Below, in pieces: positions 1-59,120 of a stretch of 59,120 nucleotides of DNA. The stretch covers positions 1 to 59,120 of the forward strand of contig JAHFAO010000001.1 of the NCBI GenBank assembly GCA_023250515.1. Reading direction: 5' to 3'. Numbering within the stretch: position 1 is the first letter of the stretch; every line of letters begins with the position of its first letter. The notes under the pieces were generated by a model that saw nothing but the letters and a program-made list of their open reading frames with translations, had not been told where the DNA came from and did not search any database. Both the position numbers and the translations under genes were made by a program. Origin of the DNA: Deltaproteobacteria bacterium (GTDB taxonomy: Bacteria > Desulfobacterota > Binatia > UBA9968).

Positions 1-7
1 ACTGCTT

Positions 8-1006
8 TTACAAGGTTAGGTCGGCATCGGCATTCAGACGAAAATCATCTCTGTGGCCCCGCTCCAGCCAGTGATACCCGGCAAGAGCGATCATAGCCCC
101 ATTGTCGGTACAAAGCCCGGGAGAAGGGAAATAGACTTCCATCCCCTCCTCTTGTGTTTTCTCCAACATCTTCTCTCGCAGACGGCTGTTGGCCGCAACC
201 CCACCGGACAATACGATGCGGCTCACGCCAAGCTCCCTCGCCGCCCGCAAAGTGGGCGCTACGAGCATATCCACGACTGCCTCTTGAAAGCTAGCCGCAA
301 TGTCAGCCCTTTGCCCCTCCCACCCTTCTTTCCCGCGCGCCTTGAGGTACTGCAAGACAGCGGTCTTTAAACCGCTGAAGCTAAAATCGTAAGTGCCCTT
401 CTTCATGCGGGAGCGAGGAAAAGAAACAGCCTTGGGATTGCCATTCCGGGCTAACTGATCGATAACCTTTCCTCCCGGGTAACCTAAGTTCATCATCTTT
501 GCCACTTTATCATAGGCCTCTCCCGCCGCATCGTCCCGTGTGCCTCCCAAATGGAGGTACTCTCCAATATTCCGCACCAGATAGAGAAGCGTATGACCAC
601 CGGAGGCGAGCAGGGCAACATAGGGGAACGGGATATCCTGCTCCAGAAAAATTGCCAGGAGGTGGGCCTCTAGATGGTTGATGCCGACATAGGGCATCCC
701 CCAGCGAAAGGAGATCCCCTTAACCATGGAAAGCCCAACGAGGAGAGATCCCACTAGTCCCGGACCGCGCGTGACCGCGATACCGTCCAGGTCCTTCAAT
801 CCAACACCTGCTTTTTGTAGGGCCCCGTCGAGGATTGGAAGGATGTGCTGTACGTGTTGGCGTGAAGCCAACTCCGGAACGACACCACCATAAGGACCGT
901 GGACTGCGTCCTGAGACGAAACGAGATTTGCAAGGACCGTGCGGCCATTGAGGAGCACCGCTGCCGCGGTATCATCACACGAGGTCTCTACACCCAAAAC
1001 CAACAT
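8..1006 (-). CDS. tsaD: tRNA N6-adenosine threonylcarbamoyltransferase TsaD (Kae1/Gcp family)
   Basis: 332-aa ORF. The N-terminus MLVLGVETSCDDTAAAV, the GINHLEAH metal-site motif and the overall length are typical of TsaD. Confidence 0.93.
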   Translation of the reverse strand: MLVLGVETSCDDTAAAVLLNGRTVLANLVSSQDAVHGPYGGVVPELASRQHVQHILPILDGALQKAGVGLKDLDGIAVTRGPGLVGSLLVGLSMVKGISFRWGMPYVGINHLEAHLLAIFLEQDIPFPYVALLASGGHTLLYLVRNIGEYLHLGGTRDDAAGEAYDKVAKMMNLGYPGGKVIDQLARNGNPKAVSFPRSRMKKGTYDFSFSGLKTAVLQYLKARGKEGWEGQRADIAASFQEAVVDMLVAPTLRAARELGVSRIVLSGGVAANSRLREKMLEKTQEEGMEVYFPSPGLCTDNGAMIALAGYHWLERGHRDDFRLNADADLTL

Positions 1007-1034
1007 TGGACTATCTTGATGGAAGCTACCGCTC

Positions 1035-1811
1035 TCAACGGAAAGAAGGACTCGTCTCTCCTCGCATGCGACTTAGCCCCTCAGACGCCACTCGGTTGCC
1101 AGGATTCAACCGGAGGGCCTGGGAGTAACTGGAATCGGCTCGCTGGAAAGAACCCAACGCACGGAAACCCTCCCCCTTCAAGGCAAGAACCTCGGCCAAC
1201 CAATAGGGCTCACTGGCGAAAAGAGACTCTGCAACGTCAAGAAAATTGAGAGACTCCTGATAACGACCCATGCGATAGTGGGTCTGGGCCAAATAGTAAT
1301 AGCCGTAAGGATTCGTGGAGTCGATGGCAATCGTCTTTTCAAGCCGTGCCAACGCCTTTGCGTACTCCCCAGATTCGAGGAGCTTTTTCCCTTCTTCGGT
1401 GAGGCGCAGTGAGGCGGCGCGCTGGGGTGGGGTCCTCGGGGTTATCTTTGCGATCAGGGAGCTATCATCGGGTAGGGGAGGGGGCGTCTCTCTCCCGGGA
1501 GTGGATCGCGCAGGTTGATCTTTAGACCTTGACTGTGGGACAGTGCCTTTCTCTTTGAGATCCTGCTCTTTGATTTTGGACTGTTCTAGAACCGGCTTTG
1601 TCTCAGGTGCTTGCGTTGCAGGGGGTAAGGCGACTTGAGGCGAACGGGGAGCTGGAGTGGAAACAGATGGCGGCGGCCAGGTTGAACGGGAAGGCCGAGT
1701 TGGTGCGCAACCCTGAATCAAAAACGCGACAACGAGCGCCCCAAGAAAGCTTAAGACTCTCCGACCGAAAACGTCACGCCAGCACACTTCCAAAACCTGC
1801 TTCCATCGCAT
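1035..1811 (-). CDS. TPR-repeat (lipo)protein with Pro-rich linker
   Basis: ORF trimmed to the ATG at 1809-1811, just after the PBP1A stop. It has a hydrophobic signal ending LIQGC (lipobox-like), a Pro/Ser-rich segment, and C-terminal TPR-like repeats (YYYLAQTHYRMGRYQESLNFL...). Confidence 0.6.
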   Translation of the reverse strand: MRWKQVLEVCWRDVFGRRVLSFLGALVVAFLIQGCAPTRPSRSTWPPPSVSTPAPRSPQVALPPATQAPETKPVLEQSKIKEQDLKEKGTVPQSRSKDQPARSTPGRETPPPLPDDSSLIAKITPRTPPQRAASLRLTEEGKKLLESGEYAKALARLEKTIAIDSTNPYGYYYLAQTHYRMGRYQESLNFLDVAESLFASEPYWLAEVLALKGEGFRALGSFQRADSSYSQALRLNPGNRVASEGLSRMRGETSPSFR

Positions 1812-1816
1812 TATCC

Positions 1817-4198
1817 TTATCTTGCCCATAACTGAGAAAAAAGCCAAGACAAAAAATTCCCAGGCGCCGAGAAAATTTGGGCCAATGGGGCAGGATGGAG
1901 AGGACAAAAACCGCTAGGTTCTTCTCCCTCAAGGAACGCCTCTTGAATGACCTGTGGACAGTTAGGGGTTGCACGGTACCCACTCAGAGGATCGATATCG
2001 ATCATCTTTATACCCGGTGCCGGAATAAAATCGGTAACCGGACTGCCGACCGTGGCCCGCTTCATAAACTCCGTCCAGATCGGAAGCGCGGCCTGAGCCC
2101 CGGGTAAGCCGAGCTTGCTCTGGTTATCAAATCCCACCCACACGACTGCCAAGAGGTCTGGAGTATAACCTACAAACCAGGCGTCCTTGGTGTCGTTTGT
2201 GGTCCCGGTTTTACCCGCCGCCGGTCGATCAAACCCCTGGATTCTCGCCGCACGGCCTGTACCCCGATCCAGGACACCTTTCAGTAAGTGATTCATCATG
2301 AAGGCTAGCTGAGGAGTAATCACCTTTTCTACCCGAATATCCCTTTTCTCCAAAACCCTTCCCCCTTGATCCATAACCTGCTTGACCGCCAACGGCTCGG
2401 TGCGCACCCCATTATTAGCCAATGTAGAAAAGGCGACCCCAACTTCCAGGGGGGAAACCTCAACAGAACCTAAGGCCAGAGAAGGCAAGGCCGGCAGGGA
2501 GCTTTGAATACCGAGGCGATGGGCCATGTTCCGGATATTCTTAATCCCCACGTCTCTGGCGATGCGTGCAGTCGCTGAATTGAGAGACCTCTCCAAGGCC
2601 CTACGCAAGGTCACGGTCCCAAAATATTCTCCGTTGTAGTTATCAGGACGCCATTCCTGTCCCTCATAGCTCCAGGTAAAGGGAGAGTCATCCACCATGG
2701 TCACAGGGGTAAATTTCCGTCCTCCCTCTTCTGAGCCATGCATAAGGGCGGCGAGATAGACAAACGGCTTAAAGACCGATCCAGGCTGGCGCTTTGCCTG
2801 AAAGACACGATTGAATTGAGACTTCTGGTAATCTCTTCCTCCCACCATGGCCTTGATCTCACCGGTTTGAGGTTTGATAACCGCAATGGCACCCTCGAGA
2901 TGATCCCCCTCACCTCTCTTCCGCAAATGAGGATAGGTTTCCTCTAACCGCCTTAAACCCTCCACCAGGGCCCTTTCCGCTGTCTTCTGGAGATGGAGAT
3001 CAAGACTCGTAAAGATCCTCAGCCCCTCCGCTGTTAAAACCTCGTTGGAATAGTTCAACGCGAGTTCCCGTTTTAAAAAATCGACGTAGAAGGGGGCATC
3101 GTTGGCAATCTTCACAAGCTCGCGAGGCTGAATGACCTCTCGAAGCGCCCTCTCATATTGGCTACGTGTAATAGACGCATCTTCCAACATTTTGGACAGG
3201 ACAACGTTTCTGCGTCGAGTAGCGACCTCAAGGCTCCGATAAGGAGAATAGCGGTTGGGCGCCTTAATGAGCCCAGCAAGGAGGGCCATTTCTCCGATCG
3301 TCAGCTCCGAAATCTCCTTGGAAAAATAAAAACGTGAGGCCTCCCAGACCCCAAAGATCCCCTGAGCTCCCTTTTGTCCCAGGTAGATCTCGTTCAAGTA
3401 GTTCTCGAGGATTTCCTCCTTGGAATACTTCCGCTCTGCAATGAGCGCCATCAGGGCCTCCCTGACCTTGCGCTGGATGGTCCGCTCGTCTGCCAGAAAA
3501 AAATTCTTCATCAACTGTTGCGTTAGGGTACTCCCGCCTTGGACAATCCCCCCGCTACGCAGGTTCACCCAAGAGGCGCGCAAGATAGCCACAGGATCAA
3601 TCCCCCGGTGGCGATAAAATCTCTCATCCTCAATAGCCAAGATCGCCTGCACCAGTAACGGCGGAACTTCAGCTAAAGTCACCACCCGCCTCTCCTGCCA
3701 GATACGATCATAAAGGCCGGTCACCAATTCAGGCTCTAATTCAAGCGAAAATAGCTCCTCCCCGTTATCCAACTTCTGCATTTTAGCGATCGTAGTGCTT
3801 TGCAAGGCGATGCGGACGGGAACTCCCTTAAAGGCCTCTAAAGGGTAGCCGAAATCGTTGAGATAAATCTCCAGGAGGCCTTCCCTTTTCACGAAGCGGT
3901 ACTCTCCTTTCGCCCTCGGTGCATTGCGGCCTTCTCTGTAGCCCAGACGACGGAGCTTTTCCCATAGATCCTCCATGCGGAGGTTCATCCCAACATAGAG
4001 CAGAAACGTGTCGGAATAGATCTTAGACGGGAATTGCCACTTTCGGCCTTCAAATTTCGCTATGACAACCTCCTCGACGTGCCTCACGTACCAAGCACCG
4101 AGGATTACCCCACTAACGATAAAGAGAGTGATTAGGAGAAAAACAACCTTGAGAGTCTGAAGGCGGGACTTTTTCAAGTCAAAAACTCCGGGATCCAA
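1817..4198 (-). CDS. penicillin-binding protein 1A (bifunctional transglycosylase/transpeptidase)
   Basis: GT51 motif EDERFYRHRGID. Transpeptidase motifs SVFK (SxxK), SLN (SxN) and KTGTT (KTG). N-terminal TM helix. The track start is a TTG codon, so the exact start is uncertain. Confidence 0.92.
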   Translation of the reverse strand: MDPGVFDLKKSRLQTLKVVFLLITLFIVSGVILGAWYVRHVEEVVIAKFEGRKWQFPSKIYSDTFLLYVGMNLRMEDLWEKLRRLGYREGRNAPRAKGEYRFVKREGLLEIYLNDFGYPLEAFKGVPVRIALQSTTIAKMQKLDNGEELFSLELEPELVTGLYDRIWQERRVVTLAEVPPLLVQAILAIEDERFYRHRGIDPVAILRASWVNLRSGGIVQGGSTLTQQLMKNFFLADERTIQRKVREALMALIAERKYSKEEILENYLNEIYLGQKGAQGIFGVWEASRFYFSKEISELTIGEMALLAGLIKAPNRYSPYRSLEVATRRRNVVLSKMLEDASITRSQYERALREVIQPRELVKIANDAPFYVDFLKRELALNYSNEVLTAEGLRIFTSLDLHLQKTAERALVEGLRRLEETYPHLRKRGEGDHLEGAIAVIKPQTGEIKAMVGGRDYQKSQFNRVFQAKRQPGSVFKPFVYLAALMHGSEEGGRKFTPVTMVDDSPFTWSYEGQEWRPDNYNGEYFGTVTLRRALERSLNSATARIARDVGIKNIRNMAHRLGIQSSLPALPSLALGSVEVSPLEVGVAFSTLANNGVRTEPLAVKQVMDQGGRVLEKRDIRVEKVITPQLAFMMNHLLKGVLDRGTGRAARIQGFDRPAAGKTGTTNDTKDAWFVGYTPDLLAVVWVGFDNQSKLGLPGAQAALPIWTEFMKRATVGSPVTDFIPAPGIKMIDIDPLSGYRATPNCPQVIQEAFLEGEEPSGFCPLHPAPLAQIFSAPGNFLSWLFSQLWAR

Positions 4199-4221
4199 GA
4201 TAGCACTGAGCTATTTTCCTT

Positions 4222-4265
4222 TCAAAAACAAGAAAAAGAGGGCCGGATGGATCAACCCGGCCCTC
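4222..4265 (-). terminator. rho-independent terminator downstream of htrA
   Basis: Minus strand reads GAGGGCCGG-(10-nt loop)-CCGGCCCTC followed by TTTTTCTTGTTTTT. The 9-bp GC-rich stems are at 4238-4246 and 4257-4265. Confidence 0.8.
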
Positions 4266-4289
4266 TCGTCACAGCGTTCTTTAAAGAGA

Positions 4290-5795
4290 CTATCGCGAAG
4301 GCTTCAACGCGAGAAAGAGCGTACTCTCCCCACGGCGCACCAGGAACAAGATCCCCTTCCCCTTTTTGGTCTCCCCGATGACCTTTCGATAATCTGCAAG
4401 TCTCCGAATCGGTTTGCGATCAATCTCCAAGATAATATCCCCGCGACGCAACCCTGCCTCGTCTCCCGGACTCCCAGGCTCCACTGCGCTAATCACTACT
4501 CCTTCCGGCCGATCCAATCCCAAGCTTTCGGCAATTTGCGGCGTCACTCCCTGTACGGTCAATCCTAGCTCCCCTTTCTCTTTGGTCGACGCGACGACCT
4601 CTTCTTCCTTCAGCTCACCAACTGTCACAGAGAGGAAAACCTCTTTTTTCTCTCGCAGGACCTTTAATCGCACTTTCTTATCCACCGGTGTACGAGCCAC
4701 GATAATAGGAAGGTCATTCGATTCCTTGATCTCCTTTCCATCAAACTCAATGATGACATCCCCCACCTTAACCCCCGCACGCTCCGCGGGCCCATCCTTT
4801 GAGACATTGGCGACCAACGCCCCTTGGGCCTTATCTAACCCAAGAGATTCCGCAATCTCAGGAGTCACCTTTTGAATAAGGACTCCCAGGTAACCCCTGG
4901 TAACCTTTCCCTTCCCCTTCAGCTGAGGCAGCAGCTCCTTGACTAAATTAATAGGAATCGCAAAGCCGATCCCGATATTGCCTCCTGTCCTGCTGAAGAT
5001 CGCCGTGTTGATTCCTACGACTTCGCCGCGCAGATTGATCAGAGGCCCTCCGGAGTTCCCCGGATTGATGGAGGCATCCGTTTGTATGAAGTTGTCATAG
5101 GGACCCGCACCGATATGCCTGCCCTTCGCACTCACAATCCCAGAGGTTACGCTGTTGTCCAGACCGAAGGGATTCCCAATCGCCAACACCCACTCTCCCA
5201 CATCGAGTCGATCCGAGTCGCCCAGGGTGGCCGCGGAAAGGTTATTCTTGGTGTTGATCTTAATCACCGCGAGATCCGTCTTTGCATCCTTACCGATGAC
5301 CTTAGCCTCAAATTCGCTCTCGTCTGCGAGTTTGACCACGATCTTTTGGGCATTTTCGACAACATGATTGTTGGTCAATATGGAGCCGTCCCGGTCAATG
5401 ATAAAACCTGAACCGAGACTCCTCTGACGAAAGGGTCCGCGAGGAAATGGACCACCGAAAAATCTCTTCCAGAACTCACTTAACGGGTCCTCTTCCCCAA
5501 AGGGACTTCCAAACCCTTGAGCCCCCCCTTCACTTACCTGGGTTGTCGAGATATTTACGACCACGGGCCTAAGCCTTTTTGCCAAAGTGACAAAGTCGGG
5601 CAATCCTTGAGGCTCCGCACCCGCCCGAATCTCCGCACTCCCGGATTCCCCTAACAAATTAATGTGAACGGCGCGGCCGCTGGAGAGCCAATCTAGACTT
5701 CCATTGACACCCAGGCCCACCAGCAAAGAGACCAAGGCAACGATCATCAGTCCCTTCATGCCTATTCTTTTACCCCATATCCCTTTTTCTTCCAT
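4290..5795 (-). CDS. htrA: periplasmic serine endoprotease DegP/HtrA (Do family) with two PDZ domains
   Basis: Trypsin-like catalytic motifs (TNNHVV, DLAVIK, GNSGGPL). Two PDZ-like repeats (GVxVxxVxxxSPAxxAGLxxGDVI). N-terminal signal/TM segment. Confidence 0.92.
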   Translation of the reverse strand: MEEKGIWGKRIGMKGLMIVALVSLLVGLGVNGSLDWLSSGRAVHINLLGESGSAEIRAGAEPQGLPDFVTLAKRLRPVVVNISTTQVSEGGAQGFGSPFGEEDPLSEFWKRFFGGPFPRGPFRQRSLGSGFIIDRDGSILTNNHVVENAQKIVVKLADESEFEAKVIGKDAKTDLAVIKINTKNNLSAATLGDSDRLDVGEWVLAIGNPFGLDNSVTSGIVSAKGRHIGAGPYDNFIQTDASINPGNSGGPLINLRGEVVGINTAIFSRTGGNIGIGFAIPINLVKELLPQLKGKGKVTRGYLGVLIQKVTPEIAESLGLDKAQGALVANVSKDGPAERAGVKVGDVIIEFDGKEIKESNDLPIIVARTPVDKKVRLKVLREKKEVFLSVTVGELKEEEVVASTKEKGELGLTVQGVTPQIAESLGLDRPEGVVISAVEPGSPGDEAGLRRGDIILEIDRKPIRRLADYRKVIGETKKGKGILFLVRRGESTLFLALKPSR

Positions 5796-5804
5796 CGAAT
5801 TCTC

Positions 5805-6236
5805 CTATTTTCTCTTCACTGTCTCGACGTATTTCATGCGCAGATCAAAGAGAACATCGTTAATAAGTTTCTCTTCTCCTTGATCCAAATTCCCTCTGGT
5901 CTTCTCCCGCAACAGACCAATAATATCAATCATCTGTTTAGCCACTGGGATGTCGCTCTCCACTTTTCCACTTAGTGGGTTGGGGATCTCTCCCAAATGC
6001 ATCAGGGCCTGTGTGCTGAGGCTGATGACAAACGTGGAGAAGTTGATTTCTGAGAAGCTCTCATCCGTGGCCCTTTCCTTTTCACTAGACCCTTCACTGG
6101 CCGTTTTTTTGCCGGGTCCCTCTGACGGATCCTCTCTCTCTGTTGCCTCTCGAGGCTCTCCTGTCTCAGGCGAAAATCGGCGCCGGTCTTCTACCTTGAA
6201 GCCCTTTCCTTCTCCTTTTTCTCCCTCTCCAGCCAT
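5805..6236 (-). CDS. DUF1844 domain protein
   Basis: Acidic N-terminus followed by INFSTFVISLSTQALMHLGEIPNP...AKQMIDIIGLL, which is characteristic of the DUF1844 family. Confidence 0.75.
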   Translation of the reverse strand: MAGEGEKGEGKGFKVEDRRRFSPETGEPREATEREDPSEGPGKKTASEGSSEKERATDESFSEINFSTFVISLSTQALMHLGEIPNPLSGKVESDIPVAKQMIDIIGLLREKTRGNLDQGEEKLINDVLFDLRMKYVETVKRK

Positions 6237-6336
6237 AGAACCTCCAAGTATTAAGTTCAGAGAGAGAAAATGCCTGGAAACATCACCGCTTAAACGGCTG
6301 GCAAAATTCCAAGCATACCTCTAAGGCCATCCTAGT

Positions 6337-7212
6337 TTAATAGGTCATGGCGCGGAGCCGCGCCACCCTTTCTTCCACTGGGGGATGGGTACTAAAAAGT
6401 CTCAGGAAGGAACCACCCGATAACGGATTCACAATAAACATGTGAGCAGTTTCAGGACGTCCTTCAAGCGGAACCACTTCGCTGGCGCGGGCAAGCTTTT
6501 CTAGGCCGGAGGCCAAACCAAGGGGATTTCCCGCGGTCCTTGCCCCGGTGGCGTCAGCAAGAAATTCTCGCGAGCGGGAAATGGCCATCTGAATAATGAG
6601 AGCGGCTATGGGAGCCAAGATGGACATCAAAACCAGCCCCAGGACTCCTCCTCCACCCTCATCATCTCTCTCGCTCCTTCCCACACCAAAGATAGCAGCC
6701 CACCGCGCCATATTAGCGAGCATCATGATGACACCGGCAAGGGTAGCAGCGATGCTGCCAATGAGGATATCACGGTTTTTAATGTGGGAGAGTTCGTGGG
6801 CAATGACCCCCTCGAGCTCTTCTCGATTCATGATTTGTAAAATTCCTTCCGTGACCGCGACCACCGCATGCTGCGGATTTCTACCGGTCGCGAAGGCGTT
6901 GGGAGACTGGGAAGGAACGACATAAAGCCGAGGCATCGGTAGTTGGGCACGCATGGTAAGATTCTGAACGATCCGGTAAAGCTCGGGAGCCTCATCGAGA
7001 CCCACTTCGCGCGCCTGATACATGGCGAGGACAATCTTATCGGAAAACCAATAGCTTCCGAAATTGAGCAGCAGTGCGAACCCAAAAGCAATGACCAACC
7101 CTTGCGAACCGCCAAAAAGCTGCCCAATGCCGAGGATGATCCCGGTCAAAAGACCTAAAAGAAGCACAGTCTTTAAGGAATTTTCCATGCTCCATTCTCC
7201 TCTATCACGCAA
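6337..7212 (-). CDS. htpX: zinc metalloprotease HtpX
   Basis: Peptidase M48 HExxH motif ([10 protein letters not shown]) and four predicted TM segments. The C-terminus ...[11 protein letters not shown] is typical of HtpX. The start may be the internal Met9. Confidence 0.9.
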
Positions 7213-7274
7213 AGACGTAAATCCAAACTTTCATTCATTGTTTAGCTCAACTTTAATCCCTGCACCCCCCCTTG

Positions 7275-8309
7275 TCAAGGTGGCGATCTTTGTTGTTCAC
7301 CATCTCCCCACACCTCTTCCAACTTTCCGATAACATCAACCGGATTTAGCGTGGTTAAGCACTTCCGGTGAGGGCAGGCCTTCATGACGGAATGAACACA
7401 GGGGGAACACTCTACGTTTTGGCTGATCGCTGTAACTTTTTTCCCGCGCGGCGCCCACTGAACCGGGTCTGTCGGACCGAAGAGCGCGACGGTCTCTACT
7501 CCGAGGGCGGCCACCAGATGGGTGACGCCGCTATCATTGCCGAGATAGAGATCACATTGAGTTAGCAAAGCAGCTATCTTTGCTAGCTCCAAGCCGCGGA
7601 GAACTAGCGCATGACCCCAATGATTCCCGATCCCTCCTCTATCCTCTTCTACCGGGCCCAAAAGGACAATCACCTTACCAAACCTCTTCTCCCACCACTC
7701 AGCAACGACCTTATAAAACTGGACAGGCCAATTCTTTTCCGCCGCTCCGCTACCCGGGGCCAATACCAGGATCCTTCTTTCCTGAAGCCCACTCTGCTGC
7801 CAAAACCCCTGAATCCAAGAGAGGGCATCAGACCTTAACGGGATAGCCGGAAAGATCTCTCTCGGATGCCTCTCTCCCAGACAGGAGAGGTAGTAATCCA
7901 CCATGGGTATCCGCGAACTGGAAGGACGGAAAGGAAAAATCCGCACCCTGTTACCCGATAGGATCTGAAGATGTTTAACGAAATCCGGCTGACTGCTCCC
8001 CATCCATGAGTAAATGGATGAATAGGAGCTGTAGAAACACTTAAGCCTTTCATCCCGTTCGGCCCCTGGAACAAAGAGGCGACTGATCTCGTAACACTCC
8101 ACCGAGCGTGTCGTGACAGTCGGAGGAAGCAGATCTCCATATTCTGTTCGGGCCAAAAGATCCAATCCTCCAACCCTCGCTATCTTTTCCAGCGCAGGAA
8201 GAAAACAGATAAAATCCCCCAGCGCGCCGGGAAAGACAACCAGATTCTTCTTCGGAATGGTCTGGGATCCTGACAACCGAGTGAGTTTCAATTGACTTTC
8301 CTGCTGCAA
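7275..8309 (-). CDS. glycosyltransferase family 9 (heptosyltransferase-like)
   Basis: N-terminal VVFPGALGDFICFLPAL and C-terminal GNDSGVTHLVAALGVETVALFGPTDP match the GT9 ADP-heptose:LPS heptosyltransferase signatures. Confidence 0.8.
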   Translation of the reverse strand: MQQESQLKLTRLSGSQTIPKKNLVVFPGALGDFICFLPALEKIARVGGLDLLARTEYGDLLPPTVTTRSVECYEISRLFVPGAERDERLKCFYSSYSSIYSWMGSSQPDFVKHLQILSGNRVRIFPFRPSSSRIPMVDYYLSCLGERHPREIFPAIPLRSDALSWIQGFWQQSGLQERRILVLAPGSGAAEKNWPVQFYKVVAEWWEKRFGKVIVLLGPVEEDRGGIGNHWGHALVLRGLELAKIAALLTQCDLYLGNDSGVTHLVAALGVETVALFGPTDPVQWAPRGKKVTAISQNVECSPCVHSVMKACPHRKCLTTLNPVDVIGKLEEVWGDGEQQRSPP

Positions 8310-8375
8310 AAATATAGCATATGACCAATCTCAATTCGAACCTCCACTCCTGATTGCGGAAGAAGAGCGCGTAAT

Positions 8376-9329
8376 GTGACAAGTTTCAACGGCGCCCGTT
8401 CCATCCTGGATCTCATCGGCTCCACCCCGGTTGTCAGATTGAGAAATCTGCCGAATAAAAACGATGCCGAGGTGTGGGGAAAACTGGAGTCCTTCAACCC
8501 CGGCGGCTCAGTAAAGGATCGCATCTGCCTCAGCATGATTGCGGCGGCGGAACGTGAACAGAAACTAAAACCGGGGGCCACCATCGTGGAACCGACCAGT
8601 GGAAATACAGGCATCGGCCTCGCCCTGGTGGCTGCAGTGAAGGGATACCGGTTGATCCTCACCATGCCGGACACCATGAGCGAAGAGAGGCGCAGCCTCC
8701 TTACCGCCTACGGCGCCAGGCTCATCTTAACCGCGGACACAAAAGGGATGGGCGGTGCTATCCGAAAGGCCGAGGAACTCCTATTAGAGCATACGGATTA
8801 CTTCATGCCCCAGCAGTTCAACAATCCGGCAAACCCCGAAATCCACCGTCGCACGACGGCCGTAGAGCTGCTGAAACAGTTCAAACGGATTGATGCTTTT
8901 GTGGCGGGCGTGGGGACCGGAGGAACCATCACGGGGGTCGGAGAGGTTCTGAAAGAGAAGATGAAGGGTGTAAGGGTCTATGCAGTGGAACCGGCGGCCT
9001 CTCCGGTGATCTCTGGAGGACAACCTGGGTATCATAAGATCCAGGGGATCGGGGCAGGCTTCATCCCCACCGTCCTGAACACGCAGATTTACGACGAGGT
9101 GATCACGGTCACCGACGAGGATGCTGCGCTTTACACTCGGAGATTAGCCCTGGAGGAAGGGATCCTGGTGGGCATTTCTTCCGGAGCCGCATGCTGCGCC
9201 GCCCTTAAAGTTGCCAGGACCATGGGCAAGGGACATGTGGTGGTTACTATATTCGCGGATAAGGGCGAGCACTATCTAAGCACGGACATATTTGGCGATC
9301 GACAATGGATACAAAACTCGAAAACTTAA
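8376..9329 (+). CDS. cysK: cysteine synthase A (O-acetylserine sulfhydrylase)
   Basis: PLP-dependent beta-family motifs: NPGGSVKDR (PLP Lys), [25 protein letters not shown] start. Confidence 0.92.
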
Positions 9330-10120
9330 AAGAGATATTAAGGGGGACGGCTGGCGTCGTGGTAGCCTTTTCCGGAGGTGTCGATTCAACGTTCCTCCTT
9401 AAGGTCGCGCATACGGTCTTGGGAGACCGGGCCATCGCCATGACCGCTTCATCCCCTACTGCCCCACCAGGAGAGCTGGAAGCCGCAGAGGAGCTGGCCA
9501 GGACCATAGGATGCCAGCACATGATTGTCGTCTCTCATGAGCTGGACAATCCATCCTTTTCCCGGAATCCAGTGAACCGGTGCTACTTCTGTAAGGATGA
9601 GCTTTACCGCATCTGCCGGCTACAGGCCGACCGGCTAGGGCTCACTACGATTGTTGACGGGACCAATCTTGACGACTTGAAGGATCACCGTCCCGGGCTC
9701 AAAGCAGCCAAGGAATGGCGTATCCGTCATCCCCTGGTGGAGGCACGGATGACCAAAGAGGAGATTCGTCGCAATAGTCGCGAACTGGCTCTCCCCTCCT
9801 GGAACAAGCCGGCCATTGCCTGTCTCTCTTCCCGCTTTCCTTATGGCATCGAAATCAACGTGGAGAGACTAGAAAAGATAGCCGCGTGTGAACGGTTCCT
9901 CCAGGAACTTCGGTTCAGAGAGTTCCGCGTTCGATATCATGGAGAGTTGGTCCGCATCGAGGTGGCACCAGAAGAAATCAATCGCCTCCTCGAGACAACT
10001 ACCAGAGAGGCCATCGTTCAGAGATTTAAGGAAATCGGCTTCAACTTCGTGAGCTTGGATTTGCAGGGCTACCGAACAGGAAGCATGAACGAGCCGCTAG
10101 GCAACCGCATTGCAAAATGA
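9305..10120 (+). CDS. larE: ATP-dependent sacrificial sulfur transferase LarE-like (PP-loop ATPase)
   Basis: PP-loop SGGVDS near the N-terminus. CYFCK and [10 protein letters not shown] motifs are typical of the LarE/TIGR00268 family. Overlaps cysK by 25 nt. Confidence 0.8.
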
Positions 10121-10143
10121 AAATTGCAAAGTGCAAAAGTCAA
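10109..10143. repeat. tandem heptamer array (5 x 7 bp, TGCAAA[A/G]-type) covering the larE stop codon
   Basis: attgcaa aatgaaa attgcaa agtgcaa aagtcaa read directly. The larE TGA lies at 10118-10120, inside the array. Confidence 0.85.
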
Positions 10144-10214
10144 ACTTTTTGAAAATAGAATCCGCGAGTCAGTATCCAGCAGCCTGTCCCCCTTCCAATT
10201 CTGTCTCTTATAGC

Positions 10215-10249
10215 TTTTGCATTTTTAAATTTGCACTTTGCATTTTGAC
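10215..10249. repeat. tandem heptamer array (5 x 7 bp), inverted partner of 10109-10143
   Basis: ttttgca tttttaa atttgca ctttgca ttttgac. It contains tttgcactttgca, the exact complement of tgcaaagtgcaaa in the first array. Confidence 0.85.
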
Positions 10250-10275
10250 TTGAGCCATTTGTGGCTAAGGAACCT

Positions 10276-10330
10276 GCCCTTCGCGGAGTAGTGCTTCGGC
10301 AAACACGAGATCCTCAGGCACCGTTATCTT
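10276..10330. repeat. 55-bp direct repeat, copy 1 (orphan copy of the ispD 3' end)
   Basis: gcccttcgcggagtagtgcttcggcaaacacgagatcctcaggcaccgttatctt is identical to 11537-11591. Confidence 0.95.
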
Positions 10331-10736
10331 CAGGGAAGCGGGGAAGCGAGGGGGAGCGAGGGGTCAAGTCTGCTCTTGGCTCATCTCTTGCTGTCCTTCC
10401 CGCCTGCTCCCCTACCGAGAGGCTGTCTTTCACTCCCGTCGTTCTGGCACTTGGACAAAGCAAAAACGCCCGGATGGGGAGACACAGTCCGGGCTAATGT
10501 AAAACGCATCGAAGATGTGACCGGATCAAATGACCCCGCCTATCAGGCTCAATAATGGGTCTTTATTTATGCTAAGCAACGGGTAGCCGTCAAGCGGAAA
10601 AATGGCAGTTATTATCCACTAAGAAGAAAGGAGGAAACTTGGGCGGCGGGGATTAGTATTCTTGAATCGTGGGGAAAATGACCGTCGGCAAAGACCGCCC
10701 TTAGTGGGACTCCAATTGTCAAAGGAAAACCAAATC

Positions 10737-11180
10737 TTAAACTCTCAAGATTTCCAGCCCAAAGGCAACGTATCTACGAATAAGGGTAAAATCATCGGTG
10801 TTAAGGGTGACCACCTTAGCTCCTACGCCTCTGGCACTTAGTGCAATCAGGAGATCGTTAATGAAGCTACCGGTCAGGCGGTCGGCTTGATCCTTTCTGT
10901 CACCCCGCATCACCCCAAGAAGGCGACCGGCCTCTTCCCAAGCTGTATCGCTCGGGGTAACGATGCGACGGTTGCGCTTGAAAGGACGATAAAAACCTTC
11001 GACAACGGCCCGCTTCAATCTGTCAGTAGCGCCTGCCAGTAGTTCCTGAATCACGACCGAACTAAAAAACGTCCTGGGAATATCTGCTTCGTAGCGAGGG
11101 CGGAGAGCGTCAGCGAAGGTTTTGGAGCGGAGGATTTCTATGTAAACGCTTGTGTCATAGATGAGCTTTCCTCCATCCAC
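10737..11180 (-). CDS. vapC: type II toxin VapC (PIN-domain ribonuclease)
   Basis: PIN-like layout (LIYDTSVYIE..., VIQELLAG, ...NDLLIALSA..., TLNTDDF). GTG start at 11178-11180, 2 nt after the vapB stop. The track ORF start at 11231 overlaps vapB. Confidence 0.8.
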   Translation of the reverse strand: MDGGKLIYDTSVYIEILRSKTFADALRPRYEADIPRTFFSSVVIQELLAGATDRLKRAVVEGFYRPFKRNRRIVTPSDTAWEEAGRLLGVMRGDRKDQADRLTGSFINDLLIALSARGVGAKVVTLNTDDFTLIRRYVAFGLEILRV

Positions 11181-11181
11181 G

Positions 11182-11370
11182 TCACTCAACCCTAATATCA
11201 GGGAACCTACCAGCGGCCCGATCGTAGCCACGCATGGCCGCTTTGCGAAAAGCCACTAAAGAAATCGCTTGACGCACGGCATCGGACTCCGTTTTGGCTC
11301 TAAGTATTCGTTTGGCTTTTTTTAACGCCTGCTCATCCACCAGAAAGTTCTTCCGCTTCAGAGAACTCAT
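11182..11370 (-). CDS. vapB: type II antitoxin VapB-like
   Basis: 62-aa product MSSLKRKNFLVDEQALKKAKRILRAKTESDAVRQAI... resembles VapB/DUF2191 antitoxins. A GGAGG lies 5 nt upstream of the ATG at 11368-11370. Sits immediately upstream of the PIN toxin. Confidence 0.75.
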   Translation of the reverse strand: MSSLKRKNFLVDEQALKKAKRILRAKTESDAVRQAISLVAFRKAAMRGYDRAAGRFPDIRVE

Positions 11371-11402
11371 GATAGCCTCCATTGTGATGTATCTTTTCTG
11401 AA

Positions 11403-11431
11403 AATATACACCATACCCTTTTTCAGGTCAA
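11403..11431 (-). promoter_or_regulatory. sigma70-like promoter for vapBC
   Basis: Minus strand reads TTGACC, a 17-nt spacer, then TATATT, about 30 nt upstream of the vapB start. Confidence 0.55.
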
Positions 11432-11525
11432 TCGTCTGTGAAACAGCTTAGAAAAGCAAAAAGGCGTGAGTTTATGATGGAGAAGAAAGACCTTATGAGT
11501 TTCTCAATCCTTTGGGTCACAGGGT

Positions 11526-12224
11526 CTAAGAAATCAGCCCTTCGCGGAGTAGTGCTTCGGCAAACACGAGATCCTCAGGCACCGTTATCTTAATGTTGGA
11601 CGTGTGCCCTTCCAAAAGCCTAACGCTCTTTCCCAAACGTTCTACCAGCATCGCATCGTCAGTTGCTTCCGTGCCCTCTCGAGCTGCCCGATCATAGGCC
11701 TCCCGGATGATTTCGACCCTGAAAACCTGAGGTGTCTGAACCTCCCATAGGGAGTTTCTTGGAGGAGTTTCTCGGACACGCCGATCTTTGGACAGGACCT
11801 TAATGGTGTCCCGTACGGGGACACCCACCACCACGGCACCTTCTTTAAACGCTACCTCCACGCATCGGTCAATGAGACGGGAAGAAACAAAAGGACGGAC
11901 CCCGTCATGGATGACAACGACTTCGCAATCCGAATCAAGCCGGGATAATCCCCGGCTGACGGAATCCTGCCGCCTAGGACCCCCAGAGTGCAAGACGCAT
12001 TCAAGGCATCTGAGCTGAGAGTCAGACCGAATAAGGTTCTGACACCTGGCCATCTCTTTCTCTGCTGTGACCAGAACTACTTTGCGCACTGCCTGGGATT
12101 CAGCAAAACGGCTCAGAGTATGGAGAATCAGGGGGCGACTGCCAAGCGGTAGAAATGGTTTGGGAATATGCCTCCCTATTCTTTTCCCTTCACCTGCCGC
12201 AACAATCACGGCATTCACGCGCAT
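11526..12224 (-). CDS. ispD: 2-C-methyl-D-erythritol 4-phosphate cytidylyltransferase
   Basis: MRVNAVIVAAGEGKRIG N-terminus (ATG 12222-12224), VLVHDGVRPF-like VVIHDGVRPF motif, and ...TDDA... The track ORF extends 36 codons further upstream. Confidence 0.9.
   Translation of the reverse strand: MRVNAVIVAAGEGKRIGRHIPKPFLPLGSRPLILHTLSRFAESQAVRKVVLVTAEKEMARCQNLIRSDSQLRCLECVLHSGGPRRQDSVSRGLSRLDSDCEVVVIHDGVRPFVSSRLIDRCVEVAFKEGAVVVGVPVRDTIKVLSKDRRVRETPPRNSLWEVQTPQVFRVEIIREAYDRAAREGTEATDDAMLVERLGKSVRLLEGHTSNIKITVPEDLVFAEALLREGLIS
11537..11591. repeat. 55-bp direct repeat, copy 2 (inside the 3' end of ispD)
   Basis: Identical to 10276-10330. Encodes ...ITVPEDLVFAEALLREG of IspD. Confidence 0.95.
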
Positions 12225-12347
12225 AGAGACTCCGTAACCCAAAAAAACAAGAGCCGAGAGAATTCCCTCGGCCCTTAAATTAATAGACAGAGATTTGAGA
12301 CAGAGACCGCCTCCCCCGGGACTCTCTGTCACTGTCTCTATCTTTCT

Positions 12348-12830
12348 CTAATGAGTGAAAATATGGCGCAGCTCCTCCAGGATCTTCTCTTCCGAGTGGG
12401 AGCGAGCAATAGAGAGCTCTTTGACAAGCAGGTTCCTCGCAGTATCCAGCATCTTCCGCTCCCCGAAAGAGAGTTCCTTATCTCCTTTCAGGACAAACAG
12501 ATCGCGCAGTACCTTAGCAATCTCAATGATGGATCCGGTCTTGATTTTCTCCGTGTATTCTCGATAGCGTCGGTTCCATGTCTGCTGGTCCGCTTCCACT
12601 TTCTTTTGGCGTAAAACCTTATACACCTGAGATACCATATTTCTATCGATGATCTTCCTCAACCCAACGGACTCAACATTGTCGATCGGAATCATAATCT
12701 TCATATCGGTATCGAGAATACGAAGCATATAAAATCTCTTTTCCGTCCCCGAGATAACTTGGCTACGGATGGCCTCAATCTCTCCCACCCCATGGGCGGG
12801 GTAAACGACTTTCTCACCAACTTTAAACAT
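12348..12830 (-). CDS. carD: CarD/CdnL family transcriptional regulator
   Basis: MFKVGEKVVYPAHGVGEIEAI... matches the CarD_TRCF RNAP-interaction domain and is followed by a helical C-terminal domain. carD-ispD synteny is common. Confidence 0.9.
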   Translation of the reverse strand: MFKVGEKVVYPAHGVGEIEAIRSQVISGTEKRFYMLRILDTDMKIMIPIDNVESVGLRKIIDRNMVSQVYKVLRQKKVEADQQTWNRRYREYTEKIKTGSIIEIAKVLRDLFVLKGDKELSFGERKMLDTARNLLVKELSIARSHSEEKILEELRHIFTH

Positions 12831-13072
12831 TACGACCTCCTGGAAAAGGATGGCTTCGCCGCCTCTCTTGATCATGGGGGACGTGAATAGTGCGGTTAAG
12901 AAGATAGGAAACGGGAAGAAGGACGTTTGTTAAAGATAAGGGCTGAGAAACTCGGCAGGAAACCTCTGAACGTTTGTAATTTGAAACTCGCGCAGCCAAA
13001 GCTCGTCCTGTCCCCCAAAAGCTGCAAAAAAATTAGCGGCCGCAGACTTCAGATAGATACTTAAGCCAACCC

Positions 13073-13102
13073 AACCATACAACTTTGTGATGTTTCAGTC
13101 AA
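13073..13102 (-). promoter_or_regulatory. candidate sigma70 promoter upstream of carD
   Basis: Minus strand reads TTGACT, an 18-nt spacer, then TATGGT, within the AT-rich 310-bp intergenic region. Confidence 0.3.
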
Positions 13103-13185
13103 GGGAGGTAGATAAAAAAAGAATTGCTATGTTTCTTAGTAAGTTAGCATTAATATATTAAGTGCTTATTTAGGTTGATAAATGC

Positions 13186-13695
13186 CTAGCTGTCGAATTC
13201 GAGCGCCATAGCCAGGGCATCCTCGCCATCATCTGAATAGTAACCCTTGCGCACGCCCCGCGCAGCAAAACCCAGAGACTGGTAAAGCCGCTGTGCCGCT
13301 TCGTTAGATTTTCTCACCTCAAGCGTTATGCGACTTGATCTATGGTCTCTTGCCTCATCAATCACCGCCTGCAAGAGGGAACGCCCAATCCCTCGGCGGC
13401 GGTAGGCCGGATGCACAGCGAGGTTGTGGATATCTACCTCACTCAGCAAAAGCCAGTAGATAATATAGCCGACGATTCTCTCCCCCAAAACGGCCAGCAG
13501 ATAGCGAGCACAAGGCACTCTGAGCTCTTGAAGAAAGAACCGGGCACTCCAAGGATAGGAGAAAGATGCCCTCTCGATAGTCATGATCTCATCGAGATCC
13601 GACGGGTTCATCTGTCTAAGATGAACACCACATTCAGGAACAAGAAAGCCACGGGGCTCCCCATCTTCCAGTGGCTTCTCTCCCGATCTTTCCAT
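13186..13695 (-). CDS. rimI: ribosomal-protein-alanine N-acetyltransferase (GNAT)
   Basis: GNAT acetyl-CoA motif HPAYRRRGIGRSLL. Size and layout match RimI. Confidence 0.8.
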   Translation of the reverse strand: MERSGEKPLEDGEPRGFLVPECGVHLRQMNPSDLDEIMTIERASFSYPWSARFFLQELRVPCARYLLAVLGERIVGYIIYWLLLSEVDIHNLAVHPAYRRRGIGRSLLQAVIDEARDHRSSRITLEVRKSNEAAQRLYQSLGFAARGVRKGYYSDDGEDALAMALEFDS

Positions 13696-13708
13696 GACAT
13701 TCTTATTC

Positions 13709-14671
13709 CTAGAGATGGCTACGCTCCCGGCCCTTACGAGTCTCTTTTTTCAAAAGAAGGACCTCTAACACTTTATCTTCAAAGCGATGGGAAAATCCAT
13801 CGATCCTTTCGTGCAAAGGAATAACCGTCGTAAATTCAGGTGGAAAGGCCCCTACGCTGGAAGAGATCTTCCTTACCCTCTCATCCGTGCACCTTCCCCT
13901 GACAATGAAATGCCCGTCCTTCAAAACCAGATCATAGTCATAATCCGGCATCTCATCGGGAAGCTCCGATCTCAGTGGATGCCCGATATCGGGAACCTTT
14001 GTAGGAAATTCAACACGGAGAAGATAGGCTCTGCCCCAATCCTCAATCGTGTAGACGTTGCCGTAACGTCGCTCCCGCTCCATTTTCTCAACAAAACCCC
14101 TTCCATAAAACCCATCCACGGGAATAGGCGCGCTTCGGATGATTCCTGCATGCCGAGCCATGATGGGTTGGAGCGCATAGGATAAGGGGACACCATAAAA
14201 AGCGGCTCTAAAGGTCATCTCCCCAGCGGGCTTGGTATAGAAAATTCCTTCCCTAAGGCGGTATGCCCCTTCGAGAAAACTCAGAAAAACACCGATGAGA
14301 ACATAGAGGTTGATTTTTTGGCTAAACAGAACATCCACTCCTGCGAGTGCCACAGCCAAACCCATGAACACCAGAGGATAGAGGATCGTGTTGATCAAGA
14401 TATTCAACCCTGTGGAACCTATTAGGCTAAAGAAAAAGCTATTTCCGACTGCTCTCTCCAGATCTTTTTTCGCCTGCTGCGGCAACGCACCCAGAAGAGG
14501 CTGAGAGAGAAAAATAACAATTCGCGGCAGCCTCCTTGCTAACAGGCCTTTCTTTTCAAACTGGAGAAGGATTTCTTTGAAGCTTACGGGGAGCTCCCCA
14601 GGAAAGCGCTTCTCGGGTTTAATGGCCTTAGGGGCTTGAGCCGGTTTTTCGCTGGTGATCATCGTCGCCAT
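13709..14671 (-). CDS. membrane protein with C-terminal HSP20/alpha-crystallin-like domain
   Basis: Central hydrophobic helices. The C-terminal ~110 aa (YLLRVEFP...YDLVLKDGHFIVRGR...FTTVIPLHERID...FEDKVLEVLLLKK) resemble an alpha-crystallin-domain beta-sandwich. Confidence 0.45.
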   Translation of the reverse strand: MATMITSEKPAQAPKAIKPEKRFPGELPVSFKEILLQFEKKGLLARRLPRIVIFLSQPLLGALPQQAKKDLERAVGNSFFFSLIGSTGLNILINTILYPLVFMGLAVALAGVDVLFSQKINLYVLIGVFLSFLEGAYRLREGIFYTKPAGEMTFRAAFYGVPLSYALQPIMARHAGIIRSAPIPVDGFYGRGFVEKMERERRYGNVYTIEDWGRAYLLRVEFPTKVPDIGHPLRSELPDEMPDYDYDLVLKDGHFIVRGRCTDERVRKISSSVGAFPPEFTTVIPLHERIDGFSHRFEDKVLEVLLLKKETRKGRERSHL

Positions 14672-14783
14672 TGAAAATATCTCCCTAACTTTCTGTTTTT
14701 AATTACTTGTTTCGCCCGCTGTTGTCAATAATTCAACCCTGAGCTTGAAAGTGGAGGAAAATCCATGCTAGACATAAACCAAG

Positions 14784-14859
14784 GGCGGCGTACCCAAGTG
14801 GTTAAGGGAGAGGTCTGCAAAACCTCGATGCAGCGGTTCGAATCCGCTCGCCGCCTCCA
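14784..14859 (+). tRNA. tRNA-Cys (GCA)
   Basis: Cloverleaf read by eye. Acceptor GGCGGCG/CGCCGCC, A13-A22 mismatch in the D stem, anticodon stem GAGGU/ACCUC with loop CUGCAAA, T arm AGCGG-UUCGAAU-CCGCU, discriminator U73, encoded CCA. Confidence 0.93.
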
Positions 14860-14973
14860 ACTCTCGCCGAGTGCGCCAACTGACACCTGTCCCCAACGCT
14901 TTCTGCATACAAATTCCGACCGCCTTGAACCTGCAGGAAAAAGTGTGGTAAGAGCCCTTTTTCTAGTTTTGCC

Positions 14974-15564
14974 ATGGAGACCCTCCTCCAATATTTTATT
15001 GACTACCGTTACCTCGTGATCTTTCTTGGGACCTTTATTGAAGGAGAAGTGGTCCTGATCGCTGGCGGATTTCTTGTCTACGAGGGACATTTAGACTTTA
15101 CTGTTCTGGTACTCCTCGCCACACTGGCCGCTATCGTCGGGGATAACATTTTTTACTGGGTAGGCCGCCGTCAAAGAGTTGGAACTAGACACCCTTGGGC
15201 CGCCCGTCTGCTGAACTTCATCGGAGAGCATCGGCTATTTAAAGGAGAGGAGTTTGTGCGACGGCACGGTGGGAAATCTGTTTTCTTCATCCGTTTCTTC
15301 TATGGACTTCGCTATGCCGGTGCCATGACCGCAGGTCTATTAGGAATGGAGATTGGACGCTTCTTCTTCTTCAACCTTATCGGATCCTTCATCTGGGCCG
15401 TGATCATCGGAGCCTTAGGTTACGTTTTTGGTCAGAGTCTTGAGGCCATCGCAAAAGGAGTAAAGCTGGCAGAGATCGGATTCCTGCTCGTAGTGGCCGG
15501 CCTCCTTGCTATCTACGTACTCAACAAGAGAAAAAAAAGAAAAAAACGCCAGGGGCCAGTTTAA
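14974..15564 (+). CDS. DedA family membrane protein
   Basis: YRYLVIFLGTFIEGEVVLIAGGFL and FFIRFFYGLRYAGAMTAG motifs of DedA/SNARE-associated proteins. Lys/Arg-rich tail. Confidence 0.85.
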   Translation: METLLQYFIDYRYLVIFLGTFIEGEVVLIAGGFLVYEGHLDFTVLVLLATLAAIVGDNIFYWVGRRQRVGTRHPWAARLLNFIGEHRLFKGEEFVRRHGGKSVFFIRFFYGLRYAGAMTAGLLGMEIGRFFFFNLIGSFIWAVIIGALGYVFGQSLEAIAKGVKLAEIGFLLVVAGLLAIYVLNKRKKRKKRQGPV

Positions 15565-15567
15565 AAC

Positions 15568-15843
15568 CTATGTGTGCCTCCCCAAAAGTTGATCGAGCTC
15601 TCCGCTTGCATCAAGGCGTCTAAGGTCGTCGAATCCGCCGACCGATTTTCCATTAATAAAGATCTGAGGTACACTCCTTCGGCCAGACAATCGCTGCACC
15701 TCCTCCTGTAGGCGCCCATCATGGGTTACATCGATCTCTTCGAAATCCACGTTCTTGGAACGGAGAAGGGTCTTAGCATGGCTGCAGAAGGGACAGTAAT
15801 CCTTGGTATAGATGACGACTCTTGGCACGTTGCTGTCCTTCAC
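15568..15843 (-). CDS. glutaredoxin (Grx3-like)
   Basis: VVIYTKDYCPFCSHAK (CPFC active site), RRSVPQIFINGKSVGGFDDL. Start placed at the GTG at 15841-15843. The track ORF runs to 15954 and would overlap the upstream gene. Confidence 0.85.
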   Translation of the reverse strand: MKDSNVPRVVIYTKDYCPFCSHAKTLLRSKNVDFEEIDVTHDGRLQEEVQRLSGRRSVPQIFINGKSVGGFDDLRRLDASGELDQLLGRHT

Positions 15844-15899
15844 GACGCATTCATATCCCAAAAGAATATGATGCCTTTGGAGGTCGGAAGAATCAATAT

Positions 15900-17072
15900 C
15901 TAGGGAGTTGGCCTGTCGAAGCCAGCGCGGAGCAATCTCCAGCCCCACTTGCACCCCAGCCTTAAGGGACGCATCGGGTAATAGAGAAAGCCAAGGGAGG
16001 AAGGGAGTCGAAGGAGGCGGTAATCCGCAATCGTCGGAACAAGGAGGGTATGAAAAAGAGAGGGGAGAGTTTCTGAGGGCCCTCCCAACAGGCGACTGAG
16101 GAAAAGAGCAGCCTTGATCGTGTCGCTCGGGGAGGGGTTATCGGGGAAAAGTTTAAGCCACGTTGGAAGAACCCTGAGAGAAAAAATTGCTGGGATCGGT
16201 GTATCAAAGAGAGCATGGCAGGCGCTTAGGGTAAGCGATACGATCTCCTCCCACCCAAAACGCTTTGCCTTTTCTCTTACCTTCTCCCAATCAATCTTCC
16301 CAAGGGAGCAAACCTCGTGGATATCAACGAGCCACTTGAGCCCTTGCCAGCGGTGACGGGCGGCATGAGTAATAAGAAAAAGAAGCTCCCACTCGGGGCT
16401 TAATCTATAAGCGGGAACCCCGAAGTAGTTTTTTGGTCGAGCCTCAGCCCAGAGGTCCTCCGTGGAGTCTCCATCGAATGGAGTCCCACCTAGAACTCCC
16501 CAGTGGATTTCAAGCACGTAACAGATCCCTCTCTCCTCCCGGACCAGGCCGTATTCAATATTGGTAGCCAGCAGGAGGTCAGCGAAAAATCGTTCCGTGA
16601 CCTCGGCTCTGTACCCTCTTGCGAGAATAAGATGAAAACCCTGAGGCACCATCTGACGCGGAACAAGGATGTCGATATCCGCGCAGGTTCTAAGCGTTAT
16701 ATCACCATAGAGGGATTCGGCCAGTGTAACGCCCTTCAGCGGAATCACGGGCACTTGAGCCTCATCGAGCAGCCGCAACACTTGTGTGAGCTCCTGAGCA
16801 AGAAGCGTATTTCGAAGGGCGTTAATCCGGTAGGAGGCCTCTAGCTCCGTGCGGATGTCTACGGGAACACCAGGAAACCCCAGCATCTGAAGGTTATGAT
16901 AGAGTAAGGGAAACACACCTTGCGCCGATGCAAGCCCAAGGACCCTTTCCCAGCAGAGCGTCGTCGCGAGCAACGCGCGGGCTTGCCCCTGCACATGAGG
17001 AACGAGTTCTCTCCTTGCGAGAAGCAGGCAGAGCTGATCTTCGGAAAATGATATCGGTTCGGATCCCGGCAT
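15900..17072 (-). CDS. uncharacterised nucleotidyltransferase family protein (NTP_transf_5-like), paralog 3
   Basis: Layout shared with 25725-26900 and the N-terminal part of 18688-20439: LLLARxxL..., WERVLGLASAQGVFPLLY, DIDILV, EIHW, HAARHRWQGLKWLVDI. Confidence 0.7.
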   Translation of the reverse strand: MPGSEPISFSEDQLCLLLARRELVPHVQGQARALLATTLCWERVLGLASAQGVFPLLYHNLQMLGFPGVPVDIRTELEASYRINALRNTLLAQELTQVLRLLDEAQVPVIPLKGVTLAESLYGDITLRTCADIDILVPRQMVPQGFHLILARGYRAEVTERFFADLLLATNIEYGLVREERGICYVLEIHWGVLGGTPFDGDSTEDLWAEARPKNYFGVPAYRLSPEWELLFLITHAARHRWQGLKWLVDIHEVCSLGKIDWEKVREKAKRFGWEEIVSLTLSACHALFDTPIPAIFSLRVLPTWLKLFPDNPSPSDTIKAALFLSRLLGGPSETLPSLFHTLLVPTIADYRLLRLPSSLGFLYYPMRPLRLGCKWGWRLLRAGFDRPTP

Positions 17073-17078
17073 TTACTT

Positions 17079-17873
17079 TTAGTAGTGGCTGAGGGTTCCA
17101 GTGGCCCTTACACGACGCACCCCTAGGCTAAACCCGACGAGGCTCAGAGGCAGGCCGACCACACCAAAGAGGGCCAGCATCCAGATTTGCGGAAGGAGCT
17201 CTACCACAGCACCTCCTCCAAGCAGGGCCGCCCGCATCCCCTCCAGCGCGTGAGTGATGGGCAGCAACTGGGCGGTTTGTTGGAGAAATGGGGGTAGCAC
17301 TTCAAGAGGGTAGAACACACCGCCTAAAAGCCATGAGAGACTACCGAAGAGCCAGAGCAACGGGTCTCCCCGCTTAAAGACCAATGTAAATGTAGCGGAG
17401 ATAATGCCGATGCTGCTGAAGGCCAAAAGAGAGAGGAGGAAGAGGAGAAGCGCGGCCGTAAGGTTGGCCCGCGCAAGGGATAGACCGAACAAAATCCCGC
17501 CGAGGAGGTAGAGCCCGGCATCCACCACAGCGCGCAAAAGTGGGTACAGGGAGGAAAAGAACATGAGGGATAGGGGAGATATCGGCGTGGCCAACACTGC
17601 CTTCAGTGTCCCCATTAGTTGATTACCTCTGATCCCTTGAGCAAAACAGGCCAGGGAGGTGGTCATGTAGCCGTTGACAGCCATGCCGACCAGGATGAAC
17701 GGGAAAGAGGCATAGCCTTGGGTTGTCTTCTCGCCCAAGAGCTGGGCAAGAAAATAAAAGGCCGCGATGCCGAGCAGTATATCGAGAGCTTGAAGGGAAA
17801 AAGAAAGCTTATAACTCACGTCGGTTAGCAGGTCCCGCTTAAAAAAAGCCCAGGCTTTCCATGCCCCTTGCAT
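17079..17873 (-). CDS. ABC-2 type transporter permease
   Basis: 264 aa with about 6 TM helices. Directly abuts the ATPase gene (stop/start 17873/17874). Confidence 0.8.
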   Translation of the reverse strand: MQGAWKAWAFFKRDLLTDVSYKLSFSLQALDILLGIAAFYFLAQLLGEKTTQGYASFPFILVGMAVNGYMTTSLACFAQGIRGNQLMGTLKAVLATPISPLSLMFFSSLYPLLRAVVDAGLYLLGGILFGLSLARANLTAALLLFLLSLLAFSSIGIISATFTLVFKRGDPLLWLFGSLSWLLGGVFYPLEVLPPFLQQTAQLLPITHALEGMRAALLGGGAVVELLPQIWMLALFGVVGLPLSLVGFSLGVRRVRATGTLSHY

Positions 17874-18665
17874 TCAGCGCTCCGCACCCACAGCTCTCTC
17901 AAAGGCCGCTGCCAGGTCCCCCGCCCCAAGAGCCCCTTTTACCTCCGAGGGAGTGCCCACACTCAAAATGCTTCCCTGGTGCATGATTGATACCCTGTCG
18001 CACACCTCCTCGGCCTCCGCTAGGCTATGCGTAACGAGAAGCACCGTTTTCCCCATCTCCTCTGCCAGAGTCCTGCGGAGAAACCTCCGAACCTCTTGCT
18101 GCAACAGTGGGTCAAGACTTTTGGTCGGCTCATCGAGAAGTAGGATAGATGGATCGGTAAGGAGAGCCCGGGCTAGAGAGAGCCGCTGCTTCATCCCCTC
18201 CGAAAAACACTGAAAAGCGGCATGCCTTGTACCGTCCATACCTACCAAGTCCAATAATACTCCAATTTTCTCCTTCGCCTTCCTTGGTGGCAAATCGTTC
18301 AGCAGGGCGAAGAATTCGAGGTTTCCCAGTCCCGTAAGCCGGGGATAGAAACTCTGGGATGCCGAAGGGCAGTACCCCACGATCTTTCTCACCTGGGCCG
18401 CCTGCCTTACCAACTCATAACCCCCCACCCACACACGCCCGCTCGTAGGGAGAAGAAGAGTCGAGAGAATCTCCAGGAAGGTGCTCTTCCCTGCGCCGTT
18501 TGCACCAAGCAAGCCCAAAACCTCGCCCGTGAAGATTTCCAGATTAATTTTCCTCAAGACCTCTATCCGCTCTGGGCGAAAGGGGTGCCGGAGAAGTGTT
18601 TTGAGGTTCTTTGCCGTGGGGAAGGTTTTTGAGAGGTTCTGGACAGAGATAGCCACGCTGTTCAT
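17874..18665 (-). CDS. ABC transporter ATP-binding protein
   Basis: Walker A GANGAGKST, signature SEGMKQRLSLA, Walker B ILLLDEP, H-loop THS. Confidence 0.92.
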   Translation of the reverse strand: MNSVAISVQNLSKTFPTAKNLKTLLRHPFRPERIEVLRKINLEIFTGEVLGLLGANGAGKSTFLEILSTLLLPTSGRVWVGGYELVRQAAQVRKIVGYCPSASQSFYPRLTGLGNLEFFALLNDLPPRKAKEKIGVLLDLVGMDGTRHAAFQCFSEGMKQRLSLARALLTDPSILLLDEPTKSLDPLLQQEVRRFLRRTLAEEMGKTVLLVTHSLAEAEEVCDRVSIMHQGSILSVGTPSEVKGALGAGDLAAAFERAVGAER

Positions 18666-18687
18666 CGTTCGCTGAGATCCTGGCCGC

Positions 18688-20391
18688 TCAAACGCCCACT
18701 GCTATGCCGTCACCTCTGGCAAGTCGTTCGGCGGCAAGCTGGTCGAGCGCCTTCTCTATCCGCCACAGGTACATGACGTGGCAAGCACCGTCAGCATCCA
18801 TCATCAGCTCTGTCTGAAGCGGTATCCAGTTCCCCATATCGGTATAAAGGGAGACGATACGGGCTCCCGGCCGGAGCTCCTCCTGAAGTTTTGGCAAGAT
18901 ACTGATGTTCCATGATGGGGTCATAAACAGGGTCACAACTGTGGCTGACGACAAATCCACCGCCATCGCATCCTGCCGCACAAACGTAACGAGGTGATCT
19001 ACGCCTTCTTTACAGGCATTGGCGTTAGCCTCCGCAATGCGCTCGGGGTCGATATCAATGCCAACGCCCCGGGCACCGTATCGCTTGGCCGCCTGGATCA
19101 CGACCCTTCCATCCCCGCAGCCAAGATCATAGACTATGTCTGCCGGAGTCACCTCGGCCAAGGACAGAACGCTCTCAACCAATTCCATTTGGGTTGGCAC
19201 AAACGTCACTGCATCCGAGGGCAATCCTAGAAGGCGCTTCAATGGCGCCAATTCACATTGTTGGAGAAGTCGGATAGGACGAATCAGAGGGTAAAGGAAG
19301 GAGAGGGAGACCGGCAACTGCACGAATGTCCAGTCCCCTGGGCTCGGAGTCAGCGTGCGTGAGAGAAGATAGCGAACCTTCTCTCGCCAGCTCTCTCTTG
19401 TCCTGAGATGAAAAAGGGAGCTTTCCAAAATCTCAGGCGGGCTAACGGTCTCCCGCAAGAACCGCTCACGCACCTTTGTGGTTAGAGCCTCCACCTTCGG
19501 GTCAACTTGAACCCTTTGTAATACTTCCGCCGGAAGATTTGCGCCTAGCAGTTCAGCCGCGAGTCTAAGTCCAAGGAAGAGCATGCGCTCAACGCCTAGC
19601 CTGCGGGATTGTTCCAGGACCTGTTGCCAGTCCATCCGCTCGTGCGCTCGGATCAGCTCGGCAACATCGCAGATCCTTCCCAACCGCCCCCAGAGGTAAG
19701 TGGCGCCGTCCACGCAGAGGATGAGAAGCAGATCCTCTGGCGAGAGGGTGCATAGTGTCCTGCCCCCAAGGGCTAGCGGCTGAAGACGTTTCCACAAGCG
19801 CTCGACATCGAGCGGCAAAGAAAAATATTCCGCTGCGACCCCCCAGTGTAGTTTCACAAAGACACCGCCCCCCTCACGTACAAAGATCTCTTCAGATTTT
19901 GTCTGCAGGTAGGCCGCTTCTTGAGTGTGAGAGAGAGGGAATCGGGGCTGATATCCTCGGGAGAGCAGCAGTTCTTTGGCCTTTGGAACCTCTCGTGGGG
20001 AAACCAGAAGGTCCAGGTCGGCGAATTGCCGAAGCCCAAGGTTTCCGTAGACAGACGCGGCCAGGAGCGGGCCTTTGTAGGAGAGGGCACGGATTCCATG
20101 CTCTTCAAACATGTTCAGGAGGGAGAGGAGTTCCCCTGTTAGGAACAGGTTGCGCTTGATGTTGCTGTGAAAATGGCCCTGCAGTTGCTTGAAAATAGAC
20201 CCAGGAACAGCCCCAGGGCAGGTTGCGTTCAAGTGCCAGTAAAGGAGTGGCAACATCGCGTGCGGGAATGCCTTCCAAAGCAAATAGGCCCAGTTTACTC
20301 CATCTTGAACTAGGGCTCTGATCCGTTCGGCTCGTCCCGAATCCAACTGGATCCGAGCACAACAGAGGAGCAGCTCATCCTCCAGGCGCAT
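18688..20391 (-). CDS. fusion protein: NTP_transf_5-like nucleotidyltransferase (N) + class I SAM-dependent methyltransferase (C)
   Basis: The N-terminal ~380 aa is paralogous to 15900-17072 (LLLCCARIQ..., DLDLLV, KLHW). The C-terminal ~170 aa has SAM motif I VYDLGCGDGRVV and GVGIDIDP. Start set at Met17; the track start at 20439 is a TTG. Confidence 0.75.
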   Translation of the reverse strand: MRLEDELLLCCARIQLDSGRAERIRALVQDGVNWAYLLWKAFPHAMLPLLYWHLNATCPGAVPGSIFKQLQGHFHSNIKRNLFLTGELLSLLNMFEEHGIRALSYKGPLLAASVYGNLGLRQFADLDLLVSPREVPKAKELLLSRGYQPRFPLSHTQEAAYLQTKSEEIFVREGGGVFVKLHWGVAAEYFSLPLDVERLWKRLQPLALGGRTLCTLSPEDLLLILCVDGATYLWGRLGRICDVAELIRAHERMDWQQVLEQSRRLGVERMLFLGLRLAAELLGANLPAEVLQRVQVDPKVEALTTKVRERFLRETVSPPEILESSLFHLRTRESWREKVRYLLSRTLTPSPGDWTFVQLPVSLSFLYPLIRPIRLLQQCELAPLKRLLGLPSDAVTFVPTQMELVESVLSLAEVTPADIVYDLGCGDGRVVIQAAKRYGARGVGIDIDPERIAEANANACKEGVDHLVTFVRQDAMAVDLSSATVVTLFMTPSWNISILPKLQEELRPGARIVSLYTDMGNWIPLQTELMMDADGACHVMYLWRIEKALDQLAAERLARGDGIAVGV

Positions 20392-20448
20392 GCTGGGTAT
20401 GAAGGCCCTGTTAACGGGCACAGGCCAAGTCCTCCTCAACCAGGCTCA

Positions 20449-20616
20449 TCATGACATAGCCGCATCCATCGCCCCGGCAACTTTCATTCTTGTAATCTTT
20501 TCTATGGTACCGTAGACGGTCAGCTTCGGCGTCTGATAAGGCCTCTTCGGAGATTTTTTGACGTCCTTCTTCTCGTAAAGGTTTTTCTCTTCCGCCGTCA
20601 CCAGCTTTGTCTCCAT
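20449..20616 (-). CDS. lasso peptide precursor A2 (55 aa; below the ORF-track cut-off)
   Basis: My translation is METKLVTAEEKNLYEKKDVKKSPKRPYQTPKLTVYGTIEKITR|MKVAGAMDAAMS. The leader fits YxxPxLx3Gx5Tx, with Thr at -2. The predicted core has Asp at position 8 and a C-terminal Ser. It starts 12 nt after the cyclase C2 stop. Confidence 0.75.
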   Translation of the reverse strand: METKLVTAEEKNLYEKKDVKKSPKRPYQTPKLTVYGTIEKITRMKVAGAMDAAMS

Positions 20617-20628
20617 CGCAAGTTTGGT

Positions 20629-22506
20629 TTACGCGGCCAGGCGCGTCTGGCGGAGCCAGAGGGCCAAGGTTACGGTTTTCCAGATTGTGAGAGCGTCCTT
20701 ATATCCTGTCCCAGCAAGATACCGTTTGTAGGCTTCTCGCAGTTGAGACGTATCCACGTATGGTAAAATAACCTGAGGATTCCTCAGGATCACATCTTCC
20801 AAGATGCCGCGCTCAAAGGCCAGGAGCCCACGGGTGAAGTTGGGGCTGAGATCCGCTTTGCCCCCTCGCCAGCGCACCTCCTCGGGAAGGATCTTCTCCA
20901 TAGCACGGCGCATAACGACCCTGTTCCACCCCTGGTAAAGCTTTTGTTCGGGCGGCAGGGCCAGACAGAACTCGGCCAATCGCTTATCGAAGAAGGGGTA
21001 CCTTGGCTCGATCGAAAAGGCACTGGCAGCTTTGTCGAGCACCTCCAGAGCATATGCATTAAGTCCGGAGGTAAGCTCACGCCAGTGGCCCTCCCTCGAG
21101 ATGCGTGCTCGCCTTGGCATATGCCGCCGCAGCATTTGAGCACGGTCAGGCAGTCCGACATGCCGAGCAAATTCGCGGTTCATGACGGCGCCGCCATCCC
21201 ACGACCGCCACGCCTTGCGGATGGGTTCAGGGATCAGAGGATTGAGGATATACCTCCAGAGGAACCACCATGGCGCGCGGTTGAAGCGCTGCCCGAGGCG
21301 GGTAACCTCTTTCGCCAGCGCGACCCACCGCCCGCTACGCGCCAGCTCCTCCAGGTACGCAAGACCGTGGGACACGGTGGTATCTCCGTCCATGCCGTCC
21401 AGGAGGACACGAACGCCCTGACCGTGGGCGGTGCTGTATAGCCCTCCCCAGAACATGAAGAGGTTCGGGACCCAGAAGGGTTCATCCTGGTGGTAGAAAA
21501 CCCGGTCCAAATCGGTGAGAGGGCTGAGCCGGTCAGCATGCACGTAATGAGGCTTGAGCCCGTTCTGGGCTAGGACAGCCTTGATAAAAGGCCGCTCATC
21601 GCATTCCTGCACCTCGTCATAGATCGCTGAGAACGTGTGCAACTGAGTGTTCCCGTGTGCTGGGAGGAGTTTCCGCGCCACGCACACAATAGAAGAAGAG
21701 TCCAGCCCACCGCTCAGCAGAGAGCCTACCGGAAAGGCGCTCCGCAGACGGCACCTAACCGCCTCGGTGAAGAGCTCACGAAAAGCCTCGGCGTACTCCT
21801 CATCCGACCGGAGCCGCAGTTCGCGCGAAGGGTCGAGGAACCAATAGGGTCGAACCGATACTTTCTCAGCGCTCAGGGTCATGCTGTGGCCCGGAGGAAG
21901 CCGAAAGATCTCTTGGTAAAAGGTGATGGCCTCGTCTTCAAGCATCGGCACCAGGTACTCAGCCACTCTGGTCTCGTTGAGGCGGCGGGGGACCTCAGGG
22001 ATGCAAAGGAGTGCTTTGATCTCTGAGCCAAACACGAACGCGCTGCCTGAGCGATGATAGTAATAGAATGGCTTTACCCCAAAATGGTCTCTGGCGCAGA
22101 AGAAGCGGTGCTCCCTTCCATCCCAGATGGCAAATGCAAAATCCCCCAACAACTTTGCCGGACAGTCCTCGCCCCACTTCTCGTAAGCCCTGAGGATCAG
22201 AGCAGCGTCCGTGATCCGCCTTTTGACGTGTCCGTCAATCCCCAAGCTGCCGATAAGCTCGTCCCGATTATCGATGCGGGCATCAGCGGTGATGGCCAAT
22301 TGCCCCATCGCATCAACCACTGGCTGCTTTTCGTGAATGGATTCTGGGGTAGTGTTGAGCAATCTATGGCCTAGACCCACCGTGCCATTGATCCAGCAGC
22401 CCTCACCATCGAGCCCCCGGTGGGCAATCCTCGCCACCATCCGCTCCAGGTCTTCTTGATCAACGAGCCCGCCATCAAGGAGATAAATACCGGCGATGGC
22501 GCTCAT
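20629..22506 (-). CDS. lasso peptide cyclase C2 (asparagine synthetase-like lactam synthetase)
   Basis: AsnB fold with N-terminus MSAIAGIY, so the Cys2 glutaminase nucleophile is absent. PP-loop LSGGLDSS. Adjacent to B1, B2 and a precursor. Confidence 0.88.
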   Translation of the reverse strand: MSAIAGIYLLDGGLVDQEDLERMVARIAHRGLDGEGCWINGTVGLGHRLLNTTPESIHEKQPVVDAMGQLAITADARIDNRDELIGSLGIDGHVKRRITDAALILRAYEKWGEDCPAKLLGDFAFAIWDGREHRFFCARDHFGVKPFYYYHRSGSAFVFGSEIKALLCIPEVPRRLNETRVAEYLVPMLEDEAITFYQEIFRLPPGHSMTLSAEKVSVRPYWFLDPSRELRLRSDEEYAEAFRELFTEAVRCRLRSAFPVGSLLSGGLDSSSIVCVARKLLPAHGNTQLHTFSAIYDEVQECDERPFIKAVLAQNGLKPHYVHADRLSPLTDLDRVFYHQDEPFWVPNLFMFWGGLYSTAHGQGVRVLLDGMDGDTTVSHGLAYLEELARSGRWVALAKEVTRLGQRFNRAPWWFLWRYILNPLIPEPIRKAWRSWDGGAVMNREFARHVGLPDRAQMLRRHMPRRARISREGHWRELTSGLNAYALEVLDKAASAFSIEPRYPFFDKRLAEFCLALPPEQKLYQGWNRVVMRRAMEKILPEEVRWRGGKADLSPNFTRGLLAFERGILEDVILRNPQVILPYVDTSQLREAYKRYLAGTGYKDALTIWKTVTLALWLRQTRLAA

Positions 22507-22946
22507 AGGCTTTCTTCCTCTACAGCAGACAAGGGAGTGTAGCGTCCCAGTTCTGATCCGCCAATGACAATCCTGCCTTGGCTTTCCACCCAGGCGTGGG
22601 CGTTCAACCTCCCTCCCTCGCCCTTAGCGACGCCAATGTGTAGACAAGCCGGGCACCCCCGACGGGCAAGCAGCACCTGTGCAGCCAGGGCTTCTGTGAG
22701 ACAGTTGCTCCCGCCAGGCGCAAACCGGCTTGCTACCGTCACCGCCCAAGCGATCCGATCTTGAGATGATGAGTCAGCACGGTATAGGGTAGCAGGCGCG
22801 CGCCCTACACGATCCAGAAAGCGCCGAAGGGTCTGAAACGGAACTAGCCACAGCCCAAGTCTGATCGCCCAGATCAGGATAACAGACCTTAGCAGGAGGC
22901 CACGCTCAGTCGGTGGCAGGAGTAAAAACTTACGGACCTGCTTCAT
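22503..22946 (-). CDS. lasso peptide leader peptidase B2 (transglutaminase-like cysteine protease)
   Basis: 147 aa with an N-terminal hydrophobic segment. SNCLTEALAAQVLLARRG (catalytic Cys) and NAHAWVE (His) match lasso B2 proteins. 4-bp overlap with C2. Confidence 0.85.
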   Translation of the reverse strand: MKQVRKFLLLPPTERGLLLRSVILIWAIRLGLWLVPFQTLRRFLDRVGRAPATLYRADSSSQDRIAWAVTVASRFAPGGSNCLTEALAAQVLLARRGCPACLHIGVAKGEGGRLNAHAWVESQGRIVIGGSELGRYTPLSAVEEESL

Positions 22947-23292
22947 CCCTTATCTCGACAAGTTCCTCCGCCGCCAGTTTTTGAAGCAGCTCCAGCAGGT
23001 CCTGCCAACAGCGTTCGGTTTCGACGTCGTACTCTATCAGAAGGGTATCCCGGACCTCGTTTGCCGTCGTTGGTTTTTGGATCAGATTCCAGATTCGGGC
23101 CCCAACAGTGTCGAGACCGTAGTACACTCCATTCCTGAGATTGAGGATAGCCATTTCTCCTCCCAGGTCACAGGAGACCTGATCCTTGGCCGCTACAATG
23201 ATTGAGGATGCCGAGATCGTGTTCGCCATGGGGTTCAGTGGTAGCTCCCACTGACAAGGTAATACAGCGAGAAATTCTGGATAATATTCCAT
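22930..23292 (-). CDS. lasso peptide B1 / PqqD-family RiPP recognition element
   Basis: GGEMAILNLRNGVYYGLDTVGARIWNLI...EVRDTLLIEYDV...DLLELLQKLAAEELV is the PqqD/RRE pattern. The true start may be Met22, at 23229. Confidence 0.85.
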   Translation of the reverse strand: MEYYPEFLAVLPCQWELPLNPMANTISASSIIVAAKDQVSCDLGGEMAILNLRNGVYYGLDTVGARIWNLIQKPTTANEVRDTLLIEYDVETERCWQDLLELLQKLAAEELVEIRDEAGP

Positions 23293-23375
23293 CCCATTCC
23301 GTGTACTGTCAAGAAAATTGTTGCTCTACAACGAAAGTGGGGTCTATTGAGGTGGGATGGAGGTTGGTGGTAGGC

Positions 23376-23543
23376 CTATTTGCTCATGGCCGGCCCTGCA
23401 GGATTGTCCATCATCGTTGATGGAGCTGCTGCATGCGTCAGCTCACGAATATCTCCATATAAAACCAACTGAGGAGAATGATACGGTCTCTTCTGGAAAA
23501 CCTCGCTGGTCTGCTCTTTGGGCTCCTTCACTTGGTCGGTCAT
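23376..23543 (-). CDS. lasso peptide precursor A1 (55 aa; below the ORF-track cut-off)
   Basis: My translation is MTDQVKEPKEQTSEVFQKRPYHSPQLVLYGDIRELTH|AAAPSTMMDNPAGPAMSK. The leader fits YxxPxLx3Gx5Tx. The core starts with Ala and has Asp at position 9. The ATG overlaps the cyclase C1 stop as ATGA, and a GGGGA lies 6 nt upstream. Confidence 0.85.
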   Translation of the reverse strand: MTDQVKEPKEQTSEVFQKRPYHSPQLVLYGDIRELTHAAAPSTMMDNPAGPAMSK

Positions 23544-25438
23544 ACACAATCCCCTTGGGTTACAGTCGCTTGTCCCAAGAAACTACGGATCGGCACACAG
23601 ACCGCGCCGCTCCTACTCTGCAGCCAACACTCCAGGTTTACTGGAGCGGTGATCATAGCATATCTCACCACGCCATCCGCCTTGTATTGTTCCACCGCCT
23701 GCTGATAAGTCCCTCTGTCGACATAGTTCTCTCCGACAATTCCCAGTTTGGTATCGAGGGTGTCCGGTTTCGTGGGATGGCTGAGACGCGCGTGCATAGG
23801 ATCTCCGGCCAGAGCCACCTTAGGCCGAGTACGAATCGGCTCCGGCAATATGCCGCGCATGGCTTCGCGATGGATTGTCTTCCTATAGCACCAAGGCAAC
23901 GTAGGGATCGCCAGCAAGAAAGTGATCAGCCTTACGTCAAAGAAGGGATGCCGTATTTCTATAGGCAGAACGCTGGCATACCAGAGCTCAAAGAGCTCTG
24001 ACCATAGTGGCAAACGTAACAAATGGAGGGCATCGAGATGGCTGCAACCATCCAAAGTCACCTCCCGGTTGTAAAACTTTCGCACGCAATGCTCCCAGCG
24101 CTCCCGCAAGCCGATCCGCGCTGCAAACTCCGGCCGAATCCAGTTGGGGTACTCGGGACGCCAATCATCTTGCCCAAGCAGCCCTTGCAGTCCCGATCGA
24201 AGGCCGAATCCCTTCAAGCTCCGAAACCTCCTTACATGGCGAGCGGCCTCCACGAGAAAACGGCCTATGTGCCCACGCCTCAGTAAATCCACACTATAGG
24301 AACATGATCCAGCCATGGCCGGGTCGCCGCCAAGACCCGTGAGAACCACAGAGCTTTGGCCTGCAAGTAAATGGAGAAAGTCAACCCACATCGCCATGGT
24401 CGAGGCCTCGACGGGCTGCTGGCTCCGCATCTCCGGCTCGTCCCACCGCTCGAAGAGTCGGTAGGGATCCGCGACTAAATAATCGACAGGAATCCCCAGA
24501 GTCTCTACGACGAGCCCGGCAAAATACTTTTCATGGTCATCGGGTAGCAAGCGGTCATGAATGATCGTATAGGCACGCACCTCACCATGGTTTCGGCACA
24601 GATACTTGGAAGCGATGGCCGCCACCGCAGTGGAGTCCATCCCCCCGCTCATCATGCAGGCGACACGATCTGTGCGCAACCGATCCTCTACTGCAGTACG
24701 AAGGAGCTTCCGGAAATGAGCCACGTAGTCGTCATCATTTGCATATCGGATATAGCCACCCGTTGGTAAGGTCCAATAGCGATCGAGTCGTGGTGTACCT
24801 CGCGTCACGATAAGCCGATGGGCAGGCATGAGGCGCCGGATGTCCCGATAAATAGTCGTAGATTCATCCTGGTTGCCGCCAAAGAGCAGAAAATCTCCGA
24901 CGGCAAGTTCGCTCAGCGCACTCGACACACCAGGATGCTGGCGCAGGGTGTCGACGTCGCTGGCAAAGAGCAGGCTGCTCGCGGTTTGAGCATAGTAAAG
25001 CGGCTTCACTCCAAAATGGTCGCGAGCGCAGAAGAGGCGTCGCCTTCTTCCATCCCAGATCGCAAAAGCAAAATCGCCAAGCAGGTGCTTGACGCAGTCT
25101 TCCCCCCAGACGTGATAGGCCTGGAGGATAAGCTCTACATCCGCTACAGCTTTAAGATCACTGCGACCGTTGTACTCAAACTCCTGAATGAGATCCCCCC
25201 GACCATCCACTCGCGCATCGGCAGTTATCCACACCTGACCGTCCAGGCTACGTGGCTGTTGCTCGCGCAGCGACTCTCGTGTTGTGCGCAGCAACACATG
25301 GCCAAAGCCCACATGACCGTCGATCCAGATCCCTCGCGCATCAGGCCCGCGGTAGGCCACGATGCCGAGCATCTGCTGCAAGAGCTGCCGGTTCACAGGG
25401 GCACCGTCCAGGTTAACGATTCCAACGATGCCGCTCAT
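23540..25438 (-). CDS. lasso peptide cyclase C1 (asparagine synthetase-like lactam synthetase)
   Basis: N-terminus MSGIVGIV lacks Cys2. PP-loop MSGGMDST. By eye roughly 40-50% identical to C2. 4-bp overlap with the upstream PqqD gene. Confidence 0.88.
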   Translation of the reverse strand: MSGIVGIVNLDGAPVNRQLLQQMLGIVAYRGPDARGIWIDGHVGFGHVLLRTTRESLREQQPRSLDGQVWITADARVDGRGDLIQEFEYNGRSDLKAVADVELILQAYHVWGEDCVKHLLGDFAFAIWDGRRRRLFCARDHFGVKPLYYAQTASSLLFASDVDTLRQHPGVSSALSELAVGDFLLFGGNQDESTTIYRDIRRLMPAHRLIVTRGTPRLDRYWTLPTGGYIRYANDDDYVAHFRKLLRTAVEDRLRTDRVACMMSGGMDSTAVAAIASKYLCRNHGEVRAYTIIHDRLLPDDHEKYFAGLVVETLGIPVDYLVADPYRLFERWDEPEMRSQQPVEASTMAMWVDFLHLLAGQSSVVLTGLGGDPAMAGSCSYSVDLLRRGHIGRFLVEAARHVRRFRSLKGFGLRSGLQGLLGQDDWRPEYPNWIRPEFAARIGLRERWEHCVRKFYNREVTLDGCSHLDALHLLRLPLWSELFELWYASVLPIEIRHPFFDVRLITFLLAIPTLPWCYRKTIHREAMRGILPEPIRTRPKVALAGDPMHARLSHPTKPDTLDTKLGIVGENYVDRGTYQQAVEQYKADGVVRYAMITAPVNLECWLQSRSGAVCVPIRSFLGQATVTQGDCV

Positions 25439-25728
25439 AGCGACTCGCCTCTCTCGCCAATCTCCACCAATCCATTCTCTAACAGCTTCTCAATCAAATC
25501 CTGGAGGTCGCTGCGCAGCAATTCTCCATCCACATCATATTCAGCTAATAAGACCTCATAGGCCTTCTCGATCGACTCCGATGAGGATAGGACAGCCAAC
25601 ATTCGGGTCCCCACGTCGTCCAGACCGAGATAGCGCTCGCTATTGAGATTAAGAATGACGGATTCACCTCCTATGTCGCGCATGAGAACGTGCGTAGGCA
25701 CTGAGACCCGTGTCGTAAACGCTATCAC
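25435..25728 (-). CDS. PqqD-family RiPP recognition element (second stand-alone copy)
   Basis: 97 aa. GGESVILNLNSERYLGLDDVGTRMLAVL...AYEVLLAEYDVD...DLQDLIEKLLENGLV. Confidence 0.85.
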   Translation of the reverse strand: MIAFTTRVSVPTHVLMRDIGGESVILNLNSERYLGLDDVGTRMLAVLSSSESIEKAYEVLLAEYDVDGELLRSDLQDLIEKLLENGLVEIGERGESL

Positions 25729-26900
25729 GATTTTACTGCCTCCCGATTCCAGAATTTACAAGCACCCTGTAGAGCCCGATGGACATAGAGCCCGGGTAGC
25801 ATCGCGCGGCTGGCGGTCGGGTAGTGGTTGAGTATGTAATCCGCTGGAGGAAAAACATGTTCCTTAAGCAACTGCAACTTGTCGCGCCAACGAGCAAGGG
25901 TACGGAGATCCGATAGCAACACATCTATCCGTTGCTGATAGGGTTTGAGAAAACTAGCTGTCGCTTCGCCCAACAGAGGGTTGTTATCTTCCTGCAACGT
26001 CTCCATGAGATCCACCGGTAAGGGTGTAGAAAAACGATGCTGTGCCAGTCTCAGACCAGCGGCACAGATGGTTCTAAGCCGTTTATCTATGGCAAGCTTG
26101 GCAAATGCCTCATGCTCTTCAGGCTTCATCTGGCTTACCAGCAAATGAATGTCATAAAGCCAGATCAGACAATCGCTATTCTGATGGTGCGCGACGCGAT
26201 GCACGCACGCAAGCAGCAGGGCATGTGCTGGATCTAAGGCCCGTGCATGTTCTCCCAGCGCATGCAGAGGTATGGCACGGCTTGCCAGTTCATTGTAGGA
26301 CAAAATATCGGCAAACAGCAGAGGGTTGCTGATTTTCCAATGGATGTCATAGACGTGGGGGATGCCATGCCCGTCTTCTTTGGCGTACATGCACTGGTGC
26401 ATGATAAACCTGCCGCTTACCATATGAAGCCGTTTGAAGCCGAGCTCGGCCAGCACCTTTTCTGTCAGGCTGATATCCTTCGGGTGAATCAGCAGGTCGG
26501 TATCGTTGCGTGGGCGCAGGCCCAAGAAAGGATAATGCGTATAGGCCAAAGCCGTTCCCTTAAGGATTAACGCCTGGACACCGCGTTCTGCCAAGGATTC
26601 AAGAGCTGAGATTAGTTCGCGTTCAAGAAGCAATTGCAGAGAGACCTGACGTATCGCTACAGATTCAAGCGCCGCACGAATACCAGTAGGCCAGTCTTCC
26701 CGCGCCGAGGTCCGGCTGAGTTGCTTGTAGATCAACGGCGTCACACCGTGCAGGAGGCACGCCTCTAAAAAGTCCGCCTGATCCTCAGTGCCGGCGGATG
26801 GAGACCAACTTGGCGTCTCGCCCCGAATTATGGCGCACAGGAGTTTCTGAAAGCAGACCGATTGGAGTCCGGCCGAATTTTTCGCGAACGCAGGGATCAC
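25725..26900 (-). CDS. uncharacterised nucleotidyltransferase family protein (NTP_transf_5-like), paralog 1
   Basis: Same architecture as 15900-17072 (LLHGVTPLIY, NDTDLLI, DIHWKIS, HRVAHHQNSDCLIWLYDI). Confidence 0.7.
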   Translation of the reverse strand: MIPAFAKNSAGLQSVCFQKLLCAIIRGETPSWSPSAGTEDQADFLEACLLHGVTPLIYKQLSRTSAREDWPTGIRAALESVAIRQVSLQLLLERELISALESLAERGVQALILKGTALAYTHYPFLGLRPRNDTDLLIHPKDISLTEKVLAELGFKRLHMVSGRFIMHQCMYAKEDGHGIPHVYDIHWKISNPLLFADILSYNELASRAIPLHALGEHARALDPAHALLLACVHRVAHHQNSDCLIWLYDIHLLVSQMKPEEHEAFAKLAIDKRLRTICAAGLRLAQHRFSTPLPVDLMETLQEDNNPLLGEATASFLKPYQQRIDVLLSDLRTLARWRDKLQLLKEHVFPPADYILNHYPTASRAMLPGLYVHRALQGACKFWNREAVKS

Positions 26901-26940
26901 CGAATCCAGCTTACTTCTTAGACTGTGCCTTTCCGAACAA

Positions 26941-28089
26941 CTATTGACTGTATTTTTTCGACAACTCGCCGACCCGATTCATAGCATCCCTCCAGGTGGC
27001 GAACCGGGTGGGGAAGCGAGATGAAATCTGGCGAGCAATCTCTCCCAAAGAATTAATGCCGTCCATCAACCCTATAATGAAGAGATCGATCTGCCCCTCC
27101 TCGTTCAGCATCGGCACATGGCTACTTGTCCGTTTACGTAGATACGTTGAGGACAAAGGCGTACCAAAAAAGGTTGATTGTGCAAAGCTGGCTTTAATCC
27201 GCCTCGTATCACCCTGATCCAGGATGCAGGTGTTCCAACGCCAGATGTAGTCCTCACCGATCAGCCTGGCCTGCAGGACAACAGACACCATGTCACCAAC
27301 GGCGAGCGGGACAGGTTGGGACAAGGGGAAGAAAGCATTACCGTAGATGAGTTCAGGCTCACCGGGGGCATTGGTAAGATGAACGCCTTCGGCAAGCGCT
27401 GCGTCGAACCAGAGACTAAGCCCGTGTGCCACTCCCGCACGCGCCACAGTCCAGGTCAATTCTCCGCTAACGTCAGGACTCTCCACTACGGCATAATCGA
27501 GGATAGCCCAAGATTGCGGCTCCACCAAGAGTTGCTCCGGAGTAACCTTGACCTTGCCCCAGGTGTTCGTCACGATCTGGCGAGCTACTCGCATATCGAG
27601 ACCATAGCCGTTGTGATCCCAGGGATTGGTGTGCTGCCCATACAAGTCCGGGGCCTCCACCACCGCAACCCATAAGGTGTCTCGCCGGGGGATCAACGTC
27701 CCGCCGGGCGCCAGAAAACGCCTCCGGGCATCAATCACAGAAGGTATATGAGAGGCGAATAGGGGAAGCACGCCACGCAGGTCGGAGACAATAACATCGG
27801 CTCGCTCTGGTAGAGTGACCTCGGTGGAGCGGCTTTGAATGAACTCGATACGCTCAGCGTAGCCGTTAGCGGCAGCGGTTTCTCGCGCCACCTCGATGGC
27901 GTCATCCGGCTCGATGGCGTACACCCGGCGGGAGCCGAGCTGGCAAGCGAGCAGAGCAAAGATGCCGGTGCCGGTGCCAATGTCGAGGACGACTGAGCCG
28001 GGTTTGATGACCTGCCTCAGTGCCCGCATGTAGGCATCCATGCGCAGGTTGTCCACGATCATCTTGCCATAGGCGAAGATACTATACAT
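26941..28089 (-). CDS. PRMT/PrmA-like class I SAM methyltransferase with PqqD-like C-terminal extension
   Basis: DNLRMDAYMRALRQVIKPGSVVLDIGTGTGIFALLA...RVYAIE...ADVIVSD matches the protein arginine methyltransferase core. The last ~70 aa (LNEEGQIDLFIIGLMDGINSLGEIARQISSRFP...) resemble a PqqD winged helix. Confidence 0.7.
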   Translation of the reverse strand: MYSIFAYGKMIVDNLRMDAYMRALRQVIKPGSVVLDIGTGTGIFALLACQLGSRRVYAIEPDDAIEVARETAAANGYAERIEFIQSRSTEVTLPERADVIVSDLRGVLPLFASHIPSVIDARRRFLAPGGTLIPRRDTLWVAVVEAPDLYGQHTNPWDHNGYGLDMRVARQIVTNTWGKVKVTPEQLLVEPQSWAILDYAVVESPDVSGELTWTVARAGVAHGLSLWFDAALAEGVHLTNAPGEPELIYGNAFFPLSQPVPLAVGDMVSVVLQARLIGEDYIWRWNTCILDQGDTRRIKASFAQSTFFGTPLSSTYLRKRTSSHVPMLNEEGQIDLFIIGLMDGINSLGEIARQISSRFPTRFATWRDAMNRVGELSKKYSQ

Positions 28090-28107
28090 TGAGCCTTTCC
28101 CAACTGG

Positions 28108-29136
28108 TCAAGGCAGCAAAAACCCCGAAGACCGCCCGTCGCCTGTCACGTTGCCAATATGACGGGTCGGGGCGCAAAGATCGTCGAGGACGAGGTCGCA
28201 GAGTTTAGTCAAGTAGACCGGGTTTGCATTGGGGACTAAGCGCCGTAAACGGACGTGCCTGATAAGCCGACCCAGGATTTCGAACTCCTGGGCGCGCATA
28301 CGCTTGTCCAGCACATAATTGACGTATGTGTTTCTAACCAATGTAATCAGACTAGCTTGGGCCGGGACAGTCTCAATCGAAGGTGCCGACGGATCCATAC
28401 TTCGCTCACCCAGAATGTAAATAGCAGCGAGGGGCAGTGGCCGCCGTTGAAAGTGATAGCCGCTCTGTTTTAGATCCAGGTAACGTTTATCCCAGGTCGG
28501 CGTCAGGCGCGGCAACACCTCCGGCGAGCCATAAAGGGCGTTTACCGACTCTGGCCAGAGTCGTAGACCTGGATAACCAGGCTGGATGAAGAAACTGGAA
28601 CTTTGATCCGTTAAGGCAACGACATCGTCCGATAACACCGGATAGCCTAGAGTTGCAAAGAACGCCGCCGTGGTCGATTTGCCTGCGCCAGCCGCACCCA
28701 GAAAGGCAATGGCTTCACCGCCTACCGCAATAGCACTGGCATGCAAGCAAGTAACACCACGCAGCCTCAGGACAAACCCCAGGATCGGACCAAGTAGGTA
28801 AGTCGCCATGTTCTCAATGGTCTCTTCAGAAGGCCACTGGGCCCAGATTCTCGATCCTCGATGATCGAGCAGGAACTCTGTACCGTCCCTGTAGACCCAA
28901 TGGTAGAGCGTCTGGTCCCTTGCCTGCTGGACAATTAACTGTGGGACTCCATCGCCATCCGCATCCGAACTAACGTAGCGCGTAACATAAGGACAAGAAT
29001 TCATCCTCAGCAACGTGGCCACAGGATAACCTAGCTGTAAGTCAACATCGCTCTCGCTCAATGACGGCAAGCTCTTCAAGCCTGGAACAGCTCGGTTGGA
29101 GCAGATACTAAGGCCATACGCAAAGTAGTGAAACAC
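28108..29136 (-). CDS. HprK-related kinase (lasso-cluster-type Ser kinase)
   Basis: LHASAIAVGGEAIAFLGAAGAGKSTTAA P-loop in the HPr kinase C-terminal-domain arrangement. Lies next to lasso genes. Confidence 0.75.
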   Translation of the reverse strand: MFHYFAYGLSICSNRAVPGLKSLPSLSESDVDLQLGYPVATLLRMNSCPYVTRYVSSDADGDGVPQLIVQQARDQTLYHWVYRDGTEFLLDHRGSRIWAQWPSEETIENMATYLLGPILGFVLRLRGVTCLHASAIAVGGEAIAFLGAAGAGKSTTAAFFATLGYPVLSDDVVALTDQSSSFFIQPGYPGLRLWPESVNALYGSPEVLPRLTPTWDKRYLDLKQSGYHFQRRPLPLAAIYILGERSMDPSAPSIETVPAQASLITLVRNTYVNYVLDKRMRAQEFEILGRLIRHVRLRRLVPNANPVYLTKLCDLVLDDLCAPTRHIGNVTGDGRSSGFLLP

Positions 29137-29155
29137 CTGCGAGGAACCCTATCCT

Positions 29156-30379
29156 TTATTGAGCACCGACATCAGCGGTGCGCCGGAGGAAACGTTTCAC
29201 GCGACCCGGCACACCTCGCGGAAGGAGTAGCCGAGCAGCAAAGCTCACTAGTCGAGGCTGAGCCACTAGGAGTCGCAGAAACATCTTGGCTAGCTCGTCC
29301 CGCGTGTAGCGACCCAGCAAATGAGTAGTCTTGCCATCAAGTAGCTCCAGCAGCCTGTCATAGTCAGCGCTGCTTAGTCGGTTCAAAACCGACCTCATCA
29401 GGAGGTGAAGGCCGAGCTCGCGGCGAAGCGGTCCGAGTTCTTTTCCGTAGTTACCTTGTCCCAGGATCGCCTTGGCTGCGGCCTTCGCGCCCCATAGGCC
29501 AGACACGAGCCCACCTACTGTTGTGACTTTGACCTGCCCCGCGGCATCCCCAACCAGATAGATATCGCAATCGGAAACTCGTCCCCACGGTCGTGGGGTA
29601 TGAGCATAGACGGAAATCTTGGCTGCCTGGATTTCGATCGGTTCCAGCCGTCGGCAAGCAAGGAATCGTTCCAGGTTCTCCTTGGCGTCGCACCCTTCCT
29701 CTGCGATGAGGCCGACTGCTCCACGGTCATGTGATTCTGGGATCAGCCAGTAAAAGTATGGCGTCGTCTCCGGATCAAACCACACCTGCGCAGTATCCGC
29801 TTCCCTCCCTGAAGGGAGGCGAACAATAGCCTGCAATATTGGAACGGTGGCCCGACTATTCCGCTCTGCGATCTTCGCCACGCGGCTAAAGGCACCGTCA
29901 GCGCCAATCAGGGTTGCGGTTTTGAACTCCTCTATTAGATCTAGCTTGACATTTCGGACTTTAACCGTGACGCCACCCACTGCAGGGGCAAAGTTGAGAA
30001 ATTTGTACCCACTTCGGATCTCAGCCCCTGCTTGAATTGCCTTCTCTGCGAGTAGCCGGACTATGGCCGCCCTCTCCACCACGAGATCCGGCTCGGTCAT
30101 CGGTATTGTGGCAGATCGATGAGGGGAGAAGAGATCAATTCGGTTTATTCGGTTGACGATAGCCTCAGAGGGAAAAAATCCCAGAACCTCGGTCAACTGC
30201 GATGTGGCAATCAGCGTGCGAGGTGACGTTCGCAACACGTCATTCGCGTCAAACAAACGGACTCTGACACCGTCGCAAGCAAGAAGGTACGCGGCAAACA
30301 AACCGGCTGCCGAGCCACCGATAATCAAGGCTTCTGATGGAGCTCCTTTTGACTTAACCGAGATTTCACTTCGGTTCAT
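29156..30379 (-). CDS. FAD-dependent oxidoreductase (geranylgeranyl reductase-like)
   Basis: N-terminal dinucleotide-binding fold ALIIGGSAAGLFAAYLLA...VRLFD. Later LIGADG and VGDAAG motifs of the GGR/flavin monooxygenase family. Confidence 0.75.
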   Translation of the reverse strand: MNRSEISVKSKGAPSEALIIGGSAAGLFAAYLLACDGVRVRLFDANDVLRTSPRTLIATSQLTEVLGFFPSEAIVNRINRIDLFSPHRSATIPMTEPDLVVERAAIVRLLAEKAIQAGAEIRSGYKFLNFAPAVGGVTVKVRNVKLDLIEEFKTATLIGADGAFSRVAKIAERNSRATVPILQAIVRLPSGREADTAQVWFDPETTPYFYWLIPESHDRGAVGLIAEEGCDAKENLERFLACRRLEPIEIQAAKISVYAHTPRPWGRVSDCDIYLVGDAAGQVKVTTVGGLVSGLWGAKAAAKAILGQGNYGKELGPLRRELGLHLLMRSVLNRLSSADYDRLLELLDGKTTHLLGRYTRDELAKMFLRLLVAQPRLVSFAARLLLPRGVPGRVKRFLRRTADVGAQ

Positions 30380-30384
30380 CTTGA

Positions 30385-31017
30385 TCAGCCCGTTGCGGTA
30401 TCGTACGTGCGGCTTACGCCTTCAACCCCGTATACGCCATCCCTGCGGACGAGGATCACGAACGCCTTCGCCAAGATATAGAAATCCAACCATAAAGACC
30501 ATTGATTGACATACCAGAGATCCAAACGGATCCGCTCTTCCCACGGTAGCTGATTCCGCCCGTGAATCCATGCCCACCCGGCCATTCCCGGTCTGAAGTC
30601 AAACCGTCGCCTCTCCGACGACGAGCAATAAGCGGCCTGGCTTGGCACCCAGGGCCGCGGACCGACGATGCTCATCTCACCCTTGAGAACATTGAGGAGC
30701 TGCGGGAGTTCGTCCAACGTCCAAACACGCAGGAACCGTCCCACACGGGTAATGCGAGGATCGTCTGCCGTGACGTTGAGTCCCTCTCCGCGCGCCTCAG
30801 CCCCACTGACCATTGTGCGGAATTTGTAGCAGCGAAAGATCCGTCGCCCTTTCCCAACGCGATCCTGTACGAACAGGACTGGCCCTCCATCATCCAGCTT
30901 GATAGCTAGTGAAATCAGGGCAATCAGGGGAGAAAGCAGGAGCAGAACAGCTCCGGCTACGACCAGATCAGTAGCCCGCTTCAGCGCGAGTGCTATTTGC
31001 CCCCGAAAAGGAAGCAT
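30385..31017 (-). CDS. polyprenyl-phosphate sugar phosphotransferase (bacterial sugar transferase, priming enzyme)
   Basis: [11 protein letters not shown]..., [46 protein letters not shown] are canonical WbaP/EpsL-type C-terminal domain motifs. The start is uncertain (Met11 used). Confidence 0.85.
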
Positions 31018-31894
31018 CGAAGTTCTTCTTTTTAGAAACCCTCGCAACTAACGCCTCCCGTGCCATCATCAAGACACACCGCCCCAAGATTCCAGCCCCT
31101 ACGGTAGCGTCTTGCAAGGAATTGCGCCGGAAATGCTTCGCATAGTAGCGCCACATGCTCCGATGGCGCTCAACAGCCATCAGGACGGGAGACTGGCGGC
31201 TGCTGCCGCCGATGTGGTGGAGCACCTGCATCCCTGGGTGATAGTGAACCTTCCATCCTACTTGCCTGGCCCGAAGGCAAAAATCGACATCTTCGCAATA
31301 CATGAAAAACCGCTCGTCCAGGCCACCGATGTCATCCAGGACCACGCGCCTGTGAAGCAGGCAAGCGCCAGAGACCCAGTCCACCTCCCGTATGCTCGTA
31401 TGGTCCCAGTCGGTGTGGAGGTACTCTCGTGAGTAGCGGTTTTGCGGGAGCCAGCGCGTCAGTAGGGAATAACGGTGGAACAGGATAGTTCGATACAACG
31501 GGAACGAACGGCAGGAGAGCTGGATAGTCCCGCCGGGATCGACAATCTGAGGGCCGATGATCCCTACCTCGGGTTCCCGTTTCAAGTATCGAAGCAGCTC
31601 CGTCATCCCACCGTCCAAAATCTCCGTGTCAGGATTGAGCCAGAGGATGTATCGTCCATTGGTTTTTTCCAACCCCTGGTTCACTCCAGCGGCAAACCCC
31701 AGATTGCGGTCATTGGCAATGATCTGAACACCGGGAAACCGGTTCCCGATCAACATCCTGGTGCAATCGGTCGAGGCGTTGTCCACAACGCAGACCTCGC
31801 ACGTAATGCCCGACAAGCATGATTCGATCGACGTGAGACAACGCGCCAGGTATGGAGCGGCGTTGTAGTTGACGATAATGATGGAGAGGTCCAT
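30968..31894 (-). CDS. glycosyltransferase family 2
   Basis: LSIIIVNYNAAPYL...VVDNAST... and the DxD-type region LNPDTE. GT-A fold pattern. Confidence 0.85.
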   Translation of the reverse strand: MDLSIIIVNYNAAPYLARCLTSIESCLSGITCEVCVVDNASTDCTRMLIGNRFPGVQIIANDRNLGFAAGVNQGLEKTNGRYILWLNPDTEILDGGMTELLRYLKREPEVGIIGPQIVDPGGTIQLSCRSFPLYRTILFHRYSLLTRWLPQNRYSREYLHTDWDHTSIREVDWVSGACLLHRRVVLDDIGGLDERFFMYCEDVDFCLRARQVGWKVHYHPGMQVLHHIGGSSRQSPVLMAVERHRSMWRYYAKHFRRNSLQDATVGAGILGRCVLMMAREALVARVSKKKNFDASFSGANSTRAEAGY

Positions 31895-33859
31895 TTATGT
31901 CTCTCCTACGCTTGCCTTGAACCGCTCCAAGACATAAAGGCTCCAGATCCTCGACCAGTGCACCTTCCCCCGAACAAACCGATCGACAAAGGGGCGATAG
32001 TACGGTTTGTCCAGTAGTAAACGCAGATCCCGACTCATGCCCGATGATGCCCCATTCGACAGCGCTTCCCTGAGCCACACTTCAAAGGGAAAGACGAATC
32101 CCATCTTGGGCTGGCGAAGATGATCCGGTGGCAAAAATCCATCCATATTCCGAAAGAGAGCGATCTTGTGCGACTCCGCTCCGTCTCTCGGCCATGTCCC
32201 AACTTCGAGGATAGAGCTGAGGAACAGATGATCGACAAAGGGCATCCGCATCTCTAGTCCATGACACATGCTGAACATATCGGAATCCCTTAAGAGCTGA
32301 GGGATCATGAAGTGCTCGATTTCCAGATAAGCGATAGACCAGAATTCGTGATTCGCGATTCGTAATTCGTGATTCGTGGTCGGTAGTCCTTTACCGCTGA
32401 CGACGGACAACGGATGACTAACAAGGCGGCGGATTTGCTCATCCGTGAACAGCGCATGATAATTTCGCCATAGGATCTCTATATTACCCGGAGCACTTCG
32501 CAGGAGTTGTGCCAATTTTGGCGCCCAGCGGAGGGGAAGGTGGTCTGCCAGGTTCGATGCCAGATAAGGCACCCAGGGAATCCGACCAAGCGGCCCAAGA
32601 TATTCCTGCAACATGGGAACATGGACAAAACTCTTATATCCTCCTAGGATTTCATCTCCGCCCAAACCAGAAAGGGCTACCTTGATGCCTGCCTGAGAGG
32701 CCATCTTTGAGACGAAGAACGTATTGATCCCATCGACCGACGGCTGGTCCATTGCCAGAAAGAACTCGTCAAGACCTGTGTAGAAATCGTCTTGGGTAAC
32801 CTCAAGCTCCGTGTGATCCGTGCTGTAATAAGAGGCCGCCTGCCGCGCGAGACCACTTTCGTCCCACTGAGTTTCAGGGAACGTGATGGTAAAGGTCCTC
32901 AATGGGCCTGAATAAAATTCCCGCACCGCCGCCACAACCGCGGCCGAATCCAGTCCGCCACTTAAAAATACTCCAACCGGAACATCGCTCACCATGTGAG
33001 CCTTGACAGACTCCACCAGAGCCCGGCGGACATGATTGGCAATTTCCGTCGGCTTACGGGTTTCAGGTTTCGGGTTTTGAAAACTCGAAATGGCCTCGGA
33101 CAAAGACCAATACGGCTCGATGGAAAGACCTTTGCCATCCCACTTCGCCCAATGGGCTGGCAGCAGTGCTTCAATCTCACGATAGAAGGTCTTCGGCGCA
33201 GGAATGCACCCTCTCTGAAGAAAAGCCGTCTCTGCCCCCCGGTCCATGTCCCCCGAGACCCAGCCGGAAGACAAGAGAGCCTGCAACTCTGATGAGAAGA
33301 GAAACGGCCCCTTAGAGGTCTGTGCGTAATACAGCGGCTTCATCCCAAACCGATCTCTGGCCAGGAACAGCTCACGCTTCTCTTCATCCCAAAGGGCAAA
33401 GGCGAACATGCCGCGTAGCTTGTGAAGGCAGTTGGGTCCTTCCCTTGCATAGAGGGCAAGGAGAATTTCCGTGTCCGAGCTCGAACGAAAGGTCATTCCA
33501 TCTGATTCGAGCTGACGACGCAGTTCACGATAATTATAGATCTCCCCATTGAAGGTGATCCAAAATCGGCCATCACCTGTTCCCATCGGCTGGTGGCCGC
33601 CAGATGATAGGTCTATGATGGCTAGCCGTCGGTGACCGAATATGACTGTCTGGTCACTGTCCGTCTTCACTGCCCTGGGGATCGCGCTTTCCTGCGGGCA
33701 GCCCATGGAGCGGCGTGTTGTCCGACGCCCATGTAAAGTGACGATGCCCCAGTCATCAGGACCACGATGAGCCAGCGCGTCGCTCATGCGCTGGACAGAT
33801 GCCTGAAGCTTTGAAATCGCCTCTCCGGAAGAATCAACGATGCCTACAATTCCACACAT
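31895..33859 (-). CDS. asnB: asparagine synthase (glutamine-hydrolysing), glycan-cluster type
   Basis: MCGIVGI keeps the Cys2 nucleophile. PP-loop LSGGLDSA. Embedded among glycosyltransferases. Confidence 0.85.
   Translation of the reverse strand: MCGIVGIVDSSGEAISKLQASVQRMSDALAHRGPDDWGIVTLHGRRTTRRSMGCPQESAIPRAVKTDSDQTVIFGHRRLAIIDLSSGGHQPMGTGDGRFWITFNGEIYNYRELRRQLESDGMTFRSSSDTEILLALYAREGPNCLHKLRGMFAFALWDEEKRELFLARDRFGMKPLYYAQTSKGPFLFSSELQALLSSGWVSGDMDRGAETAFLQRGCIPAPKTFYREIEALLPAHWAKWDGKGLSIEPYWSLSEAISSFQNPKPETRKPTEIANHVRRALVESVKAHMVSDVPVGVFLSGGLDSAAVVAAVREFYSGPLRTFTITFPETQWDESGLARQAASYYSTDHTELEVTQDDFYTGLDEFFLAMDQPSVDGINTFFVSKMASQAGIKVALSGLGGDEILGGYKSFVHVPMLQEYLGPLGRIPWVPYLASNLADHLPLRWAPKLAQLLRSAPGNIEILWRNYHALFTDEQIRRLVSHPLSVVSGKGLPTTNHELRIANHEFWSIAYLEIEHFMIPQLLRDSDMFSMCHGLEMRMPFVDHLFLSSILEVGTWPRDGAESHKIALFRNMDGFLPPDHLRQPKMGFVFPFEVWLREALSNGASSGMSRDLRLLLDKPYYRPFVDRFVRGKVHWSRIWSLYVLERFKASVGET
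32344..32378. repeat. intragenic tandem heptamer array (5 x 7 bp) in asnB
   Basis: attcgtg attcgcg attcgta attcgtg attcgtg. Encodes ...TTNHELRIANHEF... on the minus strand. Confidence 0.85.
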
Positions 33860-33865
33860 AATTTG

Positions 33866-35050
33866 TTAGGCTCCGAGGACTTCATCATACAGAGCCTCCA
33901 ACTTCCTGACACACTGAGTTTGGCTATAAAGCTGCTCAACACGACGACGCCCGGCCGCCCCCATAGCACGGGCTCTTTGAGGATTTTGAAGAAGGGATAG
34001 GATGGCCTCGGCCATCTTGTTCGGGTCTTGAGGGGGAACGAGAATCGCTGTCTCCTCCTGGACACAGATCTCTTTCGGCCCCCCATGATCGGTGGCGACA
34101 ACGGGTTTACCCGTGGCCATCGCCTCCAACAAAACCTGTCCGAAGGGTTCCGGCCAACTTGACGCCAACACCAATAGGCTTAAGGCTGCATGCACACTCG
34201 CCATTTCTTCGGGCTGATAACGCCATCCAGTAAAATAGACAAAACCCTCAAGATGCAGGGCACCAGCCAGCTTGACCATTTGTTCTGCATAGTCTTCCCG
34301 TCCCTCAATCGGGCCCCCGATAACAAGGTAACGCGCTAAAGGAAACCTCCTTCTACATGCGGCCGCTGCGTGAAGAAAGGTCTCGACGCCCTTCCAGTAG
34401 TCCAACCGACAAACCAAGCCTACTAGGGGCACATCCGGGGCAAGCCCCAGGTCTTTAAACACTCGACTCCCGTCATTCTCGGGGCGGTAGCACTGAATGT
34501 CGATCCCGTTTGGGATCTTTCTCAAGTGGGATGGACAGGCCCCATTGCCGTTGCCAAACAGCCCGGCTACAGCATCACTCGTGACGATAATGCGATCGGC
34601 GAAGCGGCGAGCGAGGTAGGCTTCCATTCGACGGAAAATCTTTGATTGCCAAACAATTTCTCGAATGTGCCAGACGTGCGGACGCCTCGCCAATTTTGCC
34701 GCAAGGAAACCGTAAAGATTGTGAAGACTATTAGTGTGCACGAGGTCTATGCCCTTTCTTCGAATGAGGGAAACAATTTTCCAGATAGCCTTCGGATAGT
34801 TGATGATATAGCGAAAGAGGAAGGACCGACCTCTGCGTGTGGTCAACTTCATCATCTCCTTCAGTATCAATACTTCACAGTTGTGTATCTTCAGCAGCCT
34901 CACTAAAGGACCGTCGGACGGCAAGAGAACATGGGGTCGAAAGCGAGTCTTATCTAGTTTTTCTATGATCCTCAGGAGCGAGATATCAGAGCCACCGATC
35001 TCGGAAGTGGATTGGATGTACAGCACATTGCGTGGAATACAGTTCTGCAA
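33866..35050 (-). CDS. glycosyltransferase family 4 (GT-B)
   Basis: N-terminal GGSDISLL... and C-terminal EPFGQVLLEAMATGKPVVATDHGGPKE (EX7E region). Confidence 0.85.
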   Translation of the reverse strand: MQNCIPRNVLYIQSTSEIGGSDISLLRIIEKLDKTRFRPHVLLPSDGPLVRLLKIHNCEVLILKEMMKLTTRRGRSFLFRYIINYPKAIWKIVSLIRRKGIDLVHTNSLHNLYGFLAAKLARRPHVWHIREIVWQSKIFRRMEAYLARRFADRIIVTSDAVAGLFGNGNGACPSHLRKIPNGIDIQCYRPENDGSRVFKDLGLAPDVPLVGLVCRLDYWKGVETFLHAAAACRRRFPLARYLVIGGPIEGREDYAEQMVKLAGALHLEGFVYFTGWRYQPEEMASVHAALSLLVLASSWPEPFGQVLLEAMATGKPVVATDHGGPKEICVQEETAILVPPQDPNKMAEAILSLLQNPQRARAMGAAGRRRVEQLYSQTQCVRKLEALYDEVLGA

Positions 35051-35054
35051 GTTT

Positions 35055-36146
35055 CTAGGATGCCCTCTGAAAAGAGCAGCGACCGTTTGACGCCCTTGCC
35101 TTTAGCACGCCTTCGTAGACTCGCTCATACTGCTCAGCCACATTTTCCCACGAGTAGTCCTGCGCACGATCAATCCCCAGTTGGCTGAATTTCTCGCGCA
35201 GCGTAGGATCGGTGAGCAGCCTGCATAGCGTCTCTCCGAGCTGTTCGTCTGATACAATCAAGCCGAATCGCCCGTTTTCTAAAGTCTCTCGCGCCCCTGG
35301 ATTTGACGTGGCGACAACGGGAGTGCCGGCAGCCATCGCTTCAACATAGGGGCGTCCAAAACCTTCATAGGAACTGGGGAGACAGAATACCCAGGCCTGT
35401 GCGTACAATTTTGCAAGCTGTTCGGATGGGACAATGCCAAACCATCGCACGCCTTCCCCCTCTGCCTTGTCAGGGCAAACAAGCCATAGCTCGGCTTTGG
35501 GAACATTCGGCTTGACCTCGTTATGAAAAACCTCCAGCAGGAACTTGCCACGTTTCCGACTGCGCAAATCCCCCACAAAGAGAATTACCGGATGAGCGGC
35601 CTTCCCTGTTGTCACGCGTGAAAACTGTCCAACATCGACCCCATTCGGAATCACTCCGTGAACTTTAGGATAGTAGCGACTGGTATCTCTTGAGACGACA
35701 ATAACGACGTCGGCGCGGAGATCTGCAATCAGCTCACACCCATAAAAGTACAGGTGCATAAAGAAACGCTTTGCTAAACGCTGGCGCCAGCCATTGTGAA
35801 TAGCCTCGGCAAGGGCTGATCCATGCATGGTGCGAACGACCGGAGGCGCCGTTCTTGGAATCAGGTGTTCGTCGCCTTGGGCGTGGATAATATCGAACGC
35901 CGAGAAATCCTGTCTGGCCACTTGAAATGGGAATGTCCAAGGACAGGATGGATAGCCCATGATGGGACGAGTTAATGGAAGGGGGCTTACCTGGTACGAA
36001 GCGTTCTGGGGCGCAGGGTCCTGGCTAAATACGGTGACGCTATGGCCACGTTGTTGCAGGGCGTTGCAAAGCCCATGGGTGAAATATCCTACTCCCCCGC
36101 GTGATCGGCTCGGGAGGAAGCGCTGGACGACTGCGATCCTAAGCAT
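35055..36146 (-). CDS. glycosyltransferase family 4 (GT-B)
   Basis: MLRIAVVQRF...GGVGYF..., EGFGRPYVEAMAAGTPVVATSNPGARE. Start set at Met14. Confidence 0.85.
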   Translation of the reverse strand: MLRIAVVQRFLPSRSRGGVGYFTHGLCNALQQRGHSVTVFSQDPAPQNASYQVSPLPLTRPIMGYPSCPWTFPFQVARQDFSAFDIIHAQGDEHLIPRTAPPVVRTMHGSALAEAIHNGWRQRLAKRFFMHLYFYGCELIADLRADVVIVVSRDTSRYYPKVHGVIPNGVDVGQFSRVTTGKAAHPVILFVGDLRSRKRGKFLLEVFHNEVKPNVPKAELWLVCPDKAEGEGVRWFGIVPSEQLAKLYAQAWVFCLPSSYEGFGRPYVEAMAAGTPVVATSNPGARETLENGRFGLIVSDEQLGETLCRLLTDPTLREKFSQLGIDRAQDYSWENVAEQYERVYEGVLKARASNGRCSFQRAS

Positions 36147-37209
36147 CCGCGATCTGTCGATAGATCGCCAGCACTTCTCTGGCACTCTTATCCCAACGGT
36201 AGCGTTGCGCCTGTTGGAGTCCCTTAGCCCGGTAAGCGTCGCGCAAGGTGCTGTCTGTTAGGAGCGCAGCCACATGCATGGCCATTTGCTGATGATCTTC
36301 TGGATCAGTAAGGATGGCTGCATCGCCTAAAATTTCCGGCAACGAGCCGCGATCAGAAGATACAACAGGTGTCCCACAGGCCATAGCTTCAAGGGGGGGC
36401 CACCCGAACCCGGCGTAGAGCACAGGATATAGAAGCACGTCTGCACAATTATAAATAGCAGGAAGATGACGAAACGGCATCTTGCCGAGATGAAGAACGT
36501 TCTTCCTCAGGCCAAGCTTATCGAGAAGCCTCTCCTGGTCAGCGGTAAAGGGATCTCCAACCTTAATTAGCTGAACATCGATGCTGTAATGCCTCACGAG
36601 ACAATCCAGCACCAGGAAGACCCTCTCCAGGTTTGTGTAGTTGAGGGCATGGCCAATGTGGAGGATATACTTGCCGGGAAGATGGTAGCGTCTTTTCAAG
36701 GCGTCGCGATTCTGGACCATATGAAACGCAGGATCGATGCCCAAATAAATCACCTTCACCCTTTCCTCCGGGTAGTCAACAAGATTCAGAAAATCCTGAC
36801 GGGAGGTCCAGGAGTCGGCTATGACCATGGCTGCCTTGCGCATGGCTGTCAGACTGTATCGGAGCGAAAGGCGTGTACTGAATGCCACCCCTTTGACCTT
36901 CGTAACCGTGGAGTCATGAAAAGTGACGACAGTCCTATGCACCGGCAAGCTGAGCAGCAGGTGACCGTACCCATGGTCTATAACATGGTTCACATCACCA
37001 GCAGAGGTTTTAGTAAACCGCTGGTACCTGATGTATTGGTCCCAATATCGGGCGACTCTTGGCTGCAGACGGATATTGGCCGGCAGACAATCGACGATCT
37101 CCTCGTGCTCCTGGAGCAATGGTCGAATTCCGTTGAGAAGCTGATCGGCATAGATCTGCATGCTCTTTCTGAACGGATCAGGAAAAGCACGAAAAAGAGA
37201 AACTCTCAT
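36139..37209 (-). CDS. glycosyltransferase family 4 (GT-B)
   Basis: C-terminal AGFGWPPLEAMACGTPVVSSDRGSLPE motif. Confidence 0.8.
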   Translation of the reverse strand: MRVSLFRAFPDPFRKSMQIYADQLLNGIRPLLQEHEEIVDCLPANIRLQPRVARYWDQYIRYQRFTKTSAGDVNHVIDHGYGHLLLSLPVHRTVVTFHDSTVTKVKGVAFSTRLSLRYSLTAMRKAAMVIADSWTSRQDFLNLVDYPEERVKVIYLGIDPAFHMVQNRDALKRRYHLPGKYILHIGHALNYTNLERVFLVLDCLVRHYSIDVQLIKVGDPFTADQERLLDKLGLRKNVLHLGKMPFRHLPAIYNCADVLLYPVLYAGFGWPPLEAMACGTPVVSSDRGSLPEILGDAAILTDPEDHQQMAMHVAALLTDSTLRDAYRAKGLQQAQRYRWDKSAREVLAIYRQIADA

Positions 37210-37218
37210 GGTGAGTCG

Positions 37219-37983
37219 TCAGCCGGAGAATCTCAGCGAGAGGGTTGGTTCCTGCAACGCTGGTGGCCGCAGTTTGCTGGTCCTTCGGCGGACAGCCCGC
37301 GCAGGGTTCCCAACGACTACGGTGTAGGGGGAGACATCCTTTGTGACCACAGAGCCGGCGCCGATAACAGCTCCTCTGCAGATTCGCAGGCCATCAAGGA
37401 TGATCACCCGATTCCCGATCCAGACATCGTCTTCGATAACGATCCCCTTCCGGGTCACTCCCTGTTCGTTGATCAGCAGATCAGCGTTAGCGAAGTTATG
37501 ATTTTCCGCCAAGAGATCGACCGCAGCGCCGATCGTCACATTGCAGCCTATCTTGATGCCACCCCCAGCGCCAATCGTACATCGAGGGCCGATGTAGGTG
37601 TTGTCACTAATTACCAATCCCTTGCCCAAACTCGCCAGCGAGCTTGTCGCTTGAATCCAGACATGCTCGCGTATGCGGACGTTGTCGCCAAGCCAAAGCC
37701 CCTCGCGCGAAAGACCGTTGATGGTGGTGTAGTCGCCTATATAGACATTTCGCCCGAGAGAAATATAGCGGGGATACAGAATCTCCACGTTCTTCCCGAT
37801 AAACAGACGTCCGCCACATCGCTTGAAGCGGCGCCGCAGAAGGATACCGCGTAGCCACGACCACCCTCCTCGCTTCCAAAGGTACTGGACAACTTCGGCG
37901 AGACTCGCCTCGATCTCTTGCGGCGGCACCTGCATTCCGCGTCCTAACGCAAGCTGGTAGATTCTCGTCTTGAGCTTGTTCAT
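37219..37983 (-). CDS. hexapeptide-repeat acyl/acetyltransferase
   Basis: Left-handed beta-helix repeats (IGDYTTING..., IGPRCTIGAGGGIKIGCNVTIGAAV..., IGNRVIILDG..IGAGSVV). Confidence 0.85.
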   Translation of the reverse strand: MNKLKTRIYQLALGRGMQVPPQEIEASLAEVVQYLWKRGGWSWLRGILLRRRFKRCGGRLFIGKNVEILYPRYISLGRNVYIGDYTTINGLSREGLWLGDNVRIREHVWIQATSSLASLGKGLVISDNTYIGPRCTIGAGGGIKIGCNVTIGAAVDLLAENHNFANADLLINEQGVTRKGIVIEDDVWIGNRVIILDGLRICRGAVIGAGSVVTKDVSPYTVVVGNPARAVRRRTSKLRPPALQEPTLSLRFSG

Positions 37984-39152
37984 GAAATGTTCGAGGCGCG
38001 AAGAGCCAGAGGATGCTTAACAAGGTTCCGATACAGGTTTTCGACCTGTTCCTTCATTTTCGAGATGCTGAAAAACTGCTCGGCCCGATCCTGTGCAGCC
38101 TTGCCCATTTTCACCCGAAGATCCTGCTCTTTAAGAAGCCGTACCATCGCCTGTGCCAGCGCTTCAGGATCATCTGGAGGAACCAGGAGGCCTGTCATTT
38201 TGTCCTGCACAATCTCCATCGGTCCACCGTCACCTGGCGCAATCACGGGCTTGCCGAGTGCCATGGCCTCAAGGACGACCACTGGAAAAGGATCGGGGCG
38301 GATGGATGAATGGACAATCACGTCGGCCGCTGCCATAAGACGCCGCGTGTCTCGTACATGACCGGTGAAGCGAAGAGAGTCATTCAGATTCAGTGTCTTT
38401 GCCAGAGCATGCAACTCGCCTTCGTAAGCACCATCCAGCCCAAAAAGAGTGCCTCCTACAACGAGGAAACGTGTGGAGGGGATCTGTTGCCTTACTAAGG
38501 CTGCCGCTTTAAGAAAGACGTGCGCGCCCTTCCAACGTTGTAGCCTTCCGCACCACGCAAAAACCGGAGAGTGAGCAGGCCACCCACACTCCTCAAATTT
38601 TATATTTTGGATTTTGGATTTTGGATTTTCTATTTCGGGAAGATCTACAGCATTATGAATGACATGTATCTCCCTGTTCGACCACCAGGCTTTTTGAAAA
38701 CGCCTTGCCACATAGTGGGAAACTGCGATCGTTACCGCAGACAGAATGAGAAAAGCGAGTAGATGGACTAACCCCTGCCTGGTCCACGACCACTCGAGCA
38801 CATCATGAAGATGATAAATGCTCGGCACGCCGCATAACCAGGCTGCTGGGCTACCATAGAGATGTGCTGCTGTGCCGTTGCAATGGACCAGACGAATATT
38901 GGAACTCAGGATGATATGTCGTAGTTGCTGGATTACCTGCCAGGCTTGACCCAGGTTTCTGAAACGTCCTGCTAAAATGACTTCAACGGGAACGTTAGCT
39001 TGCTCTCTAAGTTCTGCCACGAAGTTCCCATCCCGGAGGCAAACGACAGTCGGTTCAAACTGGCTTCGGTCAAGATGTCGGAGGAGATTGAGCAGGACGA
39101 CTTCAGCCCCACCCCGCTCTCCTGTGGGGGTGATGTAAAGGATCCGGATCAT
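37980..39152 (-). CDS. glycosyltransferase family 4 (GT-B)
   Basis: MIRILYITPTGERGGAEV..., DPFPVVVLEAMALGKPVIAPGDGGPME. The ATG at 39152 overlaps the upstream stop as ATGA. Confidence 0.85.
   Translation of the reverse strand: MIRILYITPTGERGGAEVVLLNLLRHLDRSQFEPTVVCLRDGNFVAELREQANVPVEVILAGRFRNLGQAWQVIQQLRHIILSSNIRLVHCNGTAAHLYGSPAAWLCGVPSIYHLHDVLEWSWTRQGLVHLLAFLILSAVTIAVSHYVARRFQKAWWSNREIHVIHNAVDLPEIENPKSKIQNIKFEECGWPAHSPVFAWCGRLQRWKGAHVFLKAAALVRQQIPSTRFLVVGGTLFGLDGAYEGELHALAKTLNLNDSLRFTGHVRDTRRLMAAADVIVHSSIRPDPFPVVVLEAMALGKPVIAPGDGGPMEIVQDKMTGLLVPPDDPEALAQAMVRLLKEQDLRVKMGKAAQDRAEQFFSISKMKEQVENLYRNLVKHPLALRASNIS
38597..38638. repeat. intragenic tandem heptamer array (6 x 7 bp) in a GT4 gene
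   Basis: attttat attttgg attttgg attttgg attttct atttcgg. Encodes ...PEIENPKSKIQNIKFE... on the minus strand. Confidence 0.85.
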
Positions 39153-40507
39153 CGAATTTGTGGTTTCCACACAAGCGGGCTTGGCGAATAGCCAGTCCAC
39201 CGGATCACCTCTACTGGCTGGCCTCCGTTCTCAACAGGCATCCTCCTTAGGCGTTCCAGATCAGCCAGCTTGAATAAAACGCCAATCGAAAACCAGAAAT
39301 AGAAATTGGTGGGCGCGTGGTCAATCGCCGTGCTAATAGGAAGGATCAGGATCGTCAACAGGACATAGACAGCCAGCGAATACCAGAATATCATGATTGG
39401 CCGCCCTTGAATTTCTCTTCGAACTCGGAGAACAAGTGCCCCGATTGCAATAGTCATCCAGACAAAGGCGCCTAGGCCCAGCAGACCGGTTTCCACAGCG
39501 AGGATACCCAAGTAACTTTCCACCAACTGAACTTCCGTAGATTCGGATACGTGTCTAGCGCCTATCGTGGCGACTCCCAATCCCGATCCGAAGGGGTTTT
39601 CGAGAAGTGCAGGGAAAAAGAGCTGACCGAAGTACGTCGTCTGGAAACGCTCCGCATAACCATAAATGAGGACGGAGGCCAATCGGTCCTTCACCCCAGG
39701 TCCCAGGAAGGCGAAGCCAAACGCCAGGATGACGTACCCGATGAGTCCCCACGCGACGATCCGTTTGAGGTTTCGGGATAACAAAAGCACGAATGCCACA
39801 GAGGCGCTCAGCAATAAAAGTGAGGCTCGGCCTCCAGATATAAGCATGGCTAAAACAATGAGCGTCATCGAGACCGCCGTGACGCTCTTCCAGCGCTTTG
39901 AAAGCGATCCTGTCACTAGCACTGCAGTAGCTATGAGGCCGCTGAACAGGAGATAGGCACCATACTGGCCGGGGGAGGTAAACGTCCCTGGTACCCGCCA
40001 ATATTGCTGGACTGATTCGTCATAACGCGGTGTCCACAGCACTGCAGAATAGGTCGCGCCTAGCTCCCTCAGTCCCTCCGGTCCTCTAAAGTAGAGGTAA
40101 ATCCCAAAGGCGGCGACACCGATTGCATAGAGCATAAGGGCCAAAAAGAGTTGCTTCACATCATCATCAGACCGGACAAAGAGATAGCCGATGCTGATTA
40201 GGGGGATGTAGAAGAGCTTCTGCTTGAGGGCGAACAGCTCTGCAAGCAGGCCTATTCCAGGCAGGGCTAGATAGGCTCCGACAATGAGTGAAAAAAAGAG
40301 CAGGGGAGGGGTCAGCTTTTTTAGAGTAGGTGAAGGAGCAAAAAGTCTACCTAAATTTGGTAGAAACACAAGAGCGTAAACTGCGAGGATGGCGAAGTCC
40401 TTGTAAAGGTAAGAAAGCTTGGACGGATACCCAATGTTGATCACCAGCCCCTCGATAGAGGTGTAGAAGAAGATGAAGTGGACCAAACACCGGGCTCCTT
40501 TATTCAC
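39149..40507 (-). CDS. O-antigen ligase/polymerase family membrane protein (Wzy_C-like)
   Basis: More than 10 TM helices. The loop motif ...VESYLGILAVETGLLGLGAF resembles the Wzy_C domain. Confidence 0.7.
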   Translation of the reverse strand: MNKGARCLVHFIFFYTSIEGLVINIGYPSKLSYLYKDFAILAVYALVFLPNLGRLFAPSPTLKKLTPPLLFFSLIVGAYLALPGIGLLAELFALKQKLFYIPLISIGYLFVRSDDDVKQLFLALMLYAIGVAAFGIYLYFRGPEGLRELGATYSAVLWTPRYDESVQQYWRVPGTFTSPGQYGAYLLFSGLIATAVLVTGSLSKRWKSVTAVSMTLIVLAMLISGGRASLLLLSASVAFVLLLSRNLKRIVAWGLIGYVILAFGFAFLGPGVKDRLASVLIYGYAERFQTTYFGQLFFPALLENPFGSGLGVATIGARHVSESTEVQLVESYLGILAVETGLLGLGAFVWMTIAIGALVLRVRREIQGRPIMIFWYSLAVYVLLTILILPISTAIDHAPTNFYFWFSIGVLFKLADLERLRRMPVENGGQPVEVIRWTGYSPSPLVWKPQIR

Positions 40508-40572
40508 GCCTCCTCCCTGACCTGCACCTGTTGCGTAAGCGTAGAAGCATCAGCAGTGAAGTTTGCCATTGT

Positions 40573-42072
40573 TCATCTTTGCGGCTGATAATCCTTCGAC
40601 TCGATCAAGTCTTCTTGCTCCAGCTCACGCACCACCTGCCCACGGCCTGTCAGGTAACGAAGGATCAAGTCTGGTCCTCGCTGGGGCACCAACGTTACCT
40701 GGTTGCGGGCCACCACGGCGAAATCCACCGGCCCCCGATTGGGCACCAAGTTTGTCCCCCACTGAAAGATGAAGCCGATGTTCCACAGGCTGAGCACAGC
40801 CAGGAACCCGGAAGGCAAGAGGCGGTAAGCGGCAGGCAGCAGCCCGGAGACTTTGCCTTCTGCTTGACGAAGGACTCGTGATAAAAAAGTCTGACTTTCC
40901 TCAAAGAAGATGGCCAAGCCCAAGACGAACACAGGTGTAAAGGAAACAAAGAAGCGGCTCCCAAAGGCCGACTGGCCATGCCAGTTCTGGTAACTGGCCA
41001 CAGTGTAATAGAATGTCACAAAGGTCACCATCAAGATGCTGGCTAAAGAACGGTCGCGGCGCCATAGCAACACCAGGCCGACGACCGAAAACAGCAACAC
41101 CGGCGTCCAGAGGAACATCCCGTGTTCTGAGGCAAAAGCCACCTGCCAAAGCCTGGGAGAATCCCAAAAGAATCGGTCTTCATAGCCAGAGCTCCGGGGT
41201 GAACCGTGGACAATCCACTTCGTAACGAAGTTAGGTACCAATGCCACCATCAGTGCCACAAAAAAAACCGCACCCTCTATCAGTACATTAACTCGGCGTC
41301 CTGAGGTCGTGCTATCCAGAACCCCAGTCTGTCGGCTCCACACCGACTCCAAGAGTGGAATCAGCAGAAGGACAGCATTTAGGTAATAGACACCTACCAT
41401 GAACCCGCCCAGTAACCCCCACAGCCCCCATTGCTTAAGAGTCCTCATGGGTTGTGTTCGCAGCCAGTACCAGAGGAAAAGAGAGACTGAAAAGGCAGCC
41501 AGGGCGTGAACGTGAAAGGGCAGAAAGTACATATACACCGGCAGCGACGAGGCGAACCAGATTCCCATGGTAGCGACCATCGCCGTCAGCGGGCTGGTCA
41601 ACCGTTTCGCCACGTGGTAAGCCAGGAACAACCCAATGAAAGCGTAAAGGGCTGTCCCCAAAGCACAGAGCCACCGATACGGCAATGAGTACCCATCGGC
41701 CGGAATGTTCAACCCCAGCCCATTGAGGATCAATACCAGGCCATGCGCTGCCAGGAAGAAAGGTGTCCACAGCAGTGACGATCCCACTGCCCATTGGTTG
41801 CGCACATAATTGTAAGGCATCGTTAGATTGGGCCTCACATGCCCCTCAGCGTCGAAAGCCATCATAAGAAAAGCCGGATCTCCGTGCCGATATTCGTTCT
41901 CGAAATGCAGATCCCTGTCTATCACCAAAGAGCGTACATAAGCGTAATACCCATTGCCGTCACCCCGAATATATGGATTCACAAAAGGTACGGTCAGGAT
42001 AAACGCTAATACCAAAAACCACTCATTCCACCCTAACCGATGCAAACGGTTCAGCATCCCCTTGGGTAACAC
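40573..42072 (-). CDS. polytopic membrane protein, possible GT-C-type glycosyltransferase
   Basis: 499 aa with more than 10 TM helices. An N-terminal loop has RGDGNGYYAY...DRD acidic residues, as in the first loop of GT-C enzymes. No firm family assignment. Confidence 0.4.
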   Translation of the reverse strand: MLPKGMLNRLHRLGWNEWFLVLAFILTVPFVNPYIRGDGNGYYAYVRSLVIDRDLHFENEYRHGDPAFLMMAFDAEGHVRPNLTMPYNYVRNQWAVGSSLLWTPFFLAAHGLVLILNGLGLNIPADGYSLPYRWLCALGTALYAFIGLFLAYHVAKRLTSPLTAMVATMGIWFASSLPVYMYFLPFHVHALAAFSVSLFLWYWLRTQPMRTLKQWGLWGLLGGFMVGVYYLNAVLLLIPLLESVWSRQTGVLDSTTSGRRVNVLIEGAVFFVALMVALVPNFVTKWIVHGSPRSSGYEDRFFWDSPRLWQVAFASEHGMFLWTPVLLFSVVGLVLLWRRDRSLASILMVTFVTFYYTVASYQNWHGQSAFGSRFFVSFTPVFVLGLAIFFEESQTFLSRVLRQAEGKVSGLLPAAYRLLPSGFLAVLSLWNIGFIFQWGTNLVPNRGPVDFAVVARNQVTLVPQRGPDLILRYLTGRGQVVRELEQEDLIESKDYQPQR

Positions 42073-42252
42073 ACTATAGTCACACTTTAAGTCTAACCTT
42101 CATGCTCGTTTGCCGATTGTTGACTGCTTATCTCTGAACGCCCAACACAAAAATCATTCCACTGAGGAAGGTCTTCGGAGAACTCTGCAAACGAACGGAG
42201 GAAATCTATAGTCAATCCGTAGCGGCAATCTCCACCAACGATCTAGTGAGCA

Positions 42253-43080
42253 CTACTTGCGAGCCACGGCCCACAGGTGGTAGCTCAACAATGGCCAGAG
42301 CCCTAACAGGCTAATTAATTTTTTCAGTGCACCTTTAGGATTGACCGGGCCATAAAAAGCTTTCACTTGATTTGGTTGAAAAGATCCACACAGATAGGAC
42401 TTGAGCGAAGACTGAGATTGAATGTTGACGTGACCAAGTGCTGCTTCCTCTCGAGATGTTAGCGTCAACCAAGGCCTGCCCTGCAAAGCAAAATAATATT
42501 TAGCGATATATTGGCCACAGAGTTTGTAGTTAACAGTAGGTGCCGTATGAATCAGCAGGTGGCCTCCCGGTTTTAAGACCCTATGGGCTTCAGCAATCGC
42601 CTTCCGAAGATTGGCATCGGATAGATGCTCCACCATATCAGCCATATAAACAACGTCAAAGACAGCATCATCAAACTTCAGGTCTGTAGCACTCATTCTC
42701 TTAAACACGTTTTGACCTTGTGTCACTTGACTTGCAGACTTTCCTTTGCAAATATCAATGGAGTCCTGAGAAACATCAACTCCAACGACATATTGCAAGC
42801 CCAGTCGAGCAAGTGTCATGACCATCTCTCCATTGCCACAGCCAATATCCAAAACATGATAACCTAGTTGTAAAGGGCGTAAGCTCAGCATGTACCGTGT
42901 CTTATCTTTTAGCTGTTGTGGGTCGAGGTTCTCATAACCCCCCTTATTATAAATCCCAACAGAAGGCTCCGGATAGACACGCCGAATATTGTCCTTGTAG
43001 CTTCTAACAATTTCTGCAAAGATGCCTAGCATCCTTTTCAACCTCAGTCTCTGAAGGCTTATGTTCTCAGAAGCTGCCAA
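42253..43080 (-). CDS. class I SAM-dependent methyltransferase
   Basis: Motif I VLDIGCGNGEM, followed by DVVYMADMVEH. The start may be Met17, at 43032. Confidence 0.8.
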   Translation of the reverse strand: MAASENISLQRLRLKRMLGIFAEIVRSYKDNIRRVYPEPSVGIYNKGGYENLDPQQLKDKTRYMLSLRPLQLGYHVLDIGCGNGEMVMTLARLGLQYVVGVDVSQDSIDICKGKSASQVTQGQNVFKRMSATDLKFDDAVFDVVYMADMVEHLSDANLRKAIAEAHRVLKPGGHLLIHTAPTVNYKLCGQYIAKYYFALQGRPWLTLTSREEAALGHVNIQSQSSLKSYLCGSFQPNQVKAFYGPVNPKGALKKLISLLGLWPLLSYHLWAVARK

Positions 43081-44249
43081 TATTCGTCAGCAATCCGTTC
43101 CCAGGTAAAGAACCTTGTGAAAAGGTCTCGAGCCGCTCGTCTCATCAATTTGCGTAGCGGCTCATCATGGAACAACAGATCGACGTTCTTTACAAAGGTT
43201 TCCGCATCTCCACATTGGCTGAGAAGAAAGGCATGAGCTGCCCGCAATTGGGAATCGGTACACGGTCCATCGGTTCCCACAATCGGTAGACCATGACCGA
43301 GCGCAGCTATGACAGTCGTTCGACGAGTTGAGACTCCGTCAACCAGGGGAGCCAGAAAGAGATCGCTGGCTTGAAGGAGCCAAGAGACAATCTCGGTTGG
43401 CTGCCCCTCGTACACCTCGAGGAATTCCAGCGGCAACCCACACTGGGAAAGCCATAGATCCAGAATGTCCTCTCGAGGTCGACCGATCCACTGAATCCGC
43501 ACAGGAAGACGGTTTTCCAAGACCCAAACTCCCAGCGAAGATAACAACCGACGATCCATACCAGCGGGCTGACCAAAAATAGTTAAAATGGTGGGACGTG
43601 GATGTCTCTCTGTCCGTTGTCCGTTGCCCAGTGTCCGTTGTTCTTGGTCTGTTGTTGCTTCCCCCTTCTCACTGACCACTGACAAAGGGATATTACTTCC
43701 CACAGGAATGATGGAGATTTTCTTTCTCCGGAAAAGCAAGCGACTTAATTTTCGCTGACTATGTCCATAGGTCACCACGACTTTCTCCGCTAAAGTCCCC
43801 AAGGCACCCATTAGTAAATTCAGCATCACGCGGGCGAGGATTCTACTCATCGAAAGCGACCAGGGTATGTCGTACTCATGAGCAGTAACGATCACCTTTT
43901 TCCCCTGTCGAAGTCTGGCATAAGACAGCCAGAGTAAGAGCCATCCAACGTCTCTGGTTGGGACATACATTTGAGGGACATATTGCAGCAGGACCACGTC
44001 GCTCTCAAGGAACGGGGATACGTGCCGTGATCGCCATAACTGATTCCATCCTCCTTCCGGGGAGGCTGTCTGCGAAAGGACAAGATGAGGAACCCGAGGG
44101 CCATCGGAGACTTTTTGACCACCCTTTTGAGTGGTGACAAGGAATGTCGGCAGATGAGACTGCAGATAGCGGGCCAACCAGAAGGAATAGTCCCCAACCC
44201 CATCGAATCTTCCTGGACTTGCTGGACAAATAACCAGCGCTCCTTTCAT
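43059..44249 (-). CDS. glycosyltransferase (GT-B, GT1/GT4-like)
   Basis: Two-domain GT-B length. The C-terminus has ...TRRTTVIAALGHGLPIVGTDG. Confidence 0.65.
   Translation of the reverse strand: MKGALVICPASPGRFDGVGDYSFWLARYLQSHLPTFLVTTQKGGQKVSDGPRVPHLVLSQTASPEGGWNQLWRSRHVSPFLESDVVLLQYVPQMYVPTRDVGWLLLWLSYARLRQGKKVIVTAHEYDIPWSLSMSRILARVMLNLLMGALGTLAEKVVVTYGHSQRKLSRLLFRRKKISIIPVGSNIPLSVVSEKGEATTDQEQRTLGNGQRTERHPRPTILTIFGQPAGMDRRLLSSLGVWVLENRLPVRIQWIGRPREDILDLWLSQCGLPLEFLEVYEGQPTEIVSWLLQASDLFLAPLVDGVSTRRTTVIAALGHGLPIVGTDGPCTDSQLRAAHAFLLSQCGDAETFVKNVDLLFHDEPLRKLMRRAARDLFTRFFTWERIADEYWQLLRT
43611..43645. repeat. intragenic tandem heptamer array (5 x 7 bp) in a GT gene
   Basis: tgtccgt tgtccgt tgcccag tgtccgt tgttctt. 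Encodes ...TDQEQRTLGNGQRTE... on the minus strand. Confidence 0.8.
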
Positions 44250-45265
44250 AGCTTCCGGGCCTCGAGCTTAAGGTGAATGCCTAAACCCCACCAGTCGATC
44301 AGCGCATGGAAGGGTTTCAACGTCCAGGACAACAGACGAAGCCAGGAGGTCTTTCCTTCCCAGAAGTCCGTTGGAAGCCTGGCCCAACCTTGGCGAAGGT
44401 CTCTTCGTATGCCCCAGCTCAAGATGAAAGTGTCACCCCCAATCGAGAACGTACGGACCTGGGCAGACTTGAAGCCTACCTTTTTGGCCAATAACACCAA
44501 GCTCTTCCTGGAAAAGTGGTAAAGATGCCGAGGCAACTCCCAATGAACATACGCTCGGCCAAAGAGATAGGTATAAAAACTCCGACGATTAGGGACAATA
44601 ACCAGCAGATACCCATTGGGGCGAAGGAGCTTGTACGCTCGTTGCAGGGTTTCCCTCGGGTTGGGAAGATGCTCAAGGACATCCCAAAAAGTGATGACAT
44701 CAAAGGAACCCTCAGAAAAAGGGGCCTCGTCCAGAGAGCCGCAAAAGGTGGGGGTGCCATACAACGACTGAACCGCCGCACAGGCCTTCGGTGAAACCTC
44801 TACCCCGTGAACTTCCCAACCCAATTTCTTCATCTCAGAGAGGTAAAAGCCTGAACCGCACCCGACATCTAGGAGACGCCCCCCAGGTTGCCATCGAGGG
44901 ATCGGACGGAAAGCAACTCCCAACCTCTCTCCTCGAACAGCCCTATAAATCCATAGAGTCATACCTATCCAGGGATTTATGCGGATCACGGAGGGATATC
45001 CTTGTTGTGTTAGAAAGGCCTTCTGCCAAAGATTTGAATTCGAGGCAGCCGATGGCAGCCCATTCTGGGGGAGAAAAGAGTAGTAGTCAGGAGGATAATA
45101 TTGCAAGACGTCGTTGAAAGAAGGGCGTGGACTGATGTATCCCAGGTCACATCTTGCACAGCATATCACTTTGAATTGACCGGGGAGTCCATAAAACTCA
45201 TCCCGACCTTCAAAAAGCACTTTTCCTTCGAACTCCCCACAAATCGTGCAATGGACCTCTTCCAT
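44246..45265 (-). CDS. class I SAM-dependent methyltransferase with N-terminal Cys4 zinc ribbon
   Basis: CTICG...CCARC, then LLDVGCGSGFYL and DVITFWDVLEH. Start set at the ATG at 45263-45265, with a GGGAGG 8 nt upstream. Confidence 0.8.
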   Translation of the reverse strand: MEEVHCTICGEFEGKVLFEGRDEFYGLPGQFKVICCARCDLGYISPRPSFNDVLQYYPPDYYSFLPQNGLPSAASNSNLWQKAFLTQQGYPSVIRINPWIGMTLWIYRAVRGERLGVAFRPIPRWQPGGRLLDVGCGSGFYLSEMKKLGWEVHGVEVSPKACAAVQSLYGTPTFCGSLDEAPFSEGSFDVITFWDVLEHLPNPRETLQRAYKLLRPNGYLLVIVPNRRSFYTYLFGRAYVHWELPRHLYHFSRKSLVLLAKKVGFKSAQVRTFSIGGDTFILSWGIRRDLRQGWARLPTDFWEGKTSWLRLLSWTLKPFHALIDWWGLGIHLKLEARKL

Positions 45266-45291
45266 AGACACTGCCTCCCGGGCTGGAGCTG

Positions 45292-46203
45292 TCACCATTG
45301 CCGAATGTCTCTCCAGCATCGTGCATAGAGCGTCTTCGCCAACCCCAGTTCTTGGTTCCTCATTCCAGAAGCTGCCCAAGCTCCAGCCCATCTCAGTCCA
45401 ATTGAAAGCAGCAACAACAGGCGATAGAATCGAGCATATCGGTAAGGGTAGTGCTTTTGGTAGAAGCGGTGCCGCCCCAGAAAAAAATAATAGGCTGACC
45501 GTGGATTTGACTTTTTACTCTGTCCTCCTAAATGCACAACACTGGCACTGGGAAAGTAAACCGCCTGCCAGCCGGTTTTCTTGAGCCGATAGCCTAAATC
45601 AATGTCCTCATCACCCAGGAAAAACTGCTCATCCAATCCACCAGCCTCTTGGAGTGCCTTACGCCGCAGGAGCAAGCAGCTTCCAGCTGACCAATCCACC
45701 AAAACAGGTTCTTGAAAATCATCAGGATAGATGCAATTTTGTCGCCACCGCGCCGGGAGAAAAGTCAGAGGGCGAAGAAAGTGATCGGAAAAATCTAGCC
45801 ACAGGCAAGGAAAACGCCCTGCCGTCGGTTGATGCGATCCGTCCTGGTTAGTCACGCGACATCCTACTGCGCCAACACTTGGGTTCTTGCGGGCATAGCT
45901 GACCATCCCATGTACCGCATTATCTCGAAGAGACGCATCGCTGTTTAGCAGAACGAGGAACTCTCCGTTGCTTAGAGCAAGCCCCTGATTCACAGCTGCA
46001 GCGAACCCTGAGTTTTCCGAATTGCGACAAACCCGAACTGAGGAAAATTGTTGCTCGATCCCCTCAGGGGAGCCATCCGAGGAGGCATTGTCGATAACAA
46101 TGATCTCATAGGATAAGCAAGCCGTGTGTCGCTGAACCGAAGCCAAACAGGATAGAGTCAGCTCACGTGTGTTGTAACTCACAATGATGATGCTGACATC
46201 CAT
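45292..46203 (-). CDS. glycosyltransferase family 2
   Basis: VSIIIVSYNTRELT...VIDNASSDGS...LNSDA... GT-A pattern. Confidence 0.85.
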   Translation of the reverse strand: MDVSIIIVSYNTRELTLSCLASVQRHTACLSYEIIVIDNASSDGSPEGIEQQFSSVRVCRNSENSGFAAAVNQGLALSNGEFLVLLNSDASLRDNAVHGMVSYARKNPSVGAVGCRVTNQDGSHQPTAGRFPCLWLDFSDHFLRPLTFLPARWRQNCIYPDDFQEPVLVDWSAGSCLLLRRKALQEAGGLDEQFFLGDEDIDLGYRLKKTGWQAVYFPSASVVHLGGQSKKSNPRSAYYFFLGRHRFYQKHYPYRYARFYRLLLLLSIGLRWAGAWAASGMRNQELGLAKTLYARCWRDIRQW

Positions 46204-46215
46204 ATTGTCCCATGA

Positions 46216-47289
46216 TCATTGGAAAAAACGTCCCCGAAGGTATCGCTCTCCCGTTTGCTTCAAACGAGAAACTACCCGGTTGAAGCCTGCCTTGGTCCCA
46301 TAATTAACCAGAAATTTCTGAGAGTGAGGGCACGTATGACATAGGGATAGGGCGGCGTACTCAGCGCTCTTCATAGATTCGCGGTAGCGATGTAATTCAG
46401 GTCCATGCCACATTTCCCAGATGGATTGCTCCTTGGCATTACCAATGACAATCTGCCGCTCACTGTCCATGCAGCACACGCTAGTGACACCGTCAGAGAA
46501 AATATCGACTTCATACGTCAAACGATAACAGGGCAGGTTGATATAAAGACCGGGCTTGTGAATTTTTTCAAACTGACGGTTGGTAATCTGGCCCGCAAAG
46601 TCGTGGAACGGAGTGACCAAGAGGTTGATTCGGGGCGCGTCTTTGATCTGTTTCTCCCAAAAGGCTTTAAATTGTGGTAGATACCTGCGAGTGTAATCCG
46701 ATTCGATGATCTGGACATAGGCCGTTGGGCCGCAATCCGGTTCCTTTCTCCGCCGCTCGATGAATTGTTTAACGTTCTCAACTACCTCATGAAACTTACC
46801 CCCCGCGCGTAAGAGGTCGTAAGTTTCCTCATCAACGCCATCCACTGAAATGATCAGCGAGGGCAGACGGCTCTGGAAAAGTTTATCAATGACTGGCGCT
46901 CGCATCATGGTTCCATTGGTATCGAGTCGGATCTGAGCCTTCTTGATTTTTTCGACAGTGTACTCCATCATTTCGAACCAATTTGGGTGTAGAAAGATTT
47001 CCCCGTACTCATTGAGGGCTACCTGTTCAACCATCCAGCGATCATCGTACTCAGCGATTTCATCGATCAGTCGCTGAAACATACTCAAAGGCATATGCCC
47101 AAACTTCCGAGGAGAGAACGTCCGAGGGCACATGGGACACTTCAGGTTGCAAATACTCGTGACCTCAAGCCCAATGATGCCGGGGAACTCATCCTGGGCA
47201 AGCTGGAACTTCCAGAAGATCCGCGACAAAGGTGGACTCACATAACGATCCAACAAGCGCTGCAGTTTAAATTCTCTCCAGAGATTCAT
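46216..47289 (-). CDS. radical SAM protein with SPASM/twitch-like C-terminal domain
   Basis: CX3CX2C motif CNLKCPMC. C-terminal Cys cluster ...SVCCMD...IGNAKEQSIWEMW...CHTCPHS. Start trimmed to the ATG at 47287-47289; the longer track ORF overlaps the upstream gene. Confidence 0.8.
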   Translation of the reverse strand: MNLWREFKLQRLLDRYVSPPLSRIFWKFQLAQDEFPGIIGLEVTSICNLKCPMCPRTFSPRKFGHMPLSMFQRLIDEIAEYDDRWMVEQVALNEYGEIFLHPNWFEMMEYTVEKIKKAQIRLDTNGTMMRAPVIDKLFQSRLPSLIISVDGVDEETYDLLRAGGKFHEVVENVKQFIERRRKEPDCGPTAYVQIIESDYTRRYLPQFKAFWEKQIKDAPRINLLVTPFHDFAGQITNRQFEKIHKPGLYINLPCYRLTYEVDIFSDGVTSVCCMDSERQIVIGNAKEQSIWEMWHGPELHRYRESMKSAEYAALSLCHTCPHSQKFLVNYGTKAGFNRVVSRLKQTGERYLRGRFFQ

Positions 47290-47338
47290 CGGCCATCTTC
47301 TTATTGAAGGAAGCTCTAAGAGTAGAGCGTCAGTAAAG

Positions 47339-49090
47339 TTAAGATCCGTTGGCACATACCAAAAACGGCCCGATGACCAAAGCATCCAGATTTCCCTTTT
47401 GGAACGCCTGAACCGCATCGCGCGGTGTGCAAACCATCGGCTCCTCGTGCATGTTAAAGCTCGTGTTGATGAGTGAAGGGATCCCGGTTTTCCTATAGTA
47501 ATGATTAAGGATGTTGTAATAGAATGGTTCGGCCTCCTTGCTAATGAGCTGCGGCCGCGCTGTGCCATCAAGATGAACGACTCCTGGGGATATCTGTTTC
47601 ATCCAGCCTGTACAATCATAGGTAATGGTCATGAACTGAGCGGCATAGCAGCATGAGCGTGCGTCTTTGTAGCACCGCCTCACATGCTCCTCGAGGGTCA
47701 CCGGCGCGAAAGGCATGAACTCAGACCGCGCCAATCGTTCGTTGAGCCAGTCGTTCACCTTGGGGTCAGTGGTCTGATAGAGGATCGTACGGTGGCCGAG
47801 GGCCCGTGGGCCGAACTCCATTCGGCCCCTGAAGAGAGCGACAACCCTCCCCTGGGCAAGCAGATCGGCTACCTTCTCTGCCAGCTCCGGCTCTGCATAC
47901 CGCGTGCATAATATCCTCTCTTCCTTCAGCGCGGTCTCGATCTCACAATCGCTGTACTCAGGACCCAGGTAGAGATCCTTCAGCCGGAATGGTTCGAGAT
48001 ACCCTCCCTTTCCCGCAGCATAGAGGGCGGCGCCCAACGCGAGCCCCTCGTCACCCATCGCGGGGTAGATATAGATCTCTTCGATCTCCTCCATTGCTGC
48101 AATTTTTTGATTGAGCTTCACGTTGGCGAAGACCCCTCCGGCGAGCGCTATCCGATTAAGACCTGTCCTCCTTGAGGCCTGACGCACAAGCCCCGTCACG
48201 ACCTCCTCCAGCCTTCTTTGGGCTGTCGCCGCAATATCTTCACGGGAAAACCCTTGGAGTTGGCGGGCCATGTGTATTGGATCAACGGCGCTGCGAATCG
48301 TTAGACCATTCAGACTCAGCGCTGTCTCCATGATCCGATAGCACGATGCCTCCGGGTCTCCATAGGCCGCAAGACCAGTAATTTTTCCGCCATGTTTCAT
48401 GTGGTGGAACCCACATATAGCCGTAATCGCCTCCCAAAACCCTCCCGGAGAGTGTGGATAGAAGGTGCGGGAAATGACCTCGAGGTGTCCCTTCCTCCCA
48501 ACAGCCACGATCCCACTCTTCAAAGCACCGACACCGTCACAGGTGATGAGAAGAGCTTCGTCCCAGCCACTCGTATAGTAAGCGCCTGCCGCGTGAGCCA
48601 CATGGTGATCAACCTGAACCAGCGGGACTGAATCAAGGCCACTGTAACGCAGGAACTCCCGCCAGTCAGCCAGGTTGGGACGTCCATCGCGAACACGGAC
48701 CTCTCTCAGTTGCGCCATGTACCCATCAAGATAGCGGTAGGCTCCGATGGCCTCCATGCCTTTCTGAAACTGATCTTGATCGATACGATTTCGAGACTGT
48801 CGAAAACCCAATGACGGATCTCTAAGAGAAGCCAGCAAGAGGTGGGAGCCCTCTCGAGCCTTATCGCCCAAAGACATGAACGGAACAGCCACGCAAGAGA
48901 GATCCTTAGGAGTAAAGCGCACGACCCGTTGAAGTGCCTCAACGGCTCGAAAGGGAAAACCGCCGTCCATTTTCACTCGAGAGAAGCGCTCTTCGGAGTG
49001 GGCTGCCAGGATATTCCCGTCTTCTGTGATCAAGGCCACTCCTGTATCGTGCCCTACCCCCTGAGCCGGATGGTAAATGCCAAGGATCAA
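47339..49090 (-). CDS. carbamoyltransferase (NodU/CmcH family)
   Basis: ILGIY...GHDTGVALI..G.ILAAHSEERFSRVK N-terminus, HHVAHAAGAY, and a C-terminal YrdC-like/Kae1-like arrangement typical of the family. Confidence 0.88.
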   Translation of the reverse strand: MILGIYHPAQGVGHDTGVALITEDGNILAAHSEERFSRVKMDGGFPFRAVEALQRVVRFTPKDLSCVAVPFMSLGDKAREGSHLLLASLRDPSLGFRQSRNRIDQDQFQKGMEAIGAYRYLDGYMAQLREVRVRDGRPNLADWREFLRYSGLDSVPLVQVDHHVAHAAGAYYTSGWDEALLITCDGVGALKSGIVAVGRKGHLEVISRTFYPHSPGGFWEAITAICGFHHMKHGGKITGLAAYGDPEASCYRIMETALSLNGLTIRSAVDPIHMARQLQGFSREDIAATAQRRLEEVVTGLVRQASRRTGLNRIALAGGVFANVKLNQKIAAMEEIEEIYIYPAMGDEGLALGAALYAAGKGGYLEPFRLKDLYLGPEYSDCEIETALKEERILCTRYAEPELAEKVADLLAQGRVVALFRGRMEFGPRALGHRTILYQTTDPKVNDWLNERLARSEFMPFAPVTLEEHVRRCYKDARSCCYAAQFMTITYDCTGWMKQISPGVVHLDGTARPQLISKEAEPFYYNILNHYYRKTGIPSLINTSFNMHEEPMVCTPRDAVQAFQKGNLDALVIGPFLVCANGS

Positions 49091-49104
49091 TTCAACAGCA
49101 TTCC

Positions 49105-50187
49105 TCAGACGGAGAGACTATAGGCCTCCAAACATCGCCTGGCCACACCATCCCAGCTAAACCGTTTCAAGACCATTTCCCTACCCTGCTCCCCCATTTT
49201 CTCGGCAGCCTCGGGGTTTGCGTGGAAGTACTCAATCTTCTCTCGAATAGCCGTTGGATTGTTCGGCGGGACGAGGAAGCCGGTTACGCCATCCTCTACA
49301 ACTTCGGGCAGTGAGGCCACCTCCGTAAGAATCACGGGCGTTCCGCAGGCCATCGACTCCAGAGCCACTAGTCCTAACAGTTCGGGGACAACAGTATAGT
49401 CGCCGTAACAGTTCCCATAGACCGAGGGGAGCACGGTCACTAAAGCCTCCCGGTATTTTTGCACTAACTCGCCGTCATCTAGTTCCGTGTGAAATTTCAC
49501 ATCCTTACCTTTGGCTTTCGCCTCCAGCAGTTCGAAGTACCCTTCGTGATAAATCCGTCCCACCACATTAAGCGACAACTTCCCCTCAATAGCGTCTATC
49601 AAATAATCGATTCCCTTGTGAGGAAGAAGCCGTCCTACAAAAAGAACTGTTTTGGATTTCTTGCCGTTGCCCGGAGAGAACTTCTCGGTATCGACTCCTC
49701 CGTAGATTACCTTCAAACTCTCCGGACGGGACTCCAAAGGTGCGCGTTCCCACAATCTCCTGGAATATTCAGATAACAGCAAGAAGGCATTCGCCTGTCT
49801 GAGGAGAGGCAGGTGATACGACAGCGCATATTCACCTCCTCCGCCGAGATCTGTGACGAACACTTTCTTTCGAAACATCTTGCTGAGAATTATCGCCAGA
49901 TCGGTACCTATAGTAGAAACCTGATGGCAATGGATCACATCAGCCCACCGTACCCACTTTATGAACCTCAGCGAGAAGGGACCTGTATAAAAAGAAAGAT
50001 GATCTCGTTTTATATGCTCGACCTGGAGCGCGTGGTCGCTATGCAACGAGGATTCATCGGCAAAGCTCAAGAAGACAACTTCTTTCTTCTGTGCCATTGC
50101 CTTAGCCAGCTCATAGGCATATCGCTCCGCTCCTCCAATGAAGGACTGATCACTAAAAAAAGTCGGCGATATATGCAGGACCCTCAC
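49105..50187 (-). CDS. glycosyltransferase family 4 (GT-B)
   Basis: MRVLHISPTFF...GGAERYAYEL and LGLVALESMACGTPVILTEVASLPE. Confidence 0.85.
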   Translation of the reverse strand: MRVLHISPTFFSDQSFIGGAERYAYELAKAMAQKKEVVFLSFADESSLHSDHALQVEHIKRDHLSFYTGPFSLRFIKWVRWADVIHCHQVSTIGTDLAIILSKMFRKKVFVTDLGGGGEYALSYHLPLLRQANAFLLLSEYSRRLWERAPLESRPESLKVIYGGVDTEKFSPGNGKKSKTVLFVGRLLPHKGIDYLIDAIEGKLSLNVVGRIYHEGYFELLEAKAKGKDVKFHTELDDGELVQKYREALVTVLPSVYGNCYGDYTVVPELLGLVALESMACGTPVILTEVASLPEVVEDGVTGFLVPPNNPTAIREKIEYFHANPEAAEKMGEQGREMVLKRFSWDGVARRCLEAYSLSV

Positions 50188-50705
50188 TTGATGACTTCTA
50201 GCTCAAAGTTCATAAACCAAGCCGGGAAAATCCACGTCAGGTGCTCTTCATAGAATGCAGGGTATCTCTTGGCAATGCGCCAGATAAGCTTGTTCTTGAA
50301 CTTAGGATAAAAGACCAAATCTGCCCTTACCTTTCTGAAACTGGCTCTCGTGTAGAAGCCCCACTGATTTTCTCCCGTGAAATAATCAAATGAAAAAAAA
50401 CCAAGGTGGTGGCGATGGGTAGGGTCGGTGTAAGAGTTGGCGCAGGAGAAGTGTGGCGTTGCGATGTATACTTTTCCTGAAGCTCGTGCGACACGGTGGA
50501 TCTCCTCCATGGTCTTCACAACGTCATCCAGATGTTCGATGACGTCCATACAATAGATGGCATCAAACGTGTCGTCGTCAAATGGCCAAGGGACCATGTT
50601 GAGGTCGTAGACAACGTCCGGTGATGTGCTGGGATTAACGTCAACCGTAACCGCATCAGCGATAGACCGGTTTTCGCCACTGCCCAAGTTCAGTACCCGC
50701 ATCAC
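50184..50705 (-). CDS. class I SAM-dependent methyltransferase (small, Methyltransf_11-like)
   Basis: VLNLGSG..., FDAIYCMDVIEHL motifs. 173 aa. Confidence 0.75.
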   Translation of the reverse strand: MMRVLNLGSGENRSIADAVTVDVNPSTSPDVVYDLNMVPWPFDDDTFDAIYCMDVIEHLDDVVKTMEEIHRVARASGKVYIATPHFSCANSYTDPTHRHHLGFFSFDYFTGENQWGFYTRASFRKVRADLVFYPKFKNKLIWRIAKRYPAFYEEHLTWIFPAWFMNFELEVIK

Positions 50706-50839
50706 CCCACCGACGTGGAGAAGTCAGGCCATGACCTAAAGATCGGCGTTATTCCAGAACAGCCAGACTTTGAATGGGCAGGAATCGGAAAACTAGATAT
50801 TGGTGGATAGGCACAGCCTTTCCGACGCGATCACATGTG

Positions 50840-52138
50840 CTAGTTCTTCCGCTCAACGACTTCAGCCTCATACATGGGTATGACTTCGCCTACATCATGT
50901 TTGCTCTGGCCCAGGTAGTGCCTTACCGCAATCGTGGTTCCGACAAAGATAATCGAGTAGGTGATCACTGTAGACAACGCCGCTCCAACAAATCCCATGA
51001 TAGGAATCCACAAGACATTCAATCCGATATTGACAACGACGCCCAGGGCAAGGATTAACAGGTTAACATTCTCTTTCGCCATGCTGATCAGGAGGTTTCC
51101 TCCACTAAGGGCTAGGTAAAGGAACACTGTAGACCAGACCAACACCATAAGGCCACGCCCAGCGCCGAAAAATTGTGCGCCAAAGAGAAGCCGGATAATC
51201 ACAGGAGCCAGAAGCGTGATGCCTAGTCCCATTGGCAAGGCTACCAAGCCGAGATAGAAAACGCTTCTTTTATAGAGCACGCGCAACCGCCCCAGATCCT
51301 CACCTGCATACTGGGACATCAGGGGATAGATGGTTCCCATGACCATCAAGGGAAACATCTCCAGGAGGTTGGTCACTTTGTACGCCGCCGAATATAGTCC
51401 CACCTGGTGGAGGTCAGTCATCCGCTCCAGCATGATGAAGTCCACCCGGTTAATCAAAGCCACGAAGAACCCTGCGATCCCTAACGGGATACTGGAAGAC
51501 AAGACCTCCTTCCACAGCTTCGGGTCGAACCGCCAGATTGGCTTGACGAATCTTCTCGCGTATTTGAGTGTAATCAACATGGATACAAACTCGGCAAGGA
51601 GTAAGGCGCAGGCCATCGCTACCAGCCCATATCCCATCCACACCGCGCCCATCAACAGGAGGAACCCCATACACCGGTTGAAGATTCCGATGATGGCTGG
51701 ATACTCTGCTTTAAAGAGTACCTGAAAGATGACAGCAGGGAGTTGGAGAGCAATTATCGGCAGGATCAACGCAAAAACGTAGAGACCATTCCTGAGATCT
51801 TCGGAGAACTTCATCAGCCAGATAACAACCCAGGTGGCAAGGACAACAATGAGGGACATGAGAACTTTGAAGGAGAGCATCGCCCCAATGATCTCTTCGG
51901 CCCGTTCCCGCTGCTTGGAGATTTCGCGGACCACGATGGTGTTTACACCGAAGTCGTTGATGCTAAGGAAGAAATAAGAGAAGGCGAATATGTAGTTGAA
52001 TTGGCCAAATCTCTCAACGCCCAGATACCTGGAGAGAACAACCGATGTCGCAAGGCCAATGAGCAGAGACACCGCTTGAGCAGCCATCTGGACGAGGGTG
52101 TTCTTAATGAGCAAGCGTCGGAGGCTGGGTCCAGCCAT
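50840..52138 (-). CDS. oligosaccharide/polysaccharide flippase (Wzx, MOP superfamily)
   Basis: 432 aa with about 12 TM helices. N-terminus LIKNTLVQMAAQAVSLLIGL..SRYLGVERFGQF is typical of polysaccharide biosynthesis flippases. Confidence 0.85.
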   Translation of the reverse strand: MAGPSLRRLLIKNTLVQMAAQAVSLLIGLATSVVLSRYLGVERFGQFNYIFAFSYFFLSINDFGVNTIVVREISKQRERAEEIIGAMLSFKVLMSLIVVLATWVVIWLMKFSEDLRNGLYVFALILPIIALQLPAVIFQVLFKAEYPAIIGIFNRCMGFLLLMGAVWMGYGLVAMACALLLAEFVSMLITLKYARRFVKPIWRFDPKLWKEVLSSSIPLGIAGFFVALINRVDFIMLERMTDLHQVGLYSAAYKVTNLLEMFPLMVMGTIYPLMSQYAGEDLGRLRVLYKRSVFYLGLVALPMGLGITLLAPVIIRLLFGAQFFGAGRGLMVLVWSTVFLYLALSGGNLLISMAKENVNLLILALGVVVNIGLNVLWIPIMGFVGAALSTVITYSIIFVGTTIAVRHYLGQSKHDVGEVIPMYEAEVVERKN

Positions 52139-53321
52139 CCATGACCTCCCGGTAGATCTCCAACAATCTCGTAATGTGCTTTTCCTTGTTGAATTCCTGT
52201 TCCACTCTCTTTCGTCCCCTCATCCCCATCTCGTTGGCCACGTCTGGGTGCTCCAGCAGATAGCTGATCTTTTCCGCCATTTCGCTTACATCATCGGGCT
52301 CCACAAGCAGTCCTGTTACTCCGTCCTCCAACCACTCGGGGATGCCCCCGATATTGAAGGCCACTACTGGTTTGCCGTAACTCATTGCCTCGAGGCCGAC
52401 TATTCCGAAGGGCTCCGGCCAGACCGAGGGTACGACTACGATTGATGCCTCCCGATAGAGCTGCACGCCCCGCTCCCCTTCCACCCAACCGACGAATTCC
52501 GTTCTCCCATTCAGCCCAAGACATCGAGCAAGTTCTTTCGCTCTATCCAGATCTGGCCCGTCTCCAGCAACAACAAGGCGCAACGGAACTCGTGCCAATG
52601 TGACAGCTGACATCAGCCGATCTAACCCTTTCTCTCTCACTACCCGTCCGACGAACAAGATCGTATTTTCACCGCCGTCCGTTGCAGGATAGGGCACCGG
52701 TAATCTGGTGAAATATGGGACCACTTCAATCTGGCTCGGCGGGTAGCCGGTAGCCACTGCCTGATGCTTTACGTACTTCGACGCCACAATCAACGTAGGG
52801 TAATGACCGTTATTTTGGTTTGCCTCGACGCAGCGTCGGTAGTGCCACCAGATAACCGTTGGACGCTTGCTCAGGATGCACCTCTTGTACGCCATGCGGG
52901 CTACACAGAGGGGGCCAGTGGGATGATGACAGACTTTCCCCAAGGCGTGGTGGAACTTATTTCCGCTAGGGCAAAAATCATAAACATGAAGGGACTTGAT
53001 CGCAGGGAAACGTTGACGAATCTCATGTTCAAGTAGAAAGTTATTATTCCCCTGAATGTGGACGATGTCAGGATTAACAGCTTCAAGAACTGCAATGACT
53101 TCGGATGGGATCTTTCGGTAGTTGCTATCAGTTTTGAACTGATCGAATCCCTTTACATAGAACTGGCCGGAAACAGCCGACGGCAAGACGGAGACGTTCG
53201 CATCGGCATGAATCACGGTCATCTCGTGGCCAGCAGCTTCCAGGGCAGGACGAAGGTGCAGAAGGTAGGTCCCTACTCCTCCGTTAGCCGACCACTCTTT
53301 AGAGAGTTGAACAATCCTCAA
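52104..53321 (-). CDS. glycosyltransferase family 4 (GT-B)
   Basis: MRIVQLSKEWSANGGVGTYL and EPFGIVGLEAMSYGKPVVAFNIGGIPE. Confidence 0.85.
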   Translation of the reverse strand: MRIVQLSKEWSANGGVGTYLLHLRPALEAAGHEMTVIHADANVSVLPSAVSGQFYVKGFDQFKTDSNYRKIPSEVIAVLEAVNPDIVHIQGNNNFLLEHEIRQRFPAIKSLHVYDFCPSGNKFHHALGKVCHHPTGPLCVARMAYKRCILSKRPTVIWWHYRRCVEANQNNGHYPTLIVASKYVKHQAVATGYPPSQIEVVPYFTRLPVPYPATDGGENTILFVGRVVREKGLDRLMSAVTLARVPLRLVVAGDGPDLDRAKELARCLGLNGRTEFVGWVEGERGVQLYREASIVVVPSVWPEPFGIVGLEAMSYGKPVVAFNIGGIPEWLEDGVTGLLVEPDDVSEMAEKISYLLEHPDVANEMGMRGRKRVEQEFNKEKHITRLLEIYREVMDGWTQPPTLAH

Positions 53322-54466
53322 TTTCTGCAGTGGAGTGATGTTTTCGTCATCAGGGCCTCTTCAAAAAGGGAAACTACCCTTTCGTCTACCCGCTTCATCT
53401 CATACTCGGCAGCCGTGACCTGAGCTTGGAAGCCCAGTCGCTCCCGCAGAGTTACATCATTCAGGAGTCGCCGCACTGAGTCGGCCAGAGCCGTTGCATC
53501 GCCTTTCGGTACTAGGAGGGCATTTACACCGGATTCCAAGAAATCAGGCGCAGCGCCTACTGGAGTCGCGACCACCGGAAGAGCCATTGCCATGGCTTCA
53601 AGCAAGGCAGTACTGAACCCTTCGGATAGGCTAGGAAAGAGGAACATATCTGCATCCCGGTAAACCGCCAACAGTTCCTTATGCTCCAGCCGCGGTGAAA
53701 CCACTACCCGACTCCGTAGGTTCTCAGGAAAGCGGGCCAACACTTTCTCCTCTTCCAGTAGTGTCCCCATGCACCAAAGTTCCAGTTCCGGCGCCTGCCG
53801 GGCCAGCATACTGAACACCTCTACAAGATAACGGATCCCTTTCATCTCCTGCCATTGCCCGACGAAAAGAAGGCGCCGCGCCTCAGGTGCGTACTCTCGT
53901 GGAATGAAAAACTCTTGAGGGACACCATTAGAAATCACTGCCACCCTGGACTTATCCGCCCATTTGTTCCTCACCAGATAATCTGCCTCTTCACAATTAA
54001 GACACATAATCCGATCTGAGCGGCGACAGCTCAATCGGACCAGCCAGGGTATGAGCACGCCATGGATCAGCCGAAACTTGAGCCGCAGAGGTTGGCCAAC
54101 CTTCTCCATCTCTCTCTTGAGAGCGTCGTAGTAGAGTGGCTCGAGACCGTGAAAGGACGTTAGAGTTCGGAGCCGCTGATAACTCGGAATCAACCAGCGA
54201 AACAGGTTGACGACCCAACCAGCGAAACTGTGAAACACGGCAAGGTCATATTCTTCGCCCCACCGAAGTAGCCACCACGCCACCCAGAATGGATAAAAGA
54301 TAGGGACCCACCGGCTATGCCAACGGGTAAGATCAGGGAAATCTTGGGGGGTGAGGATGGTAGCTTTATGACCTTGCTTTTCCAAGAAGGCGCCAAGATG
54401 GCAGCAATTTTTATAGACTGCGGTATGTATGTCTCTTGGTGTGTGGATGACGAAGAGGACGTTCAT
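53318..54466 (-). CDS. glycosyltransferase family 4 (GT-B)
   Basis: C-terminal SEGFSTALLEAMAMALPVVATPVGAAPD motif. 4-bp overlap with the next gene. Confidence 0.8.
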   Translation of the reverse strand: MNVLFVIHTPRDIHTAVYKNCCHLGAFLEKQGHKATILTPQDFPDLTRWHSRWVPIFYPFWVAWWLLRWGEEYDLAVFHSFAGWVVNLFRWLIPSYQRLRTLTSFHGLEPLYYDALKREMEKVGQPLRLKFRLIHGVLIPWLVRLSCRRSDRIMCLNCEEADYLVRNKWADKSRVAVISNGVPQEFFIPREYAPEARRLLFVGQWQEMKGIRYLVEVFSMLARQAPELELWCMGTLLEEEKVLARFPENLRSRVVVSPRLEHKELLAVYRDADMFLFPSLSEGFSTALLEAMAMALPVVATPVGAAPDFLESGVNALLVPKGDATALADSVRRLLNDVTLRERLGFQAQVTAAEYEMKRVDERVVSLFEEALMTKTSLHCRN

Positions 54467-54536
54467 CAGCAGCGTTCGGCGATGACTCCATAGTGCAAAG
54501 CAAATGGCTTCGACAAGGGTCGAATGACACCGAGGC

Positions 54537-55580
54537 TCAAGGGCCTTGATTTGTCCTGTTCATCTTGGCGCAGTGGTCAGCTCTGGCAATTATGTCCATA
54601 ATGTTACCCAATCCAAGTAAACCCTGAGCGTGGGCCAAGGCCGTTGCTACAGGCCGGCCGAACGTATCGAACAACCGCGTAGTTAATTTCTTTGGGCTTA
54701 CAACCGCTTTTGCAACTTTCTCATTGGAGGAGTCAATGCACGAAGGCTTATCCAAGGCGTCCGACCACGGCAATCTACCAGTTAGCAATCGCATAATGAA
54801 ATTTCTGGCACTAGCGAGCGTTGTGCCGGGGCTGTGCCAAGGGTCGTACATCGTGATGCTCAATGGTCGAAACCCTTCGTTCTCGAGCAATCTTTCTAGA
54901 TTTGTCGGGCTGTAAAAATAAACATGCTCGGGAAAGCACAAAAGAGCCCAGCAATCTTTTGTCAGGTAGCGTTCCAAACAGCGGAAGTTAGGCAACTGTA
55001 AATGCAGAAACCCGCCAGGTTTCAGTGCACACCTAACAGCCCTGATCCAGTCCAGGGGTCCATAGAGGTGCTCGAAGACGGCGTATGAGCCTATAACGTC
55101 AATCGATTCTGGCTCGATTGGCAATGTCGTGAAATCACCAACGGCGACTTCAATACCGTGTCTGGTCTTGATCAGTTCAAAAGTCTTTTGACCAAATTCG
55201 GAACCCTGCACCTGCCAGCCATGATTTCGCAAATAAGCGAGAAAATTCCCGTCACCGCAACCAATTTCGAAGAGTCTTCTTTGTTCTACTGGCACAAACG
55301 CTTCCAACCGGTTTCGCCGAAACGCAAAGGTAGGATTCGCCAGTTGTGCTTCTAATTCCTGTTCTGATAGCACGGTTCGCTGGGAGGTATAGTAATCGCC
55401 GTAAACTAAATTCAGCTTATCAGCGGCAACCCGATCGCACAGCCGAGTCACCTGACATTCAACACAAGTGACGTATCGTTTCTGGTGAATACTGAACAGC
55501 TCTTCGTAACGGGTCGATCCACAAAGCCCGCATGCTTCCGCGACTTCCCAGACCCGTTGCCTCACTACGAATTGATCCAT
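54537..55580 (-). CDS. class I SAM-dependent methyltransferase with N-terminal Cys4 zinc ribbon
   Basis: CGLCGS...CVEC, then [12 protein letters not shown] and [12 protein letters not shown]. Same architecture as 44246-45265. Confidence 0.8.
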
Positions 55581-55765
55581 CTATCCTTCTTTTTCAACCA
55601 GTTTGAGGTCGTGCTCCCCGTCCCAATCATTTCTTCGAATGAGACACGGGGTTTCCACCCGAGCTTGGTTCGAGCTTTCGAGGCGTCCCCCACCAGGTAG
55701 TCCACTTCGGTAGAACAGAAGAGGGCAGGGTCGATGTCGCAACCGTATCGCACTGTGTTCAGCAA
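55581..55765 (-). pseudogene. decayed C-terminal remnant of a second GDP-mannose 4,6-dehydratase gene
   Basis: The frame encoding ...[37 protein letters not shown] matches the Gmd C-terminus; compare the intact copy [32 protein letters not shown]. There is no N-terminal Rossmann part, and the reading frame breaks after EEMI. Confidence 0.6.
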
Positions 55766-55879
55766 AGTGAAGCATCCCCTGTTTGGTCATAGGCACCATG
55801 TGAGAGATTTGGGGGAAGATCAAGGTATCACTTTGCTAGAGATTAAATCGGGGTTTTCGCCTCGGACACCCTTTCCTCA

Positions 55880-56929
55880 TCAAGCGCTTGATACACTTCT
55901 GTAATCAATGGCATCACATGCTACTTTATCATCTAGAGCGGCAGGTGACCTAGACGATTGGCGCTTTAATAGGGCCATTTCTGCGGCCACCATCATCCTT
56001 ATCAGCTCTCTCGAGGATACTGTTGGCTCCCAGCCCAATCTTTTTCTTGCCTTACTGAAATCACCCCGAAGTTCATAGACCTCTGCCGGTCGATAGAGTC
56101 TTTCATCGATTTTCACATAATCCTTCCAGTCCAAACCAACATGCCCAAAGGCTAGTTCGACAAGCTCCCTGACGGAAAAGACCTCTCCCGTAGCGATGAC
56201 ATAATCCTCTGGCGCATCTTGTTGCACCATGAGCCACATGGCCTTTACGTAGTCCTCCGCATAACCCCAATCCCTTTTAGCCTCTAAGTTGCCTATCTTT
56301 AAATCTTTGGCTAAACCCATCTTAATCTTAGCAACCGTATTCGTCACCTTCCTAGTTACAAACTCCAACCCTCTTCTCGGCGATTCATGATTGAAAAGAA
56401 TTCCACTTAGAGCCCAAAGGCCATAGGCCTCACGGTAATTTCTAGTCAGATGATAGCCGGCGATTTTTGAGATCCCGTAGGGCGACCGAGGAAAAAAAGG
56501 GGTATTCTCATTTTGCGGCGTCTCTTTAACGTTTCCGAACATCTCGCTGGACGCAGCAAAATAGAATCTACAATGAGGAGATCTCGCCTTGATCGAGGCA
56601 AGCATGAAATGGGTACCATTGACGTTGGTGCTCAGTGTAGAGAACTCATCTTCAAAGGAGTAACTGACAAAGCTTTGAGATGCCAGATGATAGCATTCAT
56701 CTGGCTTTACCTGATCTACGACATTGAATACGCTTGCAAAGCTTTCCATAGAGCCGGGGTGGAGAACGACTTGGTCAAGGATGTGCTTGATACGCCAGAG
56801 CCTGTGCTCTGGGTCTTCTATGGCCACTCGCCGAACTATCCCATGAACCTCGTAGCCTTTGCTTAATAGGTGCTCGGCCAGATACGAGCCATCCTGCCCC
56901 GTAATCCCTGTAATCAAAGCCTTCTTCAT
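55880..56929 (-). CDS. gmd: GDP-mannose 4,6-dehydratase
   Basis: MKKALITGITGQDGSYLAEHLLSKGYEVHGIVRR, YGISKIAGYH (YxxxK), LFNHESPRRG. Confidence 0.93.
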   Translation of the reverse strand: MKKALITGITGQDGSYLAEHLLSKGYEVHGIVRRVAIEDPEHRLWRIKHILDQVVLHPGSMESFASVFNVVDQVKPDECYHLASQSFVSYSFEDEFSTLSTNVNGTHFMLASIKARSPHCRFYFAASSEMFGNVKETPQNENTPFFPRSPYGISKIAGYHLTRNYREAYGLWALSGILFNHESPRRGLEFVTRKVTNTVAKIKMGLAKDLKIGNLEAKRDWGYAEDYVKAMWLMVQQDAPEDYVIATGEVFSVRELVELAFGHVGLDWKDYVKIDERLYRPAEVYELRGDFSKARKRLGWEPTVSSRELIRMMVAAEMALLKRQSSRSPAALDDKVACDAIDYRSVSSA

Positions 56930-56966
56930 GGTTTTCTCCTCCTCCTCTAGAAACTAACCCTGGTCT

Positions 56967-59045
56967 CTACTTGCTCCGCTCGCCACCATTAGGTTTCTGA
57001 TTTTGCGCAACTTTGCGCCTGAATGCCTCGTAGCGCTGCTGAAAATCGATATTATTGGGAAGTAGCTCTAAGGCACGCGTATAAACCTTATCCGCCGCAA
57101 CAAATTGGTAGCGTCCCTCCTCTGCCAAACCGAGGTGGTAAAAAGCAGCGGCGGAGCTGGGATTGATGCTTGCGGCCTTGCTGAAATACAGCGCAGCCCG
57201 GTCAAAGCTACTCTCCTGCAAATAGAGAAGGCCCAACCGAAAAACGGCCTCGGAAGAAGAGGGGCGAAGATCCAGGACTTTGAGTAAAGCCGACTTCTCT
57301 TCCTCCCGATTGCCCGCCTTTTGCGCCGCTTCTGCCAAAGAGAAATAAAGGGATAAGGGATCGGCTCCGTTTCCAATTCCCTCAGAGACCACGGCCTTGG
57401 CCGCGTTCAAATCTCCTCGAGCAGCAAAGATTAAGATCGCAAGGTGATGGTAGGACCTCGAGTCTTGCGGGATAGTCAAGGCTGCCTGACGAAAGAGCGC
57501 TTCTGCTTTTTTTCCCTCGCCAGCCTTGACGTAGGCAAGGCCGGCATTGAGGAGATGACCGGCCTTTGCACCGGGATCTTTCATCCTTAGCGCCACCTCC
57601 TCGTAAAGCTTCCCCTCATCTGTAAAACGGCCGAGCCTCGTATAAAAACTGGCCAGTCCATCCATCGCCCCAGGATATTCAAAGGCCAAAGCCTTCTTGA
57701 ATCCCTCTTCCACAGCTTCTTTCTCTTTTTGGGAGAGCCAGGGAGGAAACGCTTCGCCTAGATAAAAATGCGCGGATAGGGAAGGCGAGTAGAAAACCGA
57801 CCGGGTTACCTCTTCGAGTCCTTCCTGCTTTCTCCCCATTCTCAAAAGAGCCAATGCATAGAGGTCTCTGACGTAGGGGTTGGTGGGCTCGAGCCAGAGA
57901 GCGACTCCAAGCTCGTTGAGCTGCCATAAAGGCGGGGCTTTATCTTCAACTAATCGGAAAAGAGACAAGTGCGAGGAAGCACGGGCCGGGTGGGAAAGGA
58001 TAAGATCTCTCGCATCCGTAAGGGAGAAAGGCTCTTTAAGGTTATAGGGATAAGGGACTATTTCCTGATTGAGCGAAAAGACAAGCAGGGCAAACGCGAC
58101 GACTGCGATGGCAGCAGGCACAAAAACTCGAGGGCTCGAAGACCGGGAAGCTGGAAGGTTAGAAGGCTGGGAGGATGCAGCGGACATGGTCATGCGAAGG
58201 GCCAGCGCGAAGAAAAGTGTAAACAGAAAAGCGTTAGCGGGGATCTGCAGATTAAAGTCAAAGAACTCATGAAAGGCCATGACTCCCAGAGCGGAAAGCA
58301 AAGCGGCAAAAAGAGGAAGGACCTTCCGGGAAAGGAGTCTAGGGCTCCTAAAGAGTATTTTGGCGCACCGATAGAAAAACCACGCAAGAAAGCCAAAGCC
58401 GATGATGCCTGTCTCTGACAAAAGCTCAAGGTAGTCGTTGTGAGCCTCGCGGTAGAGTCCCGAAGACCATGGAGGGGTCTGGTAATGAGGGAAGAGATCC
58501 GGCCAAGATCCAAGACCCACCCCAAGGAGGGGAAAATCCCGTATCATCCCCAGAGCATCCTTCCAGATTGAAACCCGGCCGCCGAGGCCTGTATCCTGCA
58601 TCACCGTTTCTTGCAGCCGGCTATCGACCTGTTTTCTTCCCCCGGGGCCCACGAAGAAAAGACTCAAGATAAGGAGAAGACAAAGGATGACAAGAGAAAA
58701 ACGCACTGCAAGAGCAGCACGCCTTTTCAAAACAGAAGGCATCCTCTCTTGAAGGTGCCAGGGAGAAACCCAGAGAAGGACGCTCACACCCAAGAGCGCG
58801 CTCATCCACCCACTTCGAGAAAGGCTCAGAAGTATGCCCGAAAACAGAAGGAGAGCGGCAAGGCCGCTAAGAATTCGAAACGCCCCTTCCTTAGTTCTGG
58901 ATCTGAGTAATGTCCGAAAGAGGGCACACGCAAGGGCCATGGGAAAGATGAGGGAGAGATAGTTGGCAAAGTGGTCAGGGTTGATAAAGGGACCGGAGGC
59001 ACGGGGAGCCTCACCGGCCATCGGAACTCCCCAGTCAAGTGGCAC
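56967..59045 (-). CDS. O-antigen ligase-like (Wzy_C) membrane domain fused to C-terminal TPR repeats
   Basis: Wzy_C motif YREAHNDYLELLSETGIIGFGFLAWF in the TM-rich N-terminal half. The C-terminal ~330 aa has multiple TPR-like repeats. The start is uncertain, since the gene could begin upstream near the window edge. Confidence 0.7.
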   Translation of the reverse strand: MPLDWGVPMAGEAPRASGPFINPDHFANYLSLIFPMALACALFRTLLRSRTKEGAFRILSGLAALLLFSGILLSLSRSGWMSALLGVSVLLWVSPWHLQERMPSVLKRRAALAVRFSLVILCLLLILSLFFVGPGGRKQVDSRLQETVMQDTGLGGRVSIWKDALGMIRDFPLLGVGLGSWPDLFPHYQTPPWSSGLYREAHNDYLELLSETGIIGFGFLAWFFYRCAKILFRSPRLLSRKVLPLFAALLSALGVMAFHEFFDFNLQIPANAFLFTLFFALALRMTMSAASSQPSNLPASRSSSPRVFVPAAIAVVAFALLVFSLNQEIVPYPYNLKEPFSLTDARDLILSHPARASSHLSLFRLVEDKAPPLWQLNELGVALWLEPTNPYVRDLYALALLRMGRKQEGLEEVTRSVFYSPSLSAHFYLGEAFPPWLSQKEKEAVEEGFKKALAFEYPGAMDGLASFYTRLGRFTDEGKLYEEVALRMKDPGAKAGHLLNAGLAYVKAGEGKKAEALFRQAALTIPQDSRSYHHLAILIFAARGDLNAAKAVVSEGIGNGADPLSLYFSLAEAAQKAGNREEEKSALLKVLDLRPSSSEAVFRLGLLYLQESSFDRAALYFSKAASINPSSAAAFYHLGLAEEGRYQFVAADKVYTRALELLPNNIDFQQRYEAFRRKVAQNQKPNGGERSK

Positions 59046-59120
59046 AAAGAACCAAAGGATCTTGCCATTCCATGAGAACCTCTGTACAAAGCCGATCGCG
59101 GCAACAAGAGACCCGGTTAA

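Follow-up and report, generated by a model that had tools for sequence, protein, structure and literature searches.

A Small Gene Overlapping a Lasso-Cyclase-Like Gene in a Binatia-Like Bacterium Is a Probable Lasso Peptide Precursor

A 55-codon reading frame at the end of a cyclase gene

On the minus strand of the 59,120-nucleotide stretch of DNA analyzed here (the window, meaning the whole of that stretch), a short reading frame, A1, follows a gene for a lasso-cyclase-like asparagine synthetase homologue, C1. This raises the question of whether A1 is a genuine gene and whether its product is the precursor of a lasso peptide. An earlier note had read it as such a precursor, unannotated and coupled in translation to C1. 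Translation of positions 23543 to 23376, which comprise 55 codons from ATG and a TAG, yielded MTDQVKEPKEQTSEVFQKRPYHSPQLVLYGDIRELTHAAAPSTMMDNPAGPAMSK, in agreement residue for residue with the peptide proposed in that note. We regard A1 as a gene on the basis of its sequence, a chance test, its conservation, and public gene calls. The 3′ end of C1 reads ...GAT TGT GTA TGA, and its stop codon (23542 to 23540) shares an ATGA with the start codon of A1 (23543 to 23541), exactly as claimed. A Shine-Dalgarno-like AAGGGGA (23550 to 23556, minus strand) is located within the 3′ end of C1, 7 to 13 nt before the ATG. From this arrangement we infer that translation of A1 is probably coupled to that of C1. 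The description of A1 as unannotated and invisible is correct for the 60-residue ORF track on which the note relied but not for the gene itself, since an identical 55-residue protein with the same neighbors was called in two independent assemblies, ENA ERZ27301951 and Logan SRR14366780. A second precursor in the window, A2, is absent from the gene calls of both assemblies, and A1 has no match in Pfam.

The predicted leader spans residues 1 to 37 (23543 to 23433) and the predicted core, AAAPSTMMDNPAGPAMSK, spans residues 38 to 55 (23432 to 23379). The part of the leader that would be recognized by the RRE and the protease, YHSPQLVLYGDIRELTH (23433 to 23483, minus strand), contains Tyr, Pro, Leu, Gly, and Thr at positions −17, −14, −12, −8, and −2 when counted back from a predicted cleavage after Thr-His, and hence every position of the motif that had been claimed. 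In lasso precursors, YxxPxL serves for recognition by the RRE and Thr at −2 is a leader recognition element (PMC6784204, PMC13381572). The core has 18 residues and begins with AAA. Ala1 and Asp9 are found where the note had placed them, the remaining nine residues form the tail NPAGPAMSK, and the dehydrated core has a predicted mass of 1728.763 Da. Ala is, together with Gly, Cys, and Ser, among the first core residues seen experimentally in lasso peptides (PMC12670498). The tail contains neither an aromatic residue nor Arg that could act as a plug; its only bulky residues are Met16 and Lys18, which is weak for keeping a 9-membered ring threaded.

We compared the occurrence of the motif with chance expectation using the pattern Y..P.L...G.....T., followed by Asp or Glu at core positions 7 to 9 and a stop codon within 10 to 45 residues. 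The six-frame translation of the window contained two occurrences, A1 and A2, both directly 3′ of an asparagine-synthetase-like gene, whereas 150 simulations of the window with a first-order Markov model gave 0.02 on average. A profile HMM was then made from 72 foreign precursors, leaving out the two peptides of locus L008, which is on the same Binatia contig as L001, the nearest related locus described below. Run against every stop-to-stop segment of the window with 30 residues or more (1187 in all), the profile ranked A1 first (E = 2e-14), followed by A2 (E = 7e-12), with the next segment at 2.1, and its alignment paired the Asp of the family with Asp9 of A1. Because the candidates behind the profile and the clade counts were selected with a motif regular expression, some of the agreement at the fixed motif positions is inherent in the selection; that at KKPY, YGxIRELT, and D9 is not. 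The curated NCBIfam models gave near misses for both peptides, and these models derive from clades other than that of A1. For NF033521 (lasso_leader_L3), A1 scored 18.3 bits, just below the cut-off of 19, and A2 scored 17.3; for NF033528 (lasso_cyano), the scores were 20 and 28.1 bits, respectively, below a cut-off of 33.

Two precursors, two cyclases, and one leader peptidase

All genes of the cluster described in this paragraph are on the minus strand. Upstream of C1 we found, in the direction of transcription, an HprK-like peptide kinase (28108 to 29136) with intact H132, G147xxGxGKS154, and D170D171; a 382-residue PrmA/PRMT-like methyltransferase (26941 to 28089), a candidate tailoring enzyme that has homologues at 33 of the 80 related loci and is 85% identical to its L001 orthologue; an NTP_transf_5 protein (25725 to 26900) from the family of pseudomycoidin PsmN-type tailoring enzymes (PMC8498205); and B1a (25435 to 25728), a 97-residue PqqD-family RRE (PF05402). 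B1a is 93% identical to the B1 of L001, and its best match in the PDB is the lasso RRE TbiB1 (E = 2e-8). C1 itself (23540 to 25438) has 632 residues and an intact SGGMDS ATP-pyrophosphatase motif. It scored 400.6 bits with the NCBIfam lasso cyclase model NF033535, below the cut-off of 525. Downstream of A1 lies B1b (22930 to 23292), a second PqqD/RRE gene that is 42% identical to B1a and whose true start is probably Met22, at 23229, since family matches begin at residue 29. It is followed by B2 (22503 to 22946), the sole lasso leader peptidase of the cluster (NF033537, 112.5 bits versus a cut-off of 33), which lies 430 nt downstream of A1. C2 (20629 to 22506), the second lasso cyclase, comes from another clade and shares 34% identity with C1; it scored 886.4 bits against the same cut-off of 525. 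The second precursor, A2 (20449 to 20616), has 55 residues ending in KRPYQTPKLTVYGTIEKITR before and MKVAGAMDAAMS after the predicted cleavage, the latter being a 12-residue core with Met1 and Asp8. Next come a fusion of an NTP_transf_5 and a lysine-methyltransferase-like domain (18688 to 20439), an ABC exporter (17079 to 18665, with the ATPase at 17874 to 18665 and an ABC-2 permease at 17079 to 17873), and a third NTP_transf_5 protein (15900 to 17072). The whole cluster is embedded in polysaccharide genes.

Both cyclases retain the SGGxDS motif. C1 begins with MSGIVG and C2 with MSAIAG, and so both are without the glutaminase Cys, unlike the true AsnB encoded at 31895 to 33859, which begins with MCGIVG. 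The first NTP_transf_5 gene, B1a, C1, and A1 are joined to one another by 4-nt overlaps, the stop of each overlapping the start of the next, and are followed by an 83-nt gap. A promoter-like sequence, TTGACA-18 nt-(TG)AATATT (23283 to 23312, minus strand), is located there, between A1 and B1b. It is possibly a separate promoter for the second module; it is a consensus match only, and such sites are no more numerous in the region than in shuffled sequences. A terminator or attenuator after A1 was discarded as a candidate, as no terminator-like site was found between A1 and B1b and the RNA fold of the intergenic region (z = −1.76) was not significant. On this gene content, A1 belongs to a complete, class II-type lasso cluster with a split B protein and an associated kinase, and B2 probably serves both precursors.

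Conservation of A1 in the closest locus and in the wider cyclase clade

The nearest relative of C1 is the sole cyclase of locus L001 on a Candidatus Binatia MAG contig, to which it is 82% identical. L001 is syntenic with the window (orthologues 77 to 93% identical) and has the gene order B1-C-A-A-B2-ABC, with one cyclase, one B2, and one RRE; the second RRE (B1b), second cyclase (C2), and second-module precursor of the window have no counterpart at this locus. Two tandem precursor ORFs directly follow the L001 cyclase. The first, with KKPYHSPHLVLYGNIRDLTR before and TGNPSVVFDNPSPNPMSK after the predicted cleavage, shares with A1 both the ATGA overlap and the AAGGGGA ahead of the start codon, and the second has KKPYHSPHLVLYGNIRELTH and AASPRTMMDSPAGPAMSK at these places. 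The B2 gene comes at once after the precursors and is 78% identical to that of the window, and the ABC genes that follow it are 89% (ATPase) and 91% (permease) identical to their window counterparts. As L001 has a single cyclase and a single B2, its B2 serves the C1-type module, which supports the same role for B2 in the window.

We compared A1 with the second L001 copy over codons 18 to 55, which cover the motif and core, and obtained a dN of 0.097, a dS of 0.611, and a dN/dS of ∼0.16, with 12 of the 19 differences at third codon positions. The 17 N-terminal codons of A1 are unconstrained. The reading frame of A1, its motif, its neighborhood, its conservation, and purifying selection on it are thus all direct observations. 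They bear on the idea that A1 is a chance frame or a decayed, unexpressed relic. Such a frame would be expected to be small, to have no Pfam match, and to fall below the NCBIfam cut-offs, as A1 does, and a search of 5.8 billion proteins with the A1 peptide returned only the window's own protein, suggesting that close relatives are either rare or uncalled. Against it stand the expectation of only 0.02 motif occurrences per window, the low dN/dS relative to L001, the E-value of A1 with the family profile, the Shine-Dalgarno-like site and ATGA overlap that are kept in L001, and the recovery of an identical protein from independent assemblies. We consider a chance or relic origin extremely improbable.

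Further evidence came from more distant loci. Among cyclase relatives of 36 to 57% identity from Acidobacteriota, Chloroflexia, and other assemblies, one or two small genes that bear the motif are located right after the cyclase gene. Alignment of six precursors from four phyla showed that K-20, Y-17, P-14, L-12, Y-9, G-8, and T-2 are invariant, and the profile HMM alignment concurs. We then retrieved 80 further loci with the cyclase alignment, 75 of which had sufficient downstream DNA to be evaluated (cyclases 40 to 82% identical). In 71 of these 75, a motif-bearing ORF shared the strand of the cyclase gene and lay at most 900 nt from the cyclase stop codon, and the likely precursor start overlapped the 3′ end of the cyclase gene in about 43 of 74 cases. 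The earlier note had named a lack of conservation of the small ORF and its motif in homologous loci as what would speak against its reading; the opposite was found, both in the tandem copies of L001 and in the 71 further loci. Its remark that a precursor after its cyclase is the less common order did not hold up, as cyclase-then-precursor is the rule in the C1 clade and is also the order of the paeninodin cluster (PMC5067487). Together with the Acidobacteria clusters discussed below (PMC9064862), this makes the gene order of the window not unusual for its branch.

The 74 candidate precursors begin their cores with a variety of residues, most often Thr (19), followed by Ala (11), Asn (11), Lys (9), Ser (8), and Gly (6). 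The core Asp is at position 9 in 51 of the 74, so that Asp9 of A1 is the family consensus, and at position 10 in 19 of the 74. The latter suggests that either the register is not uniform in the clade or cleavage does not always occur after T-x. This opens a second alternative, in which A1 is a lasso precursor whose cleavage falls one residue further on, so that the Ala-Asp ring has 8 members, or that is processed by the other module through cross-talk with B1b and C2. As the core begins with AAA, a shift by one residue would still leave Ala first, and the near identity of the recognition motif in A1 and A2, whose leaders share KRPYxxPxLxxYGxIxxxT, makes such cross-talk conceivable. However, A1 has the majority spacing from T-2 to Asp9, and C1 and A1 overlap and are co-inherited in L001 with B1a in the absence of C2 and B1b. 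Processing in another register or by the other module is accordingly quite unlikely, and we favor the B1a/C1 route with a 9-membered ring. The C1 clade comprises hundreds of loci; in a quarter of the cases, Asp is found at position 10.

Relatives that are close in the core sequence are few. A single relative of the A1 core was found in the searched databases. Scans with a three-sequence precursor alignment returned no match among JGI metagenome contigs and only the L001 contig again among genome contigs. The core segment D-N-P-(A/G) is common only to A1 and its nearest relatives at L001, L005, and L006, and the link to polysaccharide genes is limited to the same loci and the window. Polysaccharide loci as a partner of the clade as a whole were rejected, since such genes lie within 4 kb in only 3 of 57 loci.

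Proposed maturation and comparison with known systems

As would be expected of a lasso precursor, A1 has cyclase, B2, and RRE genes as neighbors, YxxPxL together with T-2, an Asp9 followed by a tail of sufficient length for threading, and conserved relatives. Taken together, the complete split-B cluster, the conserved motif-bearing ORF, the signature of purifying selection, and the profile match bear out the lasso-precursor reading of the earlier note. A1 is in our view very likely a genuine, translated gene whose product is matured via B1a, B2, and C1 to a lasso peptide with an Ala1-Asp9 macrolactam, possibly phosphorylated at Ser17. That B1a and C1 act on A1, along with the ring register, the threading, and every tailoring step, is proposed by analogy with established lasso biosynthesis, that is, the recognition of YxxPxL by the RRE, cleavage by B2 guided by Thr-2, and ATP-dependent cyclization (PMC6784204, PMC13381572, PMC5067487). 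A1 would be transcribed together with the first NTP_transf_5 gene, B1a, and C1, and probably coupled to them in translation. B1a would bind the Y-17xxP-14xL-12 part of the leader, and the sole B2, a cysteine protease, would cleave after Thr-2/His-1. C1 would then adenylate the side chain of Asp9 and link it to the α-amine of Ala1, closing a macrolactam ring of nine residues around the threaded tail NPAGPAMSK. The ring of paeninodin is likewise formed between Ala1 and Asp9. The ABC transporter may export the mature product.

Phosphorylation is suggested by the C-terminal ends of the precursors and by their neighbors. HprK-like kinase homologues were found in 74 of the 80 related loci. In 71 of the 74 precursors, one of the four C-terminal residues is Ser or Thr, usually not the last, and a [K/R/M]-[S/T] pair is present near the C-terminus in 67 of the 74. 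From the kinase and the pair we infer phosphorylation of A1 at Ser17, within its terminal M-S-K, while the precursor is still linear. Lasso-precursor kinases need the H, GxxGxGKS, and DD motifs (PMC10368454), and the kinase of the cluster has the catalytic His and both other motifs of the paeninodin type. Kinases of that type phosphorylate the C-terminal Ser of linear precursors (PMC9266682). This acceptor is missing from A1, which ends in Ser17-Lys18, and A2 ends in Ser. A precedent for an internal site is BsfK, which phosphorylates an internal Ser of a linear lasso precursor (PMC10368454). As with paeninodin and BsfA, the kinase of the window would probably act before cyclization, on a conserved Ser/Thr near the C-terminus of linear A1. 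Further groups may be attached by the NTP_transf_5 and methyltransferase proteins. In pseudomycoidin, PsmN, which is annotated as a nucleotidyltransferase, adds hexoses to the phosphate (PMC8498205); for PRMT-like methyltransferases in lasso clusters, we found nothing in the literature.

The same accessory genes suggest a third alternative, in which A1 is a real RRE-dependent precursor but its product is either an unthreaded, branched-cyclic macrolactam or a linear peptide bearing phosphate or sugar groups, analogous to the linear polyphosphorylated peptides (LPPs). LPP and lasso clusters have the YxxP leader motif, an HprK-like kinase, and an NTP transferase in common, and LPP clusters adjoin lasso clusters (PMC13381572). 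In favor of such a product, the tail NPAGPAMSK is without classical bulky plugs, the combination of two RREs, one B2, an HprK-like kinase, and three NTP_transf_5 genes corresponds to the enzyme set described for LPP clusters (PMC13381572), and the surrounding polysaccharide genes resemble those of LPP loci in Bacilli. On the other hand, A1 overlaps a cyclase gene, and the link to a cyclase recurs in 71 of the 75 loci; Asp9, which a linear peptide would not need, is kept in the family; L001 has two such precursors yet a single RRE; and the cluster ORFs scanned from 13.7 to 35 kb included no archaeal-type signal peptidase I. As LPP clusters are defined by that peptidase and the lack of a dedicated cyclase, and no signal-peptidase-I-like gene was found among these ORFs, an LPP-type product was rejected as the main explanation. 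We consider a non-lasso product unlikely and return below to A1 as a lasso precursor.

Among characterized systems, the paeninodin cluster (padeCAKB1B2D, Paenibacillus dendritiformis) places its precursor directly after the cyclase, as in the window (pET41a-padeCAB1B2D, PMC5067487). In both this cluster and that of pseudomycoidin (psm, Bacillus pseudomycoides), the B protein is likewise divided between a PqqD-type RRE and a B2 protease, and a gene for an HprK-like kinase is accompanied by one of NTP_transf type (PMC8498205, PMC9266682). In contrast to these systems, A1 has an actinobacterial-like Y-17/P-14/L-12 spacing, whereas the Bacilli leader PbaA has W-15/P-12/L-10 (PMC13381572); its candidate acceptor Ser17 is penultimate, before Lys, rather than C-terminal; the gene order of the window, K-MT-N-B1-C-A-(B1b)-B2, is rearranged; the host is Binatia-like and not a member of Bacillota; and the PRMT-like methyltransferase and the lysine-methyltransferase fusion have no described counterpart.

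Also related are Acidobacteria-type lasso clusters from metagenomes, with the orders B1-(kinase)-B2-C-A1-A2 and B1-B2-C-A (Negri et al. 2022, PMC9064862), together with the retrieved members of the C1 clade. Their cyclases are of the same clade as C1 (40 to 60% identity), and one or more precursors come right after the cyclase gene, often overlapping it, with the leader KKPYxxPxLxxYGxIxELT, Asp9 in the core, a Ser or Thr near the C-terminus, and an HprK-like kinase nearby. They differ in that the B2 of the window and of L001 comes after the precursor and not before the cyclase, the kinase is upstream, and the A1 core ends in M-S-K in place of the usual K/R-T-x. In the systems of TbiB1-TbiA of Thermobaculum terrenum, which provides the best solved-structure match of B1a, and TfuB1 of Thermobifida fusca (fusilassin), the RRE recognizes Tyr-17, Pro-14, and Leu-12 and the protease recognizes Thr-2, the same logic as is predicted for A1. 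Unlike the window, their clusters have the precursor first, no kinase, and cores starting with Gly or Trp. BsfA/BsfK of Bradymonas sediminis (PMC10368454) resembles the A1 system in its HprK-like kinase with H/GxxGxGKS/DD, in a non-C-terminal Ser acceptor, and in assistance by an RRE, and is thus a precedent for Ser17, but there the site is Ser3 of the core, the leader has Ile at −2, and the kinase is only distantly related to that of the window.

Compared with these characterized systems, the window combines actinobacterial-type motif spacing, paeninodin-type accessory genes, and a second, unrelated module that shares B2. A1 itself is an ordinary addition to a large, widespread, and unstudied branch of a well-known lasso class, and its prediction is a routine genome-mining call. 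It adds one predicted lasso peptide from a barely studied, Binatia-like lineage; the literature yielded neither lasso peptides from Binatia nor an experimentally characterized member of the C1 clade. The kinase-linked, cyclase-then-precursor clade, which spans Acidobacteriota, Binatia, cyanobacteria, and others, is systematically under-annotated; its cyclases are named "asparagine synthase-related" and its precursors score below curated cut-offs. The C1 orthologue of L001, for instance, has only the NCBI name "asparagine synthase-related protein", a bland name that follows from the position of A1 and C1 below the NCBIfam cut-offs.

The modest added interest of A1 lies in the dual-module architecture and the putative tailoring. 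With two RREs, two cyclases, near-identical leader motifs, and one protease, the cluster is a compact test bed for the sharing of that protease between the modules, and it could reveal the target of an HprK-like kinase when the acceptor Ser is not C-terminal. A bolder proposal, which we regard as tentative and rather doubtful, is that two unrelated lasso modules in the window, B1a-C1-A1 and B1b-C2-A2, form a natural hybrid and share a peptidase, an exporter, and a tailoring set. A1 would then yield a lasso peptide with a non-terminal Ser phosphate in M-S-K, followed by NTP_transf_5-dependent decoration, methylation of Lys by the PRMT-like or lysine-methyltransferase proteins, or both, and its clade would be an uncharacterized sub-class with relaxed ring chemistry. 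If this is true, the modifications of A1 have not yet been described together. A doubled C-A-C-A arrangement like that of the window was also observed at locus L006/L007.

Dual-cyclase clusters with one protease

The order of cyclase, precursor, cyclase and precursor seen in the window, with a single B2 protease in the cluster, was also found at two retrieved loci, L006 (6001..10234) and L007 (791..5024), from a genome labelled as an uncultured Heliobacteriaceae MAG. There, a single B1-B2 pair precedes the doubled genes. Since the same doubling occurs behind one B1-B2 pair in another genome, lasso clusters with two cyclases and one protease are recurrent.

In the window, the second precursor, A2 (20449..20616, minus strand; METKLV...KRPYQTPKLTVYGTIEKITR, then MKVAGAMDAAMS after the predicted cleavage site), lies 12 nt downstream of the second cyclase, C2, and was not called by the gene caller in the ENA assembly where A1, the 55-aa first precursor, was. 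Its predicted 12-aa core would form a Met1-Asp8 ring with a tail of four residues, which seems too short for threading. To our knowledge, Met is not among the reported first core residues. Like the substrates of paeninodin-type kinases, the A2 core ends in Ser. The nearest C2 relative, from a member of Terriglobia (L093), is accompanied by a similarly short core of 13 aa.

We also found a good match to a sigma-70-like consensus (TTGACA, 18 nt, TG-AATATT; 23283..23312, minus strand) in the gap between A1 and B1b, the second PqqD gene. This match overlaps the 120-aa B1b ORF (22930..23292, minus strand) at its annotated start; the true start is probably Met22 (23229). Taken together, the position of the match and the revised start suggest that the second module may have its own promoter.

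A C2-like cyclase with 41% identity is also encoded on the archaeal chromosome of Methanobacterium sp. ACI-7 (L116, NZ_CP166866.1), followed by a small motif-bearing ORF reading ...YVKPEIKSYGKMEKLTL before and AQSGTSKEGSQGMHMST after the predicted cleavage site.

Cores and annotation of the C1 clade

Across the clade of C1-type loci (L008-L087), the first core residue after the T-x leader end is chiefly Thr, Asn, Lys or Ala, and not Gly. Position 10 holds the one suitably placed acidic residue in 19 of 74 precursors, which implies either 10-membered rings or a displaced cleavage site. At the closest locus, the Candidatus Binatia contig L001, two tandem precursor genes (7902..8271) lie 3' of the cyclase, and one has a Thr-first core, TGNPSVVFDNPSPNPMSK. 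A D-N/S-P segment following Asp9 is common to peptides of the window, L001, L005 and L006.

C1 itself (23540..25438, minus strand) scores 400.6 bits on NCBIfam NF033535, below the cut-off of 525, and public records give its relatives no name beyond "asparagine synthase-related protein". It is likely that lasso clusters are under-annotated throughout the C1-type clade.

Neighboring genes

Polysaccharide-synthesis genes surround the lasso cluster in the window (29156..35050, minus strand; Bac_transf, GT2, a true AsnB with Cys2, and GT4), and likewise in L001, L005 (1..5118) and L006 (1..5188). Some lasso clusters of Bacilli are reported to lie in such surroundings as well (PMC13381572). As a general clade feature they were rejected, being present at 3 of 57 loci.

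Unlike the window, L001 has a 2OG-Fe(II) oxygenase gene (2731..3339), which sits between the kinase and methyltransferase genes. Profile searches of the window cluster returned three divergent NTP_transf_5 paralogues (15900..17072, 18688..20439 and 25725..26900, all minus strand; 26-31% pairwise identity). One of these is a fusion whose partner domain resembles an archaeal protein-lysine N-methyltransferase, with an NF041081 score of 128 bits against a cut-off of 200.
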